Shown here: positions 1 through 64,000 of the stretch, piece by piece
Numbering within the stretch: position 1 is the first letter of the stretch
Layout of the letters: each line of letters begins with the position of its first letter
Source: Thermoanaerobaculia bacterium
GTDB lineage: Bacteria > Acidobacteriota > Thermoanaerobaculia > UBA5066
NCBI GenBank assembly: GCA_963816185.1
Contig: CAWFJJ010000001.1
Location: 32,001 to 96,000 of the forward strand
Direction: 5' to 3'
Length of the DNA stretch: 64,000 nucleotides
Position numbers and translations under genes: made by a program
The notes under the pieces: model-generated
The model's input: the letters and a program-made list of their open reading frames with translations, nothing else
What the model was told of the DNA's origin: nothing
Database searches by the model: none

Positions 1-186
1 AACGTCGTCCTCGCGGGCGGCGGCTCGCAGATTCCCGGGCTCGCCGCCGCGCTCGAGAAGTCGCTTGCCGAGCTGGGCGGAGGCCGCGTACGCGCCGTCG
101 AGGACCCCGTCTTCGCGGGGTCGAACGGCGGTCTCGCCATCGCGTTGGATGCGCCGGAAGGCGACTGGGAGCCGCTCTCGGCATGA
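1..186 (+). CDS. MamK-like actin-family ATPase, 3' end (partial)
   Basis: Frame 1 reads NVVLAGGGSQIPGLAAALEKSLAELGGGRVRAVEDPVFAGSNGGLAIALDAPEGDWEPLSA*. It has the actin adenosine motif (AGGGS.I.GL) and a DPxFxGxxGxL...P...W tail that resembles MamK rather than MreB. The stop overlaps the next ATG (ATGA). Confidence 0.7.
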   Translation, partial: NVVLAGGGSQIPGLAAALEKSLAELGGGRVRAVEDPVFAGSNGGLAIALDAPEGDWEPLSA

Positions 187-1794
187 GCCCGATCGACAGC
201 GGCTTCCCGCGCGATTCCGGAGTGAAGAGGAGGATGCTCCCGTCGGTGACCGACGTCGTGCGCGAGCTCGCGAAGGTCATCTCCGCGGATCCCGCGGTGC
301 TCTTCAAGGGCGCGCGGAGCGTCGTCGCCGAAGAGCTCGCGAAGGTGAAGCAGGGTTTCGAGGCGGCCCCGCTCGACGTCCTCGTCAAAAGGGCGCGCCT
401 GCAGCTCGAGCGGGACGGCGAGGCGACGCCCGTTTCCGATCCCGCGCCTCCGCGCATGCCCGTCTTCCCGGCGCGGCAAGGGCCCCCGCGCGAGACGCCG
501 GGACCCTCTTCGGCCCACGCGGGCGGTGCCCCCGTGAAATCGCCGGCCTCGGACGATCCCTTTCAGGACGTCGCGTCCCGAGCAGAGCTGAACTGGGAAA
601 AGGAGATCCCGATCCAGGCCGAGGATGCGCCCTTTCGGTCCGCCATCATTCCCATCCCGTACAAGGCGCGCGCGCCGCTCGAGATCTCCCAGCCGATCGA
701 AGCGCCGCCGAAGGCCGCCCCGGAGCCGAAGCCGCCGCCCGTGCCGAAGCCGCAGCCGGAGCTGGAGCTGGATTTCGCAAGGCCCCGGTCCGCACCGGCC
801 GCGCCCGAGCCGCCCGCACAGACCCTCAGGCCCGTGCCCCCGAAACCCGCGGCGGCGATGTCCGAGCCGCCGGCGCCCAAGGCAAAGCCCGTGTCTCCTG
901 AGCCGGAGCCCGAAAAGCCGTTGCCGCGCCCTGCGGTCGCGTTCGCGCCCGCCATCCCGCTCGTGAATCCGCGCGAACCCGAGGTCGTGGAGCCGATCTC
1001 CCCGCCCGCGGTGGTCCCTCTGCCGCCCGGCCCCGAGCGGTTCCTGAGGGCGCCGACATCGCCGGTGCGACACGAGCCCGCGGTGAGGTCCATGCCGGAG
1101 ATTCCTCCATCCGAAGAGACTCTCGAGGACCGCGACAACACCCAGCCGGCCATGGAGGAGTTCAGGTTCAAGGCGGCGGAGCGCCCGGCCCCTGCTCCGG
1201 CGCCCGCTCGCTCGAGCCGCACGGGCTGGATCGCGGCGATCTTGGGAGTCCTTGCGATCGGAGCAGGCCTTACCTGGGCCGTGCGCGAGGGCGTCTTCAA
1301 GAGCGGGATCCTGAGGAGCGCCCCACCCGCCGCGCAGCAGGAGTCCGACGCGACGCCTCCCGCGAGCGCCGTGCCCGCGCCGGTGCCCACGGCTGCCCTG
1401 GTACCTGAAGAGAAGCCGGCGGCTCCGCCGCCGAAGGCCCTTGCCGCGCCGGCGAAGACAGCCGGCCGCCGGTCCTCCCTCGGGTGCCGCGGTCCCGAAG
1501 GGCCGCGCGGCGGTGCTCCTGACTCCCGACTGGGCGGGGAAGCCCATCGTCTACGTCATCCACTTCTCGTCGACGAAGGATCGCGAGGGCGCGGAGAAAG
1601 AGGCGCGGAAGCTCGGCGCCGCGCTCGGCGCTCCCGCACACGCCGTCGAGGTGGATCTCGGCGAAAAGGGGATCTGGTACCGCGTCGTGATCGGCGAGTT
1701 CAAAGACGTGGACTCCGCGCGCGCGTTCCGCGCCGAGCTCGAGGCGAAGAAGACGCCCGGCATGGGCTTCGTCTACGAGATGCGGGGGCGCTGA
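183..1794 (+). CDS. Pro-rich bitopic membrane protein with C-terminal SPOR domain (frameshift near 1465-1480)
   Basis: ORF 183 has a helical N-terminus, a long Pro/Glu-rich linker and a TM segment (WIAAILGVLAIGAGLTWAV). It continues in the frame of ORF 1441..1794, which has a SPOR signature (YVIHFSS...A...A.KL...GIWYRVVIGEF...A..F). Confidence 0.7.
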
Positions 1795-1888
1795 CGGCGG
1801 CGAAAAGCGCGTCGGCCACCAGCGATCGCGCGGGCAATGCGTTGCGATATCGCATCTTGCTTGCATTGATGCTCCTCGCGGTACGGAG

Positions 1889-3019
1889 ATGGTGACCGCG
1901 ATGGCGGTGATTTTTGTCGCGGTGTTGGGCTCGTGGAGCGTTTGGCAGCATCGGCGGACCGGCCCGTGGGTGCTCGTTTCGCAGAAGGGGCCGCTCGTCC
2001 TCCAGTTCGGCAACAATCCCAATGCGAACGGTACGTACAACGCAACACTGAAGCCGGTCGTCTCACCGGCTGGCTGGGAATTCATCCAGGCGCGCCCTTG
2101 GATGGCGGCAAAGCTCGCCGTGAGGAAATTCGCGTACTTCTTCGGCTTCCTGAAGGACGGGTGGAACGTGCCACGTGCGTCGGCGCTGCTCATCGCACGA
2201 TTGACGTTTGGCGCGGTCTCGCTCGTCGTGTGCGAGGCGCTCATGCGAAGCACGGCATCGGTGTTTGCGCTGGCGGGCGCCGTCGTGATCCTCGCGACTC
2301 GTCGACTGCGCAGCGAGCTTTGGGTTCTCCCCGCCGTGATCGGCGCGACACTGGGTCTGCACGTCGTGTCGATCTCCTCGCACCGATTCGCGATCCCCGT
2401 GCTTCCGGTGCTTTTTCTCCTCGCGGGGATCGCCGTTGCGACCGGTGCGCATTGGTTATTGCGGCGCGTTCCCGCCCTGATGCTTTGGGCCGGGCTGTTC
2501 GTGTTCACCGCGTGGGCGGGGGTGGCTGCAGCCTGTCATCCAAACGTGCACGCGCGCGTTGAGGGCGAGGACCTCGATGGAAACCTCGCAGACGACGTCG
2601 TCGACGAACGGGCGAGCAATGGGCACGCTCGTTACGCGGACATGGGCCGAGGCCAGCGCGGGATGGCCATCGTGACGGACGAATTCCTGCCGAAAGGGAG
2701 GTTTCGGCTGACGCTCGATTTGCGTGCCGACCGGGCAGGTGAGGTGGCAGAAGTAACGATGCCAATGGAGGGAGGGAGAGACGCATGCAGGGAGATGTTG
2801 CGTTCATCTGGCCGAGCTCGTTACGAACGGGTCATCGTGGACGGCATGCTGCCTGCGGACACGTCGGTGAAGGTGATCGTCACCAGCAATGGTGTCGCCG
2901 ATGTTTGGCTCGACGGGCTTTACATCGAAGCGGGCCTACGGGACAGAATGAAAGGCGACCTCTTCGGCAATGTGCACGTCGAGGAGCTCGTCTTCGTGAG
3001 CCGCGGCACCGCGCCTTGA
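1889..3019 (+). CDS. Membrane glycosyltransferase-like protein (ArnT/GT-C type), probably N-terminally truncated
   Basis: Motifs GxxLQFGNNPNANG and HRFAIPVLP, several TM helices and a C-terminal beta-rich carbohydrate-binding-like region. It lacks the long N-terminal TM part expected for the family and is visibly more AT-rich than its flanks. Confidence 0.45.
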   Translation: MVTAMAVIFVAVLGSWSVWQHRRTGPWVLVSQKGPLVLQFGNNPNANGTYNATLKPVVSPAGWEFIQARPWMAAKLAVRKFAYFFGFLKDGWNVPRASALLIARLTFGAVSLVVCEALMRSTASVFALAGAVVILATRRLRSELWVLPAVIGATLGLHVVSISSHRFAIPVLPVLFLLAGIAVATGAHWLLRRVPALMLWAGLFVFTAWAGVAAACHPNVHARVEGEDLDGNLADDVVDERASNGHARYADMGRGQRGMAIVTDEFLPKGRFRLTLDLRADRAGEVAEVTMPMEGGRDACREMLRSSGRARYERVIVDGMLPADTSVKVIVTSNGVADVWLDGLYIEAGLRDRMKGDLFGNVHVEELVFVSRGTAP

Positions 3020-3080
3020 CTGCCGTGGCCGTCGACGGAGGCGACTTGACATCTGATGCGTGATGCGTGATGCTGTTCGC

Positions 3081-3308
3081 ATGAGGACGACACTCGAGAT
3101 CGACGACGACGTCTTGCAGGCGGCGAAGGAGATCGCGGCCAACCGCTCGACCACGGCCGGTCGAGTCCTCTCGGAGCTGGCGCGAAAAGCGCTAGAGCCT
3201 GGAAGATCGCCGCGCGTGCGCAACGGTGTTCCGCTGATTCCTCGCCGGCCGAAGGGGAGCGTTCGCCCGACGATGGCTCTCGTCAACCGGCTCCGGGACG
3301 AGGCGTGA
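3081..3308 (+). CDS. vapB: VapB-type antitoxin (ribbon-helix-helix)
   Basis: MRTTLEIDDDVLQAAKEIA...RNGVPL; GTGA overlap with the PIN toxin. Confidence 0.85.
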   Translation: MRTTLEIDDDVLQAAKEIAANRSTTAGRVLSELARKALEPGRSPRVRNGVPLIPRRPKGSVRPTMALVNRLRDEA

Positions 3309-3748
3309 CGCGCGTCGCCCTCCTCGACGTCAACGTCCTCGTCGCGCTGTTCGATCCTGATCACGTGCACCACGAAGCCGCGCACCGGTGGTTCGGCGGC
3401 AACCGTCAGGCGGGCTGGGCCACGTGTCCGATCACCGAGAACGGGCTCGTGCGGATTCTTTCGAACCCCGCATACATGGCCAGCCCCGAGACGCGGGGAG
3501 CGATCATCCGTCGCCTCGGCGAGTTCTGCGCGAGCGGTGGTCACGTCTTCTGGCCGGACGAGATCTCGCTTCGGGACCCCGGTCTTTTCAGGTGGACCGC
3601 GCCCGTAGCTCATCAGAAGCTGACAGACGTCTACCTGCTGGGTCTTGCCAGGAGCAAGACTGGGAGACTCGCCACATTCGACCGGGGCATCCCTGCCGCG
3701 GCCGTGGTCGGAGCCGAGCGGGGAACGCTCGAAGTGATCCCGGCCTGA
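3305..3748 (+). CDS. vapC: VapC PIN-domain ribonuclease toxin
   Basis: LLDVNVLVAL...TCPITENG...TDVYLL...LATFD, with the PIN acidic residues present. Confidence 0.9.
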   Translation: MTRVALLDVNVLVALFDPDHVHHEAAHRWFGGNRQAGWATCPITENGLVRILSNPAYMASPETRGAIIRRLGEFCASGGHVFWPDEISLRDPGLFRWTAPVAHQKLTDVYLLGLARSKTGRLATFDRGIPAAAVVGAERGTLEVIPA

Positions 3749-3813
3749 CACGCGGCGATCGACTCGATCTTCCTGATCGGCCGAAAGACCCGTCGCCTCT
3801 CTTGGTAGCGGCG

Positions 3814-3839
3814 AAAAAAGGGCCGCGCGAACGCGGCCC
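3814..3839 (-). terminator. Rho-independent terminator of korAB
   Basis: GGGCCGCG-CGAA-CGCGGCCC hairpin preceded by A6 on the + strand (U-tract on the - strand), just downstream of the korB stop. Confidence 0.75.
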
Positions 3840-3862
3840 GAGGCACCCGTGGACGAGAGCCG

Positions 3863-4741
3863 TCAGAACGACGGCTGGAAAGTCTTGATGACGTCCGCGA
3901 CGGTCGGCGCCGGTTTGCCGGCGAGCGCGGCGACCTTGACGGCGGCGAGGCGGTCGAGGAGGGTGGGCGCCGAAACTTCGTAGAGAAGGCCCGTCGTCAT
4001 GATCTCCGTCTCGCGCGTGTACGCGAGCGCCGCCGCGCGCGACGAGGCGTCGTGGTTCTCGGGGAGCTGCCTCTGCTTCGCCTTGAGGGTCTTGAACAGG
4101 TCGTCGCCGCGCCACGTGACGCAGGGAGACATGACGTTCAGGAACGCGAAGCCCCTGTGCGAAAGGGCTTTCACCATGAGCTCGACGGTACCCTTGACGT
4201 CGCCCGAGAAGGTGCGCCCGACCCACGTCGCCCCGAACGAAATCGCGAGCTCGCAGGGGTCGACCGCGGGCTCGGGGTTGCCGTAGTGCGTGGATTTCGT
4301 CTTGTCGCCGGCGGGGGTCGTGGGCGCGGCCTGCCCCTTCGTGAGGCCGTAGATCTCGTTGTCCATGAGGATGTAGGTGACGTCCAGGTTTCGCCTTGCG
4401 GCGTGCATGAAGTGGTTGCCGCCGATCGCGATGCCGTCGCCGTCTCCGCCCACCGCAATGACCCTGAGGTCCGGCCGCGCGACCTTGACTCCCGCGGCGA
4501 GCGGGATGGCGCGGCCGTGGAGGCTGTTCACGCCGAACGTGGCGACGTAGCCGGGAAGGCGCGACGAGCAGCCGATGCCCGACACGACGACGGTCTCCCA
4601 GGGCTTCACCTGCAGCTCGGTGAGCGCGCGGTAGAGGCCGGTCAGGACGCCGAAGTCGCCGCAGCCTGCGCACCAGACGGGCTTCAGCTCGGTCTTGTAG
4701 TCGGCGGGCTTGAACTCGGGGAGCGTGGCGGTTTCGCTCAT
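3863..4741 (-). CDS. korB: 2-oxoacid:ferredoxin oxidoreductase beta subunit
   Basis: WCAGCGDFG, SGIGCSS, HGRA, the TPP-binding GGDGD motif and DNEIYGLTKGQ; start MSETATLP overlaps the alpha-subunit stop. Confidence 0.92.
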   Translation of the reverse strand: MSETATLPEFKPADYKTELKPVWCAGCGDFGVLTGLYRALTELQVKPWETVVVSGIGCSSRLPGYVATFGVNSLHGRAIPLAAGVKVARPDLRVIAVGGDGDGIAIGGNHFMHAARRNLDVTYILMDNEIYGLTKGQAAPTTPAGDKTKSTHYGNPEPAVDPCELAISFGATWVGRTFSGDVKGTVELMVKALSHRGFAFLNVMSPCVTWRGDDLFKTLKAKQRQLPENHDASSRAAALAYTRETEIMTTGLLYEVSAPTLLDRLAAVKVAALAGKPAPTVADVIKTFQPSF

Positions 4742-6510
4742 GCGGGCACCTTTTCCGAGACGTGTTCGGCCGCGAGGAGCGCGACGATCTCCGCATCCAC
4801 TTCGGCGACGGTCAGGTGCTTGCCGCCCGACCTCTTGAAGACGTGCGTGCGCTCGGCGGGCAGGTCGATGACCGTGCGGAGGTATTTGTAGAACTGCGCT
4901 GCGTACGAGAGCTCGACGACGAGGATGTTCTTGACGCCTTTCAGGAAAGCTTCGAGCTCCTTCTTCGGGAACGGATAGATCATCTGAGGCACGAAGGCGG
5001 CGACCTTCTGGCCACGCGCGTTCGCGCGCCGCACGGCCTCGCGCACGACCCCTTTCGAAGAGCCCCAGCACAGGATGCCGATGTCCGCGTTCTCCGGGCC
5101 GTAACGCCGGTGGAAAGTGTGGGCGTTCCGGATGGGGAGGAGCTTGCGGTAGCGCTTCTCGTTCATCTTCTCGTGAAGGAGAAACCCGGAGCCGGGGCTG
5201 CCCTCTTCGTCGTGCTCGAGGCCGTTCGTCTGGTAGATCCCGCCCTTGATGCCCGGGCGCGCGATGGGCGAGACGCCGTCTGCGGTCTCCCGGTAGCGGT
5301 GGTAGCCGGTCAGCTCCTCGGGGGACGGAAGGCGCCGCTCGCGCACGGCGTGGACGAGGGACGCCGGGTCGAAGGTCTCCCGCCGCTGCCCGACGAGCTG
5401 GTCGGAGAGCACGATGACGGGGATCTGATACTCCTCGGAGATGTTGAAGGCTTCGACGGTCGTGTGGAAGCAGTCTTCCACGTCCGAAGGGGCCAGTACG
5501 ACGCGCGGCGCGTCGCCGTGGCCGGCGAAGACCGCCTGGAAGAGATCCGACTGCTCGCTCTTCGTGGGAAGGCCGGTGGACGGGCCCCCGCGCTGAACGT
5601 TCACGATGACACAGGGGAGCTCGGCCATCGACGCGAGGCCGAGCATCTCGGTCATGAGCGAGAGCCCGGGGCCGGAGGTGGCCGTCATCGCCTTCTGCCC
5701 CGCGAAAGACGCGCCGAGGACGGCGCCGATCGCGGAGAGCTCGTCCTCCGTCTGTGAGAGCGAGCCGCCCATCTTCGGAAGCCACTCGTCGAGGAACATG
5801 AGGATTTCGGTGGAGGGGGTGATGGGGTAGCCCGCGAAGTAGCGACAGCCCGCGTGGAGGGCCCCGATCGCGGTCGCTTCGTTACCCGACATGATGACCT
5901 TGACAGGGCCCGGCGTGAAGTGGAGCTGGCGCTCCGGCATCGGCGGGAGCGTCTGGCCGAGGAGATAGCCGGCTTCGAACGCTTTCAGGGCGCCTTCGCC
6001 GACGGCCGCTTTCTTCCGCCCGAAGCGGGAGACGACCGCGCGGCGAAGCGTGGCCGCGGGCAGGCCGAAGAGGGCCGTGAGGACACCGAGTCCGACGAGA
6101 TTCTTCGATCCCTTCGCGCCGGAATCCGTGGACAGCTTTCCGAAAGGCAGCTTGATCCAGACCGCGTCCGCGCCGAGGCCGAGGTCCTCGGGAGTGCGGG
6201 CGACGGGATCGGCCTCGTCCGACAGGACGACGGCGTTCTTCACGGGCGTGCACTCGCCTTTGAAACGGCCGAAGTCGGCCCAGCTGAAGACCACGAGAAC
6301 GTCCGCGCCGTCGCCGGATTCGTAGATCGGATCCCCACTGAGGCGGACGACGCAGGAGGATTCGCCGCCTCGGATCTGCGGGCCGTAGGCCTCGGTCTTG
6401 AGAACGTTGAGCCCTTCGCGCGCGGCGGCCTGGGCCAGGACGTCGCCCATCGTGACGATTCCGTCGCCCCCGGCGCCGACCATGGCGATGGTGAGATCTC
6501 GTTTCGGCAT
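4738..6510 (-). CDS. korA: 2-oxoacid:ferredoxin oxidoreductase alpha subunit (gamma-alpha fusion)
   Basis: GAGGDGI, QIRGGES, YPITP, TATSGPG and QRGGPSTGLPT. Confidence 0.92.
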   Translation of the reverse strand: MPKRDLTIAMVGAGGDGIVTMGDVLAQAAAREGLNVLKTEAYGPQIRGGESSCVVRLSGDPIYESGDGADVLVVFSWADFGRFKGECTPVKNAVVLSDEADPVARTPEDLGLGADAVWIKLPFGKLSTDSGAKGSKNLVGLGVLTALFGLPAATLRRAVVSRFGRKKAAVGEGALKAFEAGYLLGQTLPPMPERQLHFTPGPVKVIMSGNEATAIGALHAGCRYFAGYPITPSTEILMFLDEWLPKMGGSLSQTEDELSAIGAVLGASFAGQKAMTATSGPGLSLMTEMLGLASMAELPCVIVNVQRGGPSTGLPTKSEQSDLFQAVFAGHGDAPRVVLAPSDVEDCFHTTVEAFNISEEYQIPVIVLSDQLVGQRRETFDPASLVHAVRERRLPSPEELTGYHRYRETADGVSPIARPGIKGGIYQTNGLEHDEEGSPGSGFLLHEKMNEKRYRKLLPIRNAHTFHRRYGPENADIGILCWGSSKGVVREAVRRANARGQKVAAFVPQMIYPFPKKELEAFLKGVKNILVVELSYAAQFYKYLRTVIDLPAERTHVFKRSGGKHLTVAEVDAEIVALLAAEHVSEKVPA

Positions 6511-6637
6511 CGTTTGGCCTCGCCTTCTCCGAACGGATCGCAGACTCGCCGGAGGGTCCCTTCGGGTGCTCGCACAGAGTGCGTGCGGACGGGGGCCACC
6601 TCAATGGTGCAAACGGATCACCCGTCGCGACTGCGTC

Positions 6638-7417
6638 TCAGGCTGAAATCAGCCGGGCGAGGGAATACGCCGCTCCCGAGGCGAGAGCGCCTACGAGGAC
6701 GGTCCGGACGGCTTCCGCCGCGGGCGGCCGTCCGGTCAGGCGGCCTTTCACGCCGCCGAAGACCGCGAGCGCGGCCAGCGTGACGCCCACCGACACCGCG
6801 AGCGCGGATGTGACGGGGATCGCGAGGAGATAGGGGGCGAGCGGGATCGCTCCGCCTGCGACGTACGAGCCTCCGATCGTGAGCGCGGAGATGCGTGCGC
6901 GCTTCGGATCGGGCTCCATGAGGTTCAGCTCCTCGCGCATCATGAAATCCACCCAGCGCGTGTGATCCGCGCAGACGGCGTGGGTAGCCTTCTCCAGCGT
7001 GTCGCCTTCGAGGCCCCATCCCCGGAAGACCTTGCGGACCTCCTCTTCCTCCTCGCTCGGAACCTCGGCGACCTCCTCGCGCTCTCGCTTCCGCTCGCTG
7101 GTCCAGGTGTCCGCTTCGCTCCGGGCGGCCAGATAGCCGCCGAGGCCCATCGCGATCGCGCCGGCGGCCAGCTCGGCGACACCCGCGATCAGGATGACGC
7201 GTGCGTTCGCGACGGCGCCGGAGAGCCCCGCGGCGAGCGCGAAGGGAACCGTGAGGCCGTCGGACATTCCGAGGACGACGTCGCGCACGATCTCGGACCC
7301 CGAGAAGTGCGCCTCCACGTGGTGGTGGCGGGGGCGTGGGCGCGACGTGCCCTTCGCGTGTGGCGGCGCGGCGGGCGTGTGCGGGCGGGGTCTCTTCTCC
7401 GGCTTCTCCGCCGTCAC
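6638..7417 (-). CDS. VIT1/CCC1 family iron/manganese transporter
   Basis: RDVVLGMSDGLTVPFALAAG, AGAIAMGLGGYLA, ExxRExxE and MMREEL; His-rich N-terminus; GTG start overlaps the SDR stop. Confidence 0.88.
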   Translation of the reverse strand: MTAEKPEKRPRPHTPAAPPHAKGTSRPRPRHHHVEAHFSGSEIVRDVVLGMSDGLTVPFALAAGLSGAVANARVILIAGVAELAAGAIAMGLGGYLAARSEADTWTSERKREREEVAEVPSEEEEEVRKVFRGWGLEGDTLEKATHAVCADHTRWVDFMMREELNLMEPDPKRARISALTIGGSYVAGGAIPLAPYLLAIPVTSALAVSVGVTLAALAVFGGVKGRLTGRPPAAEAVRTVLVGALASGAAYSLARLISA

Positions 7418-8124
7418 GGGTTCGTCTGCCAGATCTCGAGGCTCTTCGTGAGGGCGCGATCGTTCGTCGCGACGAGAGCGACGACGGCCTTCGCCACGTC
7501 TTCCGGCTGGATCGCGCGTGTGGGCTCGAAGGGGAGTCCGGACTTCTTCACGAGATCGGTGCCCACGGTCGACGGAAAGACGCACGTGACGCGCACGTCC
7601 GAGGTCCGCGCCTCGTACAGGAGGACCTCGGAAAGCCCGGCGAGGCCGAACTTCGACGCGCAATACGCGCCGCCGCCCGGAAACCCGCGGCGGCCCGCGG
7701 TCGAAGCGATGTTCACGATGTGCCCGCGCTTTCTCGACTTCATCCCGGGCAGGACGGAGCGCGACATGAGGAACGGCCCGCGCAGGTTGACGGCGAGGAC
7801 GCGGTCGAAGACCGCCGCGTCCATCTTCTCGACGGGGGCGGCCGCGTAGATCCCGGCGTTGTTCACGAGGACGTCCACGGGCCCGAGCTGCTGCTCGACG
7901 GCCGACACGGCTCGCGAGACGGCTCCTTCGTCCGAGACGTCCGCCGTGACGACGAACGTCGTGGCGCGCGAGTCCTTCAGCTCCTTCTGGACCTCGAGGA
8001 GGTTCTTCTTCGTCTTCCCGAGAAGCGCGACCTTCGCTCCGGCTCCCGCGAAGGCATGCGCCAGCGCGCGGCCGATGCCGCGTCCGGCGCCCGTGACGAG
8101 AACGACCCGGCCCTCGAGCTCCAT
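7414..8124 (-). CDS. SDR family oxidoreductase
   Basis: TGAGRGIG, NNAG and the YxxxK motif (YCASK). Confidence 0.9.
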   Translation of the reverse strand: MELEGRVVLVTGAGRGIGRALAHAFAGAGAKVALLGKTKKNLLEVQKELKDSRATTFVVTADVSDEGAVSRAVSAVEQQLGPVDVLVNNAGIYAAAPVEKMDAAVFDRVLAVNLRGPFLMSRSVLPGMKSRKRGHIVNIASTAGRRGFPGGGAYCASKFGLAGLSEVLLYEARTSDVRVTCVFPSTVGTDLVKKSGLPFEPTRAIQPEDVAKAVVALVATNDRALTKSLEIWQTNP

Positions 8125-8191
8125 CTTTGCGTCTCCGGACGGGATTCTAGAGCCGCTCGCGGGTCCGGGTGGTACCTTGGAGGCCGCCCCG

Positions 8192-9273
<1,082 letters not shown>

Positions 9274-9274
<1 letters not shown>

Positions 9275-10665
9275 TGGAGCTCCGGCGGGTCCTCGGCTTT
9301 CGGGACCTCGTCTTTTTCTACACGCTGACGTGCTTCAGCCTCCGGTGGATCGCGACGGCCGCCGAAGCCGGGCCGTCCTCGCTCGTCGTGTGGGTCCTCG
9401 CCGCCCTCGGGCTCTTCGTCCCGCTCGTGGCGTCGGTCCTCGAGCTCTCCTCGCGCCATCCGGAAGAGGGCGGGCTCTACGTGTGGACGCGCCGAGCCTT
9501 CGGAGACTTCCCGGGCTTCATCGCGGGATTCCTCTACTGGGCGAGCAACCTGCCGTTCTTCCCGGCTCTCCTTTACTTCACGGCCGCAAACGCGCTCTTC
9601 CTCGGAGGCGCGAAGGGCGCCGCGCTCCAGGAAAGCCGCGGCTTCTTCCTGGCGTTCTCCCTTCTCGGGGTGATCCTCGCGACCGCCGTGAACGTGCGCG
9701 GCCTGAAGTACGGCACGTGGCTGCACAACGCCGCCGCCGTCGCCACGTGGATTCCGGCGATCCTCCTCGTCGTCTGCGGCGCCGTGTCGTTCGCGCGCTT
9801 CGGCCCGGCGACGTCCTTCGCGGCGTCGCAGCTCATTCCCTCGATGGGACTCAAGAACGCCCTCTTCTTCTCCACGATCGCGTTCGCGTTCGGGGGAATC
9901 GAAACGGCCTCGTTCCTCGGCGACGAGATCCGGGATCCGCGGCGAAATCTGCCGCGCGCGCTTCTCGTGGTCGGCGCGCTCATCACGGCGACTTATCTCG
10001 CGGCGACGGCGAGCCTTCTCGTGGCCCTGCCCGCGAGCGAGGCGAGCGGCCTGACGGGCATCACGAAGGCGATCGCCGCGGCCTCGGCGAAAGCGGGGCT
10101 GCCCGCGATGGGGTCTCTGGCCGCCCTTCTCATCACGCTCTCGGGAGTCGGCGTGACGGGCGCCTGGCTGGCGACGTCGTCTCGCCTGCCGTTCGTCGGC
10201 GGTCTCGACCGCTTCCTGCCGCCCGTGTTCGGGAAGATCCATCCGAAGTGGGGCACGCCGGCCGTCGCCATCCTCGTCCAGTCGGCGCTTTCGGCGGTCT
10301 TCGTGCTCCTCAGCCAGGCGGGGACGGGCGTGAAGGGCGCCTACGACGCCCTCGTCGCCATGAGCGTGATCGCGTACTTCGTGCCGTTCCTCTTTCTCTT
10401 CGCGTCCACGATCCGGCTCTCGAAGGCGCCGCTTCCCGAGGGTGCGATCCGCATCCCGGGAGGCCGGCCCGTCTCCGTCGCCCTCGCAGTCCTCGGCTTT
10501 CTCACGACGGCCGTCTCCCTCCTCCTCGCCTTCGTGCCGCCCGGCGACGAGCCGGACAAGGTCTTCGCGGCGGCGAAGATCGTCCTCCTGACGCTCCTTC
10601 TCGTTGCGGGGGGCGCGGCGCTCTACGCCTCCTCGGCCCGGCGGCGGAGGATGCTTCGCGCGTAG
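9274..10665 (+). CDS. APC family amino acid/amine permease
   Basis: ELSSRHPEEGGLYVW and FAFGGIE, about 12 TM helices; TGATG-coupled to the oxygenase. Confidence 0.88.
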
Positions 10666-10706
10666 ACGCCGACGCACCTCAGGCCGCCTGCTACTCTTCT
10701 GCGCCC

Positions 10707-12185
10707 ATGTCCGCCTCGGTCGCGCCCCGCTTCGACCCCGCGCGACGACGGGCGGTGACGATCGCGCTGCTTCTCGTCACGGCGCTCGCGTCTTTCGAGT
10801 CGACGATCGTCTCGACCGCGATGCCCACGATCATCGGCGAGCTCCATGGCCTGCCCCTCTATTCCTGGGTCTTCTCGATCTACCTCCTCGCCTCGACCGT
10901 CACGATGCCGATTTACGGGCGGCTCGCGGACGTATACGGGAGGCGGCGCATCCTGATGACGGCTACGGCCATCTTCCTCACCGGCGCCGTCACGTGCGCG
11001 CTGGCACGTTCGATGCCGCAGCTCATCGTGGCGCGCGGCCTTCAGGGTCTCGGGGCCGGCGGCCTCATGCCGATCGCGCTCACCGTTTCCGGCGATCTGT
11101 ACTCCCTCGAAGAGAGGGCGCGGGTGCAGGCCTTCTTCAGCGGAGTCTGGGGATTCGCGAGCCTCGTGGGCCCGCTCCTGGGGGCGTTCCTGACGATCAC
11201 GTTCGGGTGGCGTTCCATCTTCACGATCAACGTGCCGCTCGGCATCATCGCGTTCGTCCTCGTCGCGACGAAGATGATCGAGTCGCGCAAGCCTGGCTCC
11301 GACCCGGTGGACGTCGCCGGCGCCGTGACGCTGGCGCTCGGCATCACCGCGCTCCTCTTCGCGGTTCTCCAGCGAGCCGGAGCCGGAACCCTCGGAGCCG
11401 GCAGGCGACTCGCCGTCGGAGGCTCGGGGCTCGTGCTCCTCGCCGCTTTTGCCCGCCTTCAAGCGAGGCGGGAGCATCCGCTCGTGCCTCCCGATCTCTT
11501 CCGCCGCGCGCGGACGGCGGCTCCGTACGTGGGAGGCGTTCTCCTGGGCACGACGATCTACGGCGTCGACACGTTCGTCCCCCTCTTCGTTCAGGGAGCT
11601 CGTGGCGGAACCGCGGGAGCGGCCGGAGCCGTCATCACGCCGCTCGTCCTCTTCTGGTCGCTTTCCGCGGCAGCCGCCGCGCGCGTCATCGTCCGGTTCG
11701 GCTTCCGGAGAACAGCCCGGGCGGGGGCGGTCCTGATCCTCGCAGGCTTCATCGGCCTGCTCATCGCCGTGCGGCTCGACGCGCCCGTCTTCGCGATCAG
11801 CGCCGCGTGCGGCCTGATCGGCGCCGGCCTCGGGCCGTCGTCGCTCGCGCAGGTGCTCGCGATCCAGAACGTCGTGGACGAGAGCCGCCGGGGCGTCGCA
11901 ACGAGCCTCGTGCCGTTCTTTCGCACCGTCGGGGGCTCGCTGGGCGTGGGTGCTCTCGGAGGCATCCTCGCCTCGGGTCTGACGAGGCGGATGGGAGCCG
12001 CCGCCGATTCGGCCGGAGCGGCCCTCGCGGAAGGGCGCGTGCCGCGGGAGCTTCGCCTCGCGCTCGAGCAGTCGCTCCTGCCCGTCTTCGCCGTGCTGCT
12101 CGTCCTCGCGAGCGTGAATCTCGTCGTGACGTCGCGGTTTCCCGACCTCGTGGTGGCGCCGCGTACGACAGCGAAGCGCGCGTAA
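10707..12185 (+). CDS. MFS transporter (DHA2-like)
   Basis: TIVSTAMPTI, motif A (GRLADVYGRR), RGLQGLGAGG and GWRSIFTINVPLG. Confidence 0.88.
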   Translation: MSASVAPRFDPARRRAVTIALLLVTALASFESTIVSTAMPTIIGELHGLPLYSWVFSIYLLASTVTMPIYGRLADVYGRRRILMTATAIFLTGAVTCALARSMPQLIVARGLQGLGAGGLMPIALTVSGDLYSLEERARVQAFFSGVWGFASLVGPLLGAFLTITFGWRSIFTINVPLGIIAFVLVATKMIESRKPGSDPVDVAGAVTLALGITALLFAVLQRAGAGTLGAGRRLAVGGSGLVLLAAFARLQARREHPLVPPDLFRRARTAAPYVGGVLLGTTIYGVDTFVPLFVQGARGGTAGAAGAVITPLVLFWSLSAAAAARVIVRFGFRRTARAGAVLILAGFIGLLIAVRLDAPVFAISAACGLIGAGLGPSSLAQVLAIQNVVDESRRGVATSLVPFFRTVGGSLGVGALGGILASGLTRRMGAAADSAGAALAEGRVPRELRLALEQSLLPVFAVLLVLASVNLVVTSRFPDLVVAPRTTAKRA

Positions 12186-12243
12186 GGGCGCCGAGAAGAG
12201 TGCGTTTGCGCGCGACGCCCGGTTCGCGAGACGATGGTCGATC

Positions 12244-13969
12244 ATGCGCCTGAAGCTCGGACTCTTGCTGGTCGCGCTCGGTACCGGCCTACCCGCGTGT
12301 CCGGAAACGGCCCCTCTTCTCGTCGACGGCCTGCGCGCGGACCTCTCCTCCGCCGCCGAGTTCGCCCTCGGAGACGCTCCGGACGGCGTCGCGGGTCTCG
12401 ACCGCCTCGAATGGCGCCCCATCCGCGTCCCCGGGTCGTGGCAAGAAGCCGGCATCCCGGAGCACGGGTATGCGTGGTACCGGTTCCGATTCACTCTGTC
12501 GGCCGCGGCTGCCGTACATCCGCTTGCGTTCACGTGCTCGCAGATCCGTGACGTGGACGAGACCTTCCTCGACGGCGTCCGCGTCGGGGGGACGGGCGCG
12601 TTCCCGCCCCGGTACGACAAGGGCACGCTTCAGGCGCGCCTGTACGAGCTTCCGGCGTCGCTCACGAGCGCCCCAGGCCCGCACGTTCTCGCCGTGCGCG
12701 TCTTCAACGCGGGTCCGCGGCCCGGAGGCCTCACGGCCGCGCCTTTTCTCGACACCGTGTCGGGCGCGTTCTGGGACCGGACGATGTTCGAATCGCCGCT
12801 CGCCCTCGTGGCCGCGGCGATCTTCTCGCTGGGCGTCTTCGCGCTTTTCGTATTCCTTCGCGACCGGCGGCAGCGCGAGTTCCTGCTCTTTTTCCTTCTG
12901 ACCGCCGGCGTGGCGGCGTACGTCGCCTCCTGGTTGTCGCTCTGGTCGCGTTTCGGCGTGTCCCTGTCGTTCATCTTCCGGGCGAACTTCGCCCTCGCCT
13001 TCTCTCTCGGCCCTGCTCACGCTGTTCTTTCACTACTTCTTCGTCCTTGCGGTCCCGCGGTGGATGCGCGTCGTTCTCGCGATCCAGCTCGCCGGCTTCC
13101 TCGTGACCTGCGCGTTGCCTCGGGTCGACGACCTCTACTTCATCCTGCCGGTTTGTTATGCAACGGTGATCGTGAGCGGCTTCCACGTCGTGCACGTGCT
13201 CGTGCGCAAGCTGCGCCGGCGCGCTCCGCACGCTCTCACGATCCTCGTGGGCTTCGGGCTGATTTTTCTCGCGACGCTCCGCGACATGGCGCAGGACCTC
13301 GGGCTGATCCCCTGGGGCGTGAGGACGCGTTACGTGGGCCTCGCCTTCCTCGTCTTCGCAGTCCTGTTCCTGTCGGTCGTCGCGGACCGCATGGCGCGCC
13401 TCCGGGTGGCCGCGTCGACGGACCCGTTGACCGGCCTTCCGAATCGCGCGGGCCTCTTCGAGCGCATCCGGATGGAGCTCGCGAGAAGCCAGCGCTCGAA
13501 TCTCTCGCTCGCGCTCGCCGTCCTCGACCTCGATCGCTTCAAGGAGTTCAACGACCGCTTCGGACACCTGGCCGGGGACCGGCTTCTCATCGCGGCGGGC
13601 GAGCGCCTCGCGGAGTCGGTGCGCACGACCGATCTCGCCGTGCGCTTCGGGGGAGAGGAGTTCGTCCTTCTCCTGCCCGAAATCTCCGCCGAGGAGGCCA
13701 TGCGCTGCTGCGAACGGATCCGCGAGGCCGTGCGCGGCATCCGTGTGTTCGGCGCCGAGACCGGTACGACGATCTCCATCGGAGTCGCCGTCCACGAGCC
13801 GAAAGGCGGCTCGCCGCCCACCGAGGCCTCTCTTCTGCGCGTGGCCGACGCCGCGCTCTACCGGGCAAAGGCCCTGGGGCGTGACCGCGTCTTCCTGGCG
13901 GAGGGTCCGGTGCCCCGCGAGACCTCGCGGACCGCGAGCGGCGATTCCGTGCGGAGTGAAGCCATCTGA
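12244..13969 (+). CDS. Membrane diguanylate cyclase with extracellular sugar-binding (jelly-roll) domain and 7TM-like region; +1 frameshift at ~13009
   Basis: The N-terminus has VPGSW...GYAWYRFRF...DETFLDG...HVLAVRV. Removing one G at 13009-13010 joins it to ORF 13064..13969, which has DPLTGLPNR, DLDRFK, the RxxD I-site (RTTD) and GGEEF. Confidence 0.8.
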
Positions 13970-13994
13970 CCCTTCACGGATCTACAATTCCGCC

Positions 13995-14613
13995 ATGAGG
14001 GTCACGATCCTCGCCCTCGTCTCGTTCGCGGCGGCAGCGGCCGGATCGGCCGCCGCGCAGCAGCCGACGCTCGTTCCGGAAGCGAGGCCGACACCCGCCG
14101 AGGAGCACGTCGTGGCGCCGTCCCTTCCCGATCAGCCGAACAAGGAAGGCGTCGTCCGTCCCAGCGGCTCGATGCCGACCGACTCGGAGGGCTACGTGCG
14201 AACGAATCGGGGTGCGATCGACCCGACCACCAAGTCGCCGGCTCCGGGTTCCGCCCAGGGCGCCGTGCCGGGCCCGGGACTGGCCGGCACCACCCCGGTC
14301 CCGACAGCGTCGCTTGCCCCCCAGCGGAAGCCGACCGTGAAGGCCGCGTACCTGTCGGTGCGCGGCACGGTGAAAGCGTACAAGAAGGGCGTCTCGATCA
14401 CGGTCGTCGAGGCCAACCGGCGCGAGCGCACCGTGAAGATCGCGGGGAACGCGTCGGTTTACGAAGGCCTCGCCGTGGGCGACAAGGTCGTCGTGAGGAT
14501 CCCGCTCGGGAAGCCGGCGGACGGAAAGACCCTGGACCACGATCGAGAGGCAAAGACCGCTCAGGGCGCCGCCGAAGTCGAAGTTCAGCAAAGCGCAATC
14601 GCCGGCGAGCTGA
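13995..14613 (+). CDS. Exported Pro-rich protein with small C-terminal beta-barrel (OB-like) domain; probable frameshift near 14535
   Basis: Signal peptide MRVTILALVSFAAAAAG; domain GTVKAYKKGVSITV...GLAVGDKVVV. An alternative frame ends TIERQRP...SPAS* at 14613, just before the paralog. Confidence 0.5.
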
Positions 14614-14629
14614 GGAGCCGCATACCGGG

Positions 14630-15211
14630 ATGCCACGGTTTCTCGTCCCTTCGCTCCCTCTTCTGGCTGTCCTCGCGGGGCCTCTCGCCGCGCAGCAGCC
14701 CACCCCGACGCCTGCAAATGCGGTCGATCCGGCCGACCAGTCCGCCGTGGCTCCCGCGCTCCCCGTGCGCGCGAACGAGCCGAATCCCGAGGTGGTCCTC
14801 GGCGCTCCCCCCGCCGCGACTCCCGCGGTGGCGCCGTCGCCGTCTCCGCCAGAGCCGGTCCCCGCTTCCGTCAAACAACAGGAGGCGCCCACGGTCTCCT
14901 CGCCGCCGATCTCCGTGTCCCCTGCGGCCGGCAGCCCGCACGCGAAAGCGGGTGTGATTTCCGCGAAGCCGGTCGCCGTCTCGCACGGGGCGGCCTCTAC
15001 GGTCACGAGCTATCGGAAAGGCAAGTCCCTGACCGTGAAGACGCCGGCCGGATCGCTCGTTCAGTACCGCCTCGGGAAGCACACGATCCTGCCGGACGGT
15101 CTCGCTCCCGGCCGCCAGGTCCTCGTCGAGACGAGAATCATCAAGAAGCGTCGCGTCGCGACGAAAGTTTCGTACGCCGAGGGCCGCGTCGTCCTCACGA
15201 ACGTGAACTGA
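14630..15211 (+). CDS. Exported Pro-rich protein, paralog of the upstream gene
   Basis: Signal peptide ending AAQQPT as in the upstream gene; domain STVTSYRKGKSLTV...GLAPGRQVLV; GAGGAG RBS. Confidence 0.6.
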   Translation: MPRFLVPSLPLLAVLAGPLAAQQPTPTPANAVDPADQSAVAPALPVRANEPNPEVVLGAPPAATPAVAPSPSPPEPVPASVKQQEAPTVSSPPISVSPAAGSPHAKAGVISAKPVAVSHGAASTVTSYRKGKSLTVKTPAGSLVQYRLGKHTILPDGLAPGRQVLVETRIIKKRRVATKVSYAEGRVVLTNVN

Positions 15212-15248
15212 GAGCCGTCGCGCTTACGCGCCGTGACGTAACCGCCGC

Positions 15249-15938
15249 GTGATCCTCTTCGAGAACGACGACGTCCTCGCTCTCGACAAACCGCCGGGCG
15301 TCTCGATGGCGACGTCGACGAAAATAGGGAAGTCGGCGGCGGACGCGGTCGCGCGCGTGTTCGCGGCATGCGGCGTTCGCCGGCCGGACTCGCCTCTGCT
15401 CCTCGTACACCGGCTGGACGCCGGGACGTCGGGCGTCGTCCTCTTCGCGAAAACGCCCGAAGCCCACCGAGCGCTCAGCCTTTCGCTGCAGGAGCGCCGT
15501 GCGAAGAAGACGTACCGTGCGCTCGTCTGGGGCCATCCGGTGCCCGCGAAGGGGACGATCGACCTCGCGCTCGCCCGCGACCCGAAGGATGGCCGCAAGA
15601 TGCGCGTTTCTCGGGAGGGGAAGCCGTCCATTACTCGTTACGTGACGCTCCGGAGGTTCTCGTCCCTCGCCGATCTCGAGCTTCGGCCCGAGACCGGACG
15701 CACGCACCAGATTCGGGTTCATCTTTCGGCGAAGGGGCACCCGATCGCAGGCGACGACTTCTACGGCGGCGCCAGCCGGTGGCACGGCGTGCGCGACCCC
15801 CGTCTCCGCGAGGCGCTCAAAACGATCGGGCACCCCCTCCTCCACGCCGTGCGCATCGAGATTCCGGAAATGGGAATCGACGTGACGGCCCCTCTGCCCG
15901 AGGATTACGAGGAGATTCTTGCTTCCCTCTCTTCCTAG
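15249..15938 (+). CDS. RluA family pseudouridine synthase
   Basis: DKPPG, VHRLDAGTSG, TGRTHQIRVH, GDDFYG and LHA. Confidence 0.92.
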   Translation: MILFENDDVLALDKPPGVSMATSTKIGKSAADAVARVFAACGVRRPDSPLLLVHRLDAGTSGVVLFAKTPEAHRALSLSLQERRAKKTYRALVWGHPVPAKGTIDLALARDPKDGRKMRVSREGKPSITRYVTLRRFSSLADLELRPETGRTHQIRVHLSAKGHPIAGDDFYGGASRWHGVRDPRLREALKTIGHPLLHAVRIEIPEMGIDVTAPLPEDYEEILASLSS

Positions 15939-18889
15939 AAAATCACCTTTGCCGCGAGCTGGACGATGCGCGGGCCCGCCGAGGTCGTCGGCGTACCGAA
16001 CGCGGAGAGCCTCGTGAGAGTTGTTCCGCTCACGGCGTAGTAGCCCTGGTTCACGCCGTTGACGTTCGAGCGGTTGAAGACGTTGAAAGCCTCGGCGATG
16101 AGCTGGAGCGTCGCCGGGCCGATCGGAATGTCCTTCGTGATGCGCGGGTCGACCGAGAAGAACGTCGGGTAGGTGAACGTGTTGCGCCCGAATCCCTGCG
16201 CGCGGTCGTTCTGAACGTTGCCGTCATTGTTGATGTCGCTGAGCGGCGCGAGGATCGCGGTGTAGGGCTGGCCGCTCGCGATCGTGACGATCCCCGAGAG
16301 CGACCAGCCTCCGAAGACAGCCTGCTCCATGCCCCCTGCGTTCCGGTAATACGGGAGGCTCCAGTAGGCCGAGAGGACGAAACGATGGCGCTGGTCGGCG
16401 TTGCCGACGGCGTAATCGGCCTGGAAGTTCTTCGGGTCGGAGGCCTGCTTCCCGTCGTCGCCGACCCCCGGCACGACCGAGGTGGCGTCAGGCTTCGTAT
16501 CGAGAACCTTCCCGTACGTATATGCGACGCGCGCCTGCCAGTTGTCCGAGAAGCGCTTGTTCAGCTCGAGCGTGATGCCGTTGTAGTTGGACTCCGCCGT
16601 GCTCTGGAACTCGATGACGCGGTTGAAGTTCGCAAACGGGCGGTCCGCGCCGTACCGCACGACGGGGTAGACGTTCCCGGCCGCGTCCGTGTAGTTGACG
16701 ATGGTGGGAGACCCGACGTTGATGTCTGCCGAGCGCTGGAGGTCCGTGGCCTTGACGTAGAGGTAGGAGAGGCCGAGCGAGACGTCGGCGGACATCGCGT
16801 GCTCGATGCCGAGGCTCGCCTGGTGAACGAGCGGGTTCTGGAAGTTCGGGTCGAAGACGAGAATCGTCGGCTTGGGCAGCGAGACGCCCGTCGGAATGGA
16901 GGGGAAGATGTTCGGGTACGTGGGCATCTGCGCGCCCGTGAACGTGATCCCCTGCACGTTGATGCCGTTGTTCGACATCGCGGTGCCGATCATGATCGAC
17001 GGCGTGCGGCCGTAGAACATGCCGTAGCCGCCGCGTACGACGGTCTTGTCCTGGCCCTTCGGCGTCCACGCGAAGCCGAGCCGGGCGGCGACGTTGTTCG
17101 TGTCCTCCGGAATGACGCTCGTGTCGATGCCGGCCGCGAGGAGCTGAGCGTCGGGATTCCGGGTGGTCGGCTGCTTGATGCCCTGCCTGTCGTATCGGAC
17201 TCCGAGATTGATCGTGAGGTTCTGGATCGGCCGAAACTCGTCCTGCAGGAAGAGACCGATCTCGGACAAGTCGGGGTTCGTGTACGGGCCGCTCGTGCCG
17301 GCGCCCGGAAAGTTCTGGATGAACCGGATGGGCTGCCCGAGGTTGTAAGCCGCGACCGAGTTGAACGTGTACTGGCCGGAGAAGAGGCCCGGGAACCAAT
17401 TCAGGATGAGATCGCGGTTGAAGTCGAAGCCGCCCTTGACCGTGTGGTTTCCGAACAGAAACGTCACCGCGTCGGCGACCTGATAGCGCGTGATCGTCGT
17501 CTCACGCGGGCTGAAGTTGTTCCGCCCGATCGTGAAGGAGAAGTTTCCGACGTCCTGGATGATCGACTCGGGGTCCGTGCTGTTCGCGAGGCCCGGCTCG
17601 GAGTCCTTCGCGTACTGGCCGCGCAGCTCGTTGAAGAGCGACGAGCCGAAGGAATTCGTCACGGCGGCGGTAACCGTGTCCGTGTTCACGAGGGAGTCGC
17701 CCGAGTGCGTGACCGACTGCGTCGTGCCGCCGTTCTCGTTGTTGACGCCCGTGAAGCGCTGCCGGTTGTACCGGACGGACACATGCGTCGAGGTGCCGGC
17801 TTCGTAGTCCGCCTTGGCCAGGAAGACGTCCTGGTTCTGGCCGCGGTCGTACGGCCCGGTGAGAGGCGTCAGCTTCGCGAGGCCGGCCGCGGTGTTCGGG
17901 TCCGTCGGGAGACCGGCCGTGGAAAGGATGACGGGCTGACCGTTCGTGTTGCGCTGGCCGTCGTAGTTCGCGAAGAAAAACAGCTGGTCCTTGAGGATCG
18001 GCCCACCGAGGCTCGCGCCGAACTGGTTGTAGTGGTAGTTGCTCTTGGCGCGGCCGTTGATCACGTTGACGTAATCGTTCGCGTTCAGGCCCTTGTCGCG
18101 GAAGAACTCGAAGGCCGAGCCATGGAACTCGTTCGTGCCGGACTTCGTCACGACGTTGATGACGGCGCCGCCCGCCCGCCCGTATTCGGCCGTGTAGGCG
18201 TTGCGGTTCACCTGGAATTCCTTCACGGCATCCTGGCTGAACTGGTAGGGCGCGCGGCCCGAACCCGTTCTGCCGAGCGCCTGGCCGAAGAACGTGTTGT
18301 TGTTGTCGGCCCCGTCGATCACGAGGCTGTTCAGCGTGCCGCGCTGGCCCGCGAAGCTGATGTCGCCGAGGCGCGGGTCCTTTGTGACGCCCGGCGTCGT
18401 GAGAACGAAGTCGATGAAGTTGCGCCCGTTCGTGGGCAGGTTCCCGATGTAGTTTTCGTTCACGACGTCGCTTTGCTGCGTCCGCGTCGTCTCGATGAGC
18501 GGCGCCTCCTCGGTGACGGTCACGGCCGTCTTGACGCTCGAGAGCGCGAGGGTGAGCTTGAGGGTCACGTCGCCGCCGACGTTCAGCTCGATGCCCGGCT
18601 TCGTTGCGGACGTGAAGCCGGAAAGATCGGCGGTGACGTCGTAGAGGCCGACGGAAAGTACCGGAAACGTGAAGGCGCCCGAGGCGTTCGTCACGGCCGT
18701 GCGCACGGCGCCGGTTTTCACGTTCTTCGCGGTGACGCTCGCGCCGGGCAGGGGCCCTCCGGCGGCGTCCGAAACGGTGCCCGAGATCGAGCCCCCCGTG
18801 CTCTGCGCGAGGAGATCTGTGGCGGGCCACGCGAGGGCGACGGCCAGGATCGCGGACAGAACGGCGACAGAACGAAACGATCGCGACAT
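15935..18889 (-). CDS. TonB-dependent receptor, Oar-like, with N-terminal carboxypeptidase-regulatory-like domain
   Basis: Signal peptide, ISGTVSD...LPGASVT, LPTNGRNF, AEYGRAGGAVINVVTKSGTNEFHG, LNLGVRYD-like motif and terminal PRIVQLAAKVIF. Confidence 0.9.
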   Translation of the reverse strand: MSRSFRSVAVLSAILAVALAWPATDLLAQSTGGSISGTVSDAAGGPLPGASVTAKNVKTGAVRTAVTNASGAFTFPVLSVGLYDVTADLSGFTSATKPGIELNVGGDVTLKLTLALSSVKTAVTVTEEAPLIETTRTQQSDVVNENYIGNLPTNGRNFIDFVLTTPGVTKDPRLGDISFAGQRGTLNSLVIDGADNNNTFFGQALGRTGSGRAPYQFSQDAVKEFQVNRNAYTAEYGRAGGAVINVVTKSGTNEFHGSAFEFFRDKGLNANDYVNVINGRAKSNYHYNQFGASLGGPILKDQLFFFANYDGQRNTNGQPVILSTAGLPTDPNTAAGLAKLTPLTGPYDRGQNQDVFLAKADYEAGTSTHVSVRYNRQRFTGVNNENGGTTQSVTHSGDSLVNTDTVTAAVTNSFGSSLFNELRGQYAKDSEPGLANSTDPESIIQDVGNFSFTIGRNNFSPRETTITRYQVADAVTFLFGNHTVKGGFDFNRDLILNWFPGLFSGQYTFNSVAAYNLGQPIRFIQNFPGAGTSGPYTNPDLSEIGLFLQDEFRPIQNLTINLGVRYDRQGIKQPTTRNPDAQLLAAGIDTSVIPEDTNNVAARLGFAWTPKGQDKTVVRGGYGMFYGRTPSIMIGTAMSNNGINVQGITFTGAQMPTYPNIFPSIPTGVSLPKPTILVFDPNFQNPLVHQASLGIEHAMSADVSLGLSYLYVKATDLQRSADINVGSPTIVNYTDAAGNVYPVVRYGADRPFANFNRVIEFQSTAESNYNGITLELNKRFSDNWQARVAYTYGKVLDTKPDATSVVPGVGDDGKQASDPKNFQADYAVGNADQRHRFVLSAYWSLPYYRNAGGMEQAVFGGWSLSGIVTIASGQPYTAILAPLSDINNDGNVQNDRAQGFGRNTFTYPTFFSVDPRITKDIPIGPATLQLIAEAFNVFNRSNVNGVNQGYYAVSGTTLTRLSAFGTPTTSAGPRIVQLAAKVIF

Positions 18890-19000
18890 CGAAATCCTCC
18901 TTCGGACCGCCGAATGATCGTCACCCCTCGGCGCAGGGGGTGTGAAGTTCGCGTGAAGCCTATCTCAAGATCGGCCGGCGGATTCTCGTCGCTGACGACA

Positions 19001-20146
19001 TCAGCGTGAAGGCGCGGACGAATGAGAGGGGGAGCGAACGGGGGCGCAACCGCGCGCCGCGAGAAACGTCGCGACCCCGGCGAGGAGGACGAGACTCGCC
19101 CCGAACAGCAGCAGGAGAGGGCCCTTCTTCGGAGGGGGAAGCTCGCTCGTCACGGGAGCGGCCGGCGGGCGCCTCGGCCTCAGGGGAGCCGTGGAGTCCG
19201 CGAGGGAGACCGGCTCGGCGGCGCCGGCGAACGCGGGGACTTCGCGAGTGATCGCGCTGCGGGTGGGTTTCGCGTGGAGCTCGCGCCGTGCGACCACGAG
19301 GTCGAGGATCATCTGGCCGGCGCTTCCGTACCGTTCCAGGGGCTCCTTCTTGAGGGCCTTGGCGACGATCTGCTTCAGAGCCTCGGGCACGAGGTCGGGC
19401 ACCGGCCACGGATCGGCATCTTTGGTCATCATCTTGGCCACCATCTGGGTCACGCTCGCGCCCGAGAAAGGGTGCACGCCGGCCAGCATCTGGTAGAAGA
19501 CGATTCCGAAAGAGAAGAGATCCGAACGCTCGTCGAGCGGGTTTCCGAGCGCCTGCTCCGGAGAGAGATAGTCGAGCGTGCCGACGATCATCCCCTCGCC
19601 GGTCTGCCGGTGCGAGCGGGACGTGTCGCGCGCGCCCTCGGCGAGCAGCTTGCTGAGGCCGAAATCGAGCACCTTCACGCGGCCGTCCGGCGCGAGCATG
19701 AGGTTCGAGGGCGTGACGTCGCGGTGAAGGATGCGGCTTTGGTGCGCGACCTTCAGGCCCTCGAGCGCCTGGATCGCGATGTCGAGGCATTCCGTGACCG
19801 AGAGTCTCCGCTTGTCCATGATCTCATCGAGGCCTTCGCCTTCCAGGTACTCGAGGACGAGATAGAGGGCGCCCGGCGGGAAACCCACGTCGCGCGCTTC
19901 CGTCGTGGCGAGGTCGTGGATCGTGATGACGTTCGGATGATTGAGCGCCGCGACGGCGCGCGCCTCGTTCATGAAACGGCCGCGCATCTTCGTGTCGCTC
20001 TGGAGCGCCGCGGGCAGGACCTTGATCGCGACGCGGCGGCCGAGCGCCGAATCCGACGCGAGATAGACCTCCCCCATGCCGCCCCGGCCGAGTAAGCGGA
20101 GGATCTCGTACCGGCCGATGCTCTTGGGAAGTGGTTCCGCGGCCAC
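19001..20146 (-). CDS. Hanks-type Ser/Thr protein kinase with C-terminal TM anchor
   Basis: GRGGMGEVY, VAIK, HRDVTPSN, DFG, YLSPEQ and SDLFSFG. The GTG start is inferred from an upstream TATACT. Confidence 0.88.
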   Translation of the reverse strand: MAAEPLPKSIGRYEILRLLGRGGMGEVYLASDSALGRRVAIKVLPAALQSDTKMRGRFMNEARAVAALNHPNVITIHDLATTEARDVGFPPGALYLVLEYLEGEGLDEIMDKRRLSVTECLDIAIQALEGLKVAHQSRILHRDVTPSNLMLAPDGRVKVLDFGLSKLLAEGARDTSRSHRQTGEGMIVGTLDYLSPEQALGNPLDERSDLFSFGIVFYQMLAGVHPFSGASVTQMVAKMMTKDADPWPVPDLVPEALKQIVAKALKKEPLERYGSAGQMILDLVVARRELHAKPTRSAITREVPAFAGAAEPVSLADSTAPLRPRRPPAAPVTSELPPPKKGPLLLLFGASLVLLAGVATFLAARGCAPVRSPSHSSAPSR

Positions 20147-20181
20147 CGAGCCGCAAGTATAGGGAGTCCCCGCTCCCTCGA

Positions 20182-20763
20182 TCAGGAGGGCGTGGACGCG
20201 GCCGCGTCGATCGCCAGCAGGATCGTCAGCGTGCTTCCCTGATCGCGCGTCGTCGAGGTGAGGCCCGTGCGCGCGAAGAGGCGAAGCATCCGCTCGTTGT
20301 TCTTCAGGACCTCCGCCTCGAAGACCGTGATCTCCCTCCCGCGGGCGAGGGTCGCGAGGCGCTGAAAGAGAAGGCTGCCGAGGCCGCGGCCCTGGAAGTC
20401 GTCTGCGACCGTGAACGCGACCTCCGCGTGGGAGGGCCGATCGGGGAAGCGCTCCCACCGCGCAACCCCGACGATCGCCCCCGCCGCCTCGGCGACGATG
20501 GCGTAGCGTCTGTCGTAATCCACGTGCGTGAGGTACTCGGCTTTCCCCGCGTCCTTGTCGGGCACGGCGAAGAAGCGGAAATAGAGGCTGTCCGGAGAAA
20601 GGCGGTCGTAGAGAGCCAGTAGACCGGGTCCGTCGTCTCCCCGGATGGGACGCAGGTGCAGCGCCGTGCCGTCGCGAAGAACGACATCCGACTCGTCCGC
20701 GGCCGGATAGATCCCGCTCGCGCGTGATCCGCTTCCCGGCTCCTCCCGAATCGTTCGAACCAC
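20182..20763 (-). CDS. GNAT N-acetyltransferase (Pat/PatA N-terminal-like)
   Basis: VVLRDG...LRPIR.DD, LSPDSLYFRFF, AEVAFTVADDFQGRGLGS and NERMLRLF. Start uncertain; a GTG with GGAGG upstream was chosen. Confidence 0.8.
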   Translation of the reverse strand: MVRTIREEPGSGSRASGIYPAADESDVVLRDGTALHLRPIRGDDGPGLLALYDRLSPDSLYFRFFAVPDKDAGKAEYLTHVDYDRRYAIVAEAAGAIVGVARWERFPDRPSHAEVAFTVADDFQGRGLGSLLFQRLATLARGREITVFEAEVLKNNERMLRLFARTGLTSTTRDQGSTLTILLAIDAAASTPS

Positions 20764-20845
20764 GCGTCCTCCGGCGGGCTGTTCTTCGACTCCGAAAGAC
20801 GATACAACGCGCCATCGTTCGAGGGGACGCGGACGGGAGGGTGCC

Positions 20846-21244
20846 ATGAAACTCATCACGACGATCATCCGGCCCGAGAAGCTGGCCGACGTGAAGGCCG
20901 CCCTGTTCCGTGCGGGCGTGACGGGGATCTCTCTGTCGCGGGTGCAGGGGCACGGCGGCGAACACGAAACCGTCGAGCAGTACCGCGGGACGACGCTCGT
21001 CTTCGAGTTCGTCGAGAAGGTGCGGATCGACATCGCCGTCTCCGAGCCCTTCGTCGAGCCCACGATCGCGGCGATCCTCGCGGGAGCACGCACGGGCGAG
21101 GTCGGCGACGGCAAGATCTTCGTCCAGCCGCTCGAGCGCATCATCCGGATCCGGACGGGGGAGCAGGACGTGCAGGCGCTCACGCCGGTCTCGGCCGACG
21201 AGGTTCAGGCGCGCGCGATGCGAGCGAAAAGAGAGCCCTCGTGA
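20846..21244 (+). CDS. glnK: P-II nitrogen regulatory protein
   Basis: MKLITTIIRPEKL, YRG T-loop, TGEVGDGKIFV and IRIRTGE; directly upstream of amt. Confidence 0.92.
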   Translation: MKLITTIIRPEKLADVKAALFRAGVTGISLSRVQGHGGEHETVEQYRGTTLVFEFVEKVRIDIAVSEPFVEPTIAAILAGARTGEVGDGKIFVQPLERIIRIRTGEQDVQALTPVSADEVQARAMRAKREPS

Positions 21245-22548
21245 ACACCGCTCCCGCGATCAGCGCCGGGGACACCGCGTGGCTGCTCGGCTCGGCCGCG
21301 CTCGTCTTCCTGATGAGCCCGGGACTCGCGTTTTTCTACGCCGGACTCGTGAGGCGGAAGAACACGCTCAACACACTCATGATGACGTACGTCGCGATGG
21401 GCACGGGCGCGCTCGTCTGGATGGCCGCCGGCTACTCCCTCGCGTTCGCGCCCGGGTCGCCTTTCGTCGGCGGCCTGAGGTGGCTCGGGCTCTCCGGCGT
21501 GGGCGGGACACCGGAGCCGGCCTATGCCGCCACCGTCCCTCACCTCGCCTTCTTCGCGTTCCAGGGCATGTTCGCGACGATCACTCCCGCCCTGATCTCG
21601 GGCGCGATCGTCGAGCGGATGAGCTTTCGCGCCTACGTGCTCTTCATCGGCCTCTGGAGCCTCGTCGTCTACGCGCCGGTCGCGCACTGGGTCTGGGGCA
21701 CGGGCGGCTTCGTGCGAGCCTGGGGGGCGCTCGACTTCGCCGGGGGAACGGTCGTGCACGTGACGGCGGGGACGGCGGCTCTCGTCGCCGCGACATTCCT
21801 CGGTCCGCGGCAGGACAACAAGCGCATCGCCCTGATCCCGCACAACGTTCCGTACGTGCTCCTCGGCTCGGGCCTCCTGTGGTTCGGCTGGTTCGGCTTC
21901 AACGCGGGCTCGGCCCTCGCGGCAAACGGGACCGCGGCCCTCGCGTTCGTCACGACGAACGCCGGCGCCGCGTCGGCCCTTCTCACATGGATCCTCCTCG
22001 AGAATTACTTCGGGGGCCACGCGACGGCGGTCGGCGCCGCGACGGGCGCGGTCGTCGGGCTCGTCGGCATCACGCCCGGGGCCGGGTTCGTGCCGCCGCT
22101 CGCCGCGGTCGCGATCGGCTCGCTCACGGCGCTCGCGAGCTTCAGCGCGCTTCGCCTGAGGGCGCGCACGTCGCTCGACGACACGCTCGACGTCTTCGCG
22201 TGCCACGGAATCGGCGGGATCACCGGCTCGATCCTGACCGGCGTCTTCGCGTCCAAGGCCGCGAATCCGGACGGCGGCAACGGCCTCCTCGCGGGAGGTG
22301 CGGCGCTTCTCGGTATCCAGGCGGGCGCGGTGGCGGTCGTATTTGCCTATACGGCAGCGGCCACGGCGGCCGTCGTCCTTCTCGTGAAGCTCGTGACGCC
22401 GCTGAGGATCGAGCTCCACGCGGAGCTCGAAGGCCTTGACCGGCAGGTGCACGGGGAGGAGGCCTACCGCGGCGGCAGCGCGGCGGGGGGCCTAGGGGAA
22501 TCCGTGATTCTGCTGCATTCCGAGCGAACCCGCGCCCACGAAAGCTAG
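21241..22548 (+). CDS. amtB: Ammonium transporter
   Basis: PGLAFFYAG, FQGMFA, SGAIVER, DFAGGTVVH, WFGWFGFNAGS and DDTLDVFACHG (twin His intact). Confidence 0.95.
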   Translation: MNTAPAISAGDTAWLLGSAALVFLMSPGLAFFYAGLVRRKNTLNTLMMTYVAMGTGALVWMAAGYSLAFAPGSPFVGGLRWLGLSGVGGTPEPAYAATVPHLAFFAFQGMFATITPALISGAIVERMSFRAYVLFIGLWSLVVYAPVAHWVWGTGGFVRAWGALDFAGGTVVHVTAGTAALVAATFLGPRQDNKRIALIPHNVPYVLLGSGLLWFGWFGFNAGSALAANGTAALAFVTTNAGAASALLTWILLENYFGGHATAVGAATGAVVGLVGITPGAGFVPPLAAVAIGSLTALASFSALRLRARTSLDDTLDVFACHGIGGITGSILTGVFASKAANPDGGNGLLAGGAALLGIQAGAVAVVFAYTAAATAAVVLLVKLVTPLRIELHAELEGLDRQVHGEEAYRGGSAAGGLGESVILLHSERTRAHES

Positions 22549-22556
22549 ACAGCGCG

Positions 22557-24062
22557 CTAGCCGGACGGCGCGGCGCGTCCCGTCAGCGCCGCGAGGCGCC
22601 GCAGGCGCGCGGCGAGGTCCGGCGAGAACGCGTCCCTCGTGGCGCGCCAGTCCCAGTTCGCGCCGATACGGCCCGGCATGTTCATGCGGCCCTCCGGGCC
22701 GAGGCTGAGGTAATCCTGCATCGGCGCGATCGCGCGGTCGGCGACGGACGCGAAGGCGGCGCGAATCAGGTCCCAGGCCGCATCGTCCCCCGACGTCCCG
22801 AGATAGTCGCGGAAGCGGGCCTTCGCGCCGTCGTCGAGCGCCGCGAACCACGAGCGGGACGTGTCGTTGTCGTGCGTGCCCGTGTAGACCACCATGTTGG
22901 GGATGTAACGGTGCGGCAGGTGCTCGCTGTCGGTCTCGCCGAAGCCGAATTGCAGGACCTTCATGCCGGGAAGGCCGAGGGTCTCGACGAGTTTGCGGAC
23001 GTCTTCCGTGAGAAGGCCGAGGTCCTCGGCGACGAGCGTGACGTCTCCGAGCGCGTGCTGGATCGCCATGAAGAGCATGAGACCGGGCCCGTTCACCCAC
23101 CGCCCGTCGCGCGCGGTGGCGGCGCCCGCGGGCACCTCCCAGTACGCCGAGAAGCCGCGGAAGTGGTCGAGGCGTACGACGTCCGCGAGCCGGAGGTTCA
23201 ATCGGATCCTCTCGATCCACCAGTCGTAGCCGTCCTCGGCGAGAACGTCCCAGCGATAGAGGGGATGGCCCCAGAGCTGCCCGTCGGCGCTGAAGTCGTC
23301 GGGCGGAACGCCCGCCGAAGACGTGGGACGCCCGTCCTCGCCGAGCACGAACAGCCGGCGGTGCGCCCACACGTCGGCGCTGTCGCATGCGACGTAGATG
23401 GGCAGGTCTCCCATCACCGAGATGTCGCGCGCGTTCGCCTCCGACTTCACACGCTGCCACTGCCGGAAGAAGAGGAACTGTGCGTACGTGTGAAACGCGA
23501 TCTCGCCCGCGAGCTCGGTCCGCGCGGCGGCGAGGGCCGCTTCCTCTCGCGTCGCGAGCGCGGAATCCCATGCCGTCCAGGGCCGCCCGGCGTTTCTCTC
23601 CCGCAGGGCGGCGAAGAGAGCCCAGTCGGAAAGCCACGCGGCGTTCGAGGAGGCTTCTGCGAATCGCGCGACCTCGTCGAGGATGCGCCCGCCGAGAGAC
23701 TTCGCGTGGCGGAACGAGTCCTCGAGAAGGCGCCGTCGAAACGGCACGACGCGCTCCCAGTCCACGCGCCCCTCGGGGAACTCCGGCGCGCCGTCGAGGG
23801 CGCCGGGAGGGAGGAGACCTTCCTCGACGAGCCACTCGGGCGAGATGAGAAGCGGATCGCCCGCGAAGGCCGAGAGCCCGTCGTAAGGCGAATGGTGCGG
23901 TCCCGTGGGTCCGGGAGGCAGGACCTGCCAGAGCCTGAGCCCCGCTTGTGCCGCCCAGTCCAGGAAGGCATCGGCGGCAGGGCCGAGATCTCCCACGCCG
24001 AACCGCGAGGGTAGCGACGTCGGGTGCAGGAGCACGCCGGCTTGTCGCGTGGGTCGGGTCAT
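22557..24062 (-). CDS. malQ: 4-alpha-glucanotransferase (GH77)
   Basis: GVLLHPTSLP, GDLPIYV, GVPPDDFSADGQLWG, RLDHFRG, AEDLG and YTGTHDNDT. Confidence 0.93.
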   Translation of the reverse strand: MTRPTRQAGVLLHPTSLPSRFGVGDLGPAADAFLDWAAQAGLRLWQVLPPGPTGPHHSPYDGLSAFAGDPLLISPEWLVEEGLLPPGALDGAPEFPEGRVDWERVVPFRRRLLEDSFRHAKSLGGRILDEVARFAEASSNAAWLSDWALFAALRERNAGRPWTAWDSALATREEAALAAARTELAGEIAFHTYAQFLFFRQWQRVKSEANARDISVMGDLPIYVACDSADVWAHRRLFVLGEDGRPTSSAGVPPDDFSADGQLWGHPLYRWDVLAEDGYDWWIERIRLNLRLADVVRLDHFRGFSAYWEVPAGAATARDGRWVNGPGLMLFMAIQHALGDVTLVAEDLGLLTEDVRKLVETLGLPGMKVLQFGFGETDSEHLPHRYIPNMVVYTGTHDNDTSRSWFAALDDGAKARFRDYLGTSGDDAAWDLIRAAFASVADRAIAPMQDYLSLGPEGRMNMPGRIGANWDWRATRDAFSPDLAARLRRLAALTGRAAPSG

Positions 24063-24082
24063 TCACGGGATGCTATCCCGGC

Positions 24083-24098
24083 GGGCATGCTTCTTGAG
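24083..24098 (+). promoter_or_regulatory. Putative sigma54 (-24/-12) promoter of first pilin
   Basis: GGGCAT-GCTTC-TTGAG, 33 nt before the ATG at 24132. Confidence 0.5.
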
Positions 24099-24131
24099 TA
24101 CGTACCCGGAATCGAGCGATCGAGAGGGAGA

Positions 24132-24617
24132 ATGACGAGACGCCGGGGATTTACGCTCATCGAGCTCTTGATCGTCGTGGCGATCATCGGGATCATCGTC
24201 GCGATCTCAATCGTGAACATGATCAACGTGATTCAGCGCGCCAAGCAGAAGCGCTCGATGGCGGACATGAAGAGCCTCGCCACGGCCATCGAGGCGTACG
24301 CGACCGACCGGGACTTCTACCCGGCGGCGGCGGGCTTCACGTTGCCTTCGGGGCTCTCGCTGCCGACCGGCACCGTCGGAACGGTCTCCGCCTCGCTCAC
24401 CCCGACGTATCTGAGGGTGACGCCGCTCGTGGACGGCTGGAGCTCGTATTTCACGTACGGAACGAACGCCGCGCGCAACGACTACGCTCTCCGGTCGGGG
24501 GGCGCCGACGGGGCGCTCGAGACGACTCCGGTCTGGGGCATAACGACCAATTTCAACGCCGACATCATCCTCGTGGACGGCACATTCACGCAGTATCCGG
24601 AGGGCGTCCAGAAGTGA
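24132..24617 (+). CDS. Type IV pilin / GspG-like prepilin (copy 1)
   Basis: Class III signal RRRG|FTLIELLIVVAIIG; C-terminal DGW...Y...YALRSGGADG...ADI. Confidence 0.88.
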   Translation: MTRRRGFTLIELLIVVAIIGIIVAISIVNMINVIQRAKQKRSMADMKSLATAIEAYATDRDFYPAAAGFTLPSGLSLPTGTVGTVSASLTPTYLRVTPLVDGWSSYFTYGTNAARNDYALRSGGADGALETTPVWGITTNFNADIILVDGTFTQYPEGVQK

Positions 24618-24744
24618 GCAGCGCGGCGACGGGCCGACAAACGGTGGCCCGGCCTCCCCGCCTCCTCCGACAAAATTTCGTCGCCCGCCCGGCGTTCGGA
24701 CCCGATTCGTGCCCGAACCAGTCGGATTCCGGCTCTGGAGCCCG

Positions 24745-24760
24745 CGGCACGCGTCTTGAA
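24745..24760 (+). promoter_or_regulatory. Putative sigma54 promoter of second (likely major) pilin
   Basis: CGGCAC-GCGTC-TTGAA, 30 nt before the ATG; strong AGGAGG RBS. Upstream repeated CCGACAAA (24634, 24667) and the dyad CGAC-N8-GTCG are candidate activator sites. Confidence 0.6.
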
Positions 24761-24790
24761 AGCAGATCGGCACATTAGGAGGTTCATCTC

Positions 24791-25303
24791 ATGAAGAAGA
24801 GGAACAAAAAGGGCTTCACCCTCATCGAGCTTCTGATCGTCGTCGCAATCATCGGCATCATCGTCGCGATCGCCATTCCGAACCTGCTGAACGCCATCCA
24901 GCGTGCGAAGCAGAAGAGGACGATGGGCGACATGCGGTCTGCGGGTACCGCCGCGGAGGCGTATGCCGTCGATTTCAACCACTACCCGGCGGCCGCGGGT
25001 TACACGCTTCCCTCGGGGCTCACCACATTCCCTCCGACCTCGAGTTTCGGCGCACCGGGCACGGGCTTCAACGGACAAGTCGTGCCGACCTACATCCGCC
25101 TCCTGCCCTTGACGGACGGCTGGAATTCGTTCTTCCTTTACGTCGCCGGCACCACCCAGCAGGACTACGCCATCTCGTCGAACGGCAGAGACGGCGCTTC
25201 ACAGGGCGGCTCAGCCCCCTGGGGCGAGACGACGAACTTCAACGACGACATCATCTTCGTCGACGGCCAGTTCGCTCAGTACCCCGCGGGCGCGCAGAAC
25301 TAA
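24791..25303 (+). CDS. Likely major type IV pilin, GspG-like C-terminus (copy 2)
   Basis: KKG|FTLIELLIVVAIIGIIVAIAIP; DGWNSFFLY...YAISSNGRDG...NDDI; has its own promoter, RBS and terminator. Confidence 0.9.
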   Translation: MKKRNKKGFTLIELLIVVAIIGIIVAIAIPNLLNAIQRAKQKRTMGDMRSAGTAAEAYAVDFNHYPAAAGYTLPSGLTTFPPTSSFGAPGTGFNGQVVPTYIRLLPLTDGWNSFFLYVAGTTQQDYAISSNGRDGASQGGSAPWGETTNFNDDIIFVDGQFAQYPAGAQN

Positions 25304-25329
25304 ACGTCCTCCCTCTGCAAGCCCGATCC

Positions 25330-25361
25330 AAGAGCCCCCGAGACGGGGGCTCTTTTCTTTT
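25330..25361 (+). terminator. Rho-independent terminator after major pilin
   Basis: AAGAGCCCCCG-AGA-CGGGGGCTCTT followed by TTCTTTT. Confidence 0.88.
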
Positions 25362-25381
25362 CCAGGCCTAGAATTGCCGCG

Positions 25382-27670
25382 GTGCTAGGCCGCGGGACGA
25401 CGGGACGGACGGCGCTCCTGGGCGGCGCCATGGGGCTCGTGTTCGCGAGCCTCCTTCTCCTCCCCTGCGCCTTCTCGGGTGGCGTGCCGGCTCGCGGTGA
25501 TCTCGCCGACTTCTTCTGGCCGATGAAGACCTACACGGCCGCGCGCTGGGCCTCGGGGGTGCCGCTCTGGAATCCGCTCTCGGGATGCGGCGAGCCATGG
25601 CTCGCCCAGCTTCAGTCCGGAGTTTTCAACCCGGGAGACCTGCCATTCCTGCTGACCGGCGCCTGGGGTCCGCTGCTCGGCATCGCTCTTCACATCATGA
25701 TCGCGTCCTCCGGAATGGCGGCCTGGCTTTCCGGCATCGGTACGTCTCGCGCCGCCGCCCTTCTCGGCGCCGGTGTCTTCGCGGGAGGAGGCTGCTTTCT
25801 CTCGCTCGCGCTCGTCTACAACAACTTCGAGACGGCAGCCTTCCTGCCGTGGCTGTTCCTGGCGGCACGGCATGCGGCGCGAGGCGGTTCCCTGGCAGGG
25901 CTTGGCGTCGCCTTCGCTCTCGCATTCCTGGGCGGCGAGCCGGCGCTGGCCGCCGTTGGCGCCGGGTCCGCAGCCCTTGTCGCCTTTGCCACGCGAGGCG
26001 ACGAGGCCGGCTCCAGGCCCCGGGGCCTTCGCGGCGCCTCGCGCCTTGCCGGAGGACTCGTCCTCGGCGCGGGCCTCGCGGCGGCCACGGCGGTTCCCTT
26101 TCTCGAATACGCCGCATCCGCCGGCCGGCTCACGGGCGTGACGAAGAAGGAGGCGCTCGCGCGGCCGGTCGGGTCCTCGGACCTCGTCGACCTCGTTCTT
26201 CCTCCGTCCGACGCGCTCCTTTTCCGCCCGTCCGAAGGCCGCGGGGGTTACCTCACGACGCTCGCTCTGTCTCCGCTCGTTCTCGTGCTCGCGGCGGGCG
26301 CGGGCGCGGGCCTCGCGGCGCGCCCCCGCCTCCTCGTCGCGCTTGCGAGCCTCTCGTTCGCGGGCGTTCTCCTGTCCCTCGGGGCGCGCGGAGGGCTGCT
26401 CCCGATCCTCTGGGACGTGGGACTTGCGAGAGGTGTGCGGTTTCCCGCGCGCTGGTTCGTCTTGACGCATCTCGCCCTCGCGGGCCTCGCGGGCGCCGGC
26501 CTCGACGGCTGGCTGCACGGGCGGTTTTTCCGCTGGCCGAAGGGCCGTGCGCCCGAGGATGGCGCGGAGGCGTCGCCCTCCGTCATTTCGCGCCTCGCGC
26601 CGGCGGGGCTCTTCGGCGTATCTGCCGCGGCGCTCCTCGGCGCCGGGGCGGCGACGGGCCGTCTGACCGGCCTCCCCGCGTGGACGGCTCTTCTCGCGGC
26701 CGGAGTCGGCGCGGTGCTTCTCGCGTTCGCGCGCGCCGCCGGACGGCCAGGTCCCTGGCTCCAGGGCGTCCTTCTCGTCGTGGTCCTGGCGCCGCCTCTT
26801 CTCGCGTCCGTGAACGTGTTTGCACCGGCGCGCCTCGCGCGTCCGCCATCCGCCGTGACGGAGCTGGCCGGGGCACCGGGGCGGGTGTTTCCGGTGGTCT
26901 CGGACGCGCCTTTGCTCGCGGCGCTCGTCCGCGAAACCGGCGGAGAGTGGGGCGGCGCGTCCGGCGCGAACGCCCGCGCGGCTCTTTCGGGCTACACGAA
27001 CCTGCCGCTAGGCCTCTCCTCGGCGGCCTCACCGTCGCCGATCGGGAATCCGCGGCGCACGCGTCTCCTCGGCGCGGCGCTTTCGGGAGGAGACGCGGAG
27101 ACCATCCTCGCGCTCGTGGATGTGCGCCACGTCGTGTCTCCTTTTCCGACGACGATCCGAGGCGCGCGGCTTGAACGGCGGGAAGCGGGCGTTCTCGTCT
27201 ACGCTCTTTCCCGGACCCTGGGACGCGTCTTTTTCGCGCGATCGGCCCGTGAAGCGGACGATGAAGCGGTGTTTCGCGCGCTTGCCGCGCCGGACTTCGA
27301 CCCGGAGTCGGTCGTGCTTCTCGCTCCGCCCGCCGGATCCCTGCCGTCGCCGCGCGGGGGGCGGGGCTTCTCGGTTGCACGTGTCGTCCGGGACGAGCCG
27401 GAGGCTCTGACGGTGGACACAGAGGCCTCGGAAAGCGGCTATCTCGTCCTCACGCGCTCGTATGACAGCGGGTGGAAGGCGCGTCTGGACGGAGCCGGTG
27501 TCCCGCTTCGTCGCGCGGACCTCGCCCTCTCGGCCGTCCTCGTTCCCGCGGGCGCCCACAGGCTCGAGCTCGCGTACCGGCCCGCTGCGTTTCGAGCCGG
27601 CGCGATTCTCTCCCTGGCCTCCCTCGTCGTCCTTGCCGGTCTCCTCCTCGCGGGACAGAGGCCGCCATGA
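25382..27670 (+). CDS. YfhO-family multi-pass membrane protein (putative GT-C glycosyltransferase)
   Basis: N-terminal D...F.P...PLWNP...G.P.LA..Q, RFPAR, and C-terminal GYLVLTRSYDSGWKARLDG...PAGAHRLELAYRP typical of YfhO. Confidence 0.8.
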   Translation: MLGRGTTGRTALLGGAMGLVFASLLLLPCAFSGGVPARGDLADFFWPMKTYTAARWASGVPLWNPLSGCGEPWLAQLQSGVFNPGDLPFLLTGAWGPLLGIALHIMIASSGMAAWLSGIGTSRAAALLGAGVFAGGGCFLSLALVYNNFETAAFLPWLFLAARHAARGGSLAGLGVAFALAFLGGEPALAAVGAGSAALVAFATRGDEAGSRPRGLRGASRLAGGLVLGAGLAAATAVPFLEYAASAGRLTGVTKKEALARPVGSSDLVDLVLPPSDALLFRPSEGRGGYLTTLALSPLVLVLAAGAGAGLAARPRLLVALASLSFAGVLLSLGARGGLLPILWDVGLARGVRFPARWFVLTHLALAGLAGAGLDGWLHGRFFRWPKGRAPEDGAEASPSVISRLAPAGLFGVSAAALLGAGAATGRLTGLPAWTALLAAGVGAVLLAFARAAGRPGPWLQGVLLVVVLAPPLLASVNVFAPARLARPPSAVTELAGAPGRVFPVVSDAPLLAALVRETGGEWGGASGANARAALSGYTNLPLGLSSAASPSPIGNPRRTRLLGAALSGGDAETILALVDVRHVVSPFPTTIRGARLERREAGVLVYALSRTLGRVFFARSAREADDEAVFRALAAPDFDPESVVLLAPPAGSLPSPRGGRGFSVARVVRDEPEALTVDTEASESGYLVLTRSYDSGWKARLDGAGVPLRRADLALSAVLVPAGAHRLELAYRPAAFRAGAILSLASLVVLAGLLLAGQRPP

Positions 27671-28845
27671 CCGCGGCCGATGGCATCCTCTTGGGCCTGT
27701 TCTTCGCGACGGGCGCCGTCGTGGGCTCCTTCGCAAACGTGTGCATCCACCGCCTGCCGCGTGGAGACTCGGTGGTCCACCCGGGGTCGCACTGCCCGGT
27801 CTGCGGAACGCCCATCGCGTTCTACGACAACGTGCCGATCGTGTCCTGGCTCGCGCTGCGCGGCCGCTGCCGCCGGTGCCGTGCTTTCATTCGTATCCGA
27901 TACCCGGCCGTCGAGCTGCTCGTCGCCCTCCTCTTTCTCGCGGCGGGCCTCCTGTACGGGCCCACTCTCGTCGCAGCCTCCGCGGCCCTCCTCTCGGCGG
28001 CCTGCGTCATTCTCGCGGCCACCGACCTCGAGGCGCGCACGCTGCCCGACGAGGTGACGTTCTCGACCCTCGGGTGCGGCCTCGTCCTGGCGGCTCTTCG
28101 CGACCGCGCGGCCCGTGTCTGGGATCGTCCGTTCGGGTTCCCGTTCGTCGAGAGCCATCTCCTCGAGGCGCTCTTGGGCGCTCTCTTGGGCGCGATCTTT
28201 CTCGAAGGCGTCAGGCGCGCCTACGCGAGGCTGCGCGGCCAGGAAGGGATGGGAGGCGGCGATGTGAAGATGCTCGCGATGGCGGGTGCGTTCACGGGAC
28301 CGGCGGGAGTCTTTTTCACGCTCTTTTTCGCTTCTGTCGCGGGCACGGCCGTGGCGGGCGGAGCGGCGCTCGTGCGAGCCCTGCGATGGTCTCTCGAGGC
28401 GAGGCGCGCCCGCCGCTCGTCTTCCGCGGCCCGTGCGGTCGCCGCGCGCGCCGGAATCCTCGTGAGCGAGGACGGCCGCGTCCTTTCGGCCTCTGGTCGA
28501 TTCCGTGAGATCCCGGGAGCCGCGGCCGAGGGAACGCGATTCACGGCTGACGCGAACGCGGCAGGCCGCCTGCTCGCGTTCGTTCGTCTTGCCCGGAGAC
28601 GGGCGCGGCACGGCGCGCGGACGGCGAGCGGACGCCTCGCTCTCGACGACGGCGCGGACTTTTTCCGGGTTCTCGCGGCCCGCGCCGAGGCGACGCCGGC
28701 CGGGCTCCTCGTTCTCCTCGCCCGCGCCGACGTGCCATTCGGCGTGTTTCTCGCGTGCGGAGCGCTCGGGGCGTTCGTCGCCGGGCGGTCCCTGTGGGAG
28801 GCGCTCGCCGCGGGCGTGCCGTGGATCCCGAGGCTTCTGCCGTGA
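27667..28845 (+). CDS. pilD: Prepilin peptidase / N-methyltransferase with large insertion
   Basis: GSFANVCIHRLP, SHCPVC...CRRC Zn motif, catalytic D (ATDLE) and GMGGGDVK, terminal VPFGVFL; about 110 extra residues before VPFG. Confidence 0.9.
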   Translation: MTAADGILLGLFFATGAVVGSFANVCIHRLPRGDSVVHPGSHCPVCGTPIAFYDNVPIVSWLALRGRCRRCRAFIRIRYPAVELLVALLFLAAGLLYGPTLVAASAALLSAACVILAATDLEARTLPDEVTFSTLGCGLVLAALRDRAARVWDRPFGFPFVESHLLEALLGALLGAIFLEGVRRAYARLRGQEGMGGGDVKMLAMAGAFTGPAGVFFTLFFASVAGTAVAGGAALVRALRWSLEARRARRSSSAARAVAARAGILVSEDGRVLSASGRFREIPGAAAEGTRFTADANAAGRLLAFVRLARRRARHGARTASGRLALDDGADFFRVLAARAEATPAGLLVLLARADVPFGVFLACGALGAFVAGRSLWEALAAGVPWIPRLLP

Positions 28846-30674
28846 CGGATCGGGCGTTCGAGCGCGAGGTCCGCAACGTGATCGTGGGCGGCCTCGCGAC
28901 GCTGCTCTTCCTCGCCGGGACCGCCGTCGTCGTCCTCAGGAACACGGTCGAGTGGGGTGTGGGCGAGAACCTGCGGCGCCTGACGGTCGAGACGCGCGCG
29001 ATCGCGGACCGCCTCGGAAGGGCACCCGATCCCGAGGCGGCGCTCGCGTCGGATGAGGCTGTGGCGCGCCTCTTCCGCGACGTGAACGCGCGCAGCGCCG
29101 CGCTTTACGACCTGAAGGGCCGGCGCGTCGCCGACGCCCCGTTCCTGCCGGACGCGGGGCTCGCTCCCGTGACGGCGATGTCGGCCGCCGATCTGCCTTC
29201 CAGCGAGGCGCTCGTCGGGGCCGGGGACGGCGCTCCCCCGACGATCTCCGTGATCTTGCCCGGAGGGGCGCGAATCCTGCGGGTCGTGTGGGACGGCACA
29301 TCGATCGCGGAGGCGCGCCGCAACGCCCGCATCCTCTCGATCGCGGTGCCCGCGGCCGCGCTCGTGCTCGTCCTTCTCGTCGTGCCGTTCCTGAAGCGCC
29401 TTCTCGGGCCGATCGACGCGCTCACGCAGGCGGCGCGGGGCGCCGGCGGTCTCGTCCCTCCCGTGGGCGCGGGCGGCGACGAAGCCGAGACGGCGATTGC
29501 GACGTTTCAGCGCACGGTCGAGGAGCTGAAGAAACGCACGAACGAGCTGGAAGGCCTCCGCAGCTCCGAAAAGCGACGCGCCGACGTCCTCGCGGTCACG
29601 GCCGACACTCTCGTGAGGTCACATCCCGGCGGGCTCGTGGTCGTGGACGCGGCCGACCGACTTACACAGGCGAACGGCCCCGCCCGTGAGCTCCTTGGTC
29701 TCGCAGAGGACGAGCTCGGCACGGCGGCCGCGGAGGCCGCGGTCGATGCGGTGCCCGCGATCCGCGAGGCGGCGCGGGAGGCGTGCGCCGGCACGCCGAC
29801 GCTCTCGAAGGAGATCGCGCTCGGAGAGGGGCCGGACGCGCGCCTCGTCGAGCTCACGGCCGTTCCGATCCTGGATCCCTCGAAGGCGGTTCTGGGCGTC
29901 CTTCTTTTCCTCGAGGACCGCACGACGACGCGGCGCCTCGAGCGCGAGCTGTCGTCCCGGCGCGAGCTGGCGGCGCTCGGCGAGATGTCGGCGGGCATCG
30001 CGCACGAGTTCCGAAACGCGACGGGGACGATTCTCGGCTGGGCGCGCCTCGCTGCGAAGACCGAGGATCCTGCGGCGCGCTCCCGGCAGCTCGAGGCGAT
30101 CCAGGCCGAAGCCGAGCACGTCGCGCGCGTGACGGGCGATTTTCTCTTCTTCGGCCGGCCCGAGCGGCTCGAAGCGGGATCGTGCGACCTCCGCGCTCTC
30201 GCGCTCGAGATTGCCGACGAGCAGCGCACGCTGACGCCCGGAGTCTCGGTCGAGGTGGCGGGGACGTTCGCGGCCGCGTTCGCGGACGCCGCTCTCGTGC
30301 GCCGCGCGCTCGTGAACCTCGTGAAGAACGCGTGCGAGGCGGCGGCGGCGGGCCCGCGCGCGGGCCGCGTCGCGCTGCGCGGCGAAGGCGAAGCCGCCGG
30401 GTTCGTCAGAATCGCAGTCGAGGACGACGGCTCGGGCGTGCCCGACGAGGCCGCGGCGAAGCTGTTCGTTCCGTTCTTCTCGACGAAGGATACGGGGACG
30501 GGCCTCGGCCTCGCGATGGTCGCGAAGATCGTCACGCTCCACGGCGGAACGGTCTCGGTGGGGCGGTCGACGACCCTGCAAGGCGCGCGGTTCGCGCTCG
30601 AGTTCCCGGCCGCGGCCCCGAAAACTCGGCCGAATGCCGTGAGTGGCGAGAGACCCGGGCCGGACCCGGCGTAG
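28842..30674 (+). CDS. Sensor histidine kinase (2 TM, HAMP, PAS, HisKA, HATPase), PilS-like
   Basis: GLVVVDAADRLTQAN (PAS), AHEFRN, NLVKNA, DDGSG, PFFSTK and GTGLGL; coupled to pilD by GTGA. Confidence 0.88.
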   Translation: MTDRAFEREVRNVIVGGLATLLFLAGTAVVVLRNTVEWGVGENLRRLTVETRAIADRLGRAPDPEAALASDEAVARLFRDVNARSAALYDLKGRRVADAPFLPDAGLAPVTAMSAADLPSSEALVGAGDGAPPTISVILPGGARILRVVWDGTSIAEARRNARILSIAVPAAALVLVLLVVPFLKRLLGPIDALTQAARGAGGLVPPVGAGGDEAETAIATFQRTVEELKKRTNELEGLRSSEKRRADVLAVTADTLVRSHPGGLVVVDAADRLTQANGPARELLGLAEDELGTAAAEAAVDAVPAIREAAREACAGTPTLSKEIALGEGPDARLVELTAVPILDPSKAVLGVLLFLEDRTTTRRLERELSSRRELAALGEMSAGIAHEFRNATGTILGWARLAAKTEDPAARSRQLEAIQAEAEHVARVTGDFLFFGRPERLEAGSCDLRALALEIADEQRTLTPGVSVEVAGTFAAAFADAALVRRALVNLVKNACEAAAAGPRAGRVALRGEGEAAGFVRIAVEDDGSGVPDEAAAKLFVPFFSTKDTGTGLGLAMVAKIVTLHGGTVSVGRSTTLQGARFALEFPAAAPKTRPNAVSGERPGPDPA

Positions 30675-30721
30675 GCGGGGGGTTGCCGCGGTCCGACCCG
30701 AGGGACAGGCTGCCGGCGCTA

Positions 30722-31258
30722 TCAGTCGTCGCGCTCCGCGGAAGCCGTCGAGACCTGTGCTGAGGCCGGCATCAAGCTTCGAACGCCCATCTCGTGGACG
30801 AGACGCCCACCCTGATGGGCCGTGTTCACGAGCGAGAGGGTGCCGGCGGCGTACATCAGGAGGAACAGGAGTGTGAAGGCGGTCGTCGGCACACGCCCGG
30901 GCTCCCGCCGCATCACCGTGGGGAGGGCGAGCAGGCCGGCGAACACGATCGTCAGCAGCGCGAAGATCAGACGCGTCCGCTCGGCCAGCTCCTCGTGGTG
31001 CTCAAGCGCGACCGCCACCCCGCCGCTGCGGTCCGCGAGCTTCCCCGCGGCCTCGCCGCTGGCCACGGCCATGAACGTCGCGGCGGTTCCGAGCACCATG
31101 AGGACCAAGGCCGCGAGCATCACCCCGCGCGACCTCTCGCGCAGGAAGAGTCCGAGGAGGACGAGGAGCGGCGCGACGAGGAGGAGGGCCACGGGGAAGT
31201 GGACGACAAGCGGGTGAAGCGCGTCTAGCGAGCCGGGGAGGGGCGGGAATTCGATCAT
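30722..31258 (-). CDS. DUF2231-like 4-TM protein with conserved histidines
   Basis: LHPLVVHFPVALL, SGE.A, HHEELA and HQGGRLVH. Confidence 0.75.
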   Translation of the reverse strand: MIEFPPLPGSLDALHPLVVHFPVALLLVAPLLVLLGLFLRERSRGVMLAALVLMVLGTAATFMAVASGEAAGKLADRSGGVAVALEHHEELAERTRLIFALLTIVFAGLLALPTVMRREPGRVPTTAFTLLFLLMYAAGTLSLVNTAHQGGRLVHEMGVRSLMPASAQVSTASAERDD

Positions 31259-31262
31259 CCGG

Positions 31263-31874
31263 TCAGCTCACCTTCACGTAGCGGTCCTTTGGGTTGAAGC
31301 ACGCGGGGCACTTCTCGAAGTCGAGCTTCGTCGTCGTGTAACCGCAGACCGTGCAGACGTAGAGTGATTCGGACGCCGAGCCCTTGGCACCGTCGAGGCC
31401 GGCGAGCGCCGCGGTGTAGAGCTTGGCGTGCTCGGCCTCGGCCATCTTCGCCATGTTGAAGGTCTCGATGGCGGCGCGGTTCCCGTCCTGGCGCGCCTTC
31501 ACGAGGAACTGCGGATACATCGTGTCGCGTTCGTAGGTCTCGCCCTCGAGGGCGGCCTTCAGGTTCTCGCGAGTCGACTTGACGTCCGCGGCCTTCAGCT
31601 CCGCTTTCGCCTCGACGCCGATCTTCTTCAGGACGTCGGCGTGATTCTTCGCGTGGATCTCCTCGGCGCGCGCGGCGGCCCGGAAGAGGCTTGCCACGCG
31701 GCCGTAGCCCTCCTGATCAGCCTTCGTGGCGAATGCGACGTAGCGCGCGTGGGCGTTGCTCTCGCCCTGGAAGGCGGCGAGCAGGTTCTCCTTCGTGGAG
31801 GTGGAGGAGGCGGCCGAGAGGGGAAGGGTCACGAGGGCCAGGGCGGTGGCGACGAGGATGGAGAGGCCTTTCAT
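31263..31874 (-). CDS. rbr: Rubrerythrin with N-terminal signal peptide
   Basis: NLLAAFQGES, EEIHA, GETYE, MYPQF and EAEHA diiron ligands; C-terminal CTVCG...CPAC; preceded by MKGLSILVATALALVTLPLSA; AAGGAG RBS. Confidence 0.9.
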   Translation of the reverse strand: MKGLSILVATALALVTLPLSAASSTSTKENLLAAFQGESNAHARYVAFATKADQEGYGRVASLFRAAARAEEIHAKNHADVLKKIGVEAKAELKAADVKSTRENLKAALEGETYERDTMYPQFLVKARQDGNRAAIETFNMAKMAEAEHAKLYTAALAGLDGAKGSASESLYVCTVCGYTTTKLDFEKCPACFNPKDRYVKVS

Positions 31875-31915
31875 CGGTGTTGACTCCTTTGCGCTCGATC
31901 GAGCGCAGAGGGCGT

Positions 31916-31931
31916 CTCAAGGTCCGTGCCG
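31916..31931 (-). promoter_or_regulatory. Putative sigma54 promoter of rbr-DUF2231
   Basis: Minus strand CGGCAC-GGACC-TTGAG, about 41 nt before the rbr ATG and next to a sigma54 activator gene. Confidence 0.6.
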
Positions 31932-31993
31932 AGCCTCACGCGGGGCGGGACACGCGTCCCGCAAGGAGTTGCGCGGATGAGACCGCGTGTCGC

Positions 31994-32028
31994 GTCGAAA
32001 TTTCTGGACGTCGTTCAGACTTTTCGAC
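31994..32028. promoter_or_regulatory. Imperfect inverted repeat, candidate enhancer (UAS) for the adjacent sigma54 activator
   Basis: GTCGAAATTTCTGGAC...GTTCAGACTTTTCGAC (13/16 dyad match), 63-97 nt upstream of the -24 element. Confidence 0.5.
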
Positions 32029-33369
32029 TCAGTCGAGCCCGAGCCGCTTGAGCCGGTAAGAGAGGTGGCTGCGCGAGATGCCGAGCCGGCGCGCGGCCTC
32101 CGCCTGGACTCCTCCGGCGTCGGCGAGAGCACGCGCGATCAGCGTCCTCTCAAGCTGATCGAGCTGCGCGCGAAGTCCGCCGTCGCCCTCCGGGGAAGCC
32201 GCCGAGGGCGCGAGCGGCGGCAGGTCCCGTATCTCGATGCAAGGGCCCCGCGCGAGGATCGCCGCCCGCTCCAGGAGATTGCGCAGCTCGCGGACGTTCC
32301 CGGGGAAGTCGTACGCCTGAAGCGTCGTGACGGCCTCCGGCGAGATCGACCGATGCGCCAGACGGAGGTCCCGCGTCACGGCGTCCAGCAGGTGCGCGGT
32401 CAGGAGCGGGACGTCCTCGCGCCGGTCGCGCAACGGCGGCAGCGAGATCGGGACGACCGCAAGGCGGTAGTAAAGGTCCTCGCGGAACGTCCCGTCGCGC
32501 ACGCCCTGGAGGAGGTCGCGGTGAGTCGCCGACACAATCCTCACGTCCACCGTCCGCGAGGTCGTCGCGCCGACGTGCGTGACGCGCCCGTCGACGAGAA
32601 CGCGCAGGAGCTTCCCCTGGAGCGAGGGCGACATCTCCCCCGCCTCGTCCAGGAGGAGCGTTCCCCGGTGTGCCGCCTCGAAGACACCCTGACGCGCCCG
32701 GTCGGCCCCGGTGAAGGCGCCCCGCTCGTGCCCGAACAGCTCGCTCTCCAGCAGCGTCTCCGTGAAGCCGGCGCAGTTCACCGCCAGAAACGGAGCGCTC
32801 GCTCGCGGGCTCGCGCGATGGAGGGCGCGCGCGACGAGCTCCTTGCCGGTTCCGGTCTCGCCCGTGATGAGCACGGTGGCGTCCGTGGGGCCGACGCGGG
32901 CCACAAGCTCCCTCACGCGCGCCATCGGCTCGCTCTCGCCGACGAGCTCCCCGCTTCCAGAGAGGTCGCGGAGCTGGCCCTTCAGCCGGTCATTCTCGCG
33001 CAGGATCTCGGTCCGCTCCGCTGCCCGCCCGATCGCCGCGAGGACGGCCTCGGGGACGAAGGGCTTCGCGATCACGTCGAAGGCCCCGGCGCGCATGGAC
33101 GACACGGCGAGCTCGACGGTGGCGAACGCCGTAAGGACGAGGACCGGGACCACCGGGTCGGCGGCGCGCATCTCCGCGAGGAGCGTGATCCCGTCCCCGT
33201 CGGGGAGCTTCTGGTCGAGGACGATCACATCCCAGGTTCCCGCCGCGAAAGCGCGCCTGGCCTCGGCGACAGATCCCGCCTCGATCACGTCGTGCCCTTC
33301 GGGGCGGAGGATCGCCCCGAGAATTCGCCGCAGGTTCGGCTCGTCGTCAACCAGCAGCACGCGCGCCAA
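32029..33369 (-). CDS. Sigma54-dependent response regulator (NtrC family)
   Basis: REC (VDDE, D...PDGDG, KP), GETGTGKE, ESELFGHERGAFTGA, FREDLYYRL, FPGNVREL and HTH. Confidence 0.93.
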   Translation of the reverse strand: MARVLLVDDEPNLRRILGAILRPEGHDVIEAGSVAEARRAFAAGTWDVIVLDQKLPDGDGITLLAEMRAADPVVPVLVLTAFATVELAVSSMRAGAFDVIAKPFVPEAVLAAIGRAAERTEILRENDRLKGQLRDLSGSGELVGESEPMARVRELVARVGPTDATVLITGETGTGKELVARALHRASPRASAPFLAVNCAGFTETLLESELFGHERGAFTGADRARQGVFEAAHRGTLLLDEAGEMSPSLQGKLLRVLVDGRVTHVGATTSRTVDVRIVSATHRDLLQGVRDGTFREDLYYRLAVVPISLPPLRDRREDVPLLTAHLLDAVTRDLRLAHRSISPEAVTTLQAYDFPGNVRELRNLLERAAILARGPCIEIRDLPPLAPSAASPEGDGGLRAQLDQLERTLIARALADAGGVQAEAARRLGISRSHLSYRLKRLGLD

Positions 33370-34666
33370 GGGTGGCCCCCTGTTCGGCGATGACGGACGG
33401 TGGGAGCGTGAGGGCGAACCGGACGCGCCCCGCGGCGTTCGACGCGATCTGCACGTCTCCGCCGTGGCGTCGCGCGATCCCGCGGGCGATCGCGAGGCCG
33501 AGCCCGGTGCCGCGCGGACGCGTCGTGAAGAAAGGTTCGAAGAGGCACGGGACGGCGTCGGCCGGGACTCCCGGCCCGTCGTCTTCCACTTCCAGGGAAA
33601 CGGCGCCGGACCGGCGGCGGCAGACGAGGGAGACGCAACCGCCCCGGCCGGCCGCCTCGACGCCGTTGAGGACGAGGTTCAGGAGCGCCTGCTGGAGCTG
33701 GTGCGGATCGGCGTGCAGCACGAGTTCCTCGGGGGCCGAGCCCTCAACCGCGACGCCGCGAGCGTCGGCGTGCGCGCGAGCGAGCTCGACGACGTATCCG
33801 ACGAGCGTCGCGGCGGAAGTCGGAACCACCGTCGGAACTTTCGCGCCCGCGTAAGACAGGAAGTCCCCGGTGAGCGTCTCGAGGCGCCGGGCCTCTTCGG
33901 AGGCGATCGCGCAGAGGGGCTCAGCGGCGGGAGTCGCGCAGCCCTTGCGTCGCGCGAGGTCGAGCGAAGAGACGATCATCGCGATCGGGTTCCGGATTTC
34001 GTGGGCGATCGCCGACGAGAGCCGTCCCACGGCGGCGAGCTTCTCCTCCTCCACGAGCCGATCCCTTGCCATTCCAAGATCGAGTAGCGAGCCGGCGAGG
34101 CGCGCTCGTTCCTTGCGGAGCTCCGAGACGAGAATCGCCACGACCACGGCGACGACGACGTAGATGAGGGCGACGCTCGCCGCCTCGAACCACTCGGCCG
34201 TCGTCACCGGAGCGTGACTTCGTCCCCAGATGGCCAGCTTGAGGAACGTCAGGACGATCGCGACCGCGACGACGAGTGCGATCCCCGCGGGTGGCTTCCG
34301 GGCCGCGGCGGCGATGACGGGAAGCAGAAGGAGGGCCACGTAATGGCTGTGCTCCAGCCCTCCCAGGAGCGACAGGACGAAAGCGAATGCGACGTTGAGC
34401 CAAATGGAGGCGTCCGCCCACGCAGAGAGGGGCGCCGCCGCGGCCCCGCCGATCCACGTGAGCTCGAGCGCCTGCATCAGGAAACGGCCCAGGAGGACGA
34501 GAAAGAACAGGCGGGGCGGCGTCCCGAGCGCCGGACCGAAGACGAGATGGGCGACGACGATCCCTGCGAGCATCGTCATGTTCAAGAGAACGAGCCCTCC
34601 TTCCTGCCGGCGGAGGACGTCGGAAGCGGAAGAAGACGCGGAGGGTGCGGGAGGAGGATGAACCAA
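33347..34666 (-). CDS. Intramembrane-sensing histidine kinase (about 6 TM)
   Basis: Multiple N-terminal TMs with no periplasmic domain; AHEIRNP, NLVLNG, DDGPG, PFFTT and GTGLGL. Confidence 0.88.
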   Translation of the reverse strand: MVHPPPAPSASSSASDVLRRQEGGLVLLNMTMLAGIVVAHLVFGPALGTPPRLFFLVLLGRFLMQALELTWIGGAAAAPLSAWADASIWLNVAFAFVLSLLGGLEHSHYVALLLLPVIAAAARKPPAGIALVVAVAIVLTFLKLAIWGRSHAPVTTAEWFEAASVALIYVVVAVVVAILVSELRKERARLAGSLLDLGMARDRLVEEEKLAAVGRLSSAIAHEIRNPIAMIVSSLDLARRKGCATPAAEPLCAIASEEARRLETLTGDFLSYAGAKVPTVVPTSAATLVGYVVELARAHADARGVAVEGSAPEELVLHADPHQLQQALLNLVLNGVEAAGRGGCVSLVCRRRSGAVSLEVEDDGPGVPADAVPCLFEPFFTTRPRGTGLGLAIARGIARRHGGDVQIASNAAGRVRFALTLPPSVIAEQGATLGARAAG

Positions 34667-34744
34667 AGCGCAAAATCTTACGCTCGGAGGGTCTGGCGTA
34701 GCCCGGAGCCGATCGCGTTGAGATCGAGATCGAGCGCGCGCGCC

Positions 34745-35884
34745 TCAGCCGGCGGCCGCCGGGACGGCGGGCCGCGCCGCCGCCGTCTTGCGCTTCTCGA
34801 CGAGCGCCTTGAACGCCTCCTTGTCGATCGCCTTCTCGAGCGCGTCGTCCGCTTCCACGAACGCCCCGACGACGAGGTCGGCGAGGTACTGGTCCATCCC
34901 GATCATCCCGGACGTGCGGCCCGTCTGGATGAGGGTCGTGATCATGCTCGTCTTGCCCTCCCGGATGCTGTTCGAGAGCGCGGAGGATCCGCGGAGCACT
35001 TCGAAAGCGGGGACGCGCCCGCCGCCTTTCTTCCTCAGGAGCACCTGCGCGACGACGGCCTTCAGCACCTCCGCGAGCACGGTCCGCGTCTGCTCCTGCT
35101 CCTCGGCGGGGAAGCTGTCGATGAGGCGGTCCACCGCCTTCGAGGCGGAATTCGTGTGGAGCGTCGCGAAGACCAGGAGGCCCGTCTCGGCCGCCTGCAA
35201 GGCCATCGACATCGTCTCGAGATCGCGCAGCTCGCCGACCAGGACCACGTCCGGGTCCTCGCGAAGAGCCGCCTTGAGCGCGCCGGCGAAAGTCGGCGTG
35301 TCGAAGCCGAGCTCACGATGCGAGATCAGCGACTTCTGGGGCACGTGGAGAAACTCGACGGGATCCTCGATCGTGACGATGTGAGAAGCGCGCGTGCGGT
35401 TGATCCAGTCGAGGAGGGCCGCGAGAGTCGTGGACTTGCCCGAGCCCGTCGGACCGGTCACGAGGACGAGTCCGCGCGGGACGCGTGCGACGTTCGAGAC
35501 GATCGGGGGCAGCCCCAGCTCCTCGATGCCGAGGACCTTCGGCGGGATCATGCGGAGGACGGCGCCCGACCCGTGCTCCTGGCGGAAGAGGTTCACGCGG
35601 AAGCGCGCGATCTTGCCCATGGCATAGGCGAAGTCCGCGTCGCCCGTCTCCTGCCAGTCCTTGAACGGCTTCTCGGGAGCGATCGGGCCGATGAGGCTCT
35701 CGTACTCCTCCTCGGTCAGCGTGCGCCACTTCAGCCTCTGGAGATCTCCGTCCACGCGGACGATCGGCGGCGACCCCACGGCGAGGTGAAGGTCGGAGGC
35801 TTTCTTGTCGACGACGATCCTGAGGAGCGTGTCGATCCGGTTCACGCCCATGTCCGAGGAGGAGGCTGGAGGCTGCTTCGTCAT
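34745..35884 (-). CDS. pilT: Type IV pilus retraction ATPase PilT/PilU family
   Basis: ASDLHL, RFRVN, GPTGSGKSTT, TIEDPVE, ALREDPD, GELRD, ATLHT and an AIRNLIRE-like ALSNSIRE. Confidence 0.92.
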   Translation of the reverse strand: MTKQPPASSSDMGVNRIDTLLRIVVDKKASDLHLAVGSPPIVRVDGDLQRLKWRTLTEEEYESLIGPIAPEKPFKDWQETGDADFAYAMGKIARFRVNLFRQEHGSGAVLRMIPPKVLGIEELGLPPIVSNVARVPRGLVLVTGPTGSGKSTTLAALLDWINRTRASHIVTIEDPVEFLHVPQKSLISHRELGFDTPTFAGALKAALREDPDVVLVGELRDLETMSMALQAAETGLLVFATLHTNSASKAVDRLIDSFPAEEQEQTRTVLAEVLKAVVAQVLLRKKGGGRVPAFEVLRGSSALSNSIREGKTSMITTLIQTGRTSGMIGMDQYLADLVVGAFVEADDALEKAIDKEAFKALVEKRKTAAARPAVPAAAG

Positions 35885-38406
35885 TCGAGGGCCTGCCTCT
35901 CGTCGGCGAGAAGCTTCTCGAAGGGCTCCTTCTTGAGCGCCTTCTCCATGGCGATCTCGGGATCCACCTTGCCGTCCTCGCAAAGCTTCATCAGCGACTG
36001 GTCCATGGTGACCATTCCGGCGCTTTGGCCGGTCTGAAGCTGGGACGGAAGCTGGTGCGTCTTGCCTTCACGAATCAGCGACGCCACGGCGGGTGTCGTG
36101 CGGAGGATCTCGAACGCCGCAACGCGACCCGCGAACCCGCGGCGCGGGAGAAGGACCTGGGACACGACCGCCTTCAAGGAGTCGGAGAGCATGACGCGAA
36201 CCTGGCCCTGCTGCCCGGCGGGAAACGAGCTGATGATGCGGTCGATCGTCGCGGGCGCATTCGTCGTGTGGAGCGTGCCGAGGACGAGGTGCCCCGTTTC
36301 CGAGGCGGTGATCGCGAGCGCGATCGTCTCGAGGTCGCGCATCTCGCCGACGAGGATGACGTCCGGGTCCTCGCGGAGCGCCGCCTTGAGCGCCCGCGCG
36401 AACGAAACCGTGTGATGCGGGACCTGGCGCTGGTTCACCATCGCTTCCTTGCTCGGGTGGACGAACTCCACCGGGTCCTCGACCGTGATGATGTGACAGG
36501 GGCGTGTCTCGTTGATGCGGTCGATGAGCGCGGCGAGCGTGGTTGACTTTCCGCAGCCGGACGAGCCCGTCACGAGGACGAGGCCCTGCGTGAACTTGAG
36601 GACGTCCGAGAGCGACGGCGGCAGCCCGATCTCCTCGATCGTCGGGATGGCCTTCGGAATGAGCCGGAAGCACGCGTCGAACCCGCCGCGCTGCGAGTAG
36701 AAGTTGGCGCGGAAGCGCCCGAGCCCCGGCAGCTTCAGGCAGACGTCGATCTGCCGCTCGCGCTCGAGCCTCTTCCATTCGCTCTCGTCGAGCACTTCGC
36801 GGATGAGCTGGGTTGCGCGCGCGCGCGTCATCGGAGGCGCGTTCACGGGCTCGAGGACGCCCTGCATGCGCAGATGCGGCACGAAGCCCGTCGCGAGGTG
36901 AAGGTCCGAGGCTCCGTGCTGGACCATGTCGGCGAGGAACTCGACGAGCCGCGCGTTCTGGTTGCCGGCCAGCTCGACGGTGGCCACCTCGGACTCGATC
37001 TCGGGAAGGGCGTCGCGGGCCTCGTCGCCGGAGAGCCTTCCCACGAGGCGGCGGGCGCGCTCGCGGACCGCCGGATCGAGCTGGGCCATCTGGACGACCC
37101 TCGAGCAGATCGTGACGACCTGCTGCTGGACGCGGGCCTCGGCCACCGCGAGCTTTCCCATCGCGTCGAGGATCTCGATCTGGACGTCGGGGCGCGCGAC
37201 GGCGCCCTTGAACGTGTCGAGAAGCGGCTGGGCGGCGCGCGCGTCGGCGAGCTCCCCGACCGCGGAGGCGGCCGCGATGACGAGCTCGGGGTCCTTGAGC
37301 GCCAGGAGAAGGCGTTGGAGGACCTCGTCGTTTCCCTGCCCGGTCCGCCCGAGCGTCTCGATGGCGCGCGTCCTCACCCAGAGGTCGGCGTCGTCCACGA
37401 GCTTGATCCACACGGGGAGCGCCTTGGCGTCCGCGAGAGCCAGCGTCATCTCGGAGGCGGCCTTCGCAAACGCGGGATCGGGATCCTTCGTGAGCAGAAG
37501 CAGCGCGTTCACGAAGCCCGGCAAGCCATCGCGGGCCGTCTCGACCGCGCGGTCCCGGACCCAGACGAACGCGCCGCGAAAATGCTCGAGGATCCGGCGC
37601 GCGATGAGATCCGGCGTGTAGGGCATGAGGAGATTCACGGCGCCGTGCCTCACGATCGCGTTTCCGTCCGCGAGAAGAGGCACGATCTCGGTCGTGTGAT
37701 CCTGCTTGGCGGAGGTCAGGAGGCGCTTGATCGCGGCGAACGACGCTTCCGCCACGCGTCCGCCTCCCGTCCGCGCCATCTGAAGAACGTCCGGGAAGTA
37801 GCTCTCGTTCGGGTTCTTCTCGAGGACCGCGAGCGCCGAGTAGCGGATCTCCTCGTTCTCGTCCTGCAACAGGGGGACGGCGAGGCTCGCCGCCACGGCC
37901 GCGCTGCCTTCGAAATTCATCTCGCTGACGGCCTTCAGGGCCTTCGCCCGCACGGCGGGATTCGTCGCGGTGAGCACCCGGCGCGCGATGTCGAAGGCCG
38001 CCTCGGCGGGAAGCTCCCGGGCGAGCTCCAGAGCGGCGAGGCGGGCATAGTCGTCCCCGCGGGAGCCGACCTCCTGCAGGAACGGGCCGAGCTGCGGCCC
38101 CGCGAGCTCCTTCAGGAAGCGCATGACGGCGCGCCGCACCGCTTCCGAGCGCGTCTTCAGGAGCGGAACGAGCGCTTCGAGCCCGGCGCGGTCGTGACGC
38201 CTCTTGAGGATCGCGAGACCCGCAGCCCGGATCTCGGGAATCGGCTCGAGCGCCGTCCAGACGATCCACCCGACGTCGGGCTTGACGATCGCGTGGAACT
38301 TCTCGAGGAGCTCCCTCTTGTTCTCCTCGCTCGTCCACTTGTGGTCTCGAAGCTGGGCGACGACGGCCGGCTCCGAGCGCAGGCCGCGCAGCTTCTCAAG
38401 GACCAT
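35881..38406 (-). CDS. HEAT-repeat-PilT fusion ATPase
   Basis: About 480 aa of HEAT-like repeats (LL.D....VR..A...L) followed by a complete PilT domain (ASDLHL, GSSGCGKSTT, TVEDPVE, ALREDPD, GTLHT, AVASLIRE). Confidence 0.88.
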   Translation of the reverse strand: MVLEKLRGLRSEPAVVAQLRDHKWTSEENKRELLEKFHAIVKPDVGWIVWTALEPIPEIRAAGLAILKRRHDRAGLEALVPLLKTRSEAVRRAVMRFLKELAGPQLGPFLQEVGSRGDDYARLAALELARELPAEAAFDIARRVLTATNPAVRAKALKAVSEMNFEGSAAVAASLAVPLLQDENEEIRYSALAVLEKNPNESYFPDVLQMARTGGGRVAEASFAAIKRLLTSAKQDHTTEIVPLLADGNAIVRHGAVNLLMPYTPDLIARRILEHFRGAFVWVRDRAVETARDGLPGFVNALLLLTKDPDPAFAKAASEMTLALADAKALPVWIKLVDDADLWVRTRAIETLGRTGQGNDEVLQRLLLALKDPELVIAAASAVGELADARAAQPLLDTFKGAVARPDVQIEILDAMGKLAVAEARVQQQVVTICSRVVQMAQLDPAVRERARRLVGRLSGDEARDALPEIESEVATVELAGNQNARLVEFLADMVQHGASDLHLATGFVPHLRMQGVLEPVNAPPMTRARATQLIREVLDESEWKRLERERQIDVCLKLPGLGRFRANFYSQRGGFDACFRLIPKAIPTIEEIGLPPSLSDVLKFTQGLVLVTGSSGCGKSTTLAALIDRINETRPCHIITVEDPVEFVHPSKEAMVNQRQVPHHTVSFARALKAALREDPDVILVGEMRDLETIALAITASETGHLVLGTLHTTNAPATIDRIISSFPAGQQGQVRVMLSDSLKAVVSQVLLPRRGFAGRVAAFEILRTTPAVASLIREGKTHQLPSQLQTGQSAGMVTMDQSLMKLCEDGKVDPEIAMEKALKKEPFEKLLADERQALE

Positions 38407-38496
38407 CAGCCTGTCTCCATGGCTCGCCTATCGTAGCTCGCGCGCCGCGGGCTGCGCCCGCGCCCGGAGAAGGGGCGCGCGAGCATCGGCCATTTC

Positions 38497-38525
38497 GCAG
38501 GGAAACCCCGCCCGGGTTTCCCTGC
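38497..38525. repeat. Perfect 12-bp stem palindrome (REP-like)
   Basis: GCAGGGAAACCC-CGCCC-GGGTTTCCCTGC in the divergent pilT / minor-pilin intergenic region. Confidence 0.7.
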
Positions 38526-38698
38526 ACCTTTCCTCGCGCCGGAGACCCGCGCGATTACTCAAGCCGAGAATCGTCTGCTGCCGGGCAGCGAGTGTTACGA
38601 AATGTGTCGATTCGATCGACGCATGCGCGGGCGTCTCTCAGCAGCGAGTCGGGTGTAAGATCTCTGCCACGAGTCGTTTGACTGTCTGGGTTGATTCG

Positions 38699-38714
38699 CG
38701 GCACGAACCTCGCT
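38699..38714 (+). promoter_or_regulatory. Possible sigma54 promoter of minor pilin operon
   Basis: CGGCAC-GAACC-TCGCT (GG-N10-GC spacing), but only 19 nt before the first ATG. Confidence 0.4.
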
Positions 38715-38733
38715 TTGGAAAGGCGGATTCTCC

Positions 38734-39483
38734 ATGATGAGCGTTACGTCTCCGGACTCTTACCCGCGACTCCGCACGCTTCGGCGCTCGCGGAGGGGGT
38801 TCAGTCTCATCGAGATGCTGGTCGTGGTCGCGATCATCGCGATCATCGTCATCCTCGGGGGAGGGGAGATCTCGAGGGCCTGGAAGCGCCAGAAGATGCA
38901 GAGCGCGGCCACCGACATCAAGGTGCTCTTTCAGAGGGCGCTCCCCGAGATGCAGCGCCGCAACATGCAGACCTTCGTCCAGGTCGGCCCTCACACGACG
39001 ACATCCGGAGCGAAATATCTGCCGATCTACCTCGTCGGCGATGCGGACGGGGACGGGGCCTTGGGCACGTTCTGCCAGAATCCGATCGCACCCGCCACAG
39101 GCTGTCCGGACCTCCTCATCGCCGAGTACGACATCATCGACGTGGGCAAGACGGGCGTCAGGGGTACGTCGGGCGTGGACCAGGAGTTCTGCTTGTCCGA
39201 GGTCGCCGTGGACCAGGTGGAATCCACGCTCTGGTCGGACAACAACACGAGCTGGAATAACCAGCGCGTCCTCATGTGCGACTTTCAGGGGCGGGCGATC
39301 GACACGCTCAGCGGCCGGCAGATCGCCGGGCCGGCCACGCTCGTCTTCACGCACACGGGCGTCGTCAACGGAGGTCTGGACCCCCCGACGCGGTACGTGC
39401 TCAGCATCAACCCGGTCTGGAGCGTCCGGGTCGCGAAGCAGATCAAGGACTCGACGAACGCGTGGGTGACGCAAAATGGCTGA
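38734..39483 (+). CDS. Minor pilin FimT/FimU-like
   Basis: SRRG|FSLIEMLVVVAII; first gene of a four-minor-pilin plus pilY1 operon. Confidence 0.82.
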   Translation: MMSVTSPDSYPRLRTLRRSRRGFSLIEMLVVVAIIAIIVILGGGEISRAWKRQKMQSAATDIKVLFQRALPEMQRRNMQTFVQVGPHTTTSGAKYLPIYLVGDADGDGALGTFCQNPIAPATGCPDLLIAEYDIIDVGKTGVRGTSGVDQEFCLSEVAVDQVESTLWSDNNTSWNNQRVLMCDFQGRAIDTLSGRQIAGPATLVFTHTGVVNGGLDPPTRYVLSINPVWSVRVAKQIKDSTNAWVTQNG

Positions 39484-40051
39484 GAGCGGCGCCCCTCGCG
39501 ATCGCCGGACACCAACCCGCTCGCGCCGCGGCAGCAGCTTCGTCGAGGTCCTCCTCGCCATGACCATCATGGCGCTCGTCCTCGTCGGCATCCTCCAGAT
39601 GTTCTCGGTGTCGCTCATCATCAACAAGGGCGCCGCGGCCCGCACGCAGATGCTCTTCAAGTGCCAGCAGGTCGTCGAGAACCTCCGCTGGTACTACTAC
39701 GTGACGTCGAACAACATGGCCGCGCCCACGAACACCGACATCCCGGCTCTCGGGGCGGCCACCAAGAATCTTCCATATGTGGCGACCGACCCAGGGTGGG
39801 ATTTCTGGGGTCCTGACGGAGCGAACGTGATCGAGAGGGAGAACGGGCCGTACAAGATCAGCTACACGCTGGTGAACGACAACGGTGTCGGCGGACAGCA
39901 GCTGAACAACGGCACCAACGTCTGGGTGATCACGGTCTCGGCGGTGCCGACGGACGTCCCTGGCGCCGTCGGCGCCTCGCGGTATCTGGGAATCGGAACG
40001 AACGGCGGCGGCAAGAGAGTGGATTATGTGGCGCAGTTCACGCAGCAGTGA
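39476..40051 (+). CDS. Minor pilin PilV-like
   Basis: SRRG|SSFVEVLLAMTIMALV; position in the operon. Confidence 0.78.
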   Translation: MAESGAPRDRRTPTRSRRGSSFVEVLLAMTIMALVLVGILQMFSVSLIINKGAAARTQMLFKCQQVVENLRWYYYVTSNNMAAPTNTDIPALGAATKNLPYVATDPGWDFWGPDGANVIERENGPYKISYTLVNDNGVGGQQLNNGTNVWVITVSAVPTDVPGAVGASRYLGIGTNGGGKRVDYVAQFTQQ

Positions 40052-41483
40052 CCTCCGGCCTCGCCGCGGCCCCGCCCGTGGCTTCACGCTTCTCGAGGCG
40101 ATGGTGTCGCTGCTTCTCCTCGTCATCGTCCTCATCGTGGCGATGACGATGCTTTTCCAGATGCGCGCCTTCGCAGAGCGGCAGCAATACTTCATGCTCC
40201 CCCGCCAGGCGGCGCGCCGGGCCGCCGACTATCTCTCGTTCTATTTCGCGGGCGCCTCCGACGCCAACAACTACGTCAAGGACGCGCCCAGGAGCCCGAA
40301 CGCGCTGATCACGTATTACAACCTGAACAACAACCTGATACAGGCCTCGTACAACAACCTCGGGTGTCCCGACAGCTCCGGCTCCACCACCTGCACCGAG
40401 CCGGGAAACGGTGCCCGCGTCATTCCGGCGAACCCGCCCGCCATCCCGACGGCGATCAATTCCACCAAGTTCGGCGACATTGGAACCGACGTCATCACGA
40501 TCGTGTCGCCGTCCAATCCCGGCCGGTACCTGGTCTTCCCGAATTTCCCGCCTCTCGGTCCAAACGTCGACTTGTATTTCAACTTCCGGGTCGGCTGCGG
40601 AGGCGGTTGTGGCGCGCCCCCTTTGCCGGCGTGCCCGGCAGCGAGCGACACGGACAACATGAACGCCTTCAAGGCGGCTGCCGGGGACGCCGGCGCTGCT
40701 GGAAGCGCTCTCCTCATGCTCGTCGACAAGGGCGGGGCCTGGTCCTACCTGCAAATTCCGGCCGCCGGCTATGTGGCATCAGCCTGCAACGACGTGAATG
40801 GCAAGAACATCCACGTGAAAGTCGACACGGCCTCGACGACGCTTCCCGCGCCGCCGAACCCGACCGGAGCCGCCGTTTCGAATTTCGTGGATCCGGTCTA
40901 TCTGATCACCGGACTTCAGGTGATCTCCTTCCGCATCCTGACCGACGCCGTCGACGGGCTTCCGAAGCTCCAGCAGAAGATCGGACTCTTCGATCCGGCG
41001 ACCGACAACCCCGGCGTCGCCTTCACGAACGTGATGGAGAACGTGGAGGACCTGCAGGTCGCGTACATGTATGCGCGGCAGGCCGCCGAGGGAGGGGGAG
41101 GGCCTCCGGACGGCTCTCTCGTCTGGAACACGGCATCCCAGACGATCAAGTCGACCAGTCCCGGATGTGGCACGCTGCCCGCGCCCGCGTGCGACACGCA
41201 CGTGCCCTTCCAGGCGGGGCCCAACGGCGCTGCTCCGCCTCTCGACATCTCGAACGTGATCGGGGTGCGGGTCTCGGTCACGGGGCGGTCCCCGCTCCTT
41301 CCGCTCGCGGCCCAGAAGATGACGGACGTCAACGTCAACAATCCCCTGGCATCCACGACGAGCCAGCATTTCCGTCCGAGATCCGAGGATCACGACGTGA
41401 CGGATCCGCCGCAATACGATCTCTTCGACCACTATCGCCAGACGACGACCCTGCTGCTCCGCAACCGGATTCCGGGAGGATGA
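40026..41483 (+). CDS. Minor pilin PilW-like (large, Cys-rich)
   Basis: ARG|FTLLEAMVSL; NVEDLQVAY, VIGVRVSVTGRS and TTTLLLRN, typical of PilW. Confidence 0.82.
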   Translation: MWRSSRSSDLRPRRGPARGFTLLEAMVSLLLLVIVLIVAMTMLFQMRAFAERQQYFMLPRQAARRAADYLSFYFAGASDANNYVKDAPRSPNALITYYNLNNNLIQASYNNLGCPDSSGSTTCTEPGNGARVIPANPPAIPTAINSTKFGDIGTDVITIVSPSNPGRYLVFPNFPPLGPNVDLYFNFRVGCGGGCGAPPLPACPAASDTDNMNAFKAAAGDAGAAGSALLMLVDKGGAWSYLQIPAAGYVASACNDVNGKNIHVKVDTASTTLPAPPNPTGAAVSNFVDPVYLITGLQVISFRILTDAVDGLPKLQQKIGLFDPATDNPGVAFTNVMENVEDLQVAYMYARQAAEGGGGPPDGSLVWNTASQTIKSTSPGCGTLPAPACDTHVPFQAGPNGAAPPLDISNVIGVRVSVTGRSPLLPLAAQKMTDVNVNNPLASTTSQHFRPRSEDHDVTDPPQYDLFDHYRQTTTLLLRNRIPGG

Positions 41484-41487
41484 TGAG

Positions 41488-42132
41488 ATGAAAGATCGCG
41501 GCAGCGCCCTCGTCTCGGTGATCCTCGTTCTCCTCGTCCTCACGATCGTGGGAGTCGGCATCGCGTACTTCACGTCGATGGAGGACCGGCTCTCGGGAAA
41601 CACGCGGATCACGAAGGCCGGCTTCTACGCCGCCGACGCGGGCCTCAGGCGCGGCGAGGCCCTCCTGGGCGAAGTCATCAATCTCGACCCGCCGACCTGC
41701 GGTGCGCAGAGCCTGTCGCAGCTCCTCGCGGCGCGCACGGTGGGTTCGAACCTCAAGGTGCCCGGCGGGGGATACGACGCGCTGTCGCTCGACCTTTCGA
41801 CGCTTCCGGCCAACACGGTGGCGTGTCTCGGGGCGGACGCCCAAGCCTACACGAACATCCAGATCCCGCGGCCCGCGGGGGTTTCCGTCGTGGACAGGGT
41901 CTCGTACTCGCTCTACCTCCGCAACAACGTGGATGACCCGCAGGGCACGGACGTCGCGGACACGGACAGCATCGTGAACCTCATTTCCGTCGGAACGGTG
42001 CGGCTCGCGGCGGGCATGATCGTGACGAAGATCGTCGAGGAGCAGCTTCTCCTGACGAGCGGTGGGCCTTCGACCGGTGCCCAGAAAGACGTGAACGCCG
42101 GCGGAACGAACACCATCACCGGAAAGACGTGA
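41488..42132 (+). CDS. Minor pilin PilX-like
   Basis: DRG|SALVSVILVLLVLTI (no E5), RLSGN and AGFYAADAG, the PilX N-terminal pattern. Confidence 0.82.
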   Translation: MKDRGSALVSVILVLLVLTIVGVGIAYFTSMEDRLSGNTRITKAGFYAADAGLRRGEALLGEVINLDPPTCGAQSLSQLLAARTVGSNLKVPGGGYDALSLDLSTLPANTVACLGADAQAYTNIQIPRPAGVSVVDRVSYSLYLRNNVDDPQGTDVADTDSIVNLISVGTVRLAAGMIVTKIVEEQLLLTSGGPSTGAQKDVNAGGTNTITGKT

Positions 42133-42134
42133 TC

Positions 42135-42165
42135 GGATGACCGAGTGGATGACCGAGTGGATGAC
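42135..42165 (+). repeat. 12-bp tandem repeat (GGATGACCGAGT x ~2.5) between pilX and pilY1
   Basis: GGATGACCGAGT-GGATGACCGAGT-GGATGAC read directly from the sequence. Confidence 0.8.
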
Positions 42166-42171
42166 AAAGCC

Positions 42172-45100
42172 ATGACGAAACCTCGCTGCCCCATCACCCT
42201 TCCCGTCACCGTGAGGAAGGCGTGCGCTTACCTGCTCCTCTTCGTCATGGCCTTCGGAGGGGCCGGCACCCTCCAGGGCGCGACGCGAACCGAAGGGTTC
42301 GACCCGCTCCGCCAGATCACCGCACAGCTTCTCCGCGCGAACTTCCTCATCCTCCAGGACGTCAGCGGCTCGATGCGCTGGGACGTGCAGGCGCACTCCC
42401 TCATCGAGGACGAGGATTCCGTCGGCCGGCTCGTCTGGGCTGTCTCGTGCCTCGACTCGAACCCCGGCCCGACGCCGACGCCCACGCCAACGCCGACCGA
42501 AACGCCGACGGAAACGCCGACCTTTACGCCGACGTCCACCGTGACGTTGACACCCACCGTGACGCCGACCTTGACGCCGACCGAGACGCCCACCTCGACG
42601 GTGACACCGACGGTGACGCCGACGGCGACGCCGAGCCAGACGCCGACCGAGACGCCGACGCCGACGGTGACGCCGACCTTTACGCCGACGATGACGCCGA
42701 CGGTCACGCCGACGGTGACGCCGACGGGCACCGCGACGAACACAAAAACGCCGACGATGACGCCGACCGTGACGCCGACGTTCACGGTGACGTTTACGCC
42801 GACGAAGACGCCGACGGCGACGATCACGCCGACGATCACGCCGACTTCGACGAAGACGCCGACGAGGACGCCTTCGAGCACGCCGACGAAGACGCCGACG
42901 AAGACGCCGACGCGCACGATCACGAATACGCCGACGAAAACGCCGACGCCGCTGCCGACGAATACGCCGACGGTCACACCGACAAGCACACGGACGCCGA
43001 CGAGAACGCCGACGCCGACGATCACGCCGACGTTCACGATCACGAATACGCCGACGGTCACGCCGACGGCGACGAGAACCCCGACGAATACGCCGACGCG
43101 AACGCCGACGATCACGCCGACGGTGACGCCGACGTTCACGGTGACGAATACGCCGACCGTGACGCCGACTCCGACGATCACGCCGACGTCGAGTCCGACG
43201 CGGACTCCGACCAATACGCGGACGCCGACGGCGACGCCGACGGTGACTCCGACGGTCACTCCGACGCGAACCCCGACGGTCACGCCGACTTTCACGAAGA
43301 CGCCGACGGTCACCCCGACGTCCACGCCGACGTCCACGCGGACGCCGACGGTGACGCCGACGTCCACGCCGTCGCCCACTCCCACGTCCACGCCGACGCG
43401 GACGCCGACGCCCAAGATCAACGAGCTCACCATCCCGAGGAACCCGCTCGTGAAGCCGGACGAACGGCAGCCGGTCCTGGCCTCGGTGCGGCCTCACCGC
43501 CTGCCCGAGCCGGTCGCGCTGATCGCGTGGAACGGATCAGGTCATGGGTCGCTGAACATGGCTTCGGATTCGGATTCCTTCGAGGCCCCTCTGCCGCGCG
43601 AGCCGCACGGCGTCGCGATGGGGATCGCGGCTTTCATGGCCGTCGCCACACCGACGCCGGTCCCGAATCGCAGAGTCCCTGAAGCTAAGGCGACACCTTC
43701 ACCTTTGCCGACGCCATACCCGTGGGAAACTCCCGTGCCGGGCTTCACCCCGACTCCGCGTCCGGCGGACTCCCAGGGATGTCACCGCTGGCAGTACGCC
43801 CTCCGGTGGGAGCAGCCTTCGCGCCTCGCGATCCTCAAGAACGTCCTTGGCGACTCCGTGACGACGTACACGGCCTACACGGCGCCGGGGAATGGGAACC
43901 AGAACGATTGGCCGGATCCGACGTCGTATAACCCGTCGGGGATCGGCCACAGCGAGATCCCGAGCGCATGGAATTACAAGGCTCCGTCAGGGGCCGGCCC
44001 CACCGTGGGGGGACCGTGGGCCCACAACTGTGACGATCCCGGCGCCCCGCCCTGCGCGCTGCTGGGTGAACAGCCCGGAATCTCCTACTCCAAGGGAACC
44101 TGGGACTGGCCGGACCCGAACTCGAACGACCTGAAGTCGAACTACGACCCCGCCTGGCCGCCGTTTTATCATCCGGGGGCCGACACGACGGGATCCAGCG
44201 TTTACGAGGAGCCGACGTTCCCTCTCGTCCTTTTCCCCGCACCCTACGGAACGGCCGGAACCTACGACGGCTGGGCCTGGACGTTGAACTACGGTTACGG
44301 AGCCGCCCCGAACAACGACGTCATCTACGGGCCCGACCCGGGTCCGCCTTTCACGGTGATGGACGAGACGACGGACAATTCCTGCGGACTGGGATGCGGC
44401 AACTCCATTCCCGGATTCACAGGAACGCCGATCTCCTTCCCGGTGAGCTGGACGAACGCGGCCGGTGTCAACTTCACGGCCGAGACGCAGGACCCCAAGA
44501 CGAACGATGACAAAGTGACCCTCTTCAACGATCCGACGAAAGGCTCGAACCAGCCCTCCTGGAACCGGAACGGCGCCCGGGACGTCGTGGGCACGACGAA
44601 AGACGTCGTGAACTGGGGCCTCATGACGTTCTTCTCCGACGGGTACGCCCCGGTCTATGACCCGAAAGTCAACGTCGTCACCGTCGACACGGGCCCGGGC
44701 GACGTCACGGCCATCGAAGGATACATGCGCCTCCACTACTACAACTCGCTGCCGAACCCCGGCCTCGGAGTCGGCGGCGGCACGCCGACGAAAGGCGCCA
44801 TCGGCGCGGCGGACGGTTCCCTGAGCGCGACGTGGGACGTGGACCCGAAGAAGGCCTGCAATCGGCCCTATGGCGTCATCCTTTGCACCGACGGCCAGTC
44901 GAACGTCACGAATACGGGCAGCCCGGTTGACAAGGAATGGGACAAGACGTCGACGCCGTGCGCCCCGGACGCGGACGGGAGCGCCTTCCCCAACTTCCCT
45001 CCGGGCGCCGCGGAAGCCATGTATCTGAACGCGCATCTCGCGGGGCCCGGGGACGCCGTCGTGCGAACCCGTACGTTCGCGATCGGAATCTCGACCGACA

Positions 45101-47568
45101 TCTCGCGCTGCGAGCTGAACCGCATCGCGTACCGCGGCCGCACCGACGCGAATGCACCCTTCCTGGACGCCGGGTTCACCCTTTTCGATCCAACCGACCC
45201 GCCGGCCCTGCAAGGTGACGCCCGCCTCCCGCACATCGACCCGAGCCCCGACGTCGCCGGAACGACGGTTCCCACGAATGAGAGCGGGCCTGGAGTCCCG
45301 CCGGCGCCCAACCGGTTCGGTCCGGACCAGACACCGCCGGACACCCTCGACTATGCGTTCTTCGCGAACGACGCCCGGGCGCTCTCTGAAGCATTCCAGG
45401 CTATTGTGAACGGTTCGGCGCGGGGCGACTACACGACGACCCCCCCCGTTTCGGGAGCCGCCGTCGGCGTCGGGAGCACGGTCGTCCTGACCTCGGCGCA
45501 GTATCCTCTCTGGCGCGGCCACATCAAGGCGCTTGACACGTCAGGCGTTTTCGCATCGCCACCCGGGCCCATCGTCGACCTCTGGGACGCGGGAAGCGTT
45601 CTGGCGGCCCCGTCACAGCCGTGGCAGCCGAATCCCGACGGAACGGCCGGGCACCCGCGCCGGCAGCTCTATACGTGGAATCCGGTGAGCGGCGCCCTGG
45701 TCGAGATCAAGGTGGGCAACGAGGCAGCCATCAACACCGCTTGTGGCTCGGCCTGCACGAGCACGCCGATCACGTCCGCGATCGTCGACTTCATGCGTGG
45801 CATCGACACGCGGGATTTCAATTTAGTCAATAACGCGTTGGTTCCCAACCCAAACAAGGGTTTCCCGCGCCATTGGCTGCTGGGCCCCTCCATCAACGTG
45901 ACGCCCGCGATCGTGGGCCCCGCGCAGACATACTTCCAGACGGGCAACGTGGTGGATCACAAGCCCTTCGAGAGCACATACGCGAACCGGCACAGTCTCG
46001 TGTGGATCGGCGCCGACGACGGATTCCTGCATGCGCTCGACCTCGGAAGCAAAGATCACCCTGGAGACGGCTCCGAGGTCATCGGCCTGCTGCCCCCGAA
46101 CCTGATTCCGAACCAGGTCACGCTCTACGACACTTTCAACGACCCGGACCAGCAGGTCAGGACGGATACCGGACAGAACTCCGGGTTCCGGTTCGACCAG
46201 CACACCTGGGGCGTCGCGAGCTCGCTGAGATTCGCGGACGTGTGGTTCCCGTCGTGTGCTCCGAGCGGCTGCTACAAGACGGTCGGATTCCTGACCGAGG
46301 GGCCGGGGGGCAACTTCGTCGCCGCGATCGACATCACCCACCCCTATCCAGGCCGCACGCCCGCGGACCCCAATTACCCCGCGGACCCGAACTTCAACCC
46401 GGCGAAACCGGTCGACGTGCTCTGGACGAAGACCTCGTCGGACTACACGGACCTCTTCGGCTCCTGGAGCGTGCCCGCTGTTGCGAACGACACGTTCACG
46501 ACGAGCAAACTGACATTCGGCGCCGGCATCAATCCGGACAGCCTCTACCCCGTGGGCTCCAAGACGGAGCAGCCCGCGAACATCTTCGTCGTCGATCCGA
46601 CCAGCGGCGCCCTCCTGTCGACGACGGCGATCGCGCCCGTCGCGTCGCCGGAGACGACTTCGCTCGTTGGCCACCAGACGTTCACCGACTCGATCTTCTT
46701 CCAGACGGACGCCCTGGGCTTCCAGAACGACAACCTCGCGAATCTTTCGCTCCAGGGCGACGAGAACGGACGTGTCAACGCGCTCTATGGAGACTGGACG
46801 AGCCCGACTTCGAAGGTCCTCATCGACCTCAACGCGGTTTCGAAGGCCTCCTTGGGGGTGGACAGCCCTCAGCCTCTCTACTACTCGCCGTCGGCCAACG
46901 GATTCGGAACGCTCGGCACCCAGATCTTCGCTCTCGCAAGCGGCAGCTTCTACGAAACGAGCCCGACCGTCTCGGGCTGGAACGTGAATCGGACCGCCCC
47001 GAAGCCGCCGACAGGCTCGGGCTTCCCGGACGATCTTCCCGTCTTCGTGCCGACCCTCTTCGTCGCGGTGAATCCCAACAAGATCACGGATGGCGCCTTC
47101 GGCACGACGCTCGACTCGGCGCACGTCATCAGCAAGGTCATCGGCGGCGAGACGACCGGGATCCCGCTTCAGCTTACCGACCCGACGTACATCGCGGGCG
47201 TTCACACGCGCCTCGGGATTCATTCGCAGATCACGTCTTCGCCGCTCCTCGTGGTGGACTCGTCTTCGACGAAGCAAAATGTCTTCTTCACCGTCTTCGA
47301 CCCGGACTTCGGGTGCAACGGCTTCTCGTACGTCGTCAACGTGGAGTTCACGATCTCCGCGACCTCCGTGCCGGGGTTCAGCGCGACGACCGTGATCCCC
47401 GCCGCGCCAGGCGCTGCCGCCGGCTTCGTCGTAACGGACCAGGGTGCATTCATCGGGCAGAGCGGCGTCGGAAAGGGCGAGTCGACGCTCGTTCAGATCC
47501 ATATCCCCACACCCCAGCTGCCCGGCCATCCGAACTTCCGTCTCGGGTGGTGGAAGGAGCAGAAATAG
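42172..47568 (+). CDS. pilY1: PilY1-like pilus tip adhesin (vWA + beta-propeller) with Thr-Pro repeat insertion
   Basis: Signal peptide; [40 protein letters not shown] and TFAIG (vWA); [22 protein letters not shown] and [10 protein letters not shown] (PilY1 propeller); follows pilX. Confidence 0.88.
42469..43413 (+). repeat. Intragenic low-complexity repeat encoding about 315 aa of (TPT-x)n
   Basis: Recurrent ACGCCGACG units translate to TPTxTPTx (x = V, I, F, R, K, N, S, E). Confidence 0.95.
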
Positions 47569-47601
47569 GCTCCGGAGTTCCTGGTGACAGGGGAAGGGGT
47601 G

Positions 47602-47628
47602 AGGGGGAACCCGTTCGGGGTTCCCCCT
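47602..47628. repeat. 11-bp stem palindrome downstream of pilY1
   Basis: AGGGGGAACCC-GTTCG-GGGTTCCCCCT with no downstream U-tract; core related to the 38497 palindrome. Confidence 0.65.
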
Positions 47629-47703
47629 GAAAATGATCAGCATGCTCGCCCGCTTTTTCCCAGTCGCGGGCGAAGCCCGCGCCGGGCGAGCTAGACTCCG
47701 CGC

Positions 47704-48939
47704 GTGGTCGCGGGGGCGAGGCCGTTCCTGCGTGAGAGAGGGTTCTCCCTACGAGAGCTCACTCTCACGCTCCTTCTCGTGGGCGCCGTCATCGTCGTCG
47801 CGGTCAGGCTGATCGACCTCCGGACGAAGCTCCTCGTCGTCGAGAAGGACGCTCCCGGACTCGCCGGCGTTCTGGACGTCGCCGAGCGCTCCATCTCGCG
47901 GGATATGGAAGGCGCTTTTCGCGGCGGCTTCGCCCTTCCCGACGCCATTTCCTCTGCCGAGGACAACACCTCCGCCACGGGCATCACCTCCTACCGTGAC
48001 GCGGGAGGAACGGTCGCGGTTCGGATGGGCACCGACCAGCTCCGGCTTCGCGGAGTGATCCGGTCGCCCCGCCTCGCCGTCGAGCCGCAAGGGGGGGACG
48101 GGACGAGCGTTCGCGACCGGATTCTGCGAAACGCTTCTTCCGTTCCTCTCCAGGCGGGCACGCCGCCCGAGGACCGCGACGCCGCGAAGAATCTCCAATC
48201 CGTGATCGAGCATCTCGGGGACCCTTCTCTTCGCTCGAAGCGGTTCTTCCTCGTGACCGATTCCGCAGGGCGTTACGCCGTCTCCGTCGTGCGCGCCTGG
48301 AATTCTCCTCCGGGTCCCGCTCGAACCATGGAATTCCTCCTCGACTTCACGGATCCGGACGCCGTGAGCTTGAACCCCGGCGGCGAGGCGGCTGCGGCCC
48401 GCTCTCTCTCCGAGATCGTGACCGCGGGAGTTCTGGACGACCTCGTGTGGTTCGTCGCGCAGGGGCCGGAGGGGCGGCTCCCCGATTACGACGCGGCGAT
48501 TGATCCGCCGTCGATGAAGTTTCCGCACCCGTATCTGGCCGTGGCGGCTTTCGCGGGAGGGGGCCGCTGGGAGATCACGCGCGTCGGAGAGGACGTCGAA
48601 GATCTTCAGGTGGCATGGGAGCTCTCCGGCGATGGAGGCGTGCTCACGTGGCGGGCCGACGTTGCCGGGAGTCCGGCTCCGAGGGCGAACGAGGTCTCGG
48701 ATTCCGCCGGGAAGCCGCTCCTCGTCGCGCTGAAAATCGCGATGACGGCCAAGGCGGAGCACCGCTATGTGCGCGGGGACGGCCCCCAGCCGTCGGTCGC
48801 TTTCGCCCCGCTCCTGAACGCTCCCGCACCCGACCTGCACGGCGCCGGGCCCGTGGGATGGAGCCCCGACGAGAGCCGGCGCATCCCGTTCGAGCGCACG
48901 ACGCGAGAGGTCGTCATCCCGACAGCTCTCGGACGGTGA
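47704..48939 (+). CDS. Second PilW-like prepilin with degenerate N-terminus
   Basis: ERG|FSLRELTLTLLLVG; GTDQLRL, EDVEDLQVAW and VALKIAMTAK. Confidence 0.65.
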   Translation: MVAGARPFLRERGFSLRELTLTLLLVGAVIVVAVRLIDLRTKLLVVEKDAPGLAGVLDVAERSISRDMEGAFRGGFALPDAISSAEDNTSATGITSYRDAGGTVAVRMGTDQLRLRGVIRSPRLAVEPQGGDGTSVRDRILRNASSVPLQAGTPPEDRDAAKNLQSVIEHLGDPSLRSKRFFLVTDSAGRYAVSVVRAWNSPPGPARTMEFLLDFTDPDAVSLNPGGEAAAARSLSEIVTAGVLDDLVWFVAQGPEGRLPDYDAAIDPPSMKFPHPYLAVAAFAGGGRWEITRVGEDVEDLQVAWELSGDGGVLTWRADVAGSPAPRANEVSDSAGKPLLVALKIAMTAKAEHRYVRGDGPQPSVAFAPLLNAPAPDLHGAGPVGWSPDESRRIPFERTTREVVIPTALGR

Positions 48940-49028
48940 AGGGGGGATGGGGGCGTGCGAAACGCGCGGCGCGCCAGCCCATTCCGGGGTGTAAAATACG
49001 ATGACGTCTCATCTCGAAAGGAGATCCC

Positions 49029-49913
49029 ATGCGGCGGCTCCTCGTAGTGTTGGTTCTCGCATGTCTTGCCGGCCTCGCCGGGGCCGACGAGATCTGGCTC
49101 AGGGACGGTCGCAGGATCGTGACGAAAAAGCCTCTCGTTCAGAAAGGCAGCCTTGCGCTTCTCACGACGATGGACGGAGTGCTCATGTCCATCCCCCTCT
49201 CGGAGATCGACCTCGCCAAGACGGCCGAGAAAGCGCGTGCCGCGTCGGCTACTCCGGTGCCGACCGCGAGCATCCCGAAACCCCTCACGCCCGCTGAAGC
49301 AGCGAAGCGGAAGAGCGGCCGGCGGGCCGCGGTCGTGCTCACCGACGACTCCGTGGCGCACGGAATCGGCGAGGAACAGGGTGAGAATAAAGAGGGCGAA
49401 GGCGAGGGTCGCGTCGACGTTGCGAACACGTCCGCGACGAAGACGAAAGACGGCTATTCGTTTTCCGGGTCGGTGATCAACAGCGGCGCGTCGGAGGTCT
49501 CCGGCGTGTCGGTCACGGTCGAGGTCGTCGGCAAGGACGGCAAGACCTCCTCTTCCGCGTTCGCGCAGCTCGCAAAGGACACGCTGGCGCCGGGCGAGAA
49601 GTCGACCTTCACGGCGTCGACGTCGATGGAAGGGGAGGCCGCCTCGTACAAGTACGTGCCACGCTGGCAGGTCCGGATCCCGGTCAAGGCGGCGAGCGAA
49701 GCAAAGGCGCCCGGAGGCGCGGCTCAAAAGCCCGAGGCCGAGGGCGGGCAGGCGCCCGCGCCGACCCCGCCGCCGGCACCCACGCTCGTGCCGATTCAGC
49801 GATCCGACGTCGCGCCGCCCGCGGCGAACGCGCCGACGGGAAACCCTGCTAACGGGACTTTCATCCCGGAGAACGAGTCGACGGTGCCCTCGCCGAAACC
49901 TCCGGGCACCTGA
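49029..49913 (+). CDS. Exported protein with FxLYD-like Ig domain and Pro-rich tail
   Basis: Signal peptide, DEIWLRDG and GSVINSG...VSVTVEVVGKDGK...LAPGEKSTF. Confidence 0.65.
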   Translation: MRRLLVVLVLACLAGLAGADEIWLRDGRRIVTKKPLVQKGSLALLTTMDGVLMSIPLSEIDLAKTAEKARAASATPVPTASIPKPLTPAEAAKRKSGRRAAVVLTDDSVAHGIGEEQGENKEGEGEGRVDVANTSATKTKDGYSFSGSVINSGASEVSGVSVTVEVVGKDGKTSSSAFAQLAKDTLAPGEKSTFTASTSMEGEAASYKYVPRWQVRIPVKAASEAKAPGGAAQKPEAEGGQAPAPTPPPAPTLVPIQRSDVAPPAANAPTGNPANGTFIPENESTVPSPKPPGT

Positions 49914-49928
49914 CCTTCTCGGAACCAG

Positions 49929-51290
49929 ATGCCCGCGGAGATTCTGCTCGTCGAGGACCGCGAGTCGCTGCGGGCGATGCTCGCGGAGACGCTGACGCGA
50001 GAGGGCTACAGCGTGGAAGCTGTCGCGACCGGCGAAGAGGCGCTGCGCCGGCTTGCGGAAGGCCGCCGTTACACGCTCGTCCTGACGGACTTCAAGATGC
50101 CGGGCGCCGACGGTCTCGCCGTGCTCCGGGCGGCGACGGCGTCCGATGCCGCCATCCCTGTCGTCGTCCTCACGGGATTCGGCACCGTCGAGACGGCGGT
50201 CACGGCGATGAAGATGGGAGCGGCCGACTTCCTGAGCAAGCCGGTCGATCCCGACCTCCTGCTGCTCCTCGTCGCGCGACACGTGCGCGCCCGGCGCTCG
50301 GCCGTCGCGCACACTCTCCTCGCCGCCGAGGCGGGCCTCACGGGAATGCCCGAGATCGTCGGCACGTCGCAGGCGCTCGCGGAGGCCCTGGAGAGGGTCC
50401 GGCTGGCCGCCGCCTCGGACGTCACGGTCCTTCTGACGGGCGAGTCCGGCACGGGCAAGGAGCTTTTCGCGCGCGCGATGCACGCGCTCTCGCCGCGCGC
50501 GCCGGGACCGTTCGTCGCCGTGAACGTCGCCGCTCTGCCGGAAAGCCTCGTCGAGAACGAGCTCTTCGGGCACGAGCGCGGCGCGTATACCGGCGCGAGC
50601 GAGCGGCGCGCGGGGCGTTTCGAGCTGGCCGACGGGGGAACTCTCTTCCTGGACGAGATCGGTGAGCTGCCGTCCGCGGCGCAGGCCAAGTTCCTGAGGG
50701 CGGTCGAGGAACGCACATTCCTCCGCGTGGGCGGCACGGTGCCGATCGCGGTGGACGTCAGGATCGTGGCGGCGACGAACCGTGAGCTCGCGTCTCTCGT
50801 CAAGGCCGGGGCGTTCCGCGAGGACCTCTTCTATCGTCTCGACGTTTTCCCGGTACGCCTGCCGCCGCTCCGCGCCCGGAAAGAAGACATCCCCGCGCTC
50901 GCGAACGGCTTCGCGGCCTCGGCGGCGCGCCAGGTGAAGAAGAAGGTGCCCACCTTCTCGCCGGCCGCCCTCGAGAGGCTCGCGGCGCACGATTGGCCGG
51001 GGAACGTGCGCGAGCTTCGGAACGTCGTGGAACGGGCCGTGCTCCTCGCAACCGGAGAGGTCATTCGGCCGGCGGACGTCGTCGTCGGCGTCCCGGGCGA
51101 GACCCAGCCCCGCTATCCCTCGCTCGACGGGACGCTCGAAGAGACGGCGGAAAGGTGGCGCCGGGCGGGCGAGGCGGCGCGCATCCGGCGTGCGCTCGAG
51201 GCCACGGGAGGCGACAGGACGCGCACAGCCGAGGAGCTGGGCGTGCCGCTCCGGAAGCTCTCCCAGAGGATGAAGGAGCTGGGGATCTAG
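49929..51290 (+). CDS. Sigma54-dependent response regulator (PilR-like)
   Basis: REC domain, GESGTGKE, ENELFGHERGAYTGA, FREDLFYRL, WPGNVREL and HTH; no adjacent kinase. Confidence 0.92.
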   Translation: MPAEILLVEDRESLRAMLAETLTREGYSVEAVATGEEALRRLAEGRRYTLVLTDFKMPGADGLAVLRAATASDAAIPVVVLTGFGTVETAVTAMKMGAADFLSKPVDPDLLLLLVARHVRARRSAVAHTLLAAEAGLTGMPEIVGTSQALAEALERVRLAAASDVTVLLTGESGTGKELFARAMHALSPRAPGPFVAVNVAALPESLVENELFGHERGAYTGASERRAGRFELADGGTLFLDEIGELPSAAQAKFLRAVEERTFLRVGGTVPIAVDVRIVAATNRELASLVKAGAFREDLFYRLDVFPVRLPPLRARKEDIPALANGFAASAARQVKKKVPTFSPAALERLAAHDWPGNVRELRNVVERAVLLATGEVIRPADVVVGVPGETQPRYPSLDGTLEETAERWRRAGEAARIRRALEATGGDRTRTAEELGVPLRKLSQRMKELGI

Positions 51291-52658
51291 GCGCCCAACG
51301 CCTCGAGCACGTGGACGACCTCTTCGTCCTCGGATTCCGCGACGCTCCGGAGGTCGAGGAGGACACGGCCGCCTTCGATCCGACCGATGACTGGCGGCTC
51401 TCCGGCGCGGAGCGCGGCGGCGAGACCGTCGGCCGAGTACGAGGGATGCGAAAGAGCCACGGCCTTCGAGGGCAACGTGGATTCGGCGCCCGAGCCGCCG
51501 CCAGCCGTCGCGACGGAGTCGACCGCCGCCGCCGTGAAGCCCGCCGCGCGCGCGGCCGCCGTCAGCGCATCGGCCCGCCGCGCGAGGTCTCGGAGCGGGG
51601 TCTCGAGCATCCGGTGAAAGGGAATCTCGAGGCGCCTCCCGGAAAGATGCAGGTCGAGCGTGGCGGCGAGCGCGCCGAGGGCGAGCTTGTCCGGGCGGAG
51701 GACACGGGCGAGCGGGTTCGCCGCGGCGCGTGCGACGAGATCCTTCTTTCCGATCAGGATTCCCGCCTGCGGGCCGCCGAGGACCTTGTCGCCCGAGAAG
51801 CAGACGAGGTCCGCGCCCGCGTCGAGGGCCTCGAGAGGAACGGGCTCTTCCGAGAGAGCCGGATCAGTGAAGCGCACGGGGGTCCCCGCGCCGGCGTCGT
51901 AGATCACGGGAACGCCGCGTGCTTGCGCGAGCGATCCGAGCGCGGAGAGGGAAACCTCTTCGGTGAAGCCCACGATTCGGTAGTTCGAGGGCCGGACCTT
52001 GAGAATGACGCCCGCGCCCGCCTCGAGCGCCTCTTCGTAATCCCGAAGCGTCGTCCTGTTCGTGGTGCCCACCTCGTGGAGCGAGGCGCCGCTCTTCGCG
52101 AGGATGGAGGGCACTCGGAAATCTCCGCCGATCGCGACGAGCTCGCCGCGCGACACCGCCACTTTCCGGCCGTTCGCGAGCGTGTCGAGGGCGAGGAGGA
52201 GCGCCGCAGCTGCGTTCGTGACCGCGAGGGCGTCGAGGTCCTCCCGATCCTTCGCGAAGAGCGCGAGGAGGAGCGGTCGCACATGCTCGCCGCGTCGCCC
52301 GCGAGTCCCGGCCGAAAGGTCGTATTCGAGCGTCGAGAAGCCCGCGGCGCGGCCCGCCGCGGCGACGGCCTGAGGCGCGAGCGGAGCGCGCCCGAGGTTC
52401 GTGTGCAGGAGGACGCCCGTCGCATTCACGACGCGCCGGGGCCCGACCGGAGCCCTCTCCTCGAGCGCCCGGGCGGCGGCGGCCAGAATCGTCTCGGTCG
52501 CGTCGCCGTCTCGGGGACCCTCGCGCGCGCCACCGGTCGGCCGCCTCGCGGAGGGCCTCCTTCGCGCGGGCCCGACCGTGCCGGTCCGCCAGCTCTTTCC
52601 CCGAAGCGCTCTCGAGGAGGCGGTCCATGGCGGGAGGCCGGGGAGGATCGGGATCCAT
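51287..52658 (-). CDS. selA: L-seryl-tRNA(Sec) selenium transferase (frameshift near 52520-52530)
   Basis: VVNATGVLLHTNLGRAPL, SRGELVAIGGDFR, EVGTTNRT and FSGDKVLGGPQAG (PLP Lys). The N-terminal domain (PPAMDRLL...HGRARAKEALR) lies in another frame. Confidence 0.85.
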
Positions 52659-52687
52659 GCGAGCCGAATGTAGACTACTTTCCGCCG

Positions 52688-53275
52688 ATGGCCGTCTCGA
52701 TCGCACGCGACCTCGATCTCCTCGACAAGAGCGTCGCGTCGCTCAAGCTGGATTACGAGCGCTTCTTCTCGGGCGATTTGAAGGTGCCGCCGCTGCCCGC
52801 CCGCAAGAGCGTGGAACAGGTGCTCCGCCGAATCGGCAACGTCTCCCTCGACAAGGCGGAGGAGCGATTCCGGCTGCAGGCGCTCCAGAGCCGCTTCACG
52901 GCGCTGTCGGAGCTGTGGGAGAAGCGGCTCCTGGCCAAGGAGGAGGGCCGCGGCCCGGTCCGGCCGCCGATCCGCGCGCGCGCCGCCGAGAGGCCCTCTT
53001 CGGGGCGCGACGCGGGGGCGCCGGCCTCCGTAAAAAGCTCCGGGCGAGTGGACCTGAGGTCCCTCTTCGACCGGTACTGCTCCGCGCGCGCGGCTGCCGG
53101 CGAAGACACCTCGCGCCTCCGCTTCGATCGATTCGAGGAGCTCGTGAAGAAACAGGCCGCCGAGATCCGGAGAGCGACGGGCGCGACGCGGCTCGCCTTC
53201 GATGTGCAGACGCGGGACGGGAAAGTGCGCCTCGTCGGCCGCTCTCTTCAGCCCTCGACGAAAGGAACACCATGA
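52688..53275 (+). CDS. MXAN_5187 C-terminal-like domain protein
   Basis: LKLDYERFF...RFRLQALQSRF...WEKRL...EEG; C-terminal LFDRY..AR...E.....FD.F...F.V....GKV.L. Confidence 0.65.
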   Translation: MAVSIARDLDLLDKSVASLKLDYERFFSGDLKVPPLPARKSVEQVLRRIGNVSLDKAEERFRLQALQSRFTALSELWEKRLLAKEEGRGPVRPPIRARAAERPSSGRDAGAPASVKSSGRVDLRSLFDRYCSARAAAGEDTSRLRFDRFEELVKKQAAEIRRATGATRLAFDVQTRDGKVRLVGRSLQPSTKGTP

Positions 53276-54261
53276 AGGCCGATCGCCGCGGCCGCTTCGC
53301 CTGCGTGCTCGCCCTGTGCGCAGCTTTCGCCGGACCGCTCGCCGCCCGGGACGTCTACCGGGGCTTCCTCGATCCGGGCGAATCCCCAGCACCGGGCGAC
53401 GCTCGATCTCCTCGAACGTCTCGAGAAGACGCCGAACGACGCCTCGCTCCACAACGACCTCGCGTGTCTCATCGCGCGGGACGGCTTCTGGCGCGATGCT
53501 CTACGCGAATTCTCCGTCGCCGCGAAGCTCGACAAGAAGGACGGCCGCCCGCTCTACAACGCGGGCCTCGTCCACGCGATGCGCGGCGAATGGGGGAGCG
53601 CGGCCTCCTCCTTCCACAAGGCCGTGTCGCGCACTCCCGGAAACTGGGCGGGATGGTGGATGCTGGGCTTCGCCGAGGAGCAGCGCGGCAACGAATCCGC
53701 CGCGGTCGCGGCCTACAAGACGTCGCTTCGCGTGGACACGTCGCTGTTCGACGTGCGTAAGAACCCGTTCGCCGCGCGCACGCGGCTGAAGGGACGAGTC
53801 CTCCTCGAATCACTCGATGCCCGCCTGTACCGCCAGGCTCTCCCCGCGACCGAGCAGATGGCCGAGCCCGACCTCGTGACGTCGTTCCAGCACGGGCACG
53901 TCGGGGTCCTCGCCGTCCCCGGCGCACCCGTGCCGGCCGGCGCTCCCGCTCCGGGCGTCCCGGCGTCGGAAGCTCGCGTCCCGAGACCGGGGCCGGCGGG
54001 TCCGGTGGTCACGTCGGTTCCTCCCGTCAGCGCGAGCCGCCCGGCGCCCCGGCCGGGATCGAACGTCTCGGCGCCTGTCGCCGCTCCGCCGCCCGTGCCG
54101 ACCGTCACGCGCGCGGGCGAGCCGATTCCGTCCGACTTCCCCGAGCAGTCGCCGGCAGGGCCCGCGCCGACCAGGCCCGTGCAGCCGGGCCCGGGCACGG
54201 GAGACGCTCCGCTCCGGCTCCGACGCCGGCACCCCCTTTGCCCGGCCCGGGCATCCGTTAG
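53272..54261 (+). CDS. Exported TPR protein with Pro-rich tail (frameshifts near 53377 and ~54205)
   Basis: Signal peptide MKADRRG...LAA; after removing one G it reads PNDASLHNDLA...LYNAGLV...WWMLGFA (TPR). Likely stop is TAG at 54259-54261. Confidence 0.55.
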
Positions 54262-54264
54262 GGA

Positions 54265-55605
54265 TCAGGCGCCCTTCCATTTCGGGACGAACAGCGTGGG
54301 CGAGCCGGCGCCGCCCGAGCCCGAGGGTACGAACTTGAGATCGTCTCCCACGGCCTCGACGGCGCGCAGAAGCTCCGACAGGCGGCCTTCCACGAGGGTC
54401 TCGGAAACGGTCCCGGCCGCTTGCCCCTTCTCCACCCAGTAACCCGCGGCGTGGAGGCGGAACCGATCCGCGGCGAAGTCCACGTCCGGGCGTGAGAGAA
54501 GAACGGCCGCATAGAAGCCGCGGGCGAGAGCCCGGAGAAGCTCGAGCGGCGCGACGCCCCGCGACGGATCCACGAAGAAATTCGTGATGCCGATCGCGGG
54601 TGGTTCGACGTAGGCACGCCGCATCGCGTTGCCGGTCGGGGGCTGCTCGAGGCAGATCGCCGCCGCACAGTCGGAGAGCCGTCCGGTGGCGACCCCGCGC
54701 GACACGAGAACCGTACGCGAATGAGGCGTTCCCTCGCCGTCGTACGACGCCTTCACCGGCCCGCCGGGCGCCGATGCGTCGTCGACGAGCGAGAGAGCGG
54801 GCGAGGCGAAGGCGTCGCGTCCGTCTCGTGTGCGCGACGCGAGGAGAGCGGCGCCCTCGTCGCCGAAGAAAGCGGGAGCGAGACGGCCGATGACCGGCGC
54901 CGCGACGTTCGGGTCCAGGAGCAGGTCGGCGCGCGAGGGCGCGAGCGGCCGGCCGCGGAGCGGAAGGAGGGCGCGGTCGACCGCCTGGTGCGCGAGGCGC
55001 GCGAGGAAGAGCTCTTCGGGCCGCGACGCCGACGCGAGAACACGTGCCGACACGCTGCCGGCCGCGGTCCGTCCGGTCACGGTGGCGACGAGCGTCGCGA
55101 TCCCGCTGCCGAAGGCGACGTCGCGTCCGGCCGTCGTCGCGACGCGCTCCGTTCGGGCGCCGACGGTGAGGATCGCCTCTGTCAGGGAGACGGCGCCCTC
55201 GCCTTCGGCGATGAGAGCGCTCCGGAAAGACGCGAGGAGCGCGCGCGCGGATGCCTCGTCCGGAGGGGACGGCGGAGGGAGCGCCGAGGGGCGATCGAGA
55301 GCGACGGGTCCCGCGGCGCGTGCCCCGCGGCGCGCCCGCGCCCGTCCGAGGACGAGTCTCGCCTCGAAGGGGAGACGGTCCACGCTCTCGGGCGGGGAAG
55401 CCGCAAACGCGGTGCGCCCCGAGCGGAAGAGGCGCAGCGCGAAGCCGCGCTCGGCGACGACCGACAGCCGCGTGCCCTCCGCGTCCTCGGCGAGCTCGAT
55501 CGACGTCCCGCGGCGTTCGTAAGCCTCGGCGGATTCGCCGGCCCCGGCGTCGCATCGCGCATCGTCGAGCAGGCGCTCGAGCAGGCCGTCGTGTCCCGGG
55601 TTCAC
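54265..55605 (-). CDS. pmbA: TldD/PmbA family metallopeptidase, PmbA/TldE-like subunit
   Basis: SLVDD...YDGEG, PTGNA.R, GYWVEKG and GSPTL; no HExxxH; GTG start overlaps the tldD stop. Confidence 0.75.
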   Translation of the reverse strand: MNPGHDGLLERLLDDARCDAGAGESAEAYERRGTSIELAEDAEGTRLSVVAERGFALRLFRSGRTAFAASPPESVDRLPFEARLVLGRARARRGARAAGPVALDRPSALPPPSPPDEASARALLASFRSALIAEGEGAVSLTEAILTVGARTERVATTAGRDVAFGSGIATLVATVTGRTAAGSVSARVLASASRPEELFLARLAHQAVDRALLPLRGRPLAPSRADLLLDPNVAAPVIGRLAPAFFGDEGAALLASRTRDGRDAFASPALSLVDDASAPGGPVKASYDGEGTPHSRTVLVSRGVATGRLSDCAAAICLEQPPTGNAMRRAYVEPPAIGITNFFVDPSRGVAPLELLRALARGFYAAVLLSRPDVDFAADRFRLHAAGYWVEKGQAAGTVSETLVEGRLSELLRAVEAVGDDLKFVPSGSGGAGSPTLFVPKWKGA

Positions 55606-56957
55606 GAGCGGCCTCGCATCGCGGTGAGGCCGCGAATGAGGATGGCGGGCGACGCACCGCCGACGGCCACGCCTTCGCCGCCCTTGACGCAGAGGCCGAG
55701 CCCGTTCGCGGGGTGAGAGACGTCGCCGCTCTCCGTGTGAAGCTGGCGCAGGGCGGCGAGCACGTCGGACGCGAGGGCGAACGGGCCGAGGGGCGCGCCC
55801 AGCCTTCCCCGGCGCACGAGGTCGGCGCTCTCGACGAAGAGCGTGAAGCGGCCGGATTCCAGGTCCGCGTGAGCTGCCGAGATTTCCCGGACGTAAAGCC
55901 CCGTCCCGCACGCCTCGAGGAGCTCGTCGCGGCTGGCGCGTCCCGGCGCGACGACCAGATTGGAAAGGCGCGGGCGTGGCGGGCGGCGGAAGTCGCCGCA
56001 ACGCGCGTGTCCGTTCGACGCGCGGCCTGCGGTCCGGCGGTCCGTCAGGAGGCCGTCCACGCACCCGTCGGTCAGGAGCGCGACGGGGCGCGCGGGCGTT
56101 CCCTCGTCGTCCGCGAGATACGAGCCGGGGAGATCGCCGCGGGTCGGATCCGCCGTGACGAAGACGCCGGCGGGCGCGACGGCGGCCCGCGCGACGCGCG
56201 TGAGGATCGAACCCCGCTCCGCGCCTTCCGCCTCCAGAGGATGGCCGACCGCCTCGTGCCAGAACACGGACGCGGCGCCGGGTGAAAAGACGACGTCCAC
56301 TCGTCCCTCCGCGGCCCGGTGCGTGGGAACCGGCCGCGCCGCCTCCGAAAGGGCCCGCGCGAGGGCGTCGAGCGCCGGGGCCCACGGGGCCGACGTCTGG
56401 AAGGCGAATGGGCGGGCCGCGCTCGCGCGCCGGAGAATGCCCGTTGCTTCGAGGCGCTGCACCGTTCCGCACGCCACGATCTCGCGCGCCGTCACGACCG
56501 CTCGCGAGACGAGAACGCGCGCGACCGTCAGCGAGAGCGAGAGACCGCGCGGGTCCGGAAGAGCCCGGTGGAGCGCGGCGCCGAGCTGGGCGGCGCGCTC
56601 CACCTCGTCCGGGGCGAAGACCTCGGCTTCGGCGGACGCCTGCGCGCCTCCCCGCGATTTCAGGAACGGGGATCCACCCGCGCGGCGCGAGGCTTCGCGC
56701 ACCGCCTCCCGAAGCGCCTCGGGCCCGTCCCCTTCGCGGGCGACGAGAAGCGACTCGCGGCCGCGCCTGAGGCGCACGGCCGTGCCGCGCTCGTCGGCGA
56801 ACGCCGGAGCGAGAAGACCCGCCTCCGTCGCGGTCCACGAAACGCGCCGCCGCCTTTCGCGAAAGGCCTCGCCGCTCTCGCCCCGGCGGAGCAATCCCGA
56901 GATGATCCGGACCGCGTCCTCGGCGTCCTGGCGGAAAGCCTCGACGACGTCGCTCAA
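55602..56957 (-). CDS. tldD: TldD/PmbA family metallopeptidase, TldD-like subunit
   Basis: HEAVGHPLE, DDEG, SNGHAR, PRPRLSN and C.KGG. The TTG start is inferred from TACAAT 8 nt upstream. Confidence 0.8.
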   Translation of the reverse strand: MSDVVEAFRQDAEDAVRIISGLLRRGESGEAFRERRRRVSWTATEAGLLAPAFADERGTAVRLRRGRESLLVAREGDGPEALREAVREASRRAGGSPFLKSRGGAQASAEAEVFAPDEVERAAQLGAALHRALPDPRGLSLSLTVARVLVSRAVVTAREIVACGTVQRLEATGILRRASAARPFAFQTSAPWAPALDALARALSEAARPVPTHRAAEGRVDVVFSPGAASVFWHEAVGHPLEAEGAERGSILTRVARAAVAPAGVFVTADPTRGDLPGSYLADDEGTPARPVALLTDGCVDGLLTDRRTAGRASNGHARCGDFRRPPRPRLSNLVVAPGRASRDELLEACGTGLYVREISAAHADLESGRFTLFVESADLVRRGRLGAPLGPFALASDVLAALRQLHTESGDVSHPANGLGLCVKGGEGVAVGGASPAILIRGLTAMRGRS

Positions 56958-57029
56958 CGACCGGGATTGTAGGAGCGCGGGGAAATCTCGCGTGCAGCAC
57001 CTCTGTCGTGGGATATCCTCGCGAGTTTC

Positions 57030-57305
57030 ATGGCCCTCTCCGACGTTCGCCTGTCGGCTCAGGCGGCTTTCGTGGCCCGCCGAGTCCTCTCCGAGCGGCT
57101 GGTTGCCGCCCCGGCGGCCGACGTGCGCCACGCGCTCGAGGCGGCGCTCCTGGAGGACCGCGACCGGGAGCGGGCGCTCGACGAAGAGGTGAAGAGGCTC
57201 CTCGAGAAGAACGCGGCGACGATTCGCGGCGCGAACGTCGACTACGCGGAAATGTTCCGGAAGGCGAAGAGAATGCTCGCCGAGAAGAAGAAAATTCCCC
57301 TCTGA
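57030..57305 (+). CDS. DUF507 family protein
   Basis: RLS...[11 protein letters not shown]...[15 protein letters not shown]. Confidence 0.7.
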
Positions 57306-57327
57306 GCGGAAGAGAGCCGAGGGATTC

Positions 57328-58890
57328 ATGCCACGTTCGATCGAAAACAGACTCCTCGCCCTCGAGGCCCTTCGCGCGAGGGCGCGGGCCGGAGGCGGCG
57401 CGGCTCGCCGCGAAAAGCAGCACAAGGCGGGCAAGCTCACGGCGTTGGAGCGGGTCGAGCTCCTCGGCGATCCCGGGTCGTTCGAGGAGATCGACCCCTT
57501 CGTCGTGCACCGCTGCCGCGACTTCGGGATGGACGACTCCGCGAACGAGATTCCGGGCGACGGCGTGGTCGCGGGCGTCGTTCGTGTCGAGGACCGGCCG
57601 GTCTTCGTCTTCGCGCAGGACTTCACGGTTTTCGGCGGATCGCTGTCGGAGACGAACGCCGCGAAGATCTGCAAGGTGATGGACCTCGCGATGAAAGTGG
57701 GCGCGCCCGTCGTGGGCCTCAACGACTCGGGCGGCGCGCGCATCCAGGAAGGCGTCGTTTCGCTCGGGGGCTACGCCGACATCTTTCTGCGCAACACGCT
57801 CGCCTCCGGCGTGATCCCCCAGATCTCGGCGATCCTCGGCCCCTGCGCGGGCGGCGCCGTCTATTCGCCGGCGATCACGGACTTCGTCCTCATGGTACGG
57901 GGCACGAGCTCGATGTTCGTGACCGGGCCGGACGTCATCAAGACCGTCACGCACGAGGACGTCACGAAGGAGGCGCTCGGCGGCGCCGATACGCACGCGG
58001 CCGTCTCGGGCGTGGCGCACATCGTGGCCGACTCGGACGCGGATTGCCTCCAGAAGATCCGCACGCTCCTTTCGTTCCTGCCGTCGAACAACCGCGAGGA
58101 CCCCCCGCGCCGCGAAACCGCGGATCCGGCCGACCGCGAGGATCCCGAGCTGGACCATCTCGTCCCGTCCTCGCCGAACCAGCCTTACGACATGATCGGG
58201 CTCATCCGGCACGTCGTGGACGACGGCGAGCTCTTCGAGATCCACGCCGATTACGCGAAGAACATCGTCGTCGGCTTCGCGCGACTCGGCGGCAAGCCCG
58301 TCGGGATCGTGGCGAACCAGCCCGACCACCTCGCCGGCGTCCTCGACATCGATGCGTCCGTGAAAGGCGCGCGCTTCGTGCGCTTTTGCGACGCGTTCAA
58401 CGTCCCGCTCGTGACGTTCGAGGACGTGCCCGGCTTTCTCCCGGGCACCAAGCAGGAGTTCGGCGGGATCATCCGGCACGGCGCCAAGCTCCTTTACGCG
58501 TTCGCCGAGGCGACCGTCCCGAAGCTCACGGTCATCACGCGCAAGGCGTACGGCGGCGCGTACTGCGTCATGTCCTCCAAGCACATCCGGACGGACTTCA
58601 ACTTCGCCTTTCCGACGGCGGAGATCGCGGTCATGGGGGCGGAGGGCGCCGTCAACATCCTCTATGGGCGCGAGTTCGCGGCCGCGAGCGATCCCGCCGA
58701 AACGCGCCGCGTCAAGGTCGCGGAATATCAGGACGCTTTCGCGAACCCGTGGGTGGCGGCTCGGCGCGGCTACGTGGACGACGTGATCGCACCCCGCACG
58801 GCACGGCGCCGTCTCATCCGCGCGCTCGACCTCCTGGGAAACAAGCGCGACACGATGCCTCCGAAGAAGCACGGCAACATTCCGCTGTGA
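57328..58890 (+). CDS. pccB: Acyl-CoA (propionyl/methylmalonyl-CoA) carboxylase carboxyltransferase subunit
   Basis: [51 protein letters not shown] and KKHGNIPL. Confidence 0.92.
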
Positions 58891-60380
58891 CACGCCTCCT
58901 CATCGCGAACCGCGGCGAGATCGCCATCCGGATCATCCGGGCCTGCCGGGACCTCGGAATCTCGCCCGTCGCCGTCTACTCCGAGGCGGACCGCGCCGCG
59001 CTCCACGTGCGGCTCGCAGACTGGGCCGTTCCGATCGGGCCGGCGCCCGCGCGCGAGTCGTATCTCGTCGTTGAAAAGCTCCTCGACGCGGCGAAGAAGA
59101 CCGGCGCGACGATGCTCCACCCCGGCTACGGCTTCCTCGCGGAGAACGCGGCCTTCGCGCGGAGCGTCGTGGAGGCGGGCCTCACATGGGTCGGTCCCTC
59201 GCCCGACTCCATCGCCGCCATGGGGAGCAAGACCGAGTCGCGCCGGCGCGTCCTTCAGGCCGGAGTTCCCATCGTGCCCGGCATGACGACGCCGGCCGGA
59301 TCCGCCGAAGAGATCGCGGAATTCGGCCGGGCAAACGGCTTCCCGCTGCTCCTCAAGGCCGCCGCCGGCGGCGGCGGGAAGGGGATGCGCGTCGTGAGAG
59401 GCCCCGAGGAGGTCCCGGAAGCCTTCGCGCGCGCCCGGAGCGAGGCCCGCTCCTACTTCGCAGACGACGCCGTGTATGCGGAGCTCTTCGTCGAGCACCC
59501 GCGTCACGTCGAGGTTCAGGTCCTCGGCGACACGACCGGGCGCATTCTCGCCGTGGGCGAGCGCGAGTGCTCGCTCCAGAGACGGCACCAGAAGGTCCTC
59601 GAGGAGTGTCCTTCGGCGGCGGTCAGCCCGGAGCTCCGCGCGCGCATGGAGGCCGTCGCCGTCGCGGCGGCCAAGTCCGTCGATTACGTGTCGGCCGGGA
59701 CCGTGGAGTTCCTCCTCGCGAAGGACGGGCGTTTCTTCTTCCTCGAGATGAACACCCGGATCCAGGTCGAGCATCCCGTGACCGAGATGGTGTACGGCGT
59801 CGACCTCGTGGCGGAGATGATCCGGATCGCGCGCGGCGAGCCGATGTCGTTCAACGAGAAGCCGGCGCCGCGCGGCCACGCGATTCAGTGCCGCATTTAC
59901 GCCGAGGATCCCGCGCACGGCTTCGCGCCGTCGCCCGGCCGGATCCTGCGGCTCAGAAGGCCGCAGGGGCCCGGCATCCGCGTCGACTCCGGCGTCGAGG
60001 GCGGCGACGTCGTGCCGCTCGACTACGATCCGATGATCGCGAAGTTCGTCGCTTGGGGGGTGGATCGCGACGAGGCCCTCCGGCGCATGCGCCGCGCGCT
60101 CGCCGAGTCGAGGGTCGACGGCATCGAAACGTCGATTCCCTTTTTCCTGTCGCTCCTCGAGGATCCCGACGTCGTGGCGAACCGCATCTCCACGCAATTC
60201 CTCGACGGCTGGTCCTACGTCCCGAAGCGGCCGCCCGAGGATGTCGCCGCGGCGTCCATGGTCGCGGCCGCCCTCGAGTCGATGGACGGAGCGAAGAAGC
60301 GCCGGCCGGCCGCTGCAGGCTGCGGATCAGGACCGGGAGCGTGGAGAACCGCGCGGACGTCCTTCGGGCTGCGCGAATGA
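58887..60380 (+). CDS. accC: Biotin carboxylase subunit
   Basis: [52 protein letters not shown] and YDPMIAK. Confidence 0.92.
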
Positions 60381-60904
60381 AGTTTCGCACCCGGTTCTCC
60401 GACGACAAAGCGGGCCGTGCGCTCGACGTGACGGCCGGCGCCCCTTCGTTCGAAGCGACGCTGGAGGGCGTGCCGCTGTCCGGAGAAGCCCTCGCGGTGC
60501 GCGACGGCGTTTGGTCGCTCGTCGGACCGGACGGCCGACAGATCGAGGTGAGCGTGGCCTTCCAGAAAGACGGCTCCGTTCGCGCTTATGCGGCAGGCTG
60601 CCTCTTCGGATTCGAGCTTCTCGACGAGCTGACGGCGCGGGCGCTGGCGGCGACAGGAGGCGGGTCGACGCGCCGGGTCGCCCACGCCTCGGCTGCGATG
60701 CCGGGACGGGTGCTGAGGGTCCTCGTGGTGCGGGGCGAGCAAGTCAAGCAAGGTCAACCACTTCTGGTTCTCGAGGCGATGAAGATGGAGAACGAGGTGA
60801 AATCGCCGCGCGACGGTGTTGTCGCCGCGGTGGAGGCCTCCGCAGGGCAGGCCGTCTCGGCAGGCGACGTTCTCGTAAGGTTCGAAATCGGGGGCGACGG
60901 TTAA
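60377..60904 (+). CDS. Biotin carboxyl carrier protein
   Basis: AMPGRV...EAMKMENE biotinylation motif. Confidence 0.9.
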   Translation: MKFRTRFSDDKAGRALDVTAGAPSFEATLEGVPLSGEALAVRDGVWSLVGPDGRQIEVSVAFQKDGSVRAYAAGCLFGFELLDELTARALAATGGGSTRRVAHASAAMPGRVLRVLVVRGEQVKQGQPLLVLEAMKMENEVKSPRDGVVAAVEASAGQAVSAGDVLVRFEIGGDG

Positions 60905-60918
60905 GTTAATCTTCGCCC

Positions 60919-62142
60919 ATGAACTCACGCGTCACGCTTCCTGTCATCGCCCTGCTCGTCGGCTTCATCGGGTGCGAGGTGTCATCTCCCGCAGCGGGAC
61001 AGCCCGCCGCTGCGAAGCCCGCCGCTTCCGCGTCCCCCGCCGCATCCGCGCCCGCCCGCCCCTCCCCGAACGACGCCCTCCTCGAATGGGTCGAGGCGTT
61101 TTTCGCATGGGGCGAAGGGAAGGTCACGCTCGAACCGATCTCGCAGGTCGTCTTCAGCGGAGGCGAGCGTCTCATCGTCGCCAAGAAGACCTTCACGGCC
61201 GACGCACGCATGAACGACCAGGTTTATCTCGTCGTGGAAGGCGGCGCGAAGACCGTCCTCGTCGGCGACGTCATCTACGACGAGGAGCGCGCGAAGAAGC
61301 CGGCTCCGGTCCGCACGGAGGCCGATCTCGACGGCCTGCGCCTCCGGCTCAAGCAATATCTCATCGGAGCGTTCTCGCTGGTTCTCGACCCGGCGAACGA
61401 CCGCAAGGGCTGGAAGGCCGTGATCGTGAAGACCGACACCGGATACGGGAGCTACCCGATGGCCGGCTGGGTGAAGGCGGATGACGGAACGCTCCTCGTC
61501 CTGGGCCGGTGGTGGGACCGCACGCGCTCCGTCGCCCAGCAGCGAAAGGAGTACATCAAGCTCGCCGGAACGCCCGCGACGGGGCCTGTCGACGCGCGCG
61601 TCACCGTCATCGAGTACTCCGATATGCAATGCGCCTTCTGCAAGAAGCGGACGCTCGACTTCGAGAATCTCGTCGCGAAGCTGGGTAAGGAGCTCAAGAT
61701 CCGGCGCTACATCAAGTCGTTCCCGCTCACGGGCGCACACCCGTGGGCGTTCCGGGCCTCCTCGGCGGGCCGCTGCTTCTTCGAAAGCCCGGGCGGAACA
61801 GACCTCTTCTTTCGCTGGAAGTCGAACGTCTACGCGAAGCAGGAAGAGCTTTCCGTGCCGCAGGTCGATGCCTTCGCGCTCGATTTCGCGGTCGCGAACG
61901 ACCTCGACGAGAAGGCGTTTCGCGCGTGCTACCTCCAGGCGAAGGCGACGGAAAAGATCCATGCCGACCTGGCCGAAGGCTGGGCCATGCGCGTGCGCTC
62001 GACGCCGACGTATTTCATCGACGGCGTGTACGTCTCCTGGTTCGCCGACAACACCATGGAGGAGTTCCTGAGGAAGACGTATCTCGGAGGCAGAGGTCTT
62101 CCTCTCCCGACGCCGATCGCCAAGACGCCGCCGGCGCACTAA
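60919..62142 (+). CDS. DsbA-family thioredoxin-fold lipoprotein
   Basis: Lipobox FIGC; EYSDMQCAFC, FPL...HPWA and STPTYFIDG. Confidence 0.8.
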   Translation: MNSRVTLPVIALLVGFIGCEVSSPAAGQPAAAKPAASASPAASAPARPSPNDALLEWVEAFFAWGEGKVTLEPISQVVFSGGERLIVAKKTFTADARMNDQVYLVVEGGAKTVLVGDVIYDEERAKKPAPVRTEADLDGLRLRLKQYLIGAFSLVLDPANDRKGWKAVIVKTDTGYGSYPMAGWVKADDGTLLVLGRWWDRTRSVAQQRKEYIKLAGTPATGPVDARVTVIEYSDMQCAFCKKRTLDFENLVAKLGKELKIRRYIKSFPLTGAHPWAFRASSAGRCFFESPGGTDLFFRWKSNVYAKQEELSVPQVDAFALDFAVANDLDEKAFRACYLQAKATEKIHADLAEGWAMRVRSTPTYFIDGVYVSWFADNTMEEFLRKTYLGGRGLPLPTPIAKTPPAH

Positions 62143-64000
62143 TTCTTGAAGGGCACCTGAACGACGATCCAGGTCTTGACCTTGTGGCCATCCTTCGTGG
62201 CGGGCTTCCACCGCCATCTCTCGAGGGCGGACTTGCTCGCGGCGCCGAGACCCACCTTCGGCACCGTGTCGCGCAGAATCTCCACCTTGGCGGGCTCCCC
62301 GTTCTCGTCCACGAGGACGCGCAGGAGGACGGTTCCCGAGATGTGACTCTGGACCGCGAGGCTTGTGGGGTGCGGGCTGACCTGTCGCACGGGCGCGGGC
62401 GGCGTATCGGTCTGGTCGGACTCCACGAGATCGCCTTCCTTCACGGCAGGCGGCGCCGCGGCCGCGGCCGCCGCCGCCTGCTTCGCCTCCGACTTGCGGC
62501 GCGCGACGGCTTCGCGCGCGAGGCGCGCCGCTTCGTCGCGGTCCGCTTTCTCGCGCAGGGCACGGGCGGAATCCTCGCTGTCCTTTGACTGGCTGGCCTC
62601 ATTGGAAGTCTTGTCGATCTCGGCGCGGCGCTTCTTCGCGGCGGCTTCCTGATCGCGCGCGGCCTTCGCTTCGCGTTTCTTGAGCTCCTCCTGGAGTTTC
62701 TTTTCGACGGCGGCCACGAACAGCGGATCCTCCTTCCCGACGACGACGGGAGCCGGCGTCGGGATCGGCGTGGGCGGCGCAAGGGTGGGCGCGGGCGCCG
62801 GCGTCGGCACCGGAAGGGGGGGCGGAGCCGAGGGCCTGAGCGCGAAGAAGGCCCCTGCCGCAAGGAGCAGGACGGCTCCGCCGGCGACGGCCCAGGGCGG
62901 CACGCCGCCGAGAGGTTTTTTCGGCGCGGGACCCGCGACGGCCCTGAGCGGGACGGGTCCCGAGCGCGGTGTGCGCTCCGGAGGTCGGGCGGGCGGCACG
63001 GGCATGCGTCGCGAGCCGGTGGAGGACTCGAGCCGGCGCGAGCCGCTCCCCTCCACGGGACGGCGGAGGGGCTCGACGGGGGGAGCCGGTGAGGGAACAG
63101 AAGGAACGGCGAGCGTCTTCGGGTCGATCTCTTCCTCGGCGGCCATCTCGATCTTTTCGCGCTGGATCGTCTTGTCGAAGTGCTTCTGCAGGAAGAAGGC
63201 GAGGTTGAACGTCGACGGCGCGTACGGGCCGCCGTAAAGAAGCGACGAGAGATCCTTTCTAAACGACGAGATCTGGCGATCCCGCATGCGCGGGTCCGGA
63301 TGCAGCGCGCGCCGAAGGAGGCGGCGGATGTCCTCGGGAACGGGTGTGCCGTCCACGGCGAGGTTCGCGCCCTCGACGGATTCCAGCGCCACACCCGGCG
63401 GCGGCGCTCGTCCCGTGAGCGCCTCGTAGAGAATTGCGCCCACCGAATAAAGGTCTCCCGACGTCGATGGTTTTCCCTCGGCGAGGACTTCCGGGGCGAC
63501 GTAGGGCCCGAACGTCTGCCTGGTGCGTGCGTTCTTGAGGGCCGGCAGAAGGCCCGCGCCCAGGCCGTGACCGAAGACGCGCGCTTCTCCCTCGTTCGAG
63601 ATGCAGACGAAGGGAGGCACGAGAAAGCCGTGCGCCGCGCCGGTAAACTGCTCGATGGGCGCTCCGGCCTCGAGTGCGGCAAGCAGCCTCTCGGCGATGA
63701 GGAGGCCGTGCTCGACCGGCAGAGGCGACCCGAGGAGGCGCGCGGCGAAGAGGTGGTCGAGCGTGCGTCCCTCGACGTACAGGGTGCCCAGGAACGGAAT
63801 ATCGTCGATGGCGCCCATCACCGTCCCGCGCGCGACTGTGGGGCCCTGGACGTCGTCCACGAGGTTCACGGCCGTTTCCATGGCGGCCAGGAGCGCGGAT
63901 CGATCGATCACGGCCGACGTGAACGTGCGCACGAGGAGGAACGGCTTGAGCCGGGGCGCCCCCGCGGTTCCGGCCCGCCAGGCTTCACCCAGGGAGTCCG
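62139..64000 (-). CDS. Pseudokinase - Pro-rich linker - TM - TonB C-terminal domain fusion (5' partial)
   Basis: Kinase C-lobe motifs YVAPE, GDLYSVGAILYEALTG; TM WAVAGGAVLLLAAGAFFAL; TonB_C GTVLLRVLVDENG...WRWKPATKDG..V...F. The frame stays open to the window edge. Confidence 0.8.
   Translation of the reverse strand, partial: DSLGEAWRAGTAGAPRLKPFLLVRTFTSAVIDRSALLAAMETAVNLVDDVQGPTVARGTVMGAIDDIPFLGTLYVEGRTLDHLFAARLLGSPLPVEHGLLIAERLLAALEAGAPIEQFTGAAHGFLVPPFVCISNEGEARVFGHGLGAGLLPALKNARTRQTFGPYVAPEVLAEGKPSTSGDLYSVGAILYEALTGRAPPPGVALESVEGANLAVDGTPVPEDIRRLLRRALHPDPRMRDRQISSFRKDLSSLLYGGPYAPSTFNLAFFLQKHFDKTIQREKIEMAAEEEIDPKTLAVPSVPSPAPPVEPLRRPVEGSGSRRLESSTGSRRMPVPPARPPERTPRSGPVPLRAVAGPAPKKPLGGVPPWAVAGGAVLLLAAGAFFALRPSAPPPLPVPTPAPAPTLAPPTPIPTPAPVVVGKEDPLFVAAVEKKLQEELKKREAKAARDQEAAAKKRRAEIDKTSNEASQSKDSEDSARALREKADRDEAARLAREAVARRKSEAKQAAAAAAAAPPAVKEGDLVESDQTDTPPAPVRQVSPHPTSLAVQSHISGTVLLRVLVDENGEPAKVEILRDTVPKVGLGAASKSALERWRWKPATKDGHKVKTWIVVQVPFKN

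What the first reader, a model, noticed from the sequence alone, without database searches (positions are those of the whole stretch)
1..1794. MamK-like actin translationally coupled to a long Pro-rich TM-SPOR protein: candidate wall-anchored cytoskeletal system
Seen: the window starts with an actin C-terminus ending DPVFAGSNGGLAIALDAPEGDW, and its stop overlaps (ATGA) a protein with about 350 cytoplasmic Pro/Glu-rich residues, one TM and a periplasmic SPOR domain. Established: this tail resembles MamK (DPxFxGxxGAL...P...W) more than MreB; MamK works with the acidic, low-complexity adaptor MamJ; SPOR domains bind denuded septal glycan. Inference: a non-magnetosome MamK-type filament tethered through the membrane to peptidoglycan, perhaps to position organelles or polar pili. 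No other mam genes are recognisable here.
Basis: partly seen in the sequence, partly recalled or inferred. Interest (0 to 1): 0.72.

Follow-up and report, generated by a model that had tools for sequence, protein, structure and literature searches.

The report
Actin–amidase–SPOR cell-wall gene module
The window opens inside a conserved three-gene unit of soil Acidobacteria, made of a membrane-anchored cell-wall amidase, a MamK-type bacterial actin and a membrane-spanning SPOR protein, which probably lets a cytoplasmic filament organise cell-wall cutting; in this window the SPOR gene is broken by one extra base.

Summary
Window 1-186 encodes the last 61 residues of an actin. This fragment and its 339-aa relatives match the MamK family far better than MreB. 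Its stop overlaps (ATGA, 183-186) the start of a gene for a helical N-domain, a Pro-rich linker, one TM helix and a SPOR domain.

Two corrections:
- The SPOR domain lies in another reading frame. One extra base near 1458 breaks the gene, whereas 29 of 30 related loci have one continuous ORF.
In 78 of 80 related loci (the other two are cut at the contig edge) an AmiA/B/C-type amidase gene lies directly upstream of the actin. This amidase has a conserved cytoplasmic N-tail and one TM helix.

The amidase-linked actins form their own clade (100/100), apart from the clade holding a Paramagnetospirillum MamK-like protein. No magnetosome families were found.

The SPOR partner follows the actin in only 36 of 80 loci. 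Another clade has a PilZ-domain bitopic protein instead.

Best reading: a filament that scaffolds wall-hydrolysis proteins, with SPOR binding the amidase's product. Binding is untested because the complex prediction never ran. I found no paper describing this module.

The parts
1..186 (+). 3' end of a MamK-family actin gene: the last 61 codons plus the TGA stop at 184-186. The gene starts upstream of the window.
   Evidence: ORF. NCBIfam MamK NF040964: 58.2 bits, E 6.9e-16, profile positions 272-330 of 335. Relatives of 339 aa are 95-97% identical over the 61 residues.
183..186 (+). ATGA overlap of the actin stop and the partner start, which implies translational coupling.
   Evidence: Sequence. 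The same junction occurs in 31 of 36 related loci.
183..1457 (+). SPOR-protein gene, upstream reading frame (residues 1-425): N-domain, linker, TM helix and the start of the periplasmic linker.
   Evidence: Matches 106 proteins at E <= 1e-3, the best at E 5.7e-164; nearly all carry PF05036. The alignment follows the homologues as far as ...PAKTA.
246..416 (+). Conserved cytoplasmic three-helix domain (residues 22-78), with no known family.
   Evidence: AlphaFold helices at 22-32, 37-56 and 64-78; block pLDDT 91-95. There are 24 invariant columns, 20 of them within residues 36-75. Pfam and NCBIfam give 0 families. Foldseek against the PDB gives 0 matches at E <= 0.001.
558..686 (+). Conserved motif inside a stretch predicted disordered (residues 126-168; P126 and R152-A154 invariant; F127, W138-K140 and D148-F151 nearly so). 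Candidate short binding motif.
   Evidence: Invariant and nearly invariant columns in the 62-sequence alignment. pLDDT is 47-57 there.
438..1202 (+). Pro/Ala/Glu-rich cytoplasmic linker (residues 86-340), variable in length among relatives.
   Evidence: Composition. pLDDT is mostly below 50. Length variation is seen.
1218..1304 (+). Single transmembrane helix (residues 346-374).
   Evidence: AlphaFold helix 346-374. Hydropathy segment 347-368.
1458..1458 (+). Frameshift site: one extra base relative to relatives. Whether it is a real mutation or an assembly error is undecided.
   Evidence: DNA alignment: the window has an extra A in GAAG-A-CAG against 6 of 6 relatives. Protein alignment. 29 of 30 related loci are continuous.
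1459..1794 (+). SPOR-protein gene, downstream reading frame: periplasmic linker, SPOR domain (1552-1749) and stop (1792-1794).
   Evidence: PF05036 SPOR: E 6e-10, 39.8 bits against a cut-off of 21, residues 38-103 of window:1441-1791. It aligns with the C-termini of the homologues.

Best explanation
The window begins inside a three-gene envelope module of a Thermoanaerobaculia-like acidobacterium. The gene order is bitopic AmiA/B/C-type N-acetylmuramoyl-L-alanine amidase (just upstream of the window), then a MamK-family actin, then a bitopic SPOR protein.

Shown:
- The three genes are tightly packed. In L001 one base separates the amidase stop from the actin start, and the actin and SPOR genes overlap by 4 bases.
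- The amidase-actin pair is conserved wherever it can be tested.
- Both envelope proteins have a conserved cytoplasmic N-terminal part, one TM helix and a periplasmic wall-directed domain.

Inferred:
- The actin polymerises in the cytoplasm with ATP. Its phosphate-binding motifs, and the Glu that I recall as MamK's catalytic E143, are conserved.
- The filament binds the cytoplasmic N-parts of the amidase and of the SPOR protein, and so fixes where, and perhaps when, stem peptides are cut from peptidoglycan.
- The SPOR domain then binds the denuded glycan that the amidase produces, holding the assembly at the site of cutting.
- By analogy with AmiA/B/C and SPOR proteins in E. coli, the most likely site is the division septum, during daughter-cell separation.

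In this window the SPOR gene is interrupted by one extra base. Either the assembly is wrong at that base or this strain lacks an exported SPOR domain.
For: Actin identity:
- The fragment and 7 of 7 full-length relatives score best on the MamK model. The nearest solved structures are the entries I recall as MamK (256 bits).
- The DLGTS, DIGAGTTD and GGGS motifs, and E139 aligned with chain residue 143, are conserved.

Synteny:
- An amidase HMM hit lies directly upstream on the same strand in 78 of 80 loci. The two misses, L010 and L046, have the actin at the contig edge.
- Pfam Amidase_3 scores E 1.5e-43 to 6.9e-50 in the 5 upstream ORFs scanned.
- In L001 the amidase occupies 1649-2641 and the actin starts at 2643.

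Amidase architecture:
- A conserved N-tail is followed by a hydrophobic segment at about residues 36-66 in most loci.
- The AlphaFold model has helix 2-23, helix 29-60, a disordered stretch 59-99 and a confident catalytic domain.
- The best sequence match in the PDB is E. coli AmiA 8c2o (117 bits), aligned through the inserted helices that the short amidases lack.
- The best fold match is also AmiA (TM 0.83, rmsd 2.2).

SPOR partner:
- It lies directly downstream in 36 of 80 loci. A SPOR domain is found in 30 of those 36; the other 6 end before it.
- The junction is ATGA in 31 of 36.
- The N-domain folds confidently.

Functional link and analogy:
- SPOR domains recognise glycan strands stripped of peptides by amidases (PMC6895207, start of abstract seen in the listing).
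- A working precedent for a cytoskeletal polymer paired with a bitopic wall hydrolase bound through its cytoplasmic tail is bactofilin-LmdC (PMC10945521, passages).
- In a sister clade the third gene is again bitopic: PilZ, linker, TM helix, linker and a C-terminal domain.
Against: - No binding was tested.
- No actin residue separates the 36 loci with a SPOR partner from the 44 without (0 positions at my thresholds).
- The SPOR partner is missing from 44 of 80 loci, so it cannot be essential to the core.
- The SPOR reading frame is broken in this very window.
- The amidase gene itself is not in the window. Its presence here is inferred from relatives.
- A look-alike motif in the two cytoplasmic N-parts is not statistically supported (hhalign P 0.1).
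- Septal location, ATP-driven polymerisation and amidase regulation are inferred from other systems. No member of this clade has been studied, as far as my searches show.
Confidence: 0.5

Rival explanations
1. The core machine is only amidase plus actin. The SPOR protein is a lineage-specific accessory that acts on or with the amidase in the envelope, for example by retaining it on its product. It does not contact the filament, and its long cytoplasmic part serves another purpose.
For: - The SPOR partner occurs in only 36 of 80 loci, whereas the amidase occurs in 78 of 78 testable loci.
- Forcing the partner-bearing actins into one clade is rejected (AU p 0.008; the group was named after the tree was seen). 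This implies loss or repeated gain.
- No actin positions track the partner.
- Another clade carries a different bitopic protein, with PilZ, on the other side of the amidase.
Against: - The ATGA coupling to the actin gene in 31 of 36 loci suggests matched amounts of the two proteins.
- A well conserved, confidently folded cytoplasmic N-domain and a conserved disordered motif need a cytoplasmic ligand. The actin is the only cytoplasmic protein of the module.
Confidence: 0.2
2. One reading: a non-magnetosome MamK filament tethered to the wall through the SPOR protein in order to position organelles or polar pili.
For: The MamK-type actin and the bitopic SPOR architecture are confirmed. A type IV pilus or T2SS-like gene cluster lies at about 24-48 kb in the window.
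Against: - No magnetosome or other organelle family turned up among the 45 window ORFs scanned or the 57 ORFs of 8 related loci.
- The pilus genes are more than 20 kb away. None appeared among the ORFs scanned within about 4.5 kb of the actin in related SPOR-type loci such as L002, L020 and L030.
- The one constant neighbour is a wall amidase.
Confidence: 0.08
3. The genes are only co-transcribed, without physical coupling. The actin has a cytoskeletal role of its own, such as shape or segregation, unrelated to the amidase.
For: No interaction data exist, and gene neighbours often do not bind each other.
Against: - The pair is kept in 78 of 78 testable loci whose record titles name Acidobacteriota, Methylomirabilota/Rokubacteria, Binatia and 'delta proteobacterium' MAGs. 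The flanking genes differ among the 8 loci scanned.
- The amidase carries a conserved cytoplasmic tail, which has no obvious use without a cytoplasmic partner.
- The actin has no evident membrane-targeting segment of its own (sequences; my reading).
Confidence: 0.12
4. The frameshift at 1458 is real. In this strain the SPOR domain is no longer made as part of an exported protein, and the module works, or decays, as amidase plus actin with a truncated partner.
For: - One extra base against 6 of 6 relatives, not in a long homopolymer.
- Many lineages lack the partner altogether.
Against: - Both halves are still well conserved. The SPOR piece scores 193 bits on the family HMM, as high as in intact relatives, and there is no second lesion.
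- One related assembly (L019) shows the same kind of break, which fits sporadic assembly indels.
- Without reads this cannot be settled.
Confidence: 0.3

Closest known systems
MamK (magnetosome actin) with its adaptor MamJ
   Same: - The actin is closest to MamK in sequence. It is about 39% identical over 333 aligned positions (130 identities, my count) and scores 369-382 bits on the NCBIfam MamK model.
- Like MamK (recalled), it has no obvious membrane anchor and would need adaptors.
   Different: - Relatives score below the family cut-off of 400 bits.
- The amidase-linked actins form a separate clade (100/100), apart from the clade that holds the Paramagnetospirillum MamK-like protein.
- There are no magnetosome genes nearby.
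- The partners are wall proteins, not MamJ.
FtsA with FtsN (division actin plus bitopic SPOR protein)
   Same: An actin-fold protein beside a bitopic protein whose periplasmic end is a SPOR domain. The SPOR piece gives a weak hit to the FtsN model over its SPOR part (E 9e-4).
   Different: - The FtsN model scores 18.8 bits against a cut-off of 107.65.
- Here the long Pro-rich linker is cytoplasmic and the periplasmic linker is short, the reverse of FtsN (recalled).
- The FtsA model reached E 1e-5 in only 1 of the 7 relatives scanned (P0035, 25 bits).
Bactofilin BacA with the M23 endopeptidase LmdC
   Same: A widely conserved gene pair of a cytoskeletal polymer and a bitopic wall hydrolase. The hydrolase is recruited through its short N-terminal cytoplasmic tail (PMC10945521, passages). 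This is the closest analogue in how the system would work.
   Different: - The polymer is a nucleotide-binding actin, not a bactofilin.
- The hydrolase is an amidase, not an M23 peptidase.
- There is an extra SPOR or PilZ bitopic protein.
- Binding is not shown here.
E. coli AmiA/AmiB/AmiC cell-separation amidases
   Same: The catalytic domain is most like AmiA in sequence (117 bits) and in fold (TM 0.83). This includes the inserted helices that, in AmiA/B/C, block the active site until an activator binds (the role is recalled).
   Different: It is anchored by an N-terminal TM helix with a conserved cytoplasmic tail, instead of being a soluble periplasmic enzyme. No AMIN domain is present, and the activator is unknown.
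MreB with RodZ, and MreBH with LytE
   Same: An actin homologue coupled to a bitopic adaptor (RodZ), or directing a wall hydrolase (LytE). Both are recalled; the papers listed were seen by title and start of abstract only.
   Different: The MreB models score only 53-73 bits against cut-offs of 293 and 366. No mreCD or rodZ genes were seen in the loci scanned.

Membership tests
MamK family actin (NCBIfam NF040964) | Whole-protein score at or above the curated cut-off (400 bits). | tested here: not met
   The window holds only 61 residues (58.2 bits). Seven of 7 close full-length relatives score 368.6-382.4 bits. Six further locus actins score 362-381 bits. MamK is the best family by far, but all scores are below the cut-off.
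MamK family actin (NCBIfam NF040964) | Closest solved structure is MamK. | tested here: met
   5ljw, 5jyg and 5ljv score 255-256 bits (E about 1e-75). Next are 8r2n at 155 bits and MreB at 46 bits. That these entries are MamK is recalled; the table calls them 'Actin-like ATPase'.
Magnetosome MamK (functional sense) | Encoded in a magnetosome gene cluster. | tested here: not met
   No magnetosome family was found among 45 window ORFs or 57 ORFs of 8 related loci.
Magnetosome MamK (functional sense) | Groups with MamK of magnetotactic bacteria in a tree. | tested here: not met
   Careful tree of 64 rows: the 23 amidase-linked actins plus P0227 form one clade (100/100). P0311, whose cluster holds the MamK-like protein of Paramagnetospirillum magneticum, sits with P0264 in another clade (100/98).
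MreB | Score above the cut-offs of TIGR00904 (365.75) or NF010539 (293). | tested here: not met
   53-58 bits and 66-73 bits in 7 of 7 relatives.
SPOR domain protein (PF05036) | SPOR domain above the gathering score. | tested here: met
   39.8 bits against 21, E 6e-10.
SPOR domain protein (PF05036) | SPOR domain joined to an export signal or TM helix in one ORF, so that it reaches the periplasm. | tested here: not met
   In this window the TM helix and the SPOR domain lie in different frames. The condition is met in 29 of 30 related loci.
FtsN (TIGR02223) | Score above the cut-off (107.65 bits). | tested here: not met
   18.8 bits, over the SPOR part only.
AmiA/B/C-type amidase (PF01520 with regulatory insertion) | Amidase_3 domain with the inserted helices; nearest structure AmiA/B/C. 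| tested here: met
   Tested on relatives only, because the gene lies upstream of the window. PF01520 scores 149-170 bits. AmiA 8c2o aligns over residues 104-319, whereas the short amidases align only to about residue 197. Foldseek gives AmiA TM 0.83.
Cytoskeleton plus bitopic hydrolase module (BacA-LmdC type) | Conserved adjacency of the polymer gene and the hydrolase gene. | tested here: met
   78 of 80 loci; the other 2 are untestable.
Cytoskeleton plus bitopic hydrolase module (BacA-LmdC type) | Direct binding of the hydrolase's cytoplasmic tail to the polymer. | not tested
   No job pairing the actin with the amidase tail was sent. The one complex job I tried to send paired the actin with the SPOR-protein N-part, and it was never accepted by the queue.

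The most novel reading that the evidence does not exclude
MamK-family actins outside magnetotactic bacteria form a third actin-based wall-remodelling system, beside MreB and FtsA. An ATP-driven cytoplasmic filament positions, and possibly switches on, a membrane-anchored AmiA-type amidase through its cytoplasmic tail. Interchangeable bitopic adaptors (SPOR here, PilZ-linked and so c-di-GMP-responsive elsewhere) couple the filament to the wall. The system is widespread in Acidobacteriota, Methylomirabilota and Binatia. It may represent the kind of wall-linked actin from which the magnetosome MamK was recruited.
Probability: 0.3. Interest if true: 0.8.

Novelty: new variant of a known kind. Interest (0 to 1): 0.62.

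Why it matters
- In the passages I read, the BeeR paper describes MamK only as the actin that anchors magnetosomes, and finds BeeR in non-magnetotactic bacteria (PMC11929497). The actins here are closer to MamK than BeeR is: about 39% identity against the 25-30% stated for BeeR.
- They are common.
- They are locked to a cell-wall amidase. That gives a concrete, testable function for a large and unstudied actin clade in abundant soil phyla.
- It extends the principle of a cytoskeletal polymer recruiting a bitopic wall hydrolase from bactofilins to actins.
- It offers a possible view of what MamK-type actins did before magnetosomes.
- Public annotation calls these proteins 'rod shape-determining protein MreB'. 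The scores here do not support that name.

Tried and rejected
- Complex prediction. The job (actin alignment A2 with residues 1-180 of the SPOR protein, alignment A3) was never accepted. Binding stays unchecked.
- Fold search of the partner model against the PDB gave 0 of 238 matches at E <= 0.001.
- The ESM Atlas gave no usable hit for residues 1-180.
- Shared N-terminal motif. By eye, the amidase tail and helix 1 of the SPOR protein look alike. Profile comparison gave probability 0.5-0.6% and P 0.1, so I rejected it as evidence.
- AMIN domain in the PilZ-type partner. It scored E 0.05, below the cut-off, in 1 of 2 proteins tried. This is inconclusive.
- Actin positions specific to loci with a SPOR partner: none found.
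- Other features of the region. Opposite-strand and alternative-frame ORFs over 1-2508 gave 0 Pfam families in 4 of 4. Rfam gave 0 matches at E <= 0.1 for 1-3200. No sigma-70-like promoter was found in 1-3200, and 5 terminator-like sites were found against 1.8 expected, none convincing.
- A bitopic gene downstream of the actin in Rokubacteria-type loci: none. The next gene in L026 carries a metallo-beta-lactamase domain and begins with what looks to me like a NUDIX motif (my reading).
- The GGDEF gene at 12.9-14.0 kb was checked as a gauge of assembly indel errors. The result was inconclusive.
- Gene calling. My simple gene caller chose a wrong-strand ORF over the amidase in L002, L026 and L054. 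The HMM scan found the amidase there.
- The first tree was a quick one of 123 rows. The careful tree used 64 rows: 23 of the 80 locus actins, and 41 of the 43 representatives. I dropped P0336 and P0260 for very long branches.
- Rooting on the two BeeR-like rows is weakly supported (57/46), so no direction of evolution is claimed.
Full report
WHAT IS IN THE SEQUENCE

Window 1-186 (+) is the 3' end of a gene. Five more residues (EPLSA) follow, then TGA at 184-186. ATG 183 overlaps this stop as ATGA.

From ATG 183 the reading frame stays open to 1895 (570 aa). The last 145 or so residues are Arg-rich and unlike any relative. The SPOR domain lies in the frame open from 1315 to 1794. Pfam finds SPOR there at E 6e-10, with 39.8 bits against a cut-off of 21.

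A protein alignment with six homologues shows where the frames change. The first frame follows the homologues up to ...PAKTA, and the other frame follows them from ...QPAAGPPSG onward. A DNA alignment with six relatives shows one extra base in the window, the A in GAAG-A-CAG at about 1458. It is absent from 6 of 6 relatives.

Among related loci that hold both ends of the gene, 29 of 30 have one continuous ORF. L019 is broken like the window. Whether the extra base is an assembly error or a mutation cannot be told without reads.

THE PARTNER PROTEIN

The first frame (residues 1-425) matches 106 proteins at E <= 1e-3. Nearly all carry a C-terminal SPOR domain, and they are 240-584 aa long.

An AlphaFold model built on 62 sequences gives the following:
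- A confident three-helix domain at residues 22-78, with block pLDDT of 91-95.
- A long stretch predicted disordered.
- One TM helix at 346-374. Hydropathy places it at 347-368.

Residues 86-340 are 26.7% Pro, 15.3% Ala and 10.6% Glu. Within the disordered stretch, a motif at residues 126-168 is nearly invariant, as short binding motifs often are.

The N-terminal 427 residues match no family:
- No Pfam or NCBIfam family at E up to 1.
- No PDB fold at E <= 0.001.
- Nothing usable in the ESM Atlas.

THE ACTIN

The 61-residue fragment scores 58.2 bits (E 6.9e-16) on the NCBIfam MamK model. It scores 10.4 bits on Pfam MreB_Mbl.

A search for longer proteins found 438 at E <= 1e-3 among 982 candidates. 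The best are 339 aa long, 95-97% identical over the fragment, and come from Thermoanaerobaculia or other Acidobacteriota. Their sources call them 'rod shape-determining protein MreB'.

Seven of 7 such proteins score as follows:

| Model | Score (bits) | Cut-off (bits) |
|---|---|---|
| MamK (NF040964) | 369-382 | 400 |
| BeeR | 214-227 | 530 |
| MreB (NF010539) | 66-73 | 293 |
| MreB (TIGR00904) | 53-58 | 366 |

Against the PDB:
- Three 'Actin-like ATPase' entries, which I recall as MamK of Magnetospirillum, score 255-256 bits.
- 8r2n scores 155 bits. I presume it is BeeR.
- MreB scores 46 bits.

From the printed alignment I count 130 identities in 333 aligned positions, about 39%. The nucleotide-binding motifs are kept, as is a Glu aligned with chain residue 143 of that structure. 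That this residue is MamK's catalytic Glu is recalled. For comparison, the BeeR paper states 25-30% identity between BeeR and MamK (PMC11929497, passages).

The best 80 were fetched with up to 10 kb on each side.

In 78 of 80 loci an amidase gene lies directly upstream on the same strand. The two misses, L010 and L046, have the actin at the very edge of the contig and cannot be tested. Pfam calls the five upstream ORFs I scanned Amidase_3, at E 1.5e-43 to 6.9e-50. In L001 the amidase occupies 1649-2641 and the actin starts at 2643.

The amidase has these features:
- A conserved N-terminal stretch of about 35 residues, then a basic patch, then a hydrophobic segment at about residues 36-66.
- In the AlphaFold model: helix 2-23, helix 29-60, a disordered linker 59-99, and a catalytic domain mostly above pLDDT 90.
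- E. coli AmiA as its nearest solved relative, both in sequence (117 bits, aligned through the inserted helices that short amidases lack) and in fold (TM 0.83, rmsd 2.2).

So it is an AmiA/B/C-type enzyme, but one anchored in the inner membrane with a conserved cytoplasmic tail.

HOW FAR THE SPOR PARTNER GOES

The N-domain of the partner lies directly after the actin in 36 of 80 loci. A SPOR domain follows in 30 of these; the other six contigs end first. The junction is ATGA in 31 of 36, TTGA in one, and different in four.

The 44 other loci fall into two groups:
- 25 have no third gene that I could recognise. By their record titles these are Rokubacteria/Methylomirabilota, Binatia, 'delta proteobacterium' and some Acidobacteriota MAGs.
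- 19 have a gene upstream of the amidase for another bitopic protein. It has an N-terminal PilZ domain, a Pro/Ala-rich linker, one TM helix, a second linker and a C-terminal domain of about 100 residues. An AMIN match for that last domain is below threshold (E 0.05 in 1 of 2).

TREES

A quick tree of 123 rows and a careful tree of 64 rows were built. The careful tree used 23 of the 80 locus actins and 41 of the 43 representatives; two very long branches were dropped.

Both trees place all amidase-linked actins in one clade, with support of 99 (SH-aLRT) and 100/100 respectively. Its sister is P0229, which NCBI names a MamK family protein of a Nitrospira MAG. P0311 stands for the MamK-like protein of Paramagnetospirillum magneticum. 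It groups with the best-scoring MamK representative, P0264, in a different clade (100/98).

Forcing the partner-bearing actins into one clade is rejected (AU p 0.008). That group was named after I had seen the tree. The SPOR gene was therefore lost or gained more than once. The root is not resolved.

CONTEXT

Forty-five ORFs of the window and 57 ORFs of eight related loci show no magnetosome family. Downstream of the module the window carries, in order:
- a membrane protein with no Pfam family,
- a VapBC-like pair,
- a 2-oxoacid:ferredoxin oxidoreductase,
- a VIT1 transporter.

The oxidoreductase and the VIT1 gene also follow the module in L002. Genes flanking the module differ between the clades scanned. 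The opposite strand and the other frames over the region give no family. There is no Rfam match.

HOW IT MOST LIKELY WORKS

Shown:
- Tight packing and strict conservation of the amidase-actin pair.
- Two bitopic proteins, each with a conserved cytoplasmic N-part and a wall-directed periplasmic domain.
- An actin with intact nucleotide-binding motifs.

From established knowledge: SPOR domains bind glycan strands from which amidases have removed the peptides, a form enriched at the septum (PMC6895207, start of abstract).

Inferred:
- The filament binds the two cytoplasmic N-parts.
- It places, and perhaps controls, the amidase.
- The SPOR domain holds on to the product.

The working precedent is bactofilin with the bitopic M23 peptidase LmdC. 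[quoted passage not shown]

Results against this reading:
- No binding test could be run.
- No actin residue tracks the presence of the SPOR partner.
- The partner is absent from 44 of 80 loci.
- A motif that seemed shared by the two N-parts is not statistically supported.
- The SPOR gene is broken in this very window.

NOVELTY

These full-text searches returned 0 papers:
- 'MamK-like' with 'amidase'.
- 'MamK' with 'N-acetylmuramoyl-L-alanine amidase'.
- 'actin-like' with 'SPOR domain', 'amidase' and 'Acidobacteria'.

'MamK' with 'Acidobacteria' and 'actin' returned 6 papers. None looked relevant by title, and I checked one by passage. 'MamK' with 'non-magnetotactic' and 'actin-like' returned 22 papers, of which 20 were listed. 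I saw titles and abstract starts only, and none was about this module.

Papers outside the held library, and all supplements, were not seen.

I rate the finding a new variant of a known kind. It is a cytoskeleton-guided wall hydrolase, built here from a MamK-type actin, an anchored AmiA-type amidase and a SPOR adaptor.

Noticed in passing
Proteins P0237, P0244-P0253, P0257, P0259, P0273 and P0305: Representatives 32-44% identical to the actin include long proteins (523-1232 aa). They carry the MamK-like domain at the C-terminus, and an N-terminal stretch of 200-900 residues has no Pfam family. P0305 (768 aa) is an FtsZ/tubulin domain fused to a MamK-like actin.
   Followed up: no
L054 7466-8875 and L078 7428-8900; 19 of 80 loci: In a sister clade, the gene upstream of the amidase encodes a bitopic protein with PilZ, a linker, a TM helix, a second linker and a C-terminal domain. 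This suggests c-di-GMP input to the same amidase-actin core. The C-terminal domain gives only a sub-threshold AMIN hit.
   Followed up: partly
window 3060-3748 (+): A VapBC-like pair: an 82-aa ORF overlapping a 147-aa PIN-domain ORF (PF01850, E 1.3e-6). A matching 82-aa and 147-aa PIN pair lies in L020 at 14321-15009.
   Followed up: no
window 12254-13969 (+): A GGDEF protein with only part of a 7TMR-DISM 7TM region. The ORF just upstream is in the same frame and is separated from it by a stop codon, so the gene may be truncated or interrupted.
   Followed up: partly
window 24024-48936: A cluster of type IV pilus or T2SS-like genes: pseudopilins with N-methylation motifs, PilX_N, two T2SSE ATPases (one fused to HEAT repeats), a 1807-aa ORF with no family, and sigma-54 regulators nearby.
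   Followed up: no
L019 11017-12643: One related assembly shows the same kind of frame change between the N-domain and the SPOR domain as the window does.
   Followed up: no
window 1889-3016 (+): A 376-aa ORF with no Pfam family starts 95 nt after the SPOR stop. A terminator-like hairpin at 1895-1908 overlaps its start.
   Followed up: no

Follow-up and report, generated by a model that had tools for sequence, protein, structure and literature searches.

Proteins of the PilY1/PilC family have a C-terminal beta-propeller domain (PF05567; 3hx6), the calcium-binding loop of which controls extension and retraction of the pilus, and their genes sit in operons after the minor pilins (FimU/PilV/PilW/PilX type). 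The N-domains of PilY1 determine the adhesive targets of the type IV pilus and the way in which the cell perceives touch. The vWA domain is an alpha/beta fold with the DxSxS strand central in the sheet, and its MIDAS entails DxSxS, a Thr approximately 70 residues on in canonical domains, and the Asp in the TDG strand.

According to the excerpts of the articles cited here, the N-terminal vWFA domain of PilY1 lies at the ultimate tip of the pilus, and the function of PilY1.3 is obstructed by a bulky sfGFP fusion, possibly via blocked PilQ passage (PMC7541494). The vWA domain of P. aeruginosa PilY1 is Cys-rich, and Cys147 and Cys152 (C-x4-C) within it matter for surface signalling (PMC9210963). 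The vWA scaffold of the Acinetobacter tip adhesin ComC carries a finger of about 90 residues, which folds as an antiparallel beta element and contains a Tyr-rich motif. When this finger (residues 166-256) is deleted, adhesion, twitching and DNA uptake suffer; different ComC variants acquired their insertions independently, and in one relative the MIDAS is surrounded by disordered elements (PMC10374093). In VWF, an adhesion protein that bears force, O-glycosylated Thr/Ser-rich linkers tune the ligand affinity of the A1 domain and a long-range disulfide, which encloses the domain and leaves the mucin-like segments outside, protects it from unfolding (PMC9084892). PT linkers, found between domains or as tails and tens of residues long, are extended and are stiffened by glycosylation (PMC5939190), and extracytoplasmic Ser/Thr-rich disordered regions are O-glycosylated and thereby shielded from proteolysis (PMC12041528).

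Here we describe a gene from a 64-kb stretch of DNA (64,000 nucleotides, hereafter the window), which resembles each of these systems in part. As with P. aeruginosa PilY1, the gene comes after those of minor pilins, profiles reveal homology of the C-terminal domain, and DxSxS, Thr and Asp motifs are found in the N-terminal region. Unlike P. aeruginosa PilY1, the window protein has diverged beyond the reach of Pfam, and it carries a long Thr-rich loop, of which no comparable case is reported in the excerpt on PilY1 (PMC9210963). The window protein shares with ComC, as excerpted, a lineage-specific insertion in the vWA scaffold of a pilus tip adhesin; compared to the finger, the insert is longer by a factor of 4-6, and it differs in its low complexity, its alternating Thr and its Cys brackets. 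The features proposed for it, a vWA fold, Thr/Ser-rich O-glycosylated segments and one long-range disulfide, are those described for VWF A1, yet the topology is inverted, in that the putative disulfide would enclose the mucin-like segment with the domain outside. The alternating Pro-Thr composition is that of the PT linkers and the Ser/Thr-rich disordered regions, whereas the window run belongs to a loop that is set within a domain, would be closed by the disulfide and exceeds 400 residues; Pro occupies only about half of the non-Thr positions in the run.

Lineage-specific inserts in the PilY1 vWA scaffold are already known to carry function, and we rate insertion into these domains as known, the present case being a long Thr-alternating variant. 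A low-complexity loop of 440-540 residues beside the metal site does go well past the inserts described in the literature that we searched. That search, in which subscription journals and bioRxiv supplements fell outside the scope, turned up no PilY1 protein described as having a Thr-rich loop.

A PilY1-family protein and its locus

The source of the tip protein is an uncultured, Thermoanaerobaculia-like member of the Acidobacteriota. Its gene (Table 1) has a GC3 of 0.86 and likely starts at the ATG at 42172 (residue 10); the only 19-residue hydrophobic window of the whole protein falls within the probable signal peptide, whose cleavage site was placed by eye. Pfam recognizes the N_methyl motif in three of the four genes upstream and PilX_N in the fourth, and NCBIfam likewise returns pilin-family matches among them. 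The same order of minor pilins and tip-protein gene was seen in all six related loci checked. The downstream 411-residue protein has no Pfam match in its window copy; its counterpart in locus L004 matches N_methyl (E 1.9e-4). tRNA and Rfam scans of the 64-kb window found nothing.

Table 1. Positions of the features discussed (window coordinates; residues are those of the tip protein)
Feature	Position	Strand	Basis or description
Four prepilin-type minor pilin genes	38734-39483, 39476-40051, 40026-41483, 41488-42132	+	Immediately precede the tip-protein gene
PilY1-family gene	42145..47568	+	Open frame, 1807 codons from the first GTG
Sec signal peptide, probable	42172..42282 (residues 10-46)	+	Basic, then hydrophobic, then LQGA
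Strand and DxSGS motif, proposed vWA beta1 and MIDAS	42340..42375 (residues 66-77)	+	Alignment; fold assignment inferred
First arm segment GRLVWAVSC, ending in Cys102	42424..42450	+	Alignment
(Thr-x)n run	42451..43413 (residues 103-423)	+	321 residues; Thr alternation
Conserved non-repeat segment in the loop	43414..43779 (residues 424-545)	+	122 residues; LPRNPL, LPEPVA, hydrophobic patch, then TPTP
Cys546, second arm segment and proposed helix alpha1	43780..43851	+	Alignment of family members
Second variable stretch inside the vWA-like region	43852..44607 (residues 570-821)	+	Alignment gaps
Remaining vWA-like motifs (T880, D916, TFAIGIS, up to GDYTTT)	44608..45441	+	Alignment and factor B match
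C-terminal PilY1-type domain	45442..47565	+	Family profiles match 3hx6
411-aa protein with pilin-like N-terminus (GFSLRELTLTLLLV)	47704..48939	+	Downstream of the tip-protein gene

The sequence-only reading of this DNA had named the protein a PilY1, and the assignment stands: the predicted product is a PilY1-family tip protein of a type IV pilus, because minor pilins lie upstream, family profiles match the structure of the PilY1 C-terminal domain (3hx6), and PF05567 is found in 19 of 26 relatives. The profile that includes the window protein (A1) matched 3hx6 at E 5e-16 and a second one (A5) at E 9e-23. The alignment extends over the part of the structure in which the calcium-binding loop is located. 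Among the 53 homologues from the protein search, the PF05567-positive relative P0050 is linked to the window protein at E 7e-123. The assignment of this domain holds at the profile level only; the window protein taken alone is recognized by neither Pfam nor the PDB. The whole protein and five pieces of it gave no Pfam or NCBIfam family at E <= 0.01, the five pieces gave just two chance-level matches at E up to 10, and phmmer, run with the C-terminal 722 residues, found nothing in the PDB.

The vWA-like region and the reading frame through the insert

The motifs on the two sides of the insert are conserved throughout the family. DVSGSM begins at residue 72 (nt 42358), and D72, G75 and S76 are invariant in eight of eight aligned family members, including four that have no insert; the middle Ser of DxSxS is replaced by Thr in four of the eight. 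Beyond the insert, SRLAILK begins at residue 559 (nt 43819). Here P558, S559, R560, K565, N566 and G569, and farther along T880, T882, D916 and G917, show the same invariance (8/8). The MIDAS residues are present, with a spacing that is far from canonical because of the inserts. The second variable stretch also exceeds the uninserted relatives, as seen from gaps in P0049, P0050, P0052 and P0053 against the window clade. From these alignments we infer the assignment of the strand as beta1, the hairpin and the proximity of the two Cys.

Matches to known vWA domains are weak. The family profiles matched the vWA domain of complement factor B (1q0p) at E 0.0018-0.01, in the beta2-to-TDG stretch only. 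Pfam VWA was found in one of 26 relatives (E 0.004) and VWA_2 in two of eight (E 0.18); the window protein by itself matched none of the vWA models of Pfam and NCBIfam. The alignment of the DxSGS strand to factor B was discarded as evidence, as it contributes an insignificant 1-2 bits or so and factor B has two nearby DxSxS-like strings.

The earlier reading had the vWA domain split by the insert, and comparison supports this: in the window, in ten related loci (L001-L007, L009, L011 and L023) and in three database proteins (P0009, P0018 and P0040) a continuous frame leads from the strand through the insert to the vWA motifs. The N-terminal 60 residues are the best-conserved part of the family and adjoin PSRL in the uninserted relatives, where the DxSGS strand is located about 50-90 residues ahead of PSRL in the same gene. 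We consider it very probable that the locus is one gene with an in-loop insert.

The database annotation tells a different story, which would agree with a run that is mis-assembled or joins two genes, the real protein starting after it. In eight of eight checkable cases (the window and seven related loci) the gene call is without the N-terminus. The called starts fall after or inside the run, and the signal peptide and the metal-site strand are absent from the entries; the N-terminal strand is held by only 3 of the 47 database matches P0002-P0048. Furthermore, the insert-bearing loci L027 and L030 have a frameshift in the run, such that the strand is in another frame than the rest, and contig L008 starts right at the end of the loop. 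Against an artefact, ten independent assemblies have the run in one frame and at similar lengths, and frameshifts are found in the uninserted loci L022 and L034 too. The called starts vary by locus and would strip a secreted pilus protein of both its signal peptide and its DxSGS strand, whereas the uninserted relatives retain the strand within their gene calls. On balance we regard an artefact as extremely improbable. With the N-termini missed, the architecture is almost invisible to protein-level searches, and this is a problem of annotation.

A Thr-alternating loop between two cysteines

The motif coordinates and counts reported from the first inspection, among them two Cys 444 residues apart, match the frame at 42145-47568 on the forward strand, with C102 at nt 42448 and C546, at nt 43780, opening CHRWQY. 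The bracketing by Cys that it described likewise holds, as the insert lies exactly between the two. Exactly two Cys occur between strand and helix in all 14 insert-bearing sequences. The Trp and the Cys of the first arm show no variation across all 13 aligned N-terminal fragments, this Cys being 26 residues past GS in 13 of the 14 and 47 past in L023, and the second Cys is 11-12 residues ahead of PSR in the main clade. At the insert site most uninserted relatives have a short loop, C-x2-C to C-x37-C. Across 32 family proteins, the Cys of the segment form one or two pairs by count in 20, are odd in number in 9 and are missing in 3. A disulfide between C102 and C546 is, on this pattern, probable.

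The short Cys pair in relatives without the run indicates that the run grew inside an older Cys-closed loop, and comparison of the sequences shows growth of the stretch between the two Cys to 443 residues in the window lineage. Polymorphism of loop length, foreseen in the sequence-only reading, was found among the relatives: the two Cys lie 436-538 residues apart in the main clade, as against 214 in another, and close relatives differ by 6 or 18 nt, the indels of the run coming in 6-nt units. The second insert-bearing clade has as its sister L029, which has a C-x4-C at this site and flanking genes in common with L023. The AU test will not join the two insert-bearing clades (p 6.5e-53); by this phylogeny, the Thr-x run arose or was retained in two separate clades.

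Residues 103-423 are 47% Thr and 24% Pro. Thr occupies 95% of the alternate positions of the window run without a single phase break, and Pro 47% of the rest; K+R number 18 against 5 D+E, about one quarter of the x positions are hydrophobic, and ACG accounts for 81% of the Thr codons. The run had been described as TPTx repeats. That it is a Thr-rich repeat is correct, but the unit is a strict (Thr-x) dipeptide and not TPTx. Tandem repetition is far beyond chance, with periods of 12, 24 and 66 nt reported by Tandem Repeats Finder over 42467-43414. The idea of slippage is weakened where fast slippage is meant: the 6/12/66-nt repeat of the run is degenerate at the DNA level, and no exact repeat reaches 27 nt. 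GC3 was rejected as an indicator of the coding strand within the run, where the sense frame and one antisense frame both give 0.90.

The pattern recurs in the relatives. In ten main-clade sequences, runs of 329-427 residues have Thr or Ser at 95-98% of the in-phase positions with no phase break, and in 13 sequences K+R is 11-24 against 0-6 D+E. Strict Thr-x runs were counted 61 times inside PilY1 spans and never outside them in 656,516 bases. The x positions change 4-5 times faster than the rest of the protein and are 35-50% different in the pairs compared. Between L004 and L009, in a comparison whose register was checked with shifted controls, the identity is 0.956 in the Thr phase, 0.594 in the x phase, 0.943 in the post-run segment and 0.919 downstream. 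Thr is fixed while the adjacent positions drift, a clear signature, at the level of sequence, of selection on the alternation. The net positive charge and the near-neutral drift of the x positions would fit the role of a sequence-independent polymer.

These data bear on the possibility that a PT-type linker merely grew by unit duplication in a tolerant loop and has no function of its own. The beta1-alpha1 segment is indeed a hot spot for insertions, hosting in other family members such unrelated inserts as Cys-rich repeats, beta-rich stretches of about 250 residues, and a PA14 domain with a TP linker. The almost free drift at the x positions, the variable length and the degenerate DNA repeat would also be in keeping with passive growth. 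This account does not, however, sit well with Thr retained in phase next to positions that differ so widely, with the long run maintained in every one of the ten main-clade sequences, with its presence in two clades that the AU test keeps apart, or with the consistent basic bias. We judge purely passive expansion improbable.

Strict two-residue alternation also characterizes a beta strand in which one face is uniform, and a folded fibrous element, in which stacked strands form a solenoid or ribbon as a rigid stalk, has to be weighed. Thr, Val, Ile and Phe favour beta structure, P0009 and P0018 contain Pro-free stretches of 19-21 residues, and the window run has a weak 22-residue period. Yet in the window run 48 of the 74 gaps between prolines have a spacing of 4 residues, and the longest stretch free of Pro measures 9; the x face is near-neutral, unlike a packed core, and indels of a single dipeptide are tolerated. 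Such a fold appears very improbable to us, and there is a good likelihood that the run is unfolded and extended.

The remainder of the loop evolves differently. The motifs of the post-run segment (residues 424-545; 20% Pro over 426-545) are common to the whole main clade, and its identity, 91-94% in the three closest pairs and 70 and 81% in two more distant ones, is about equal to or above that of the downstream 600 residues of the protein. It has no family match in Pfam. A PEP-CTERM-like sorting signal (PEP/PREPH with the hydrophobic patch) was considered and rejected, given the internal position and the lack of an NCBIfam match.

Proposed role of the loop at the pilus tip

The explanation that we prefer as a whole, a disulfide-based, extended, basic tip loop, has in our estimate an even chance of being right. 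The two Cys would form a disulfide in the periplasm; a DsbA-like gene is present within the 64-kb window. The disulfide would staple the base of the loop, such that the vWA-like domain could fold as in the uninserted relatives despite the insert. The run would not fold and would remain extended, with Pro mostly at every fourth residue. Its Thr side chains may be O-glycosylated, which would make the loop stiffer and protect it from proteases. By analogy to the PT linkers and the Ser/Thr-rich regions, we see this putative glycosylation as somewhat short of an even bet. The protein combines a Thr/Ser/Pro-rich low-complexity composition with an N-terminus that resembles a signal peptide. A glycosyltransferase linked to the PilY1-family gene was not found in the window; the sole candidate there, a polytopic membrane protein at 25382-27670, is about 15 kb away beside the pilin genes, and its weak C-terminal YfhO/PgfM-type match spans no more than about 70 residues.

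As the N-domain of PilY1 lies at the very end of the pilus, the loop could surround the metal site like a slender, basic tentacle of polymer. The gain in capture radius would be several nm or more (at most about 80 nm if fully stretched), first contacts with anionic surfaces or polymers would be weak, multivalent and independent of sequence, and load would travel on to the stapled arm that flanks the MIDAS. A thread-like loop could still pass the secretin, where a folded domain of equal mass might not. That an adhesive tentacle is the main role of the loop we propose only tentatively, at less than even odds.

The location of the insert directly after the DxSGS motif would also fit a steric shield or gate, in which the chief task of the loop, with or without glycans, is to cover the tip and the face that bears the metal site. 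Such a cover would block proteases, pilus-specific phages or premature binding until tension or ligand displaces it. There are precedents, as given in excerpts of the sources: disordered folds act as a shield around the MIDAS in Acinetobacter baylyi ComC (PMC10374093), O-glycosylated linkers reduce the affinity of VWF A1 (PMC9084892), and pilin glycosylation guards against pilus phages (bioRxiv 10.1101/150227). Near-neutral drift at the x positions is in line with such a sequence-independent role as well. However, an inert cover would not need the steady net positive charge or hydrophobic residues at about one quarter of the x positions, and in other clades the same site holds modules of a binding type (PA14-like domain). 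We deem the shield unlikely as the main function.

The adhesive tentacle admits a stronger version, also unlikely in our view, in which a selected, densely O-glycosylated, disulfide-closed Thr array is the working surface of the pilus tip, akin to a lasso. Were this so, the loop would reach tens of nm and make many weak contacts with anionic surfaces or polymers, and tension would feed straight into the arm beside the metal site; the tasks of adhesin and of force sensor would both fall to the loop instead of the folded domain. The freely drifting x face would permit quick change of the surface chemistry. The arrangement would have evolved twice in the Acidobacteriota, a thread being the only large addition that passes the secretin.

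The family offers a natural experiment on how a disordered and possibly glycosylated loop, with a putative disulfide at its base, affects vWA folding, adhesion and passage through the secretin, for which the loop-less relatives, one of them with the same flanking genes, can serve as controls.

The tip protein and its Thr-rich run

Searches of Pfam and NCBIfam with the window protein, whole and in pieces, gave no match, nor did phmmer with its C-terminal 722 residues against the PDB. We found 53 homologues. A profile including the window protein matched 3hx6, the PilY1 C-terminal domain (E 5e-16), as did a profile built from 26 relatives (E 9e-23), and PF05567 matched 19 of those 26. Minor pilins lie upstream of the homologue in all six related loci checked. 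The 34 related genome loci (L001-L034) all come from MAGs of Acidobacteriota, with Thermoanaerobaculia or Holophagales in many of the titles, and our survey of architecture covers one genome per species. A whole-library search at E up to 1e-3 returned only 220 cluster representatives, and thus the PilY1 subfamily here is small and diverged.

The reading frame holds 1807 codons without a stop. After its first ATG come a basic stretch and the sole 19-residue hydrophobic window of the protein, and this N-terminus reads as a signal peptide. The DVSGSM motif, the two cysteines and the SRLAILK segment are all where the sequence-only reading had placed them. The run between the cysteines is 47% Thr and 24% Pro. 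Every second position is Thr in 95% of cases, and the phase never breaks; of the remaining positions 47% are Pro, and K+R number 18 vs 5 for D+E. Of the 74 gaps between prolines, 48 have a spacing of four residues, and at most nine residues in a row lack Pro. A weaker 22-residue period corresponds to the 66-nt period listed by Tandem Repeats Finder. The post-run segment is non-repetitive, with 20% Pro (measured over residues 426-545) and a 13-residue hydrophobic patch.

A second expansion of the vWA-like region, between its first helix and VNWGL, adds approximately 100-130 residues relative to loop-less relatives and is abundant in Trp/Pro/Gly motifs. Two long antisense ORFs span the repeat, with Arg-rich and Val-Gly-rich translations and, in one of them, a GC3 of 0.90. 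Both simply mirror the repeat, and gene callers could take them for genes.

Features in the window and frame shifts in related loci (residues are those of the tip-protein ORF)
Feature	Nucleotides	Strand	Residues
Two GspG/PilA-type pilin genes, then 762-aa protein	24024-27670	+	
Histidine kinase with sigma-54 response regulator	32029-34666	-	
PilT/PilU-family ATPase, 841 aa	35881-38406	-	
Four upstream genes with prepilin N-terminal motifs or PilX_N	38734-42132		
Antisense ORF	41335-43497	-	
Tip-protein ORF	42145-47568	+	
First ATG	42172	+	10
Antisense ORF	42228-43433	-	
DVSGSM	42358	+	72
First Cys	42448	+	C102
Thr-x run			103-423
Post-run segment			424-545
Public entry P0002, 1372 aa	43450-47568		from 436
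Second Cys	43780	+	C546
SRLAILK	43819	+	559
Second expansion	43852-44607	+	
411-aa protein	47704-48939	+	
Second sigma-54 response regulator	49929-51290	+	
SelA-domain ORF, 721 codons	51287-53452	-	
L027, shift inside run	L027:10187-11338		
L030, shift inside run	L030:5577-5966		

Reading frame and public gene calls

In the public gene calls the protein starts past or within the run. The window's entry begins past it, and in seven orthologues (L001-L006, L011) the public protein is the exact C-terminal part of the ORF, starting 411-542 residues beyond the DxSGS strand (the proposed vWA beta1/MIDAS), which is after or inside the run. The calls for the window gene and these seven are without signal peptide and DxSGS strand; the strand is present in only 3 of 47 closer homologues, and a search with residues 10-105 returned two proteins only. 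A genuine start after the run would deprive the protein of a signal peptide and strand that uninserted relatives have in one polypeptide, the strand lying 50-90 residues before PSRL, the start of the next conserved element; two of these relatives have public proteins that start, correctly, upstream of the strand. The called starts are also inconsistent across loci. The window and nine loci (L001, L002, L004-L007, L009, L011, L023) have an unbroken frame that begins with the signal peptide and ends at the stop codon, and in L003, whose contig starts within the gene, the strand, run and remainder share one frame. A join of two genes, which the sequence-only reading had named as a way for its claim to fail, was thus checked and a single frame was found in the window and the related loci.

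In L027 and L030 the strand is out of frame with the remainder. Frame breaks also occur in L022 and L034, both without the run, and the shifts in L027 and L030 are therefore read as assembly noise, though real inactivation could be the cause. The L008 contig begins exactly where the loop ends, as expected of assemblies that break in a repeat.

The insertion site and the evolution of the run

The N-domains of PilY1 proteins are vWA domains (PMC9210963, PMC7541494). Eight aligned members share, without variation, the DxSGS motif, a Thr in GGGTPT and the CTDGQSN Asp. Family profiles align the VNWGL-to-TDG stretch weakly with the complement factor B vWA domain (E 0.0018-0.01), the alignment over the DxSGS strand being insignificant and ambiguous, and Pfam VWA models match one of 26 relatives (E 0.004) and two of eight (E 0.18). 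The motifs, the marginal profile match and the published nature of PilY1 N-domains weakly suggest a vWA-like region.

In uninserted relatives the segment from DxSGS to PSRL measures 48-196 residues and usually has a Cys pair near its end: C-x2-C (L010), C-x4-C (L029, L013, L014), C-x6-C (L028), C-x7-C (L017), C-x18-C (L021), C-x30-C (L032) or C-x36-C (L012). All 14 insert-bearing sequences (the window, 10 loci, and the database proteins P0009, P0018 and P0040) have exactly two Cys in the segment, with the whole insert between them. A comparison of orthologues for loop-length polymorphism, as the sequence-only reading had proposed, found lengths that differ: the Cys are 436-538 residues apart in the main clade (that of the window), 450 in L011 and 214 in L023. 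The flanks are conserved, with a Trp-containing stretch ahead of the first Cys and an aromatic-alternating stretch (e.g. HRWQYALRW) behind the second. Among 32 proteins of the wider family, 20 have two or four Cys, nine an odd number and three none; the Cys pair is common there, not universal. Other members fill the same segment with Cys-rich repeats or beta-rich stretches of approximately 250 residues. In P0142 (residues ~60-560, four Cys) it holds a PA14-like stretch (GDDGFRVFLWD) and then a TP linker of approximately 210 residues; P0150 and L025 place a TP linker before the strand instead. These varied fillings make the strand-to-helix segment an insertion hot spot, of which the Thr run is one filling.

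Lineage-specific inserts in the vWA scaffold of PilY1-type adhesins have been described (PMC10374093). [quoted passage not shown] The vWA domain of Pseudomonas aeruginosa PilY1 is rich in Cys, and two of these residues, Cys147 and Cys152, are important for signalling (PMC9210963). In VWF A1, a vWA fold occurs together with mucin-like O-glycosylated linkers and a long-range disulfide, in a topology opposite to the one proposed for the window protein (PMC9084892). The terms disordered, low-complexity, insertion, threonine and repeat are all absent from a recent survey of myxobacterial PilY1 proteins (PMC13190605), and the literature searched describes no Thr-rich loop for PilY1. Inserts into the vWA scaffold of these adhesins are known, and the Thr-rich version is previously undescribed in that literature.

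A quick LG+G4 tree of 34 rows, from PSRL to the C-terminus, has the run at two separate places, the window clade with L011 and the clade of L023, L027 and L030, which requires at least two gains or losses. The latter clade is sister to loop-less L028 and L029, and L023 and L029 have flanking genes in common. Forcing all 13 run-bearing rows together, a group named after the tree was seen, cost 175.8 log-likelihood units (AU p 6.5e-53). Within the main clade (n=10) the run has 329-427 residues, 95-98% in-phase Thr/Ser without a phase break, Pro at 23-47% of the other positions, and K+R of 11-19 vs D+E of 3-6. Across the 656,516 bases scanned, all 61 strict Thr-x runs of at least 12 units lie within PilY1 spans.

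Between L004 and L009, DNA identity is 92% downstream and 82% in the loop. Residue identity is 0.956 in the Thr phase vs 0.594 at the alternating x positions, 0.943 in the post-run segment and 0.919 over the downstream 600 residues. Four other pairs follow the same trend of Thr-phase vs x-phase identity, their post-run segment being level with downstream identity. Shifting the register by 2-22 residues lowers x-phase identity from 0.49-0.65 to 0.04-0.43, and thus the alignments are in register. These comparisons indicate that Thr is strongly constrained while the x positions drift almost freely. In three comparisons among L002, L004 and L009, all 10 loop indels, not all of them independent events, are of 6 or 18 nt, so that run length changes in whole Thr-x units. 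The suggestion that length varies by repeat slippage is weakened as far as fast slippage goes; no exact DNA repeat of at least 27 nt was found in the window run, which points to evolutionary change and not to an obvious high-frequency switch.

Possible working of the loop and neighbouring genes

The outermost part of the pilus tip is the PilY1 N-domain, and a bulky fusion seems to block secretin passage (PMC7541494). PT linkers are extended and stiffened by glycosylation (PMC5939190), and in streptococci O-glycosylation of Ser/Thr-rich extracytoplasmic disordered regions protects from proteolysis (PMC12041528). Rich in Pro, with Thr at alternate positions and x positions that drift, the chain would be unfolded and extended in the manner of PT linkers. 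By a random-coil scaling law, the radius of gyration of the loop would be near 5-7 nm. Its 443 residues, taken at 0.36 nm each as in PMC11891296, give a contour of approximately 159 nm and a closed-loop reach of at most approximately 80 nm. A putative disulfide closing the loop at its base would cancel the entropic penalty of such length and keep a pull on the loop from unzipping the domain. One gene in the window is DsbA-like. The post-run segment, constrained as much as the core, is probably packed onto the domain or onto a partner. The constant basic bias would favor contact with anionic surfaces or polymers over an inert cover, and on this ground an adhesive tentacle would rank slightly above a shield.

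The 762-aa protein encoded after the two pilin genes has approximately 11 hydrophobic segments, and at its C-terminus ~70 residues match YfhO and PgfM-type glycosyltransferases (E 1e-9 to 1e-5). The protein may be an O-glycosylation enzyme linked to the pilus. The PilT/PilU-family ATPase, divergent from and upstream of the minor-pilin operon, has HEAT repeats over ~480 N-terminal residues, a fusion also seen in L001, L004, L011 and L017. The SelA (selenocysteine synthase) domain occupies residues 341-704 of its ORF. Ahead of it lie 340 codons that match no family; in this GC-rich DNA they may reflect an ORF start placed too far upstream. No tRNA genes were found in the window. Right after the tip-protein gene, the 411-aa protein has a pilin-like N-terminus (GFSLRELTL and a hydrophobic helix); its position is kept in L001, L004 and L017, and database protein P0024 is a read-through fusion that includes it. 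The histidine kinase with a sigma-54 response regulator lies upstream of the pilus genes, and the second such regulator, downstream of them, is conserved in L001, L004 and L017.
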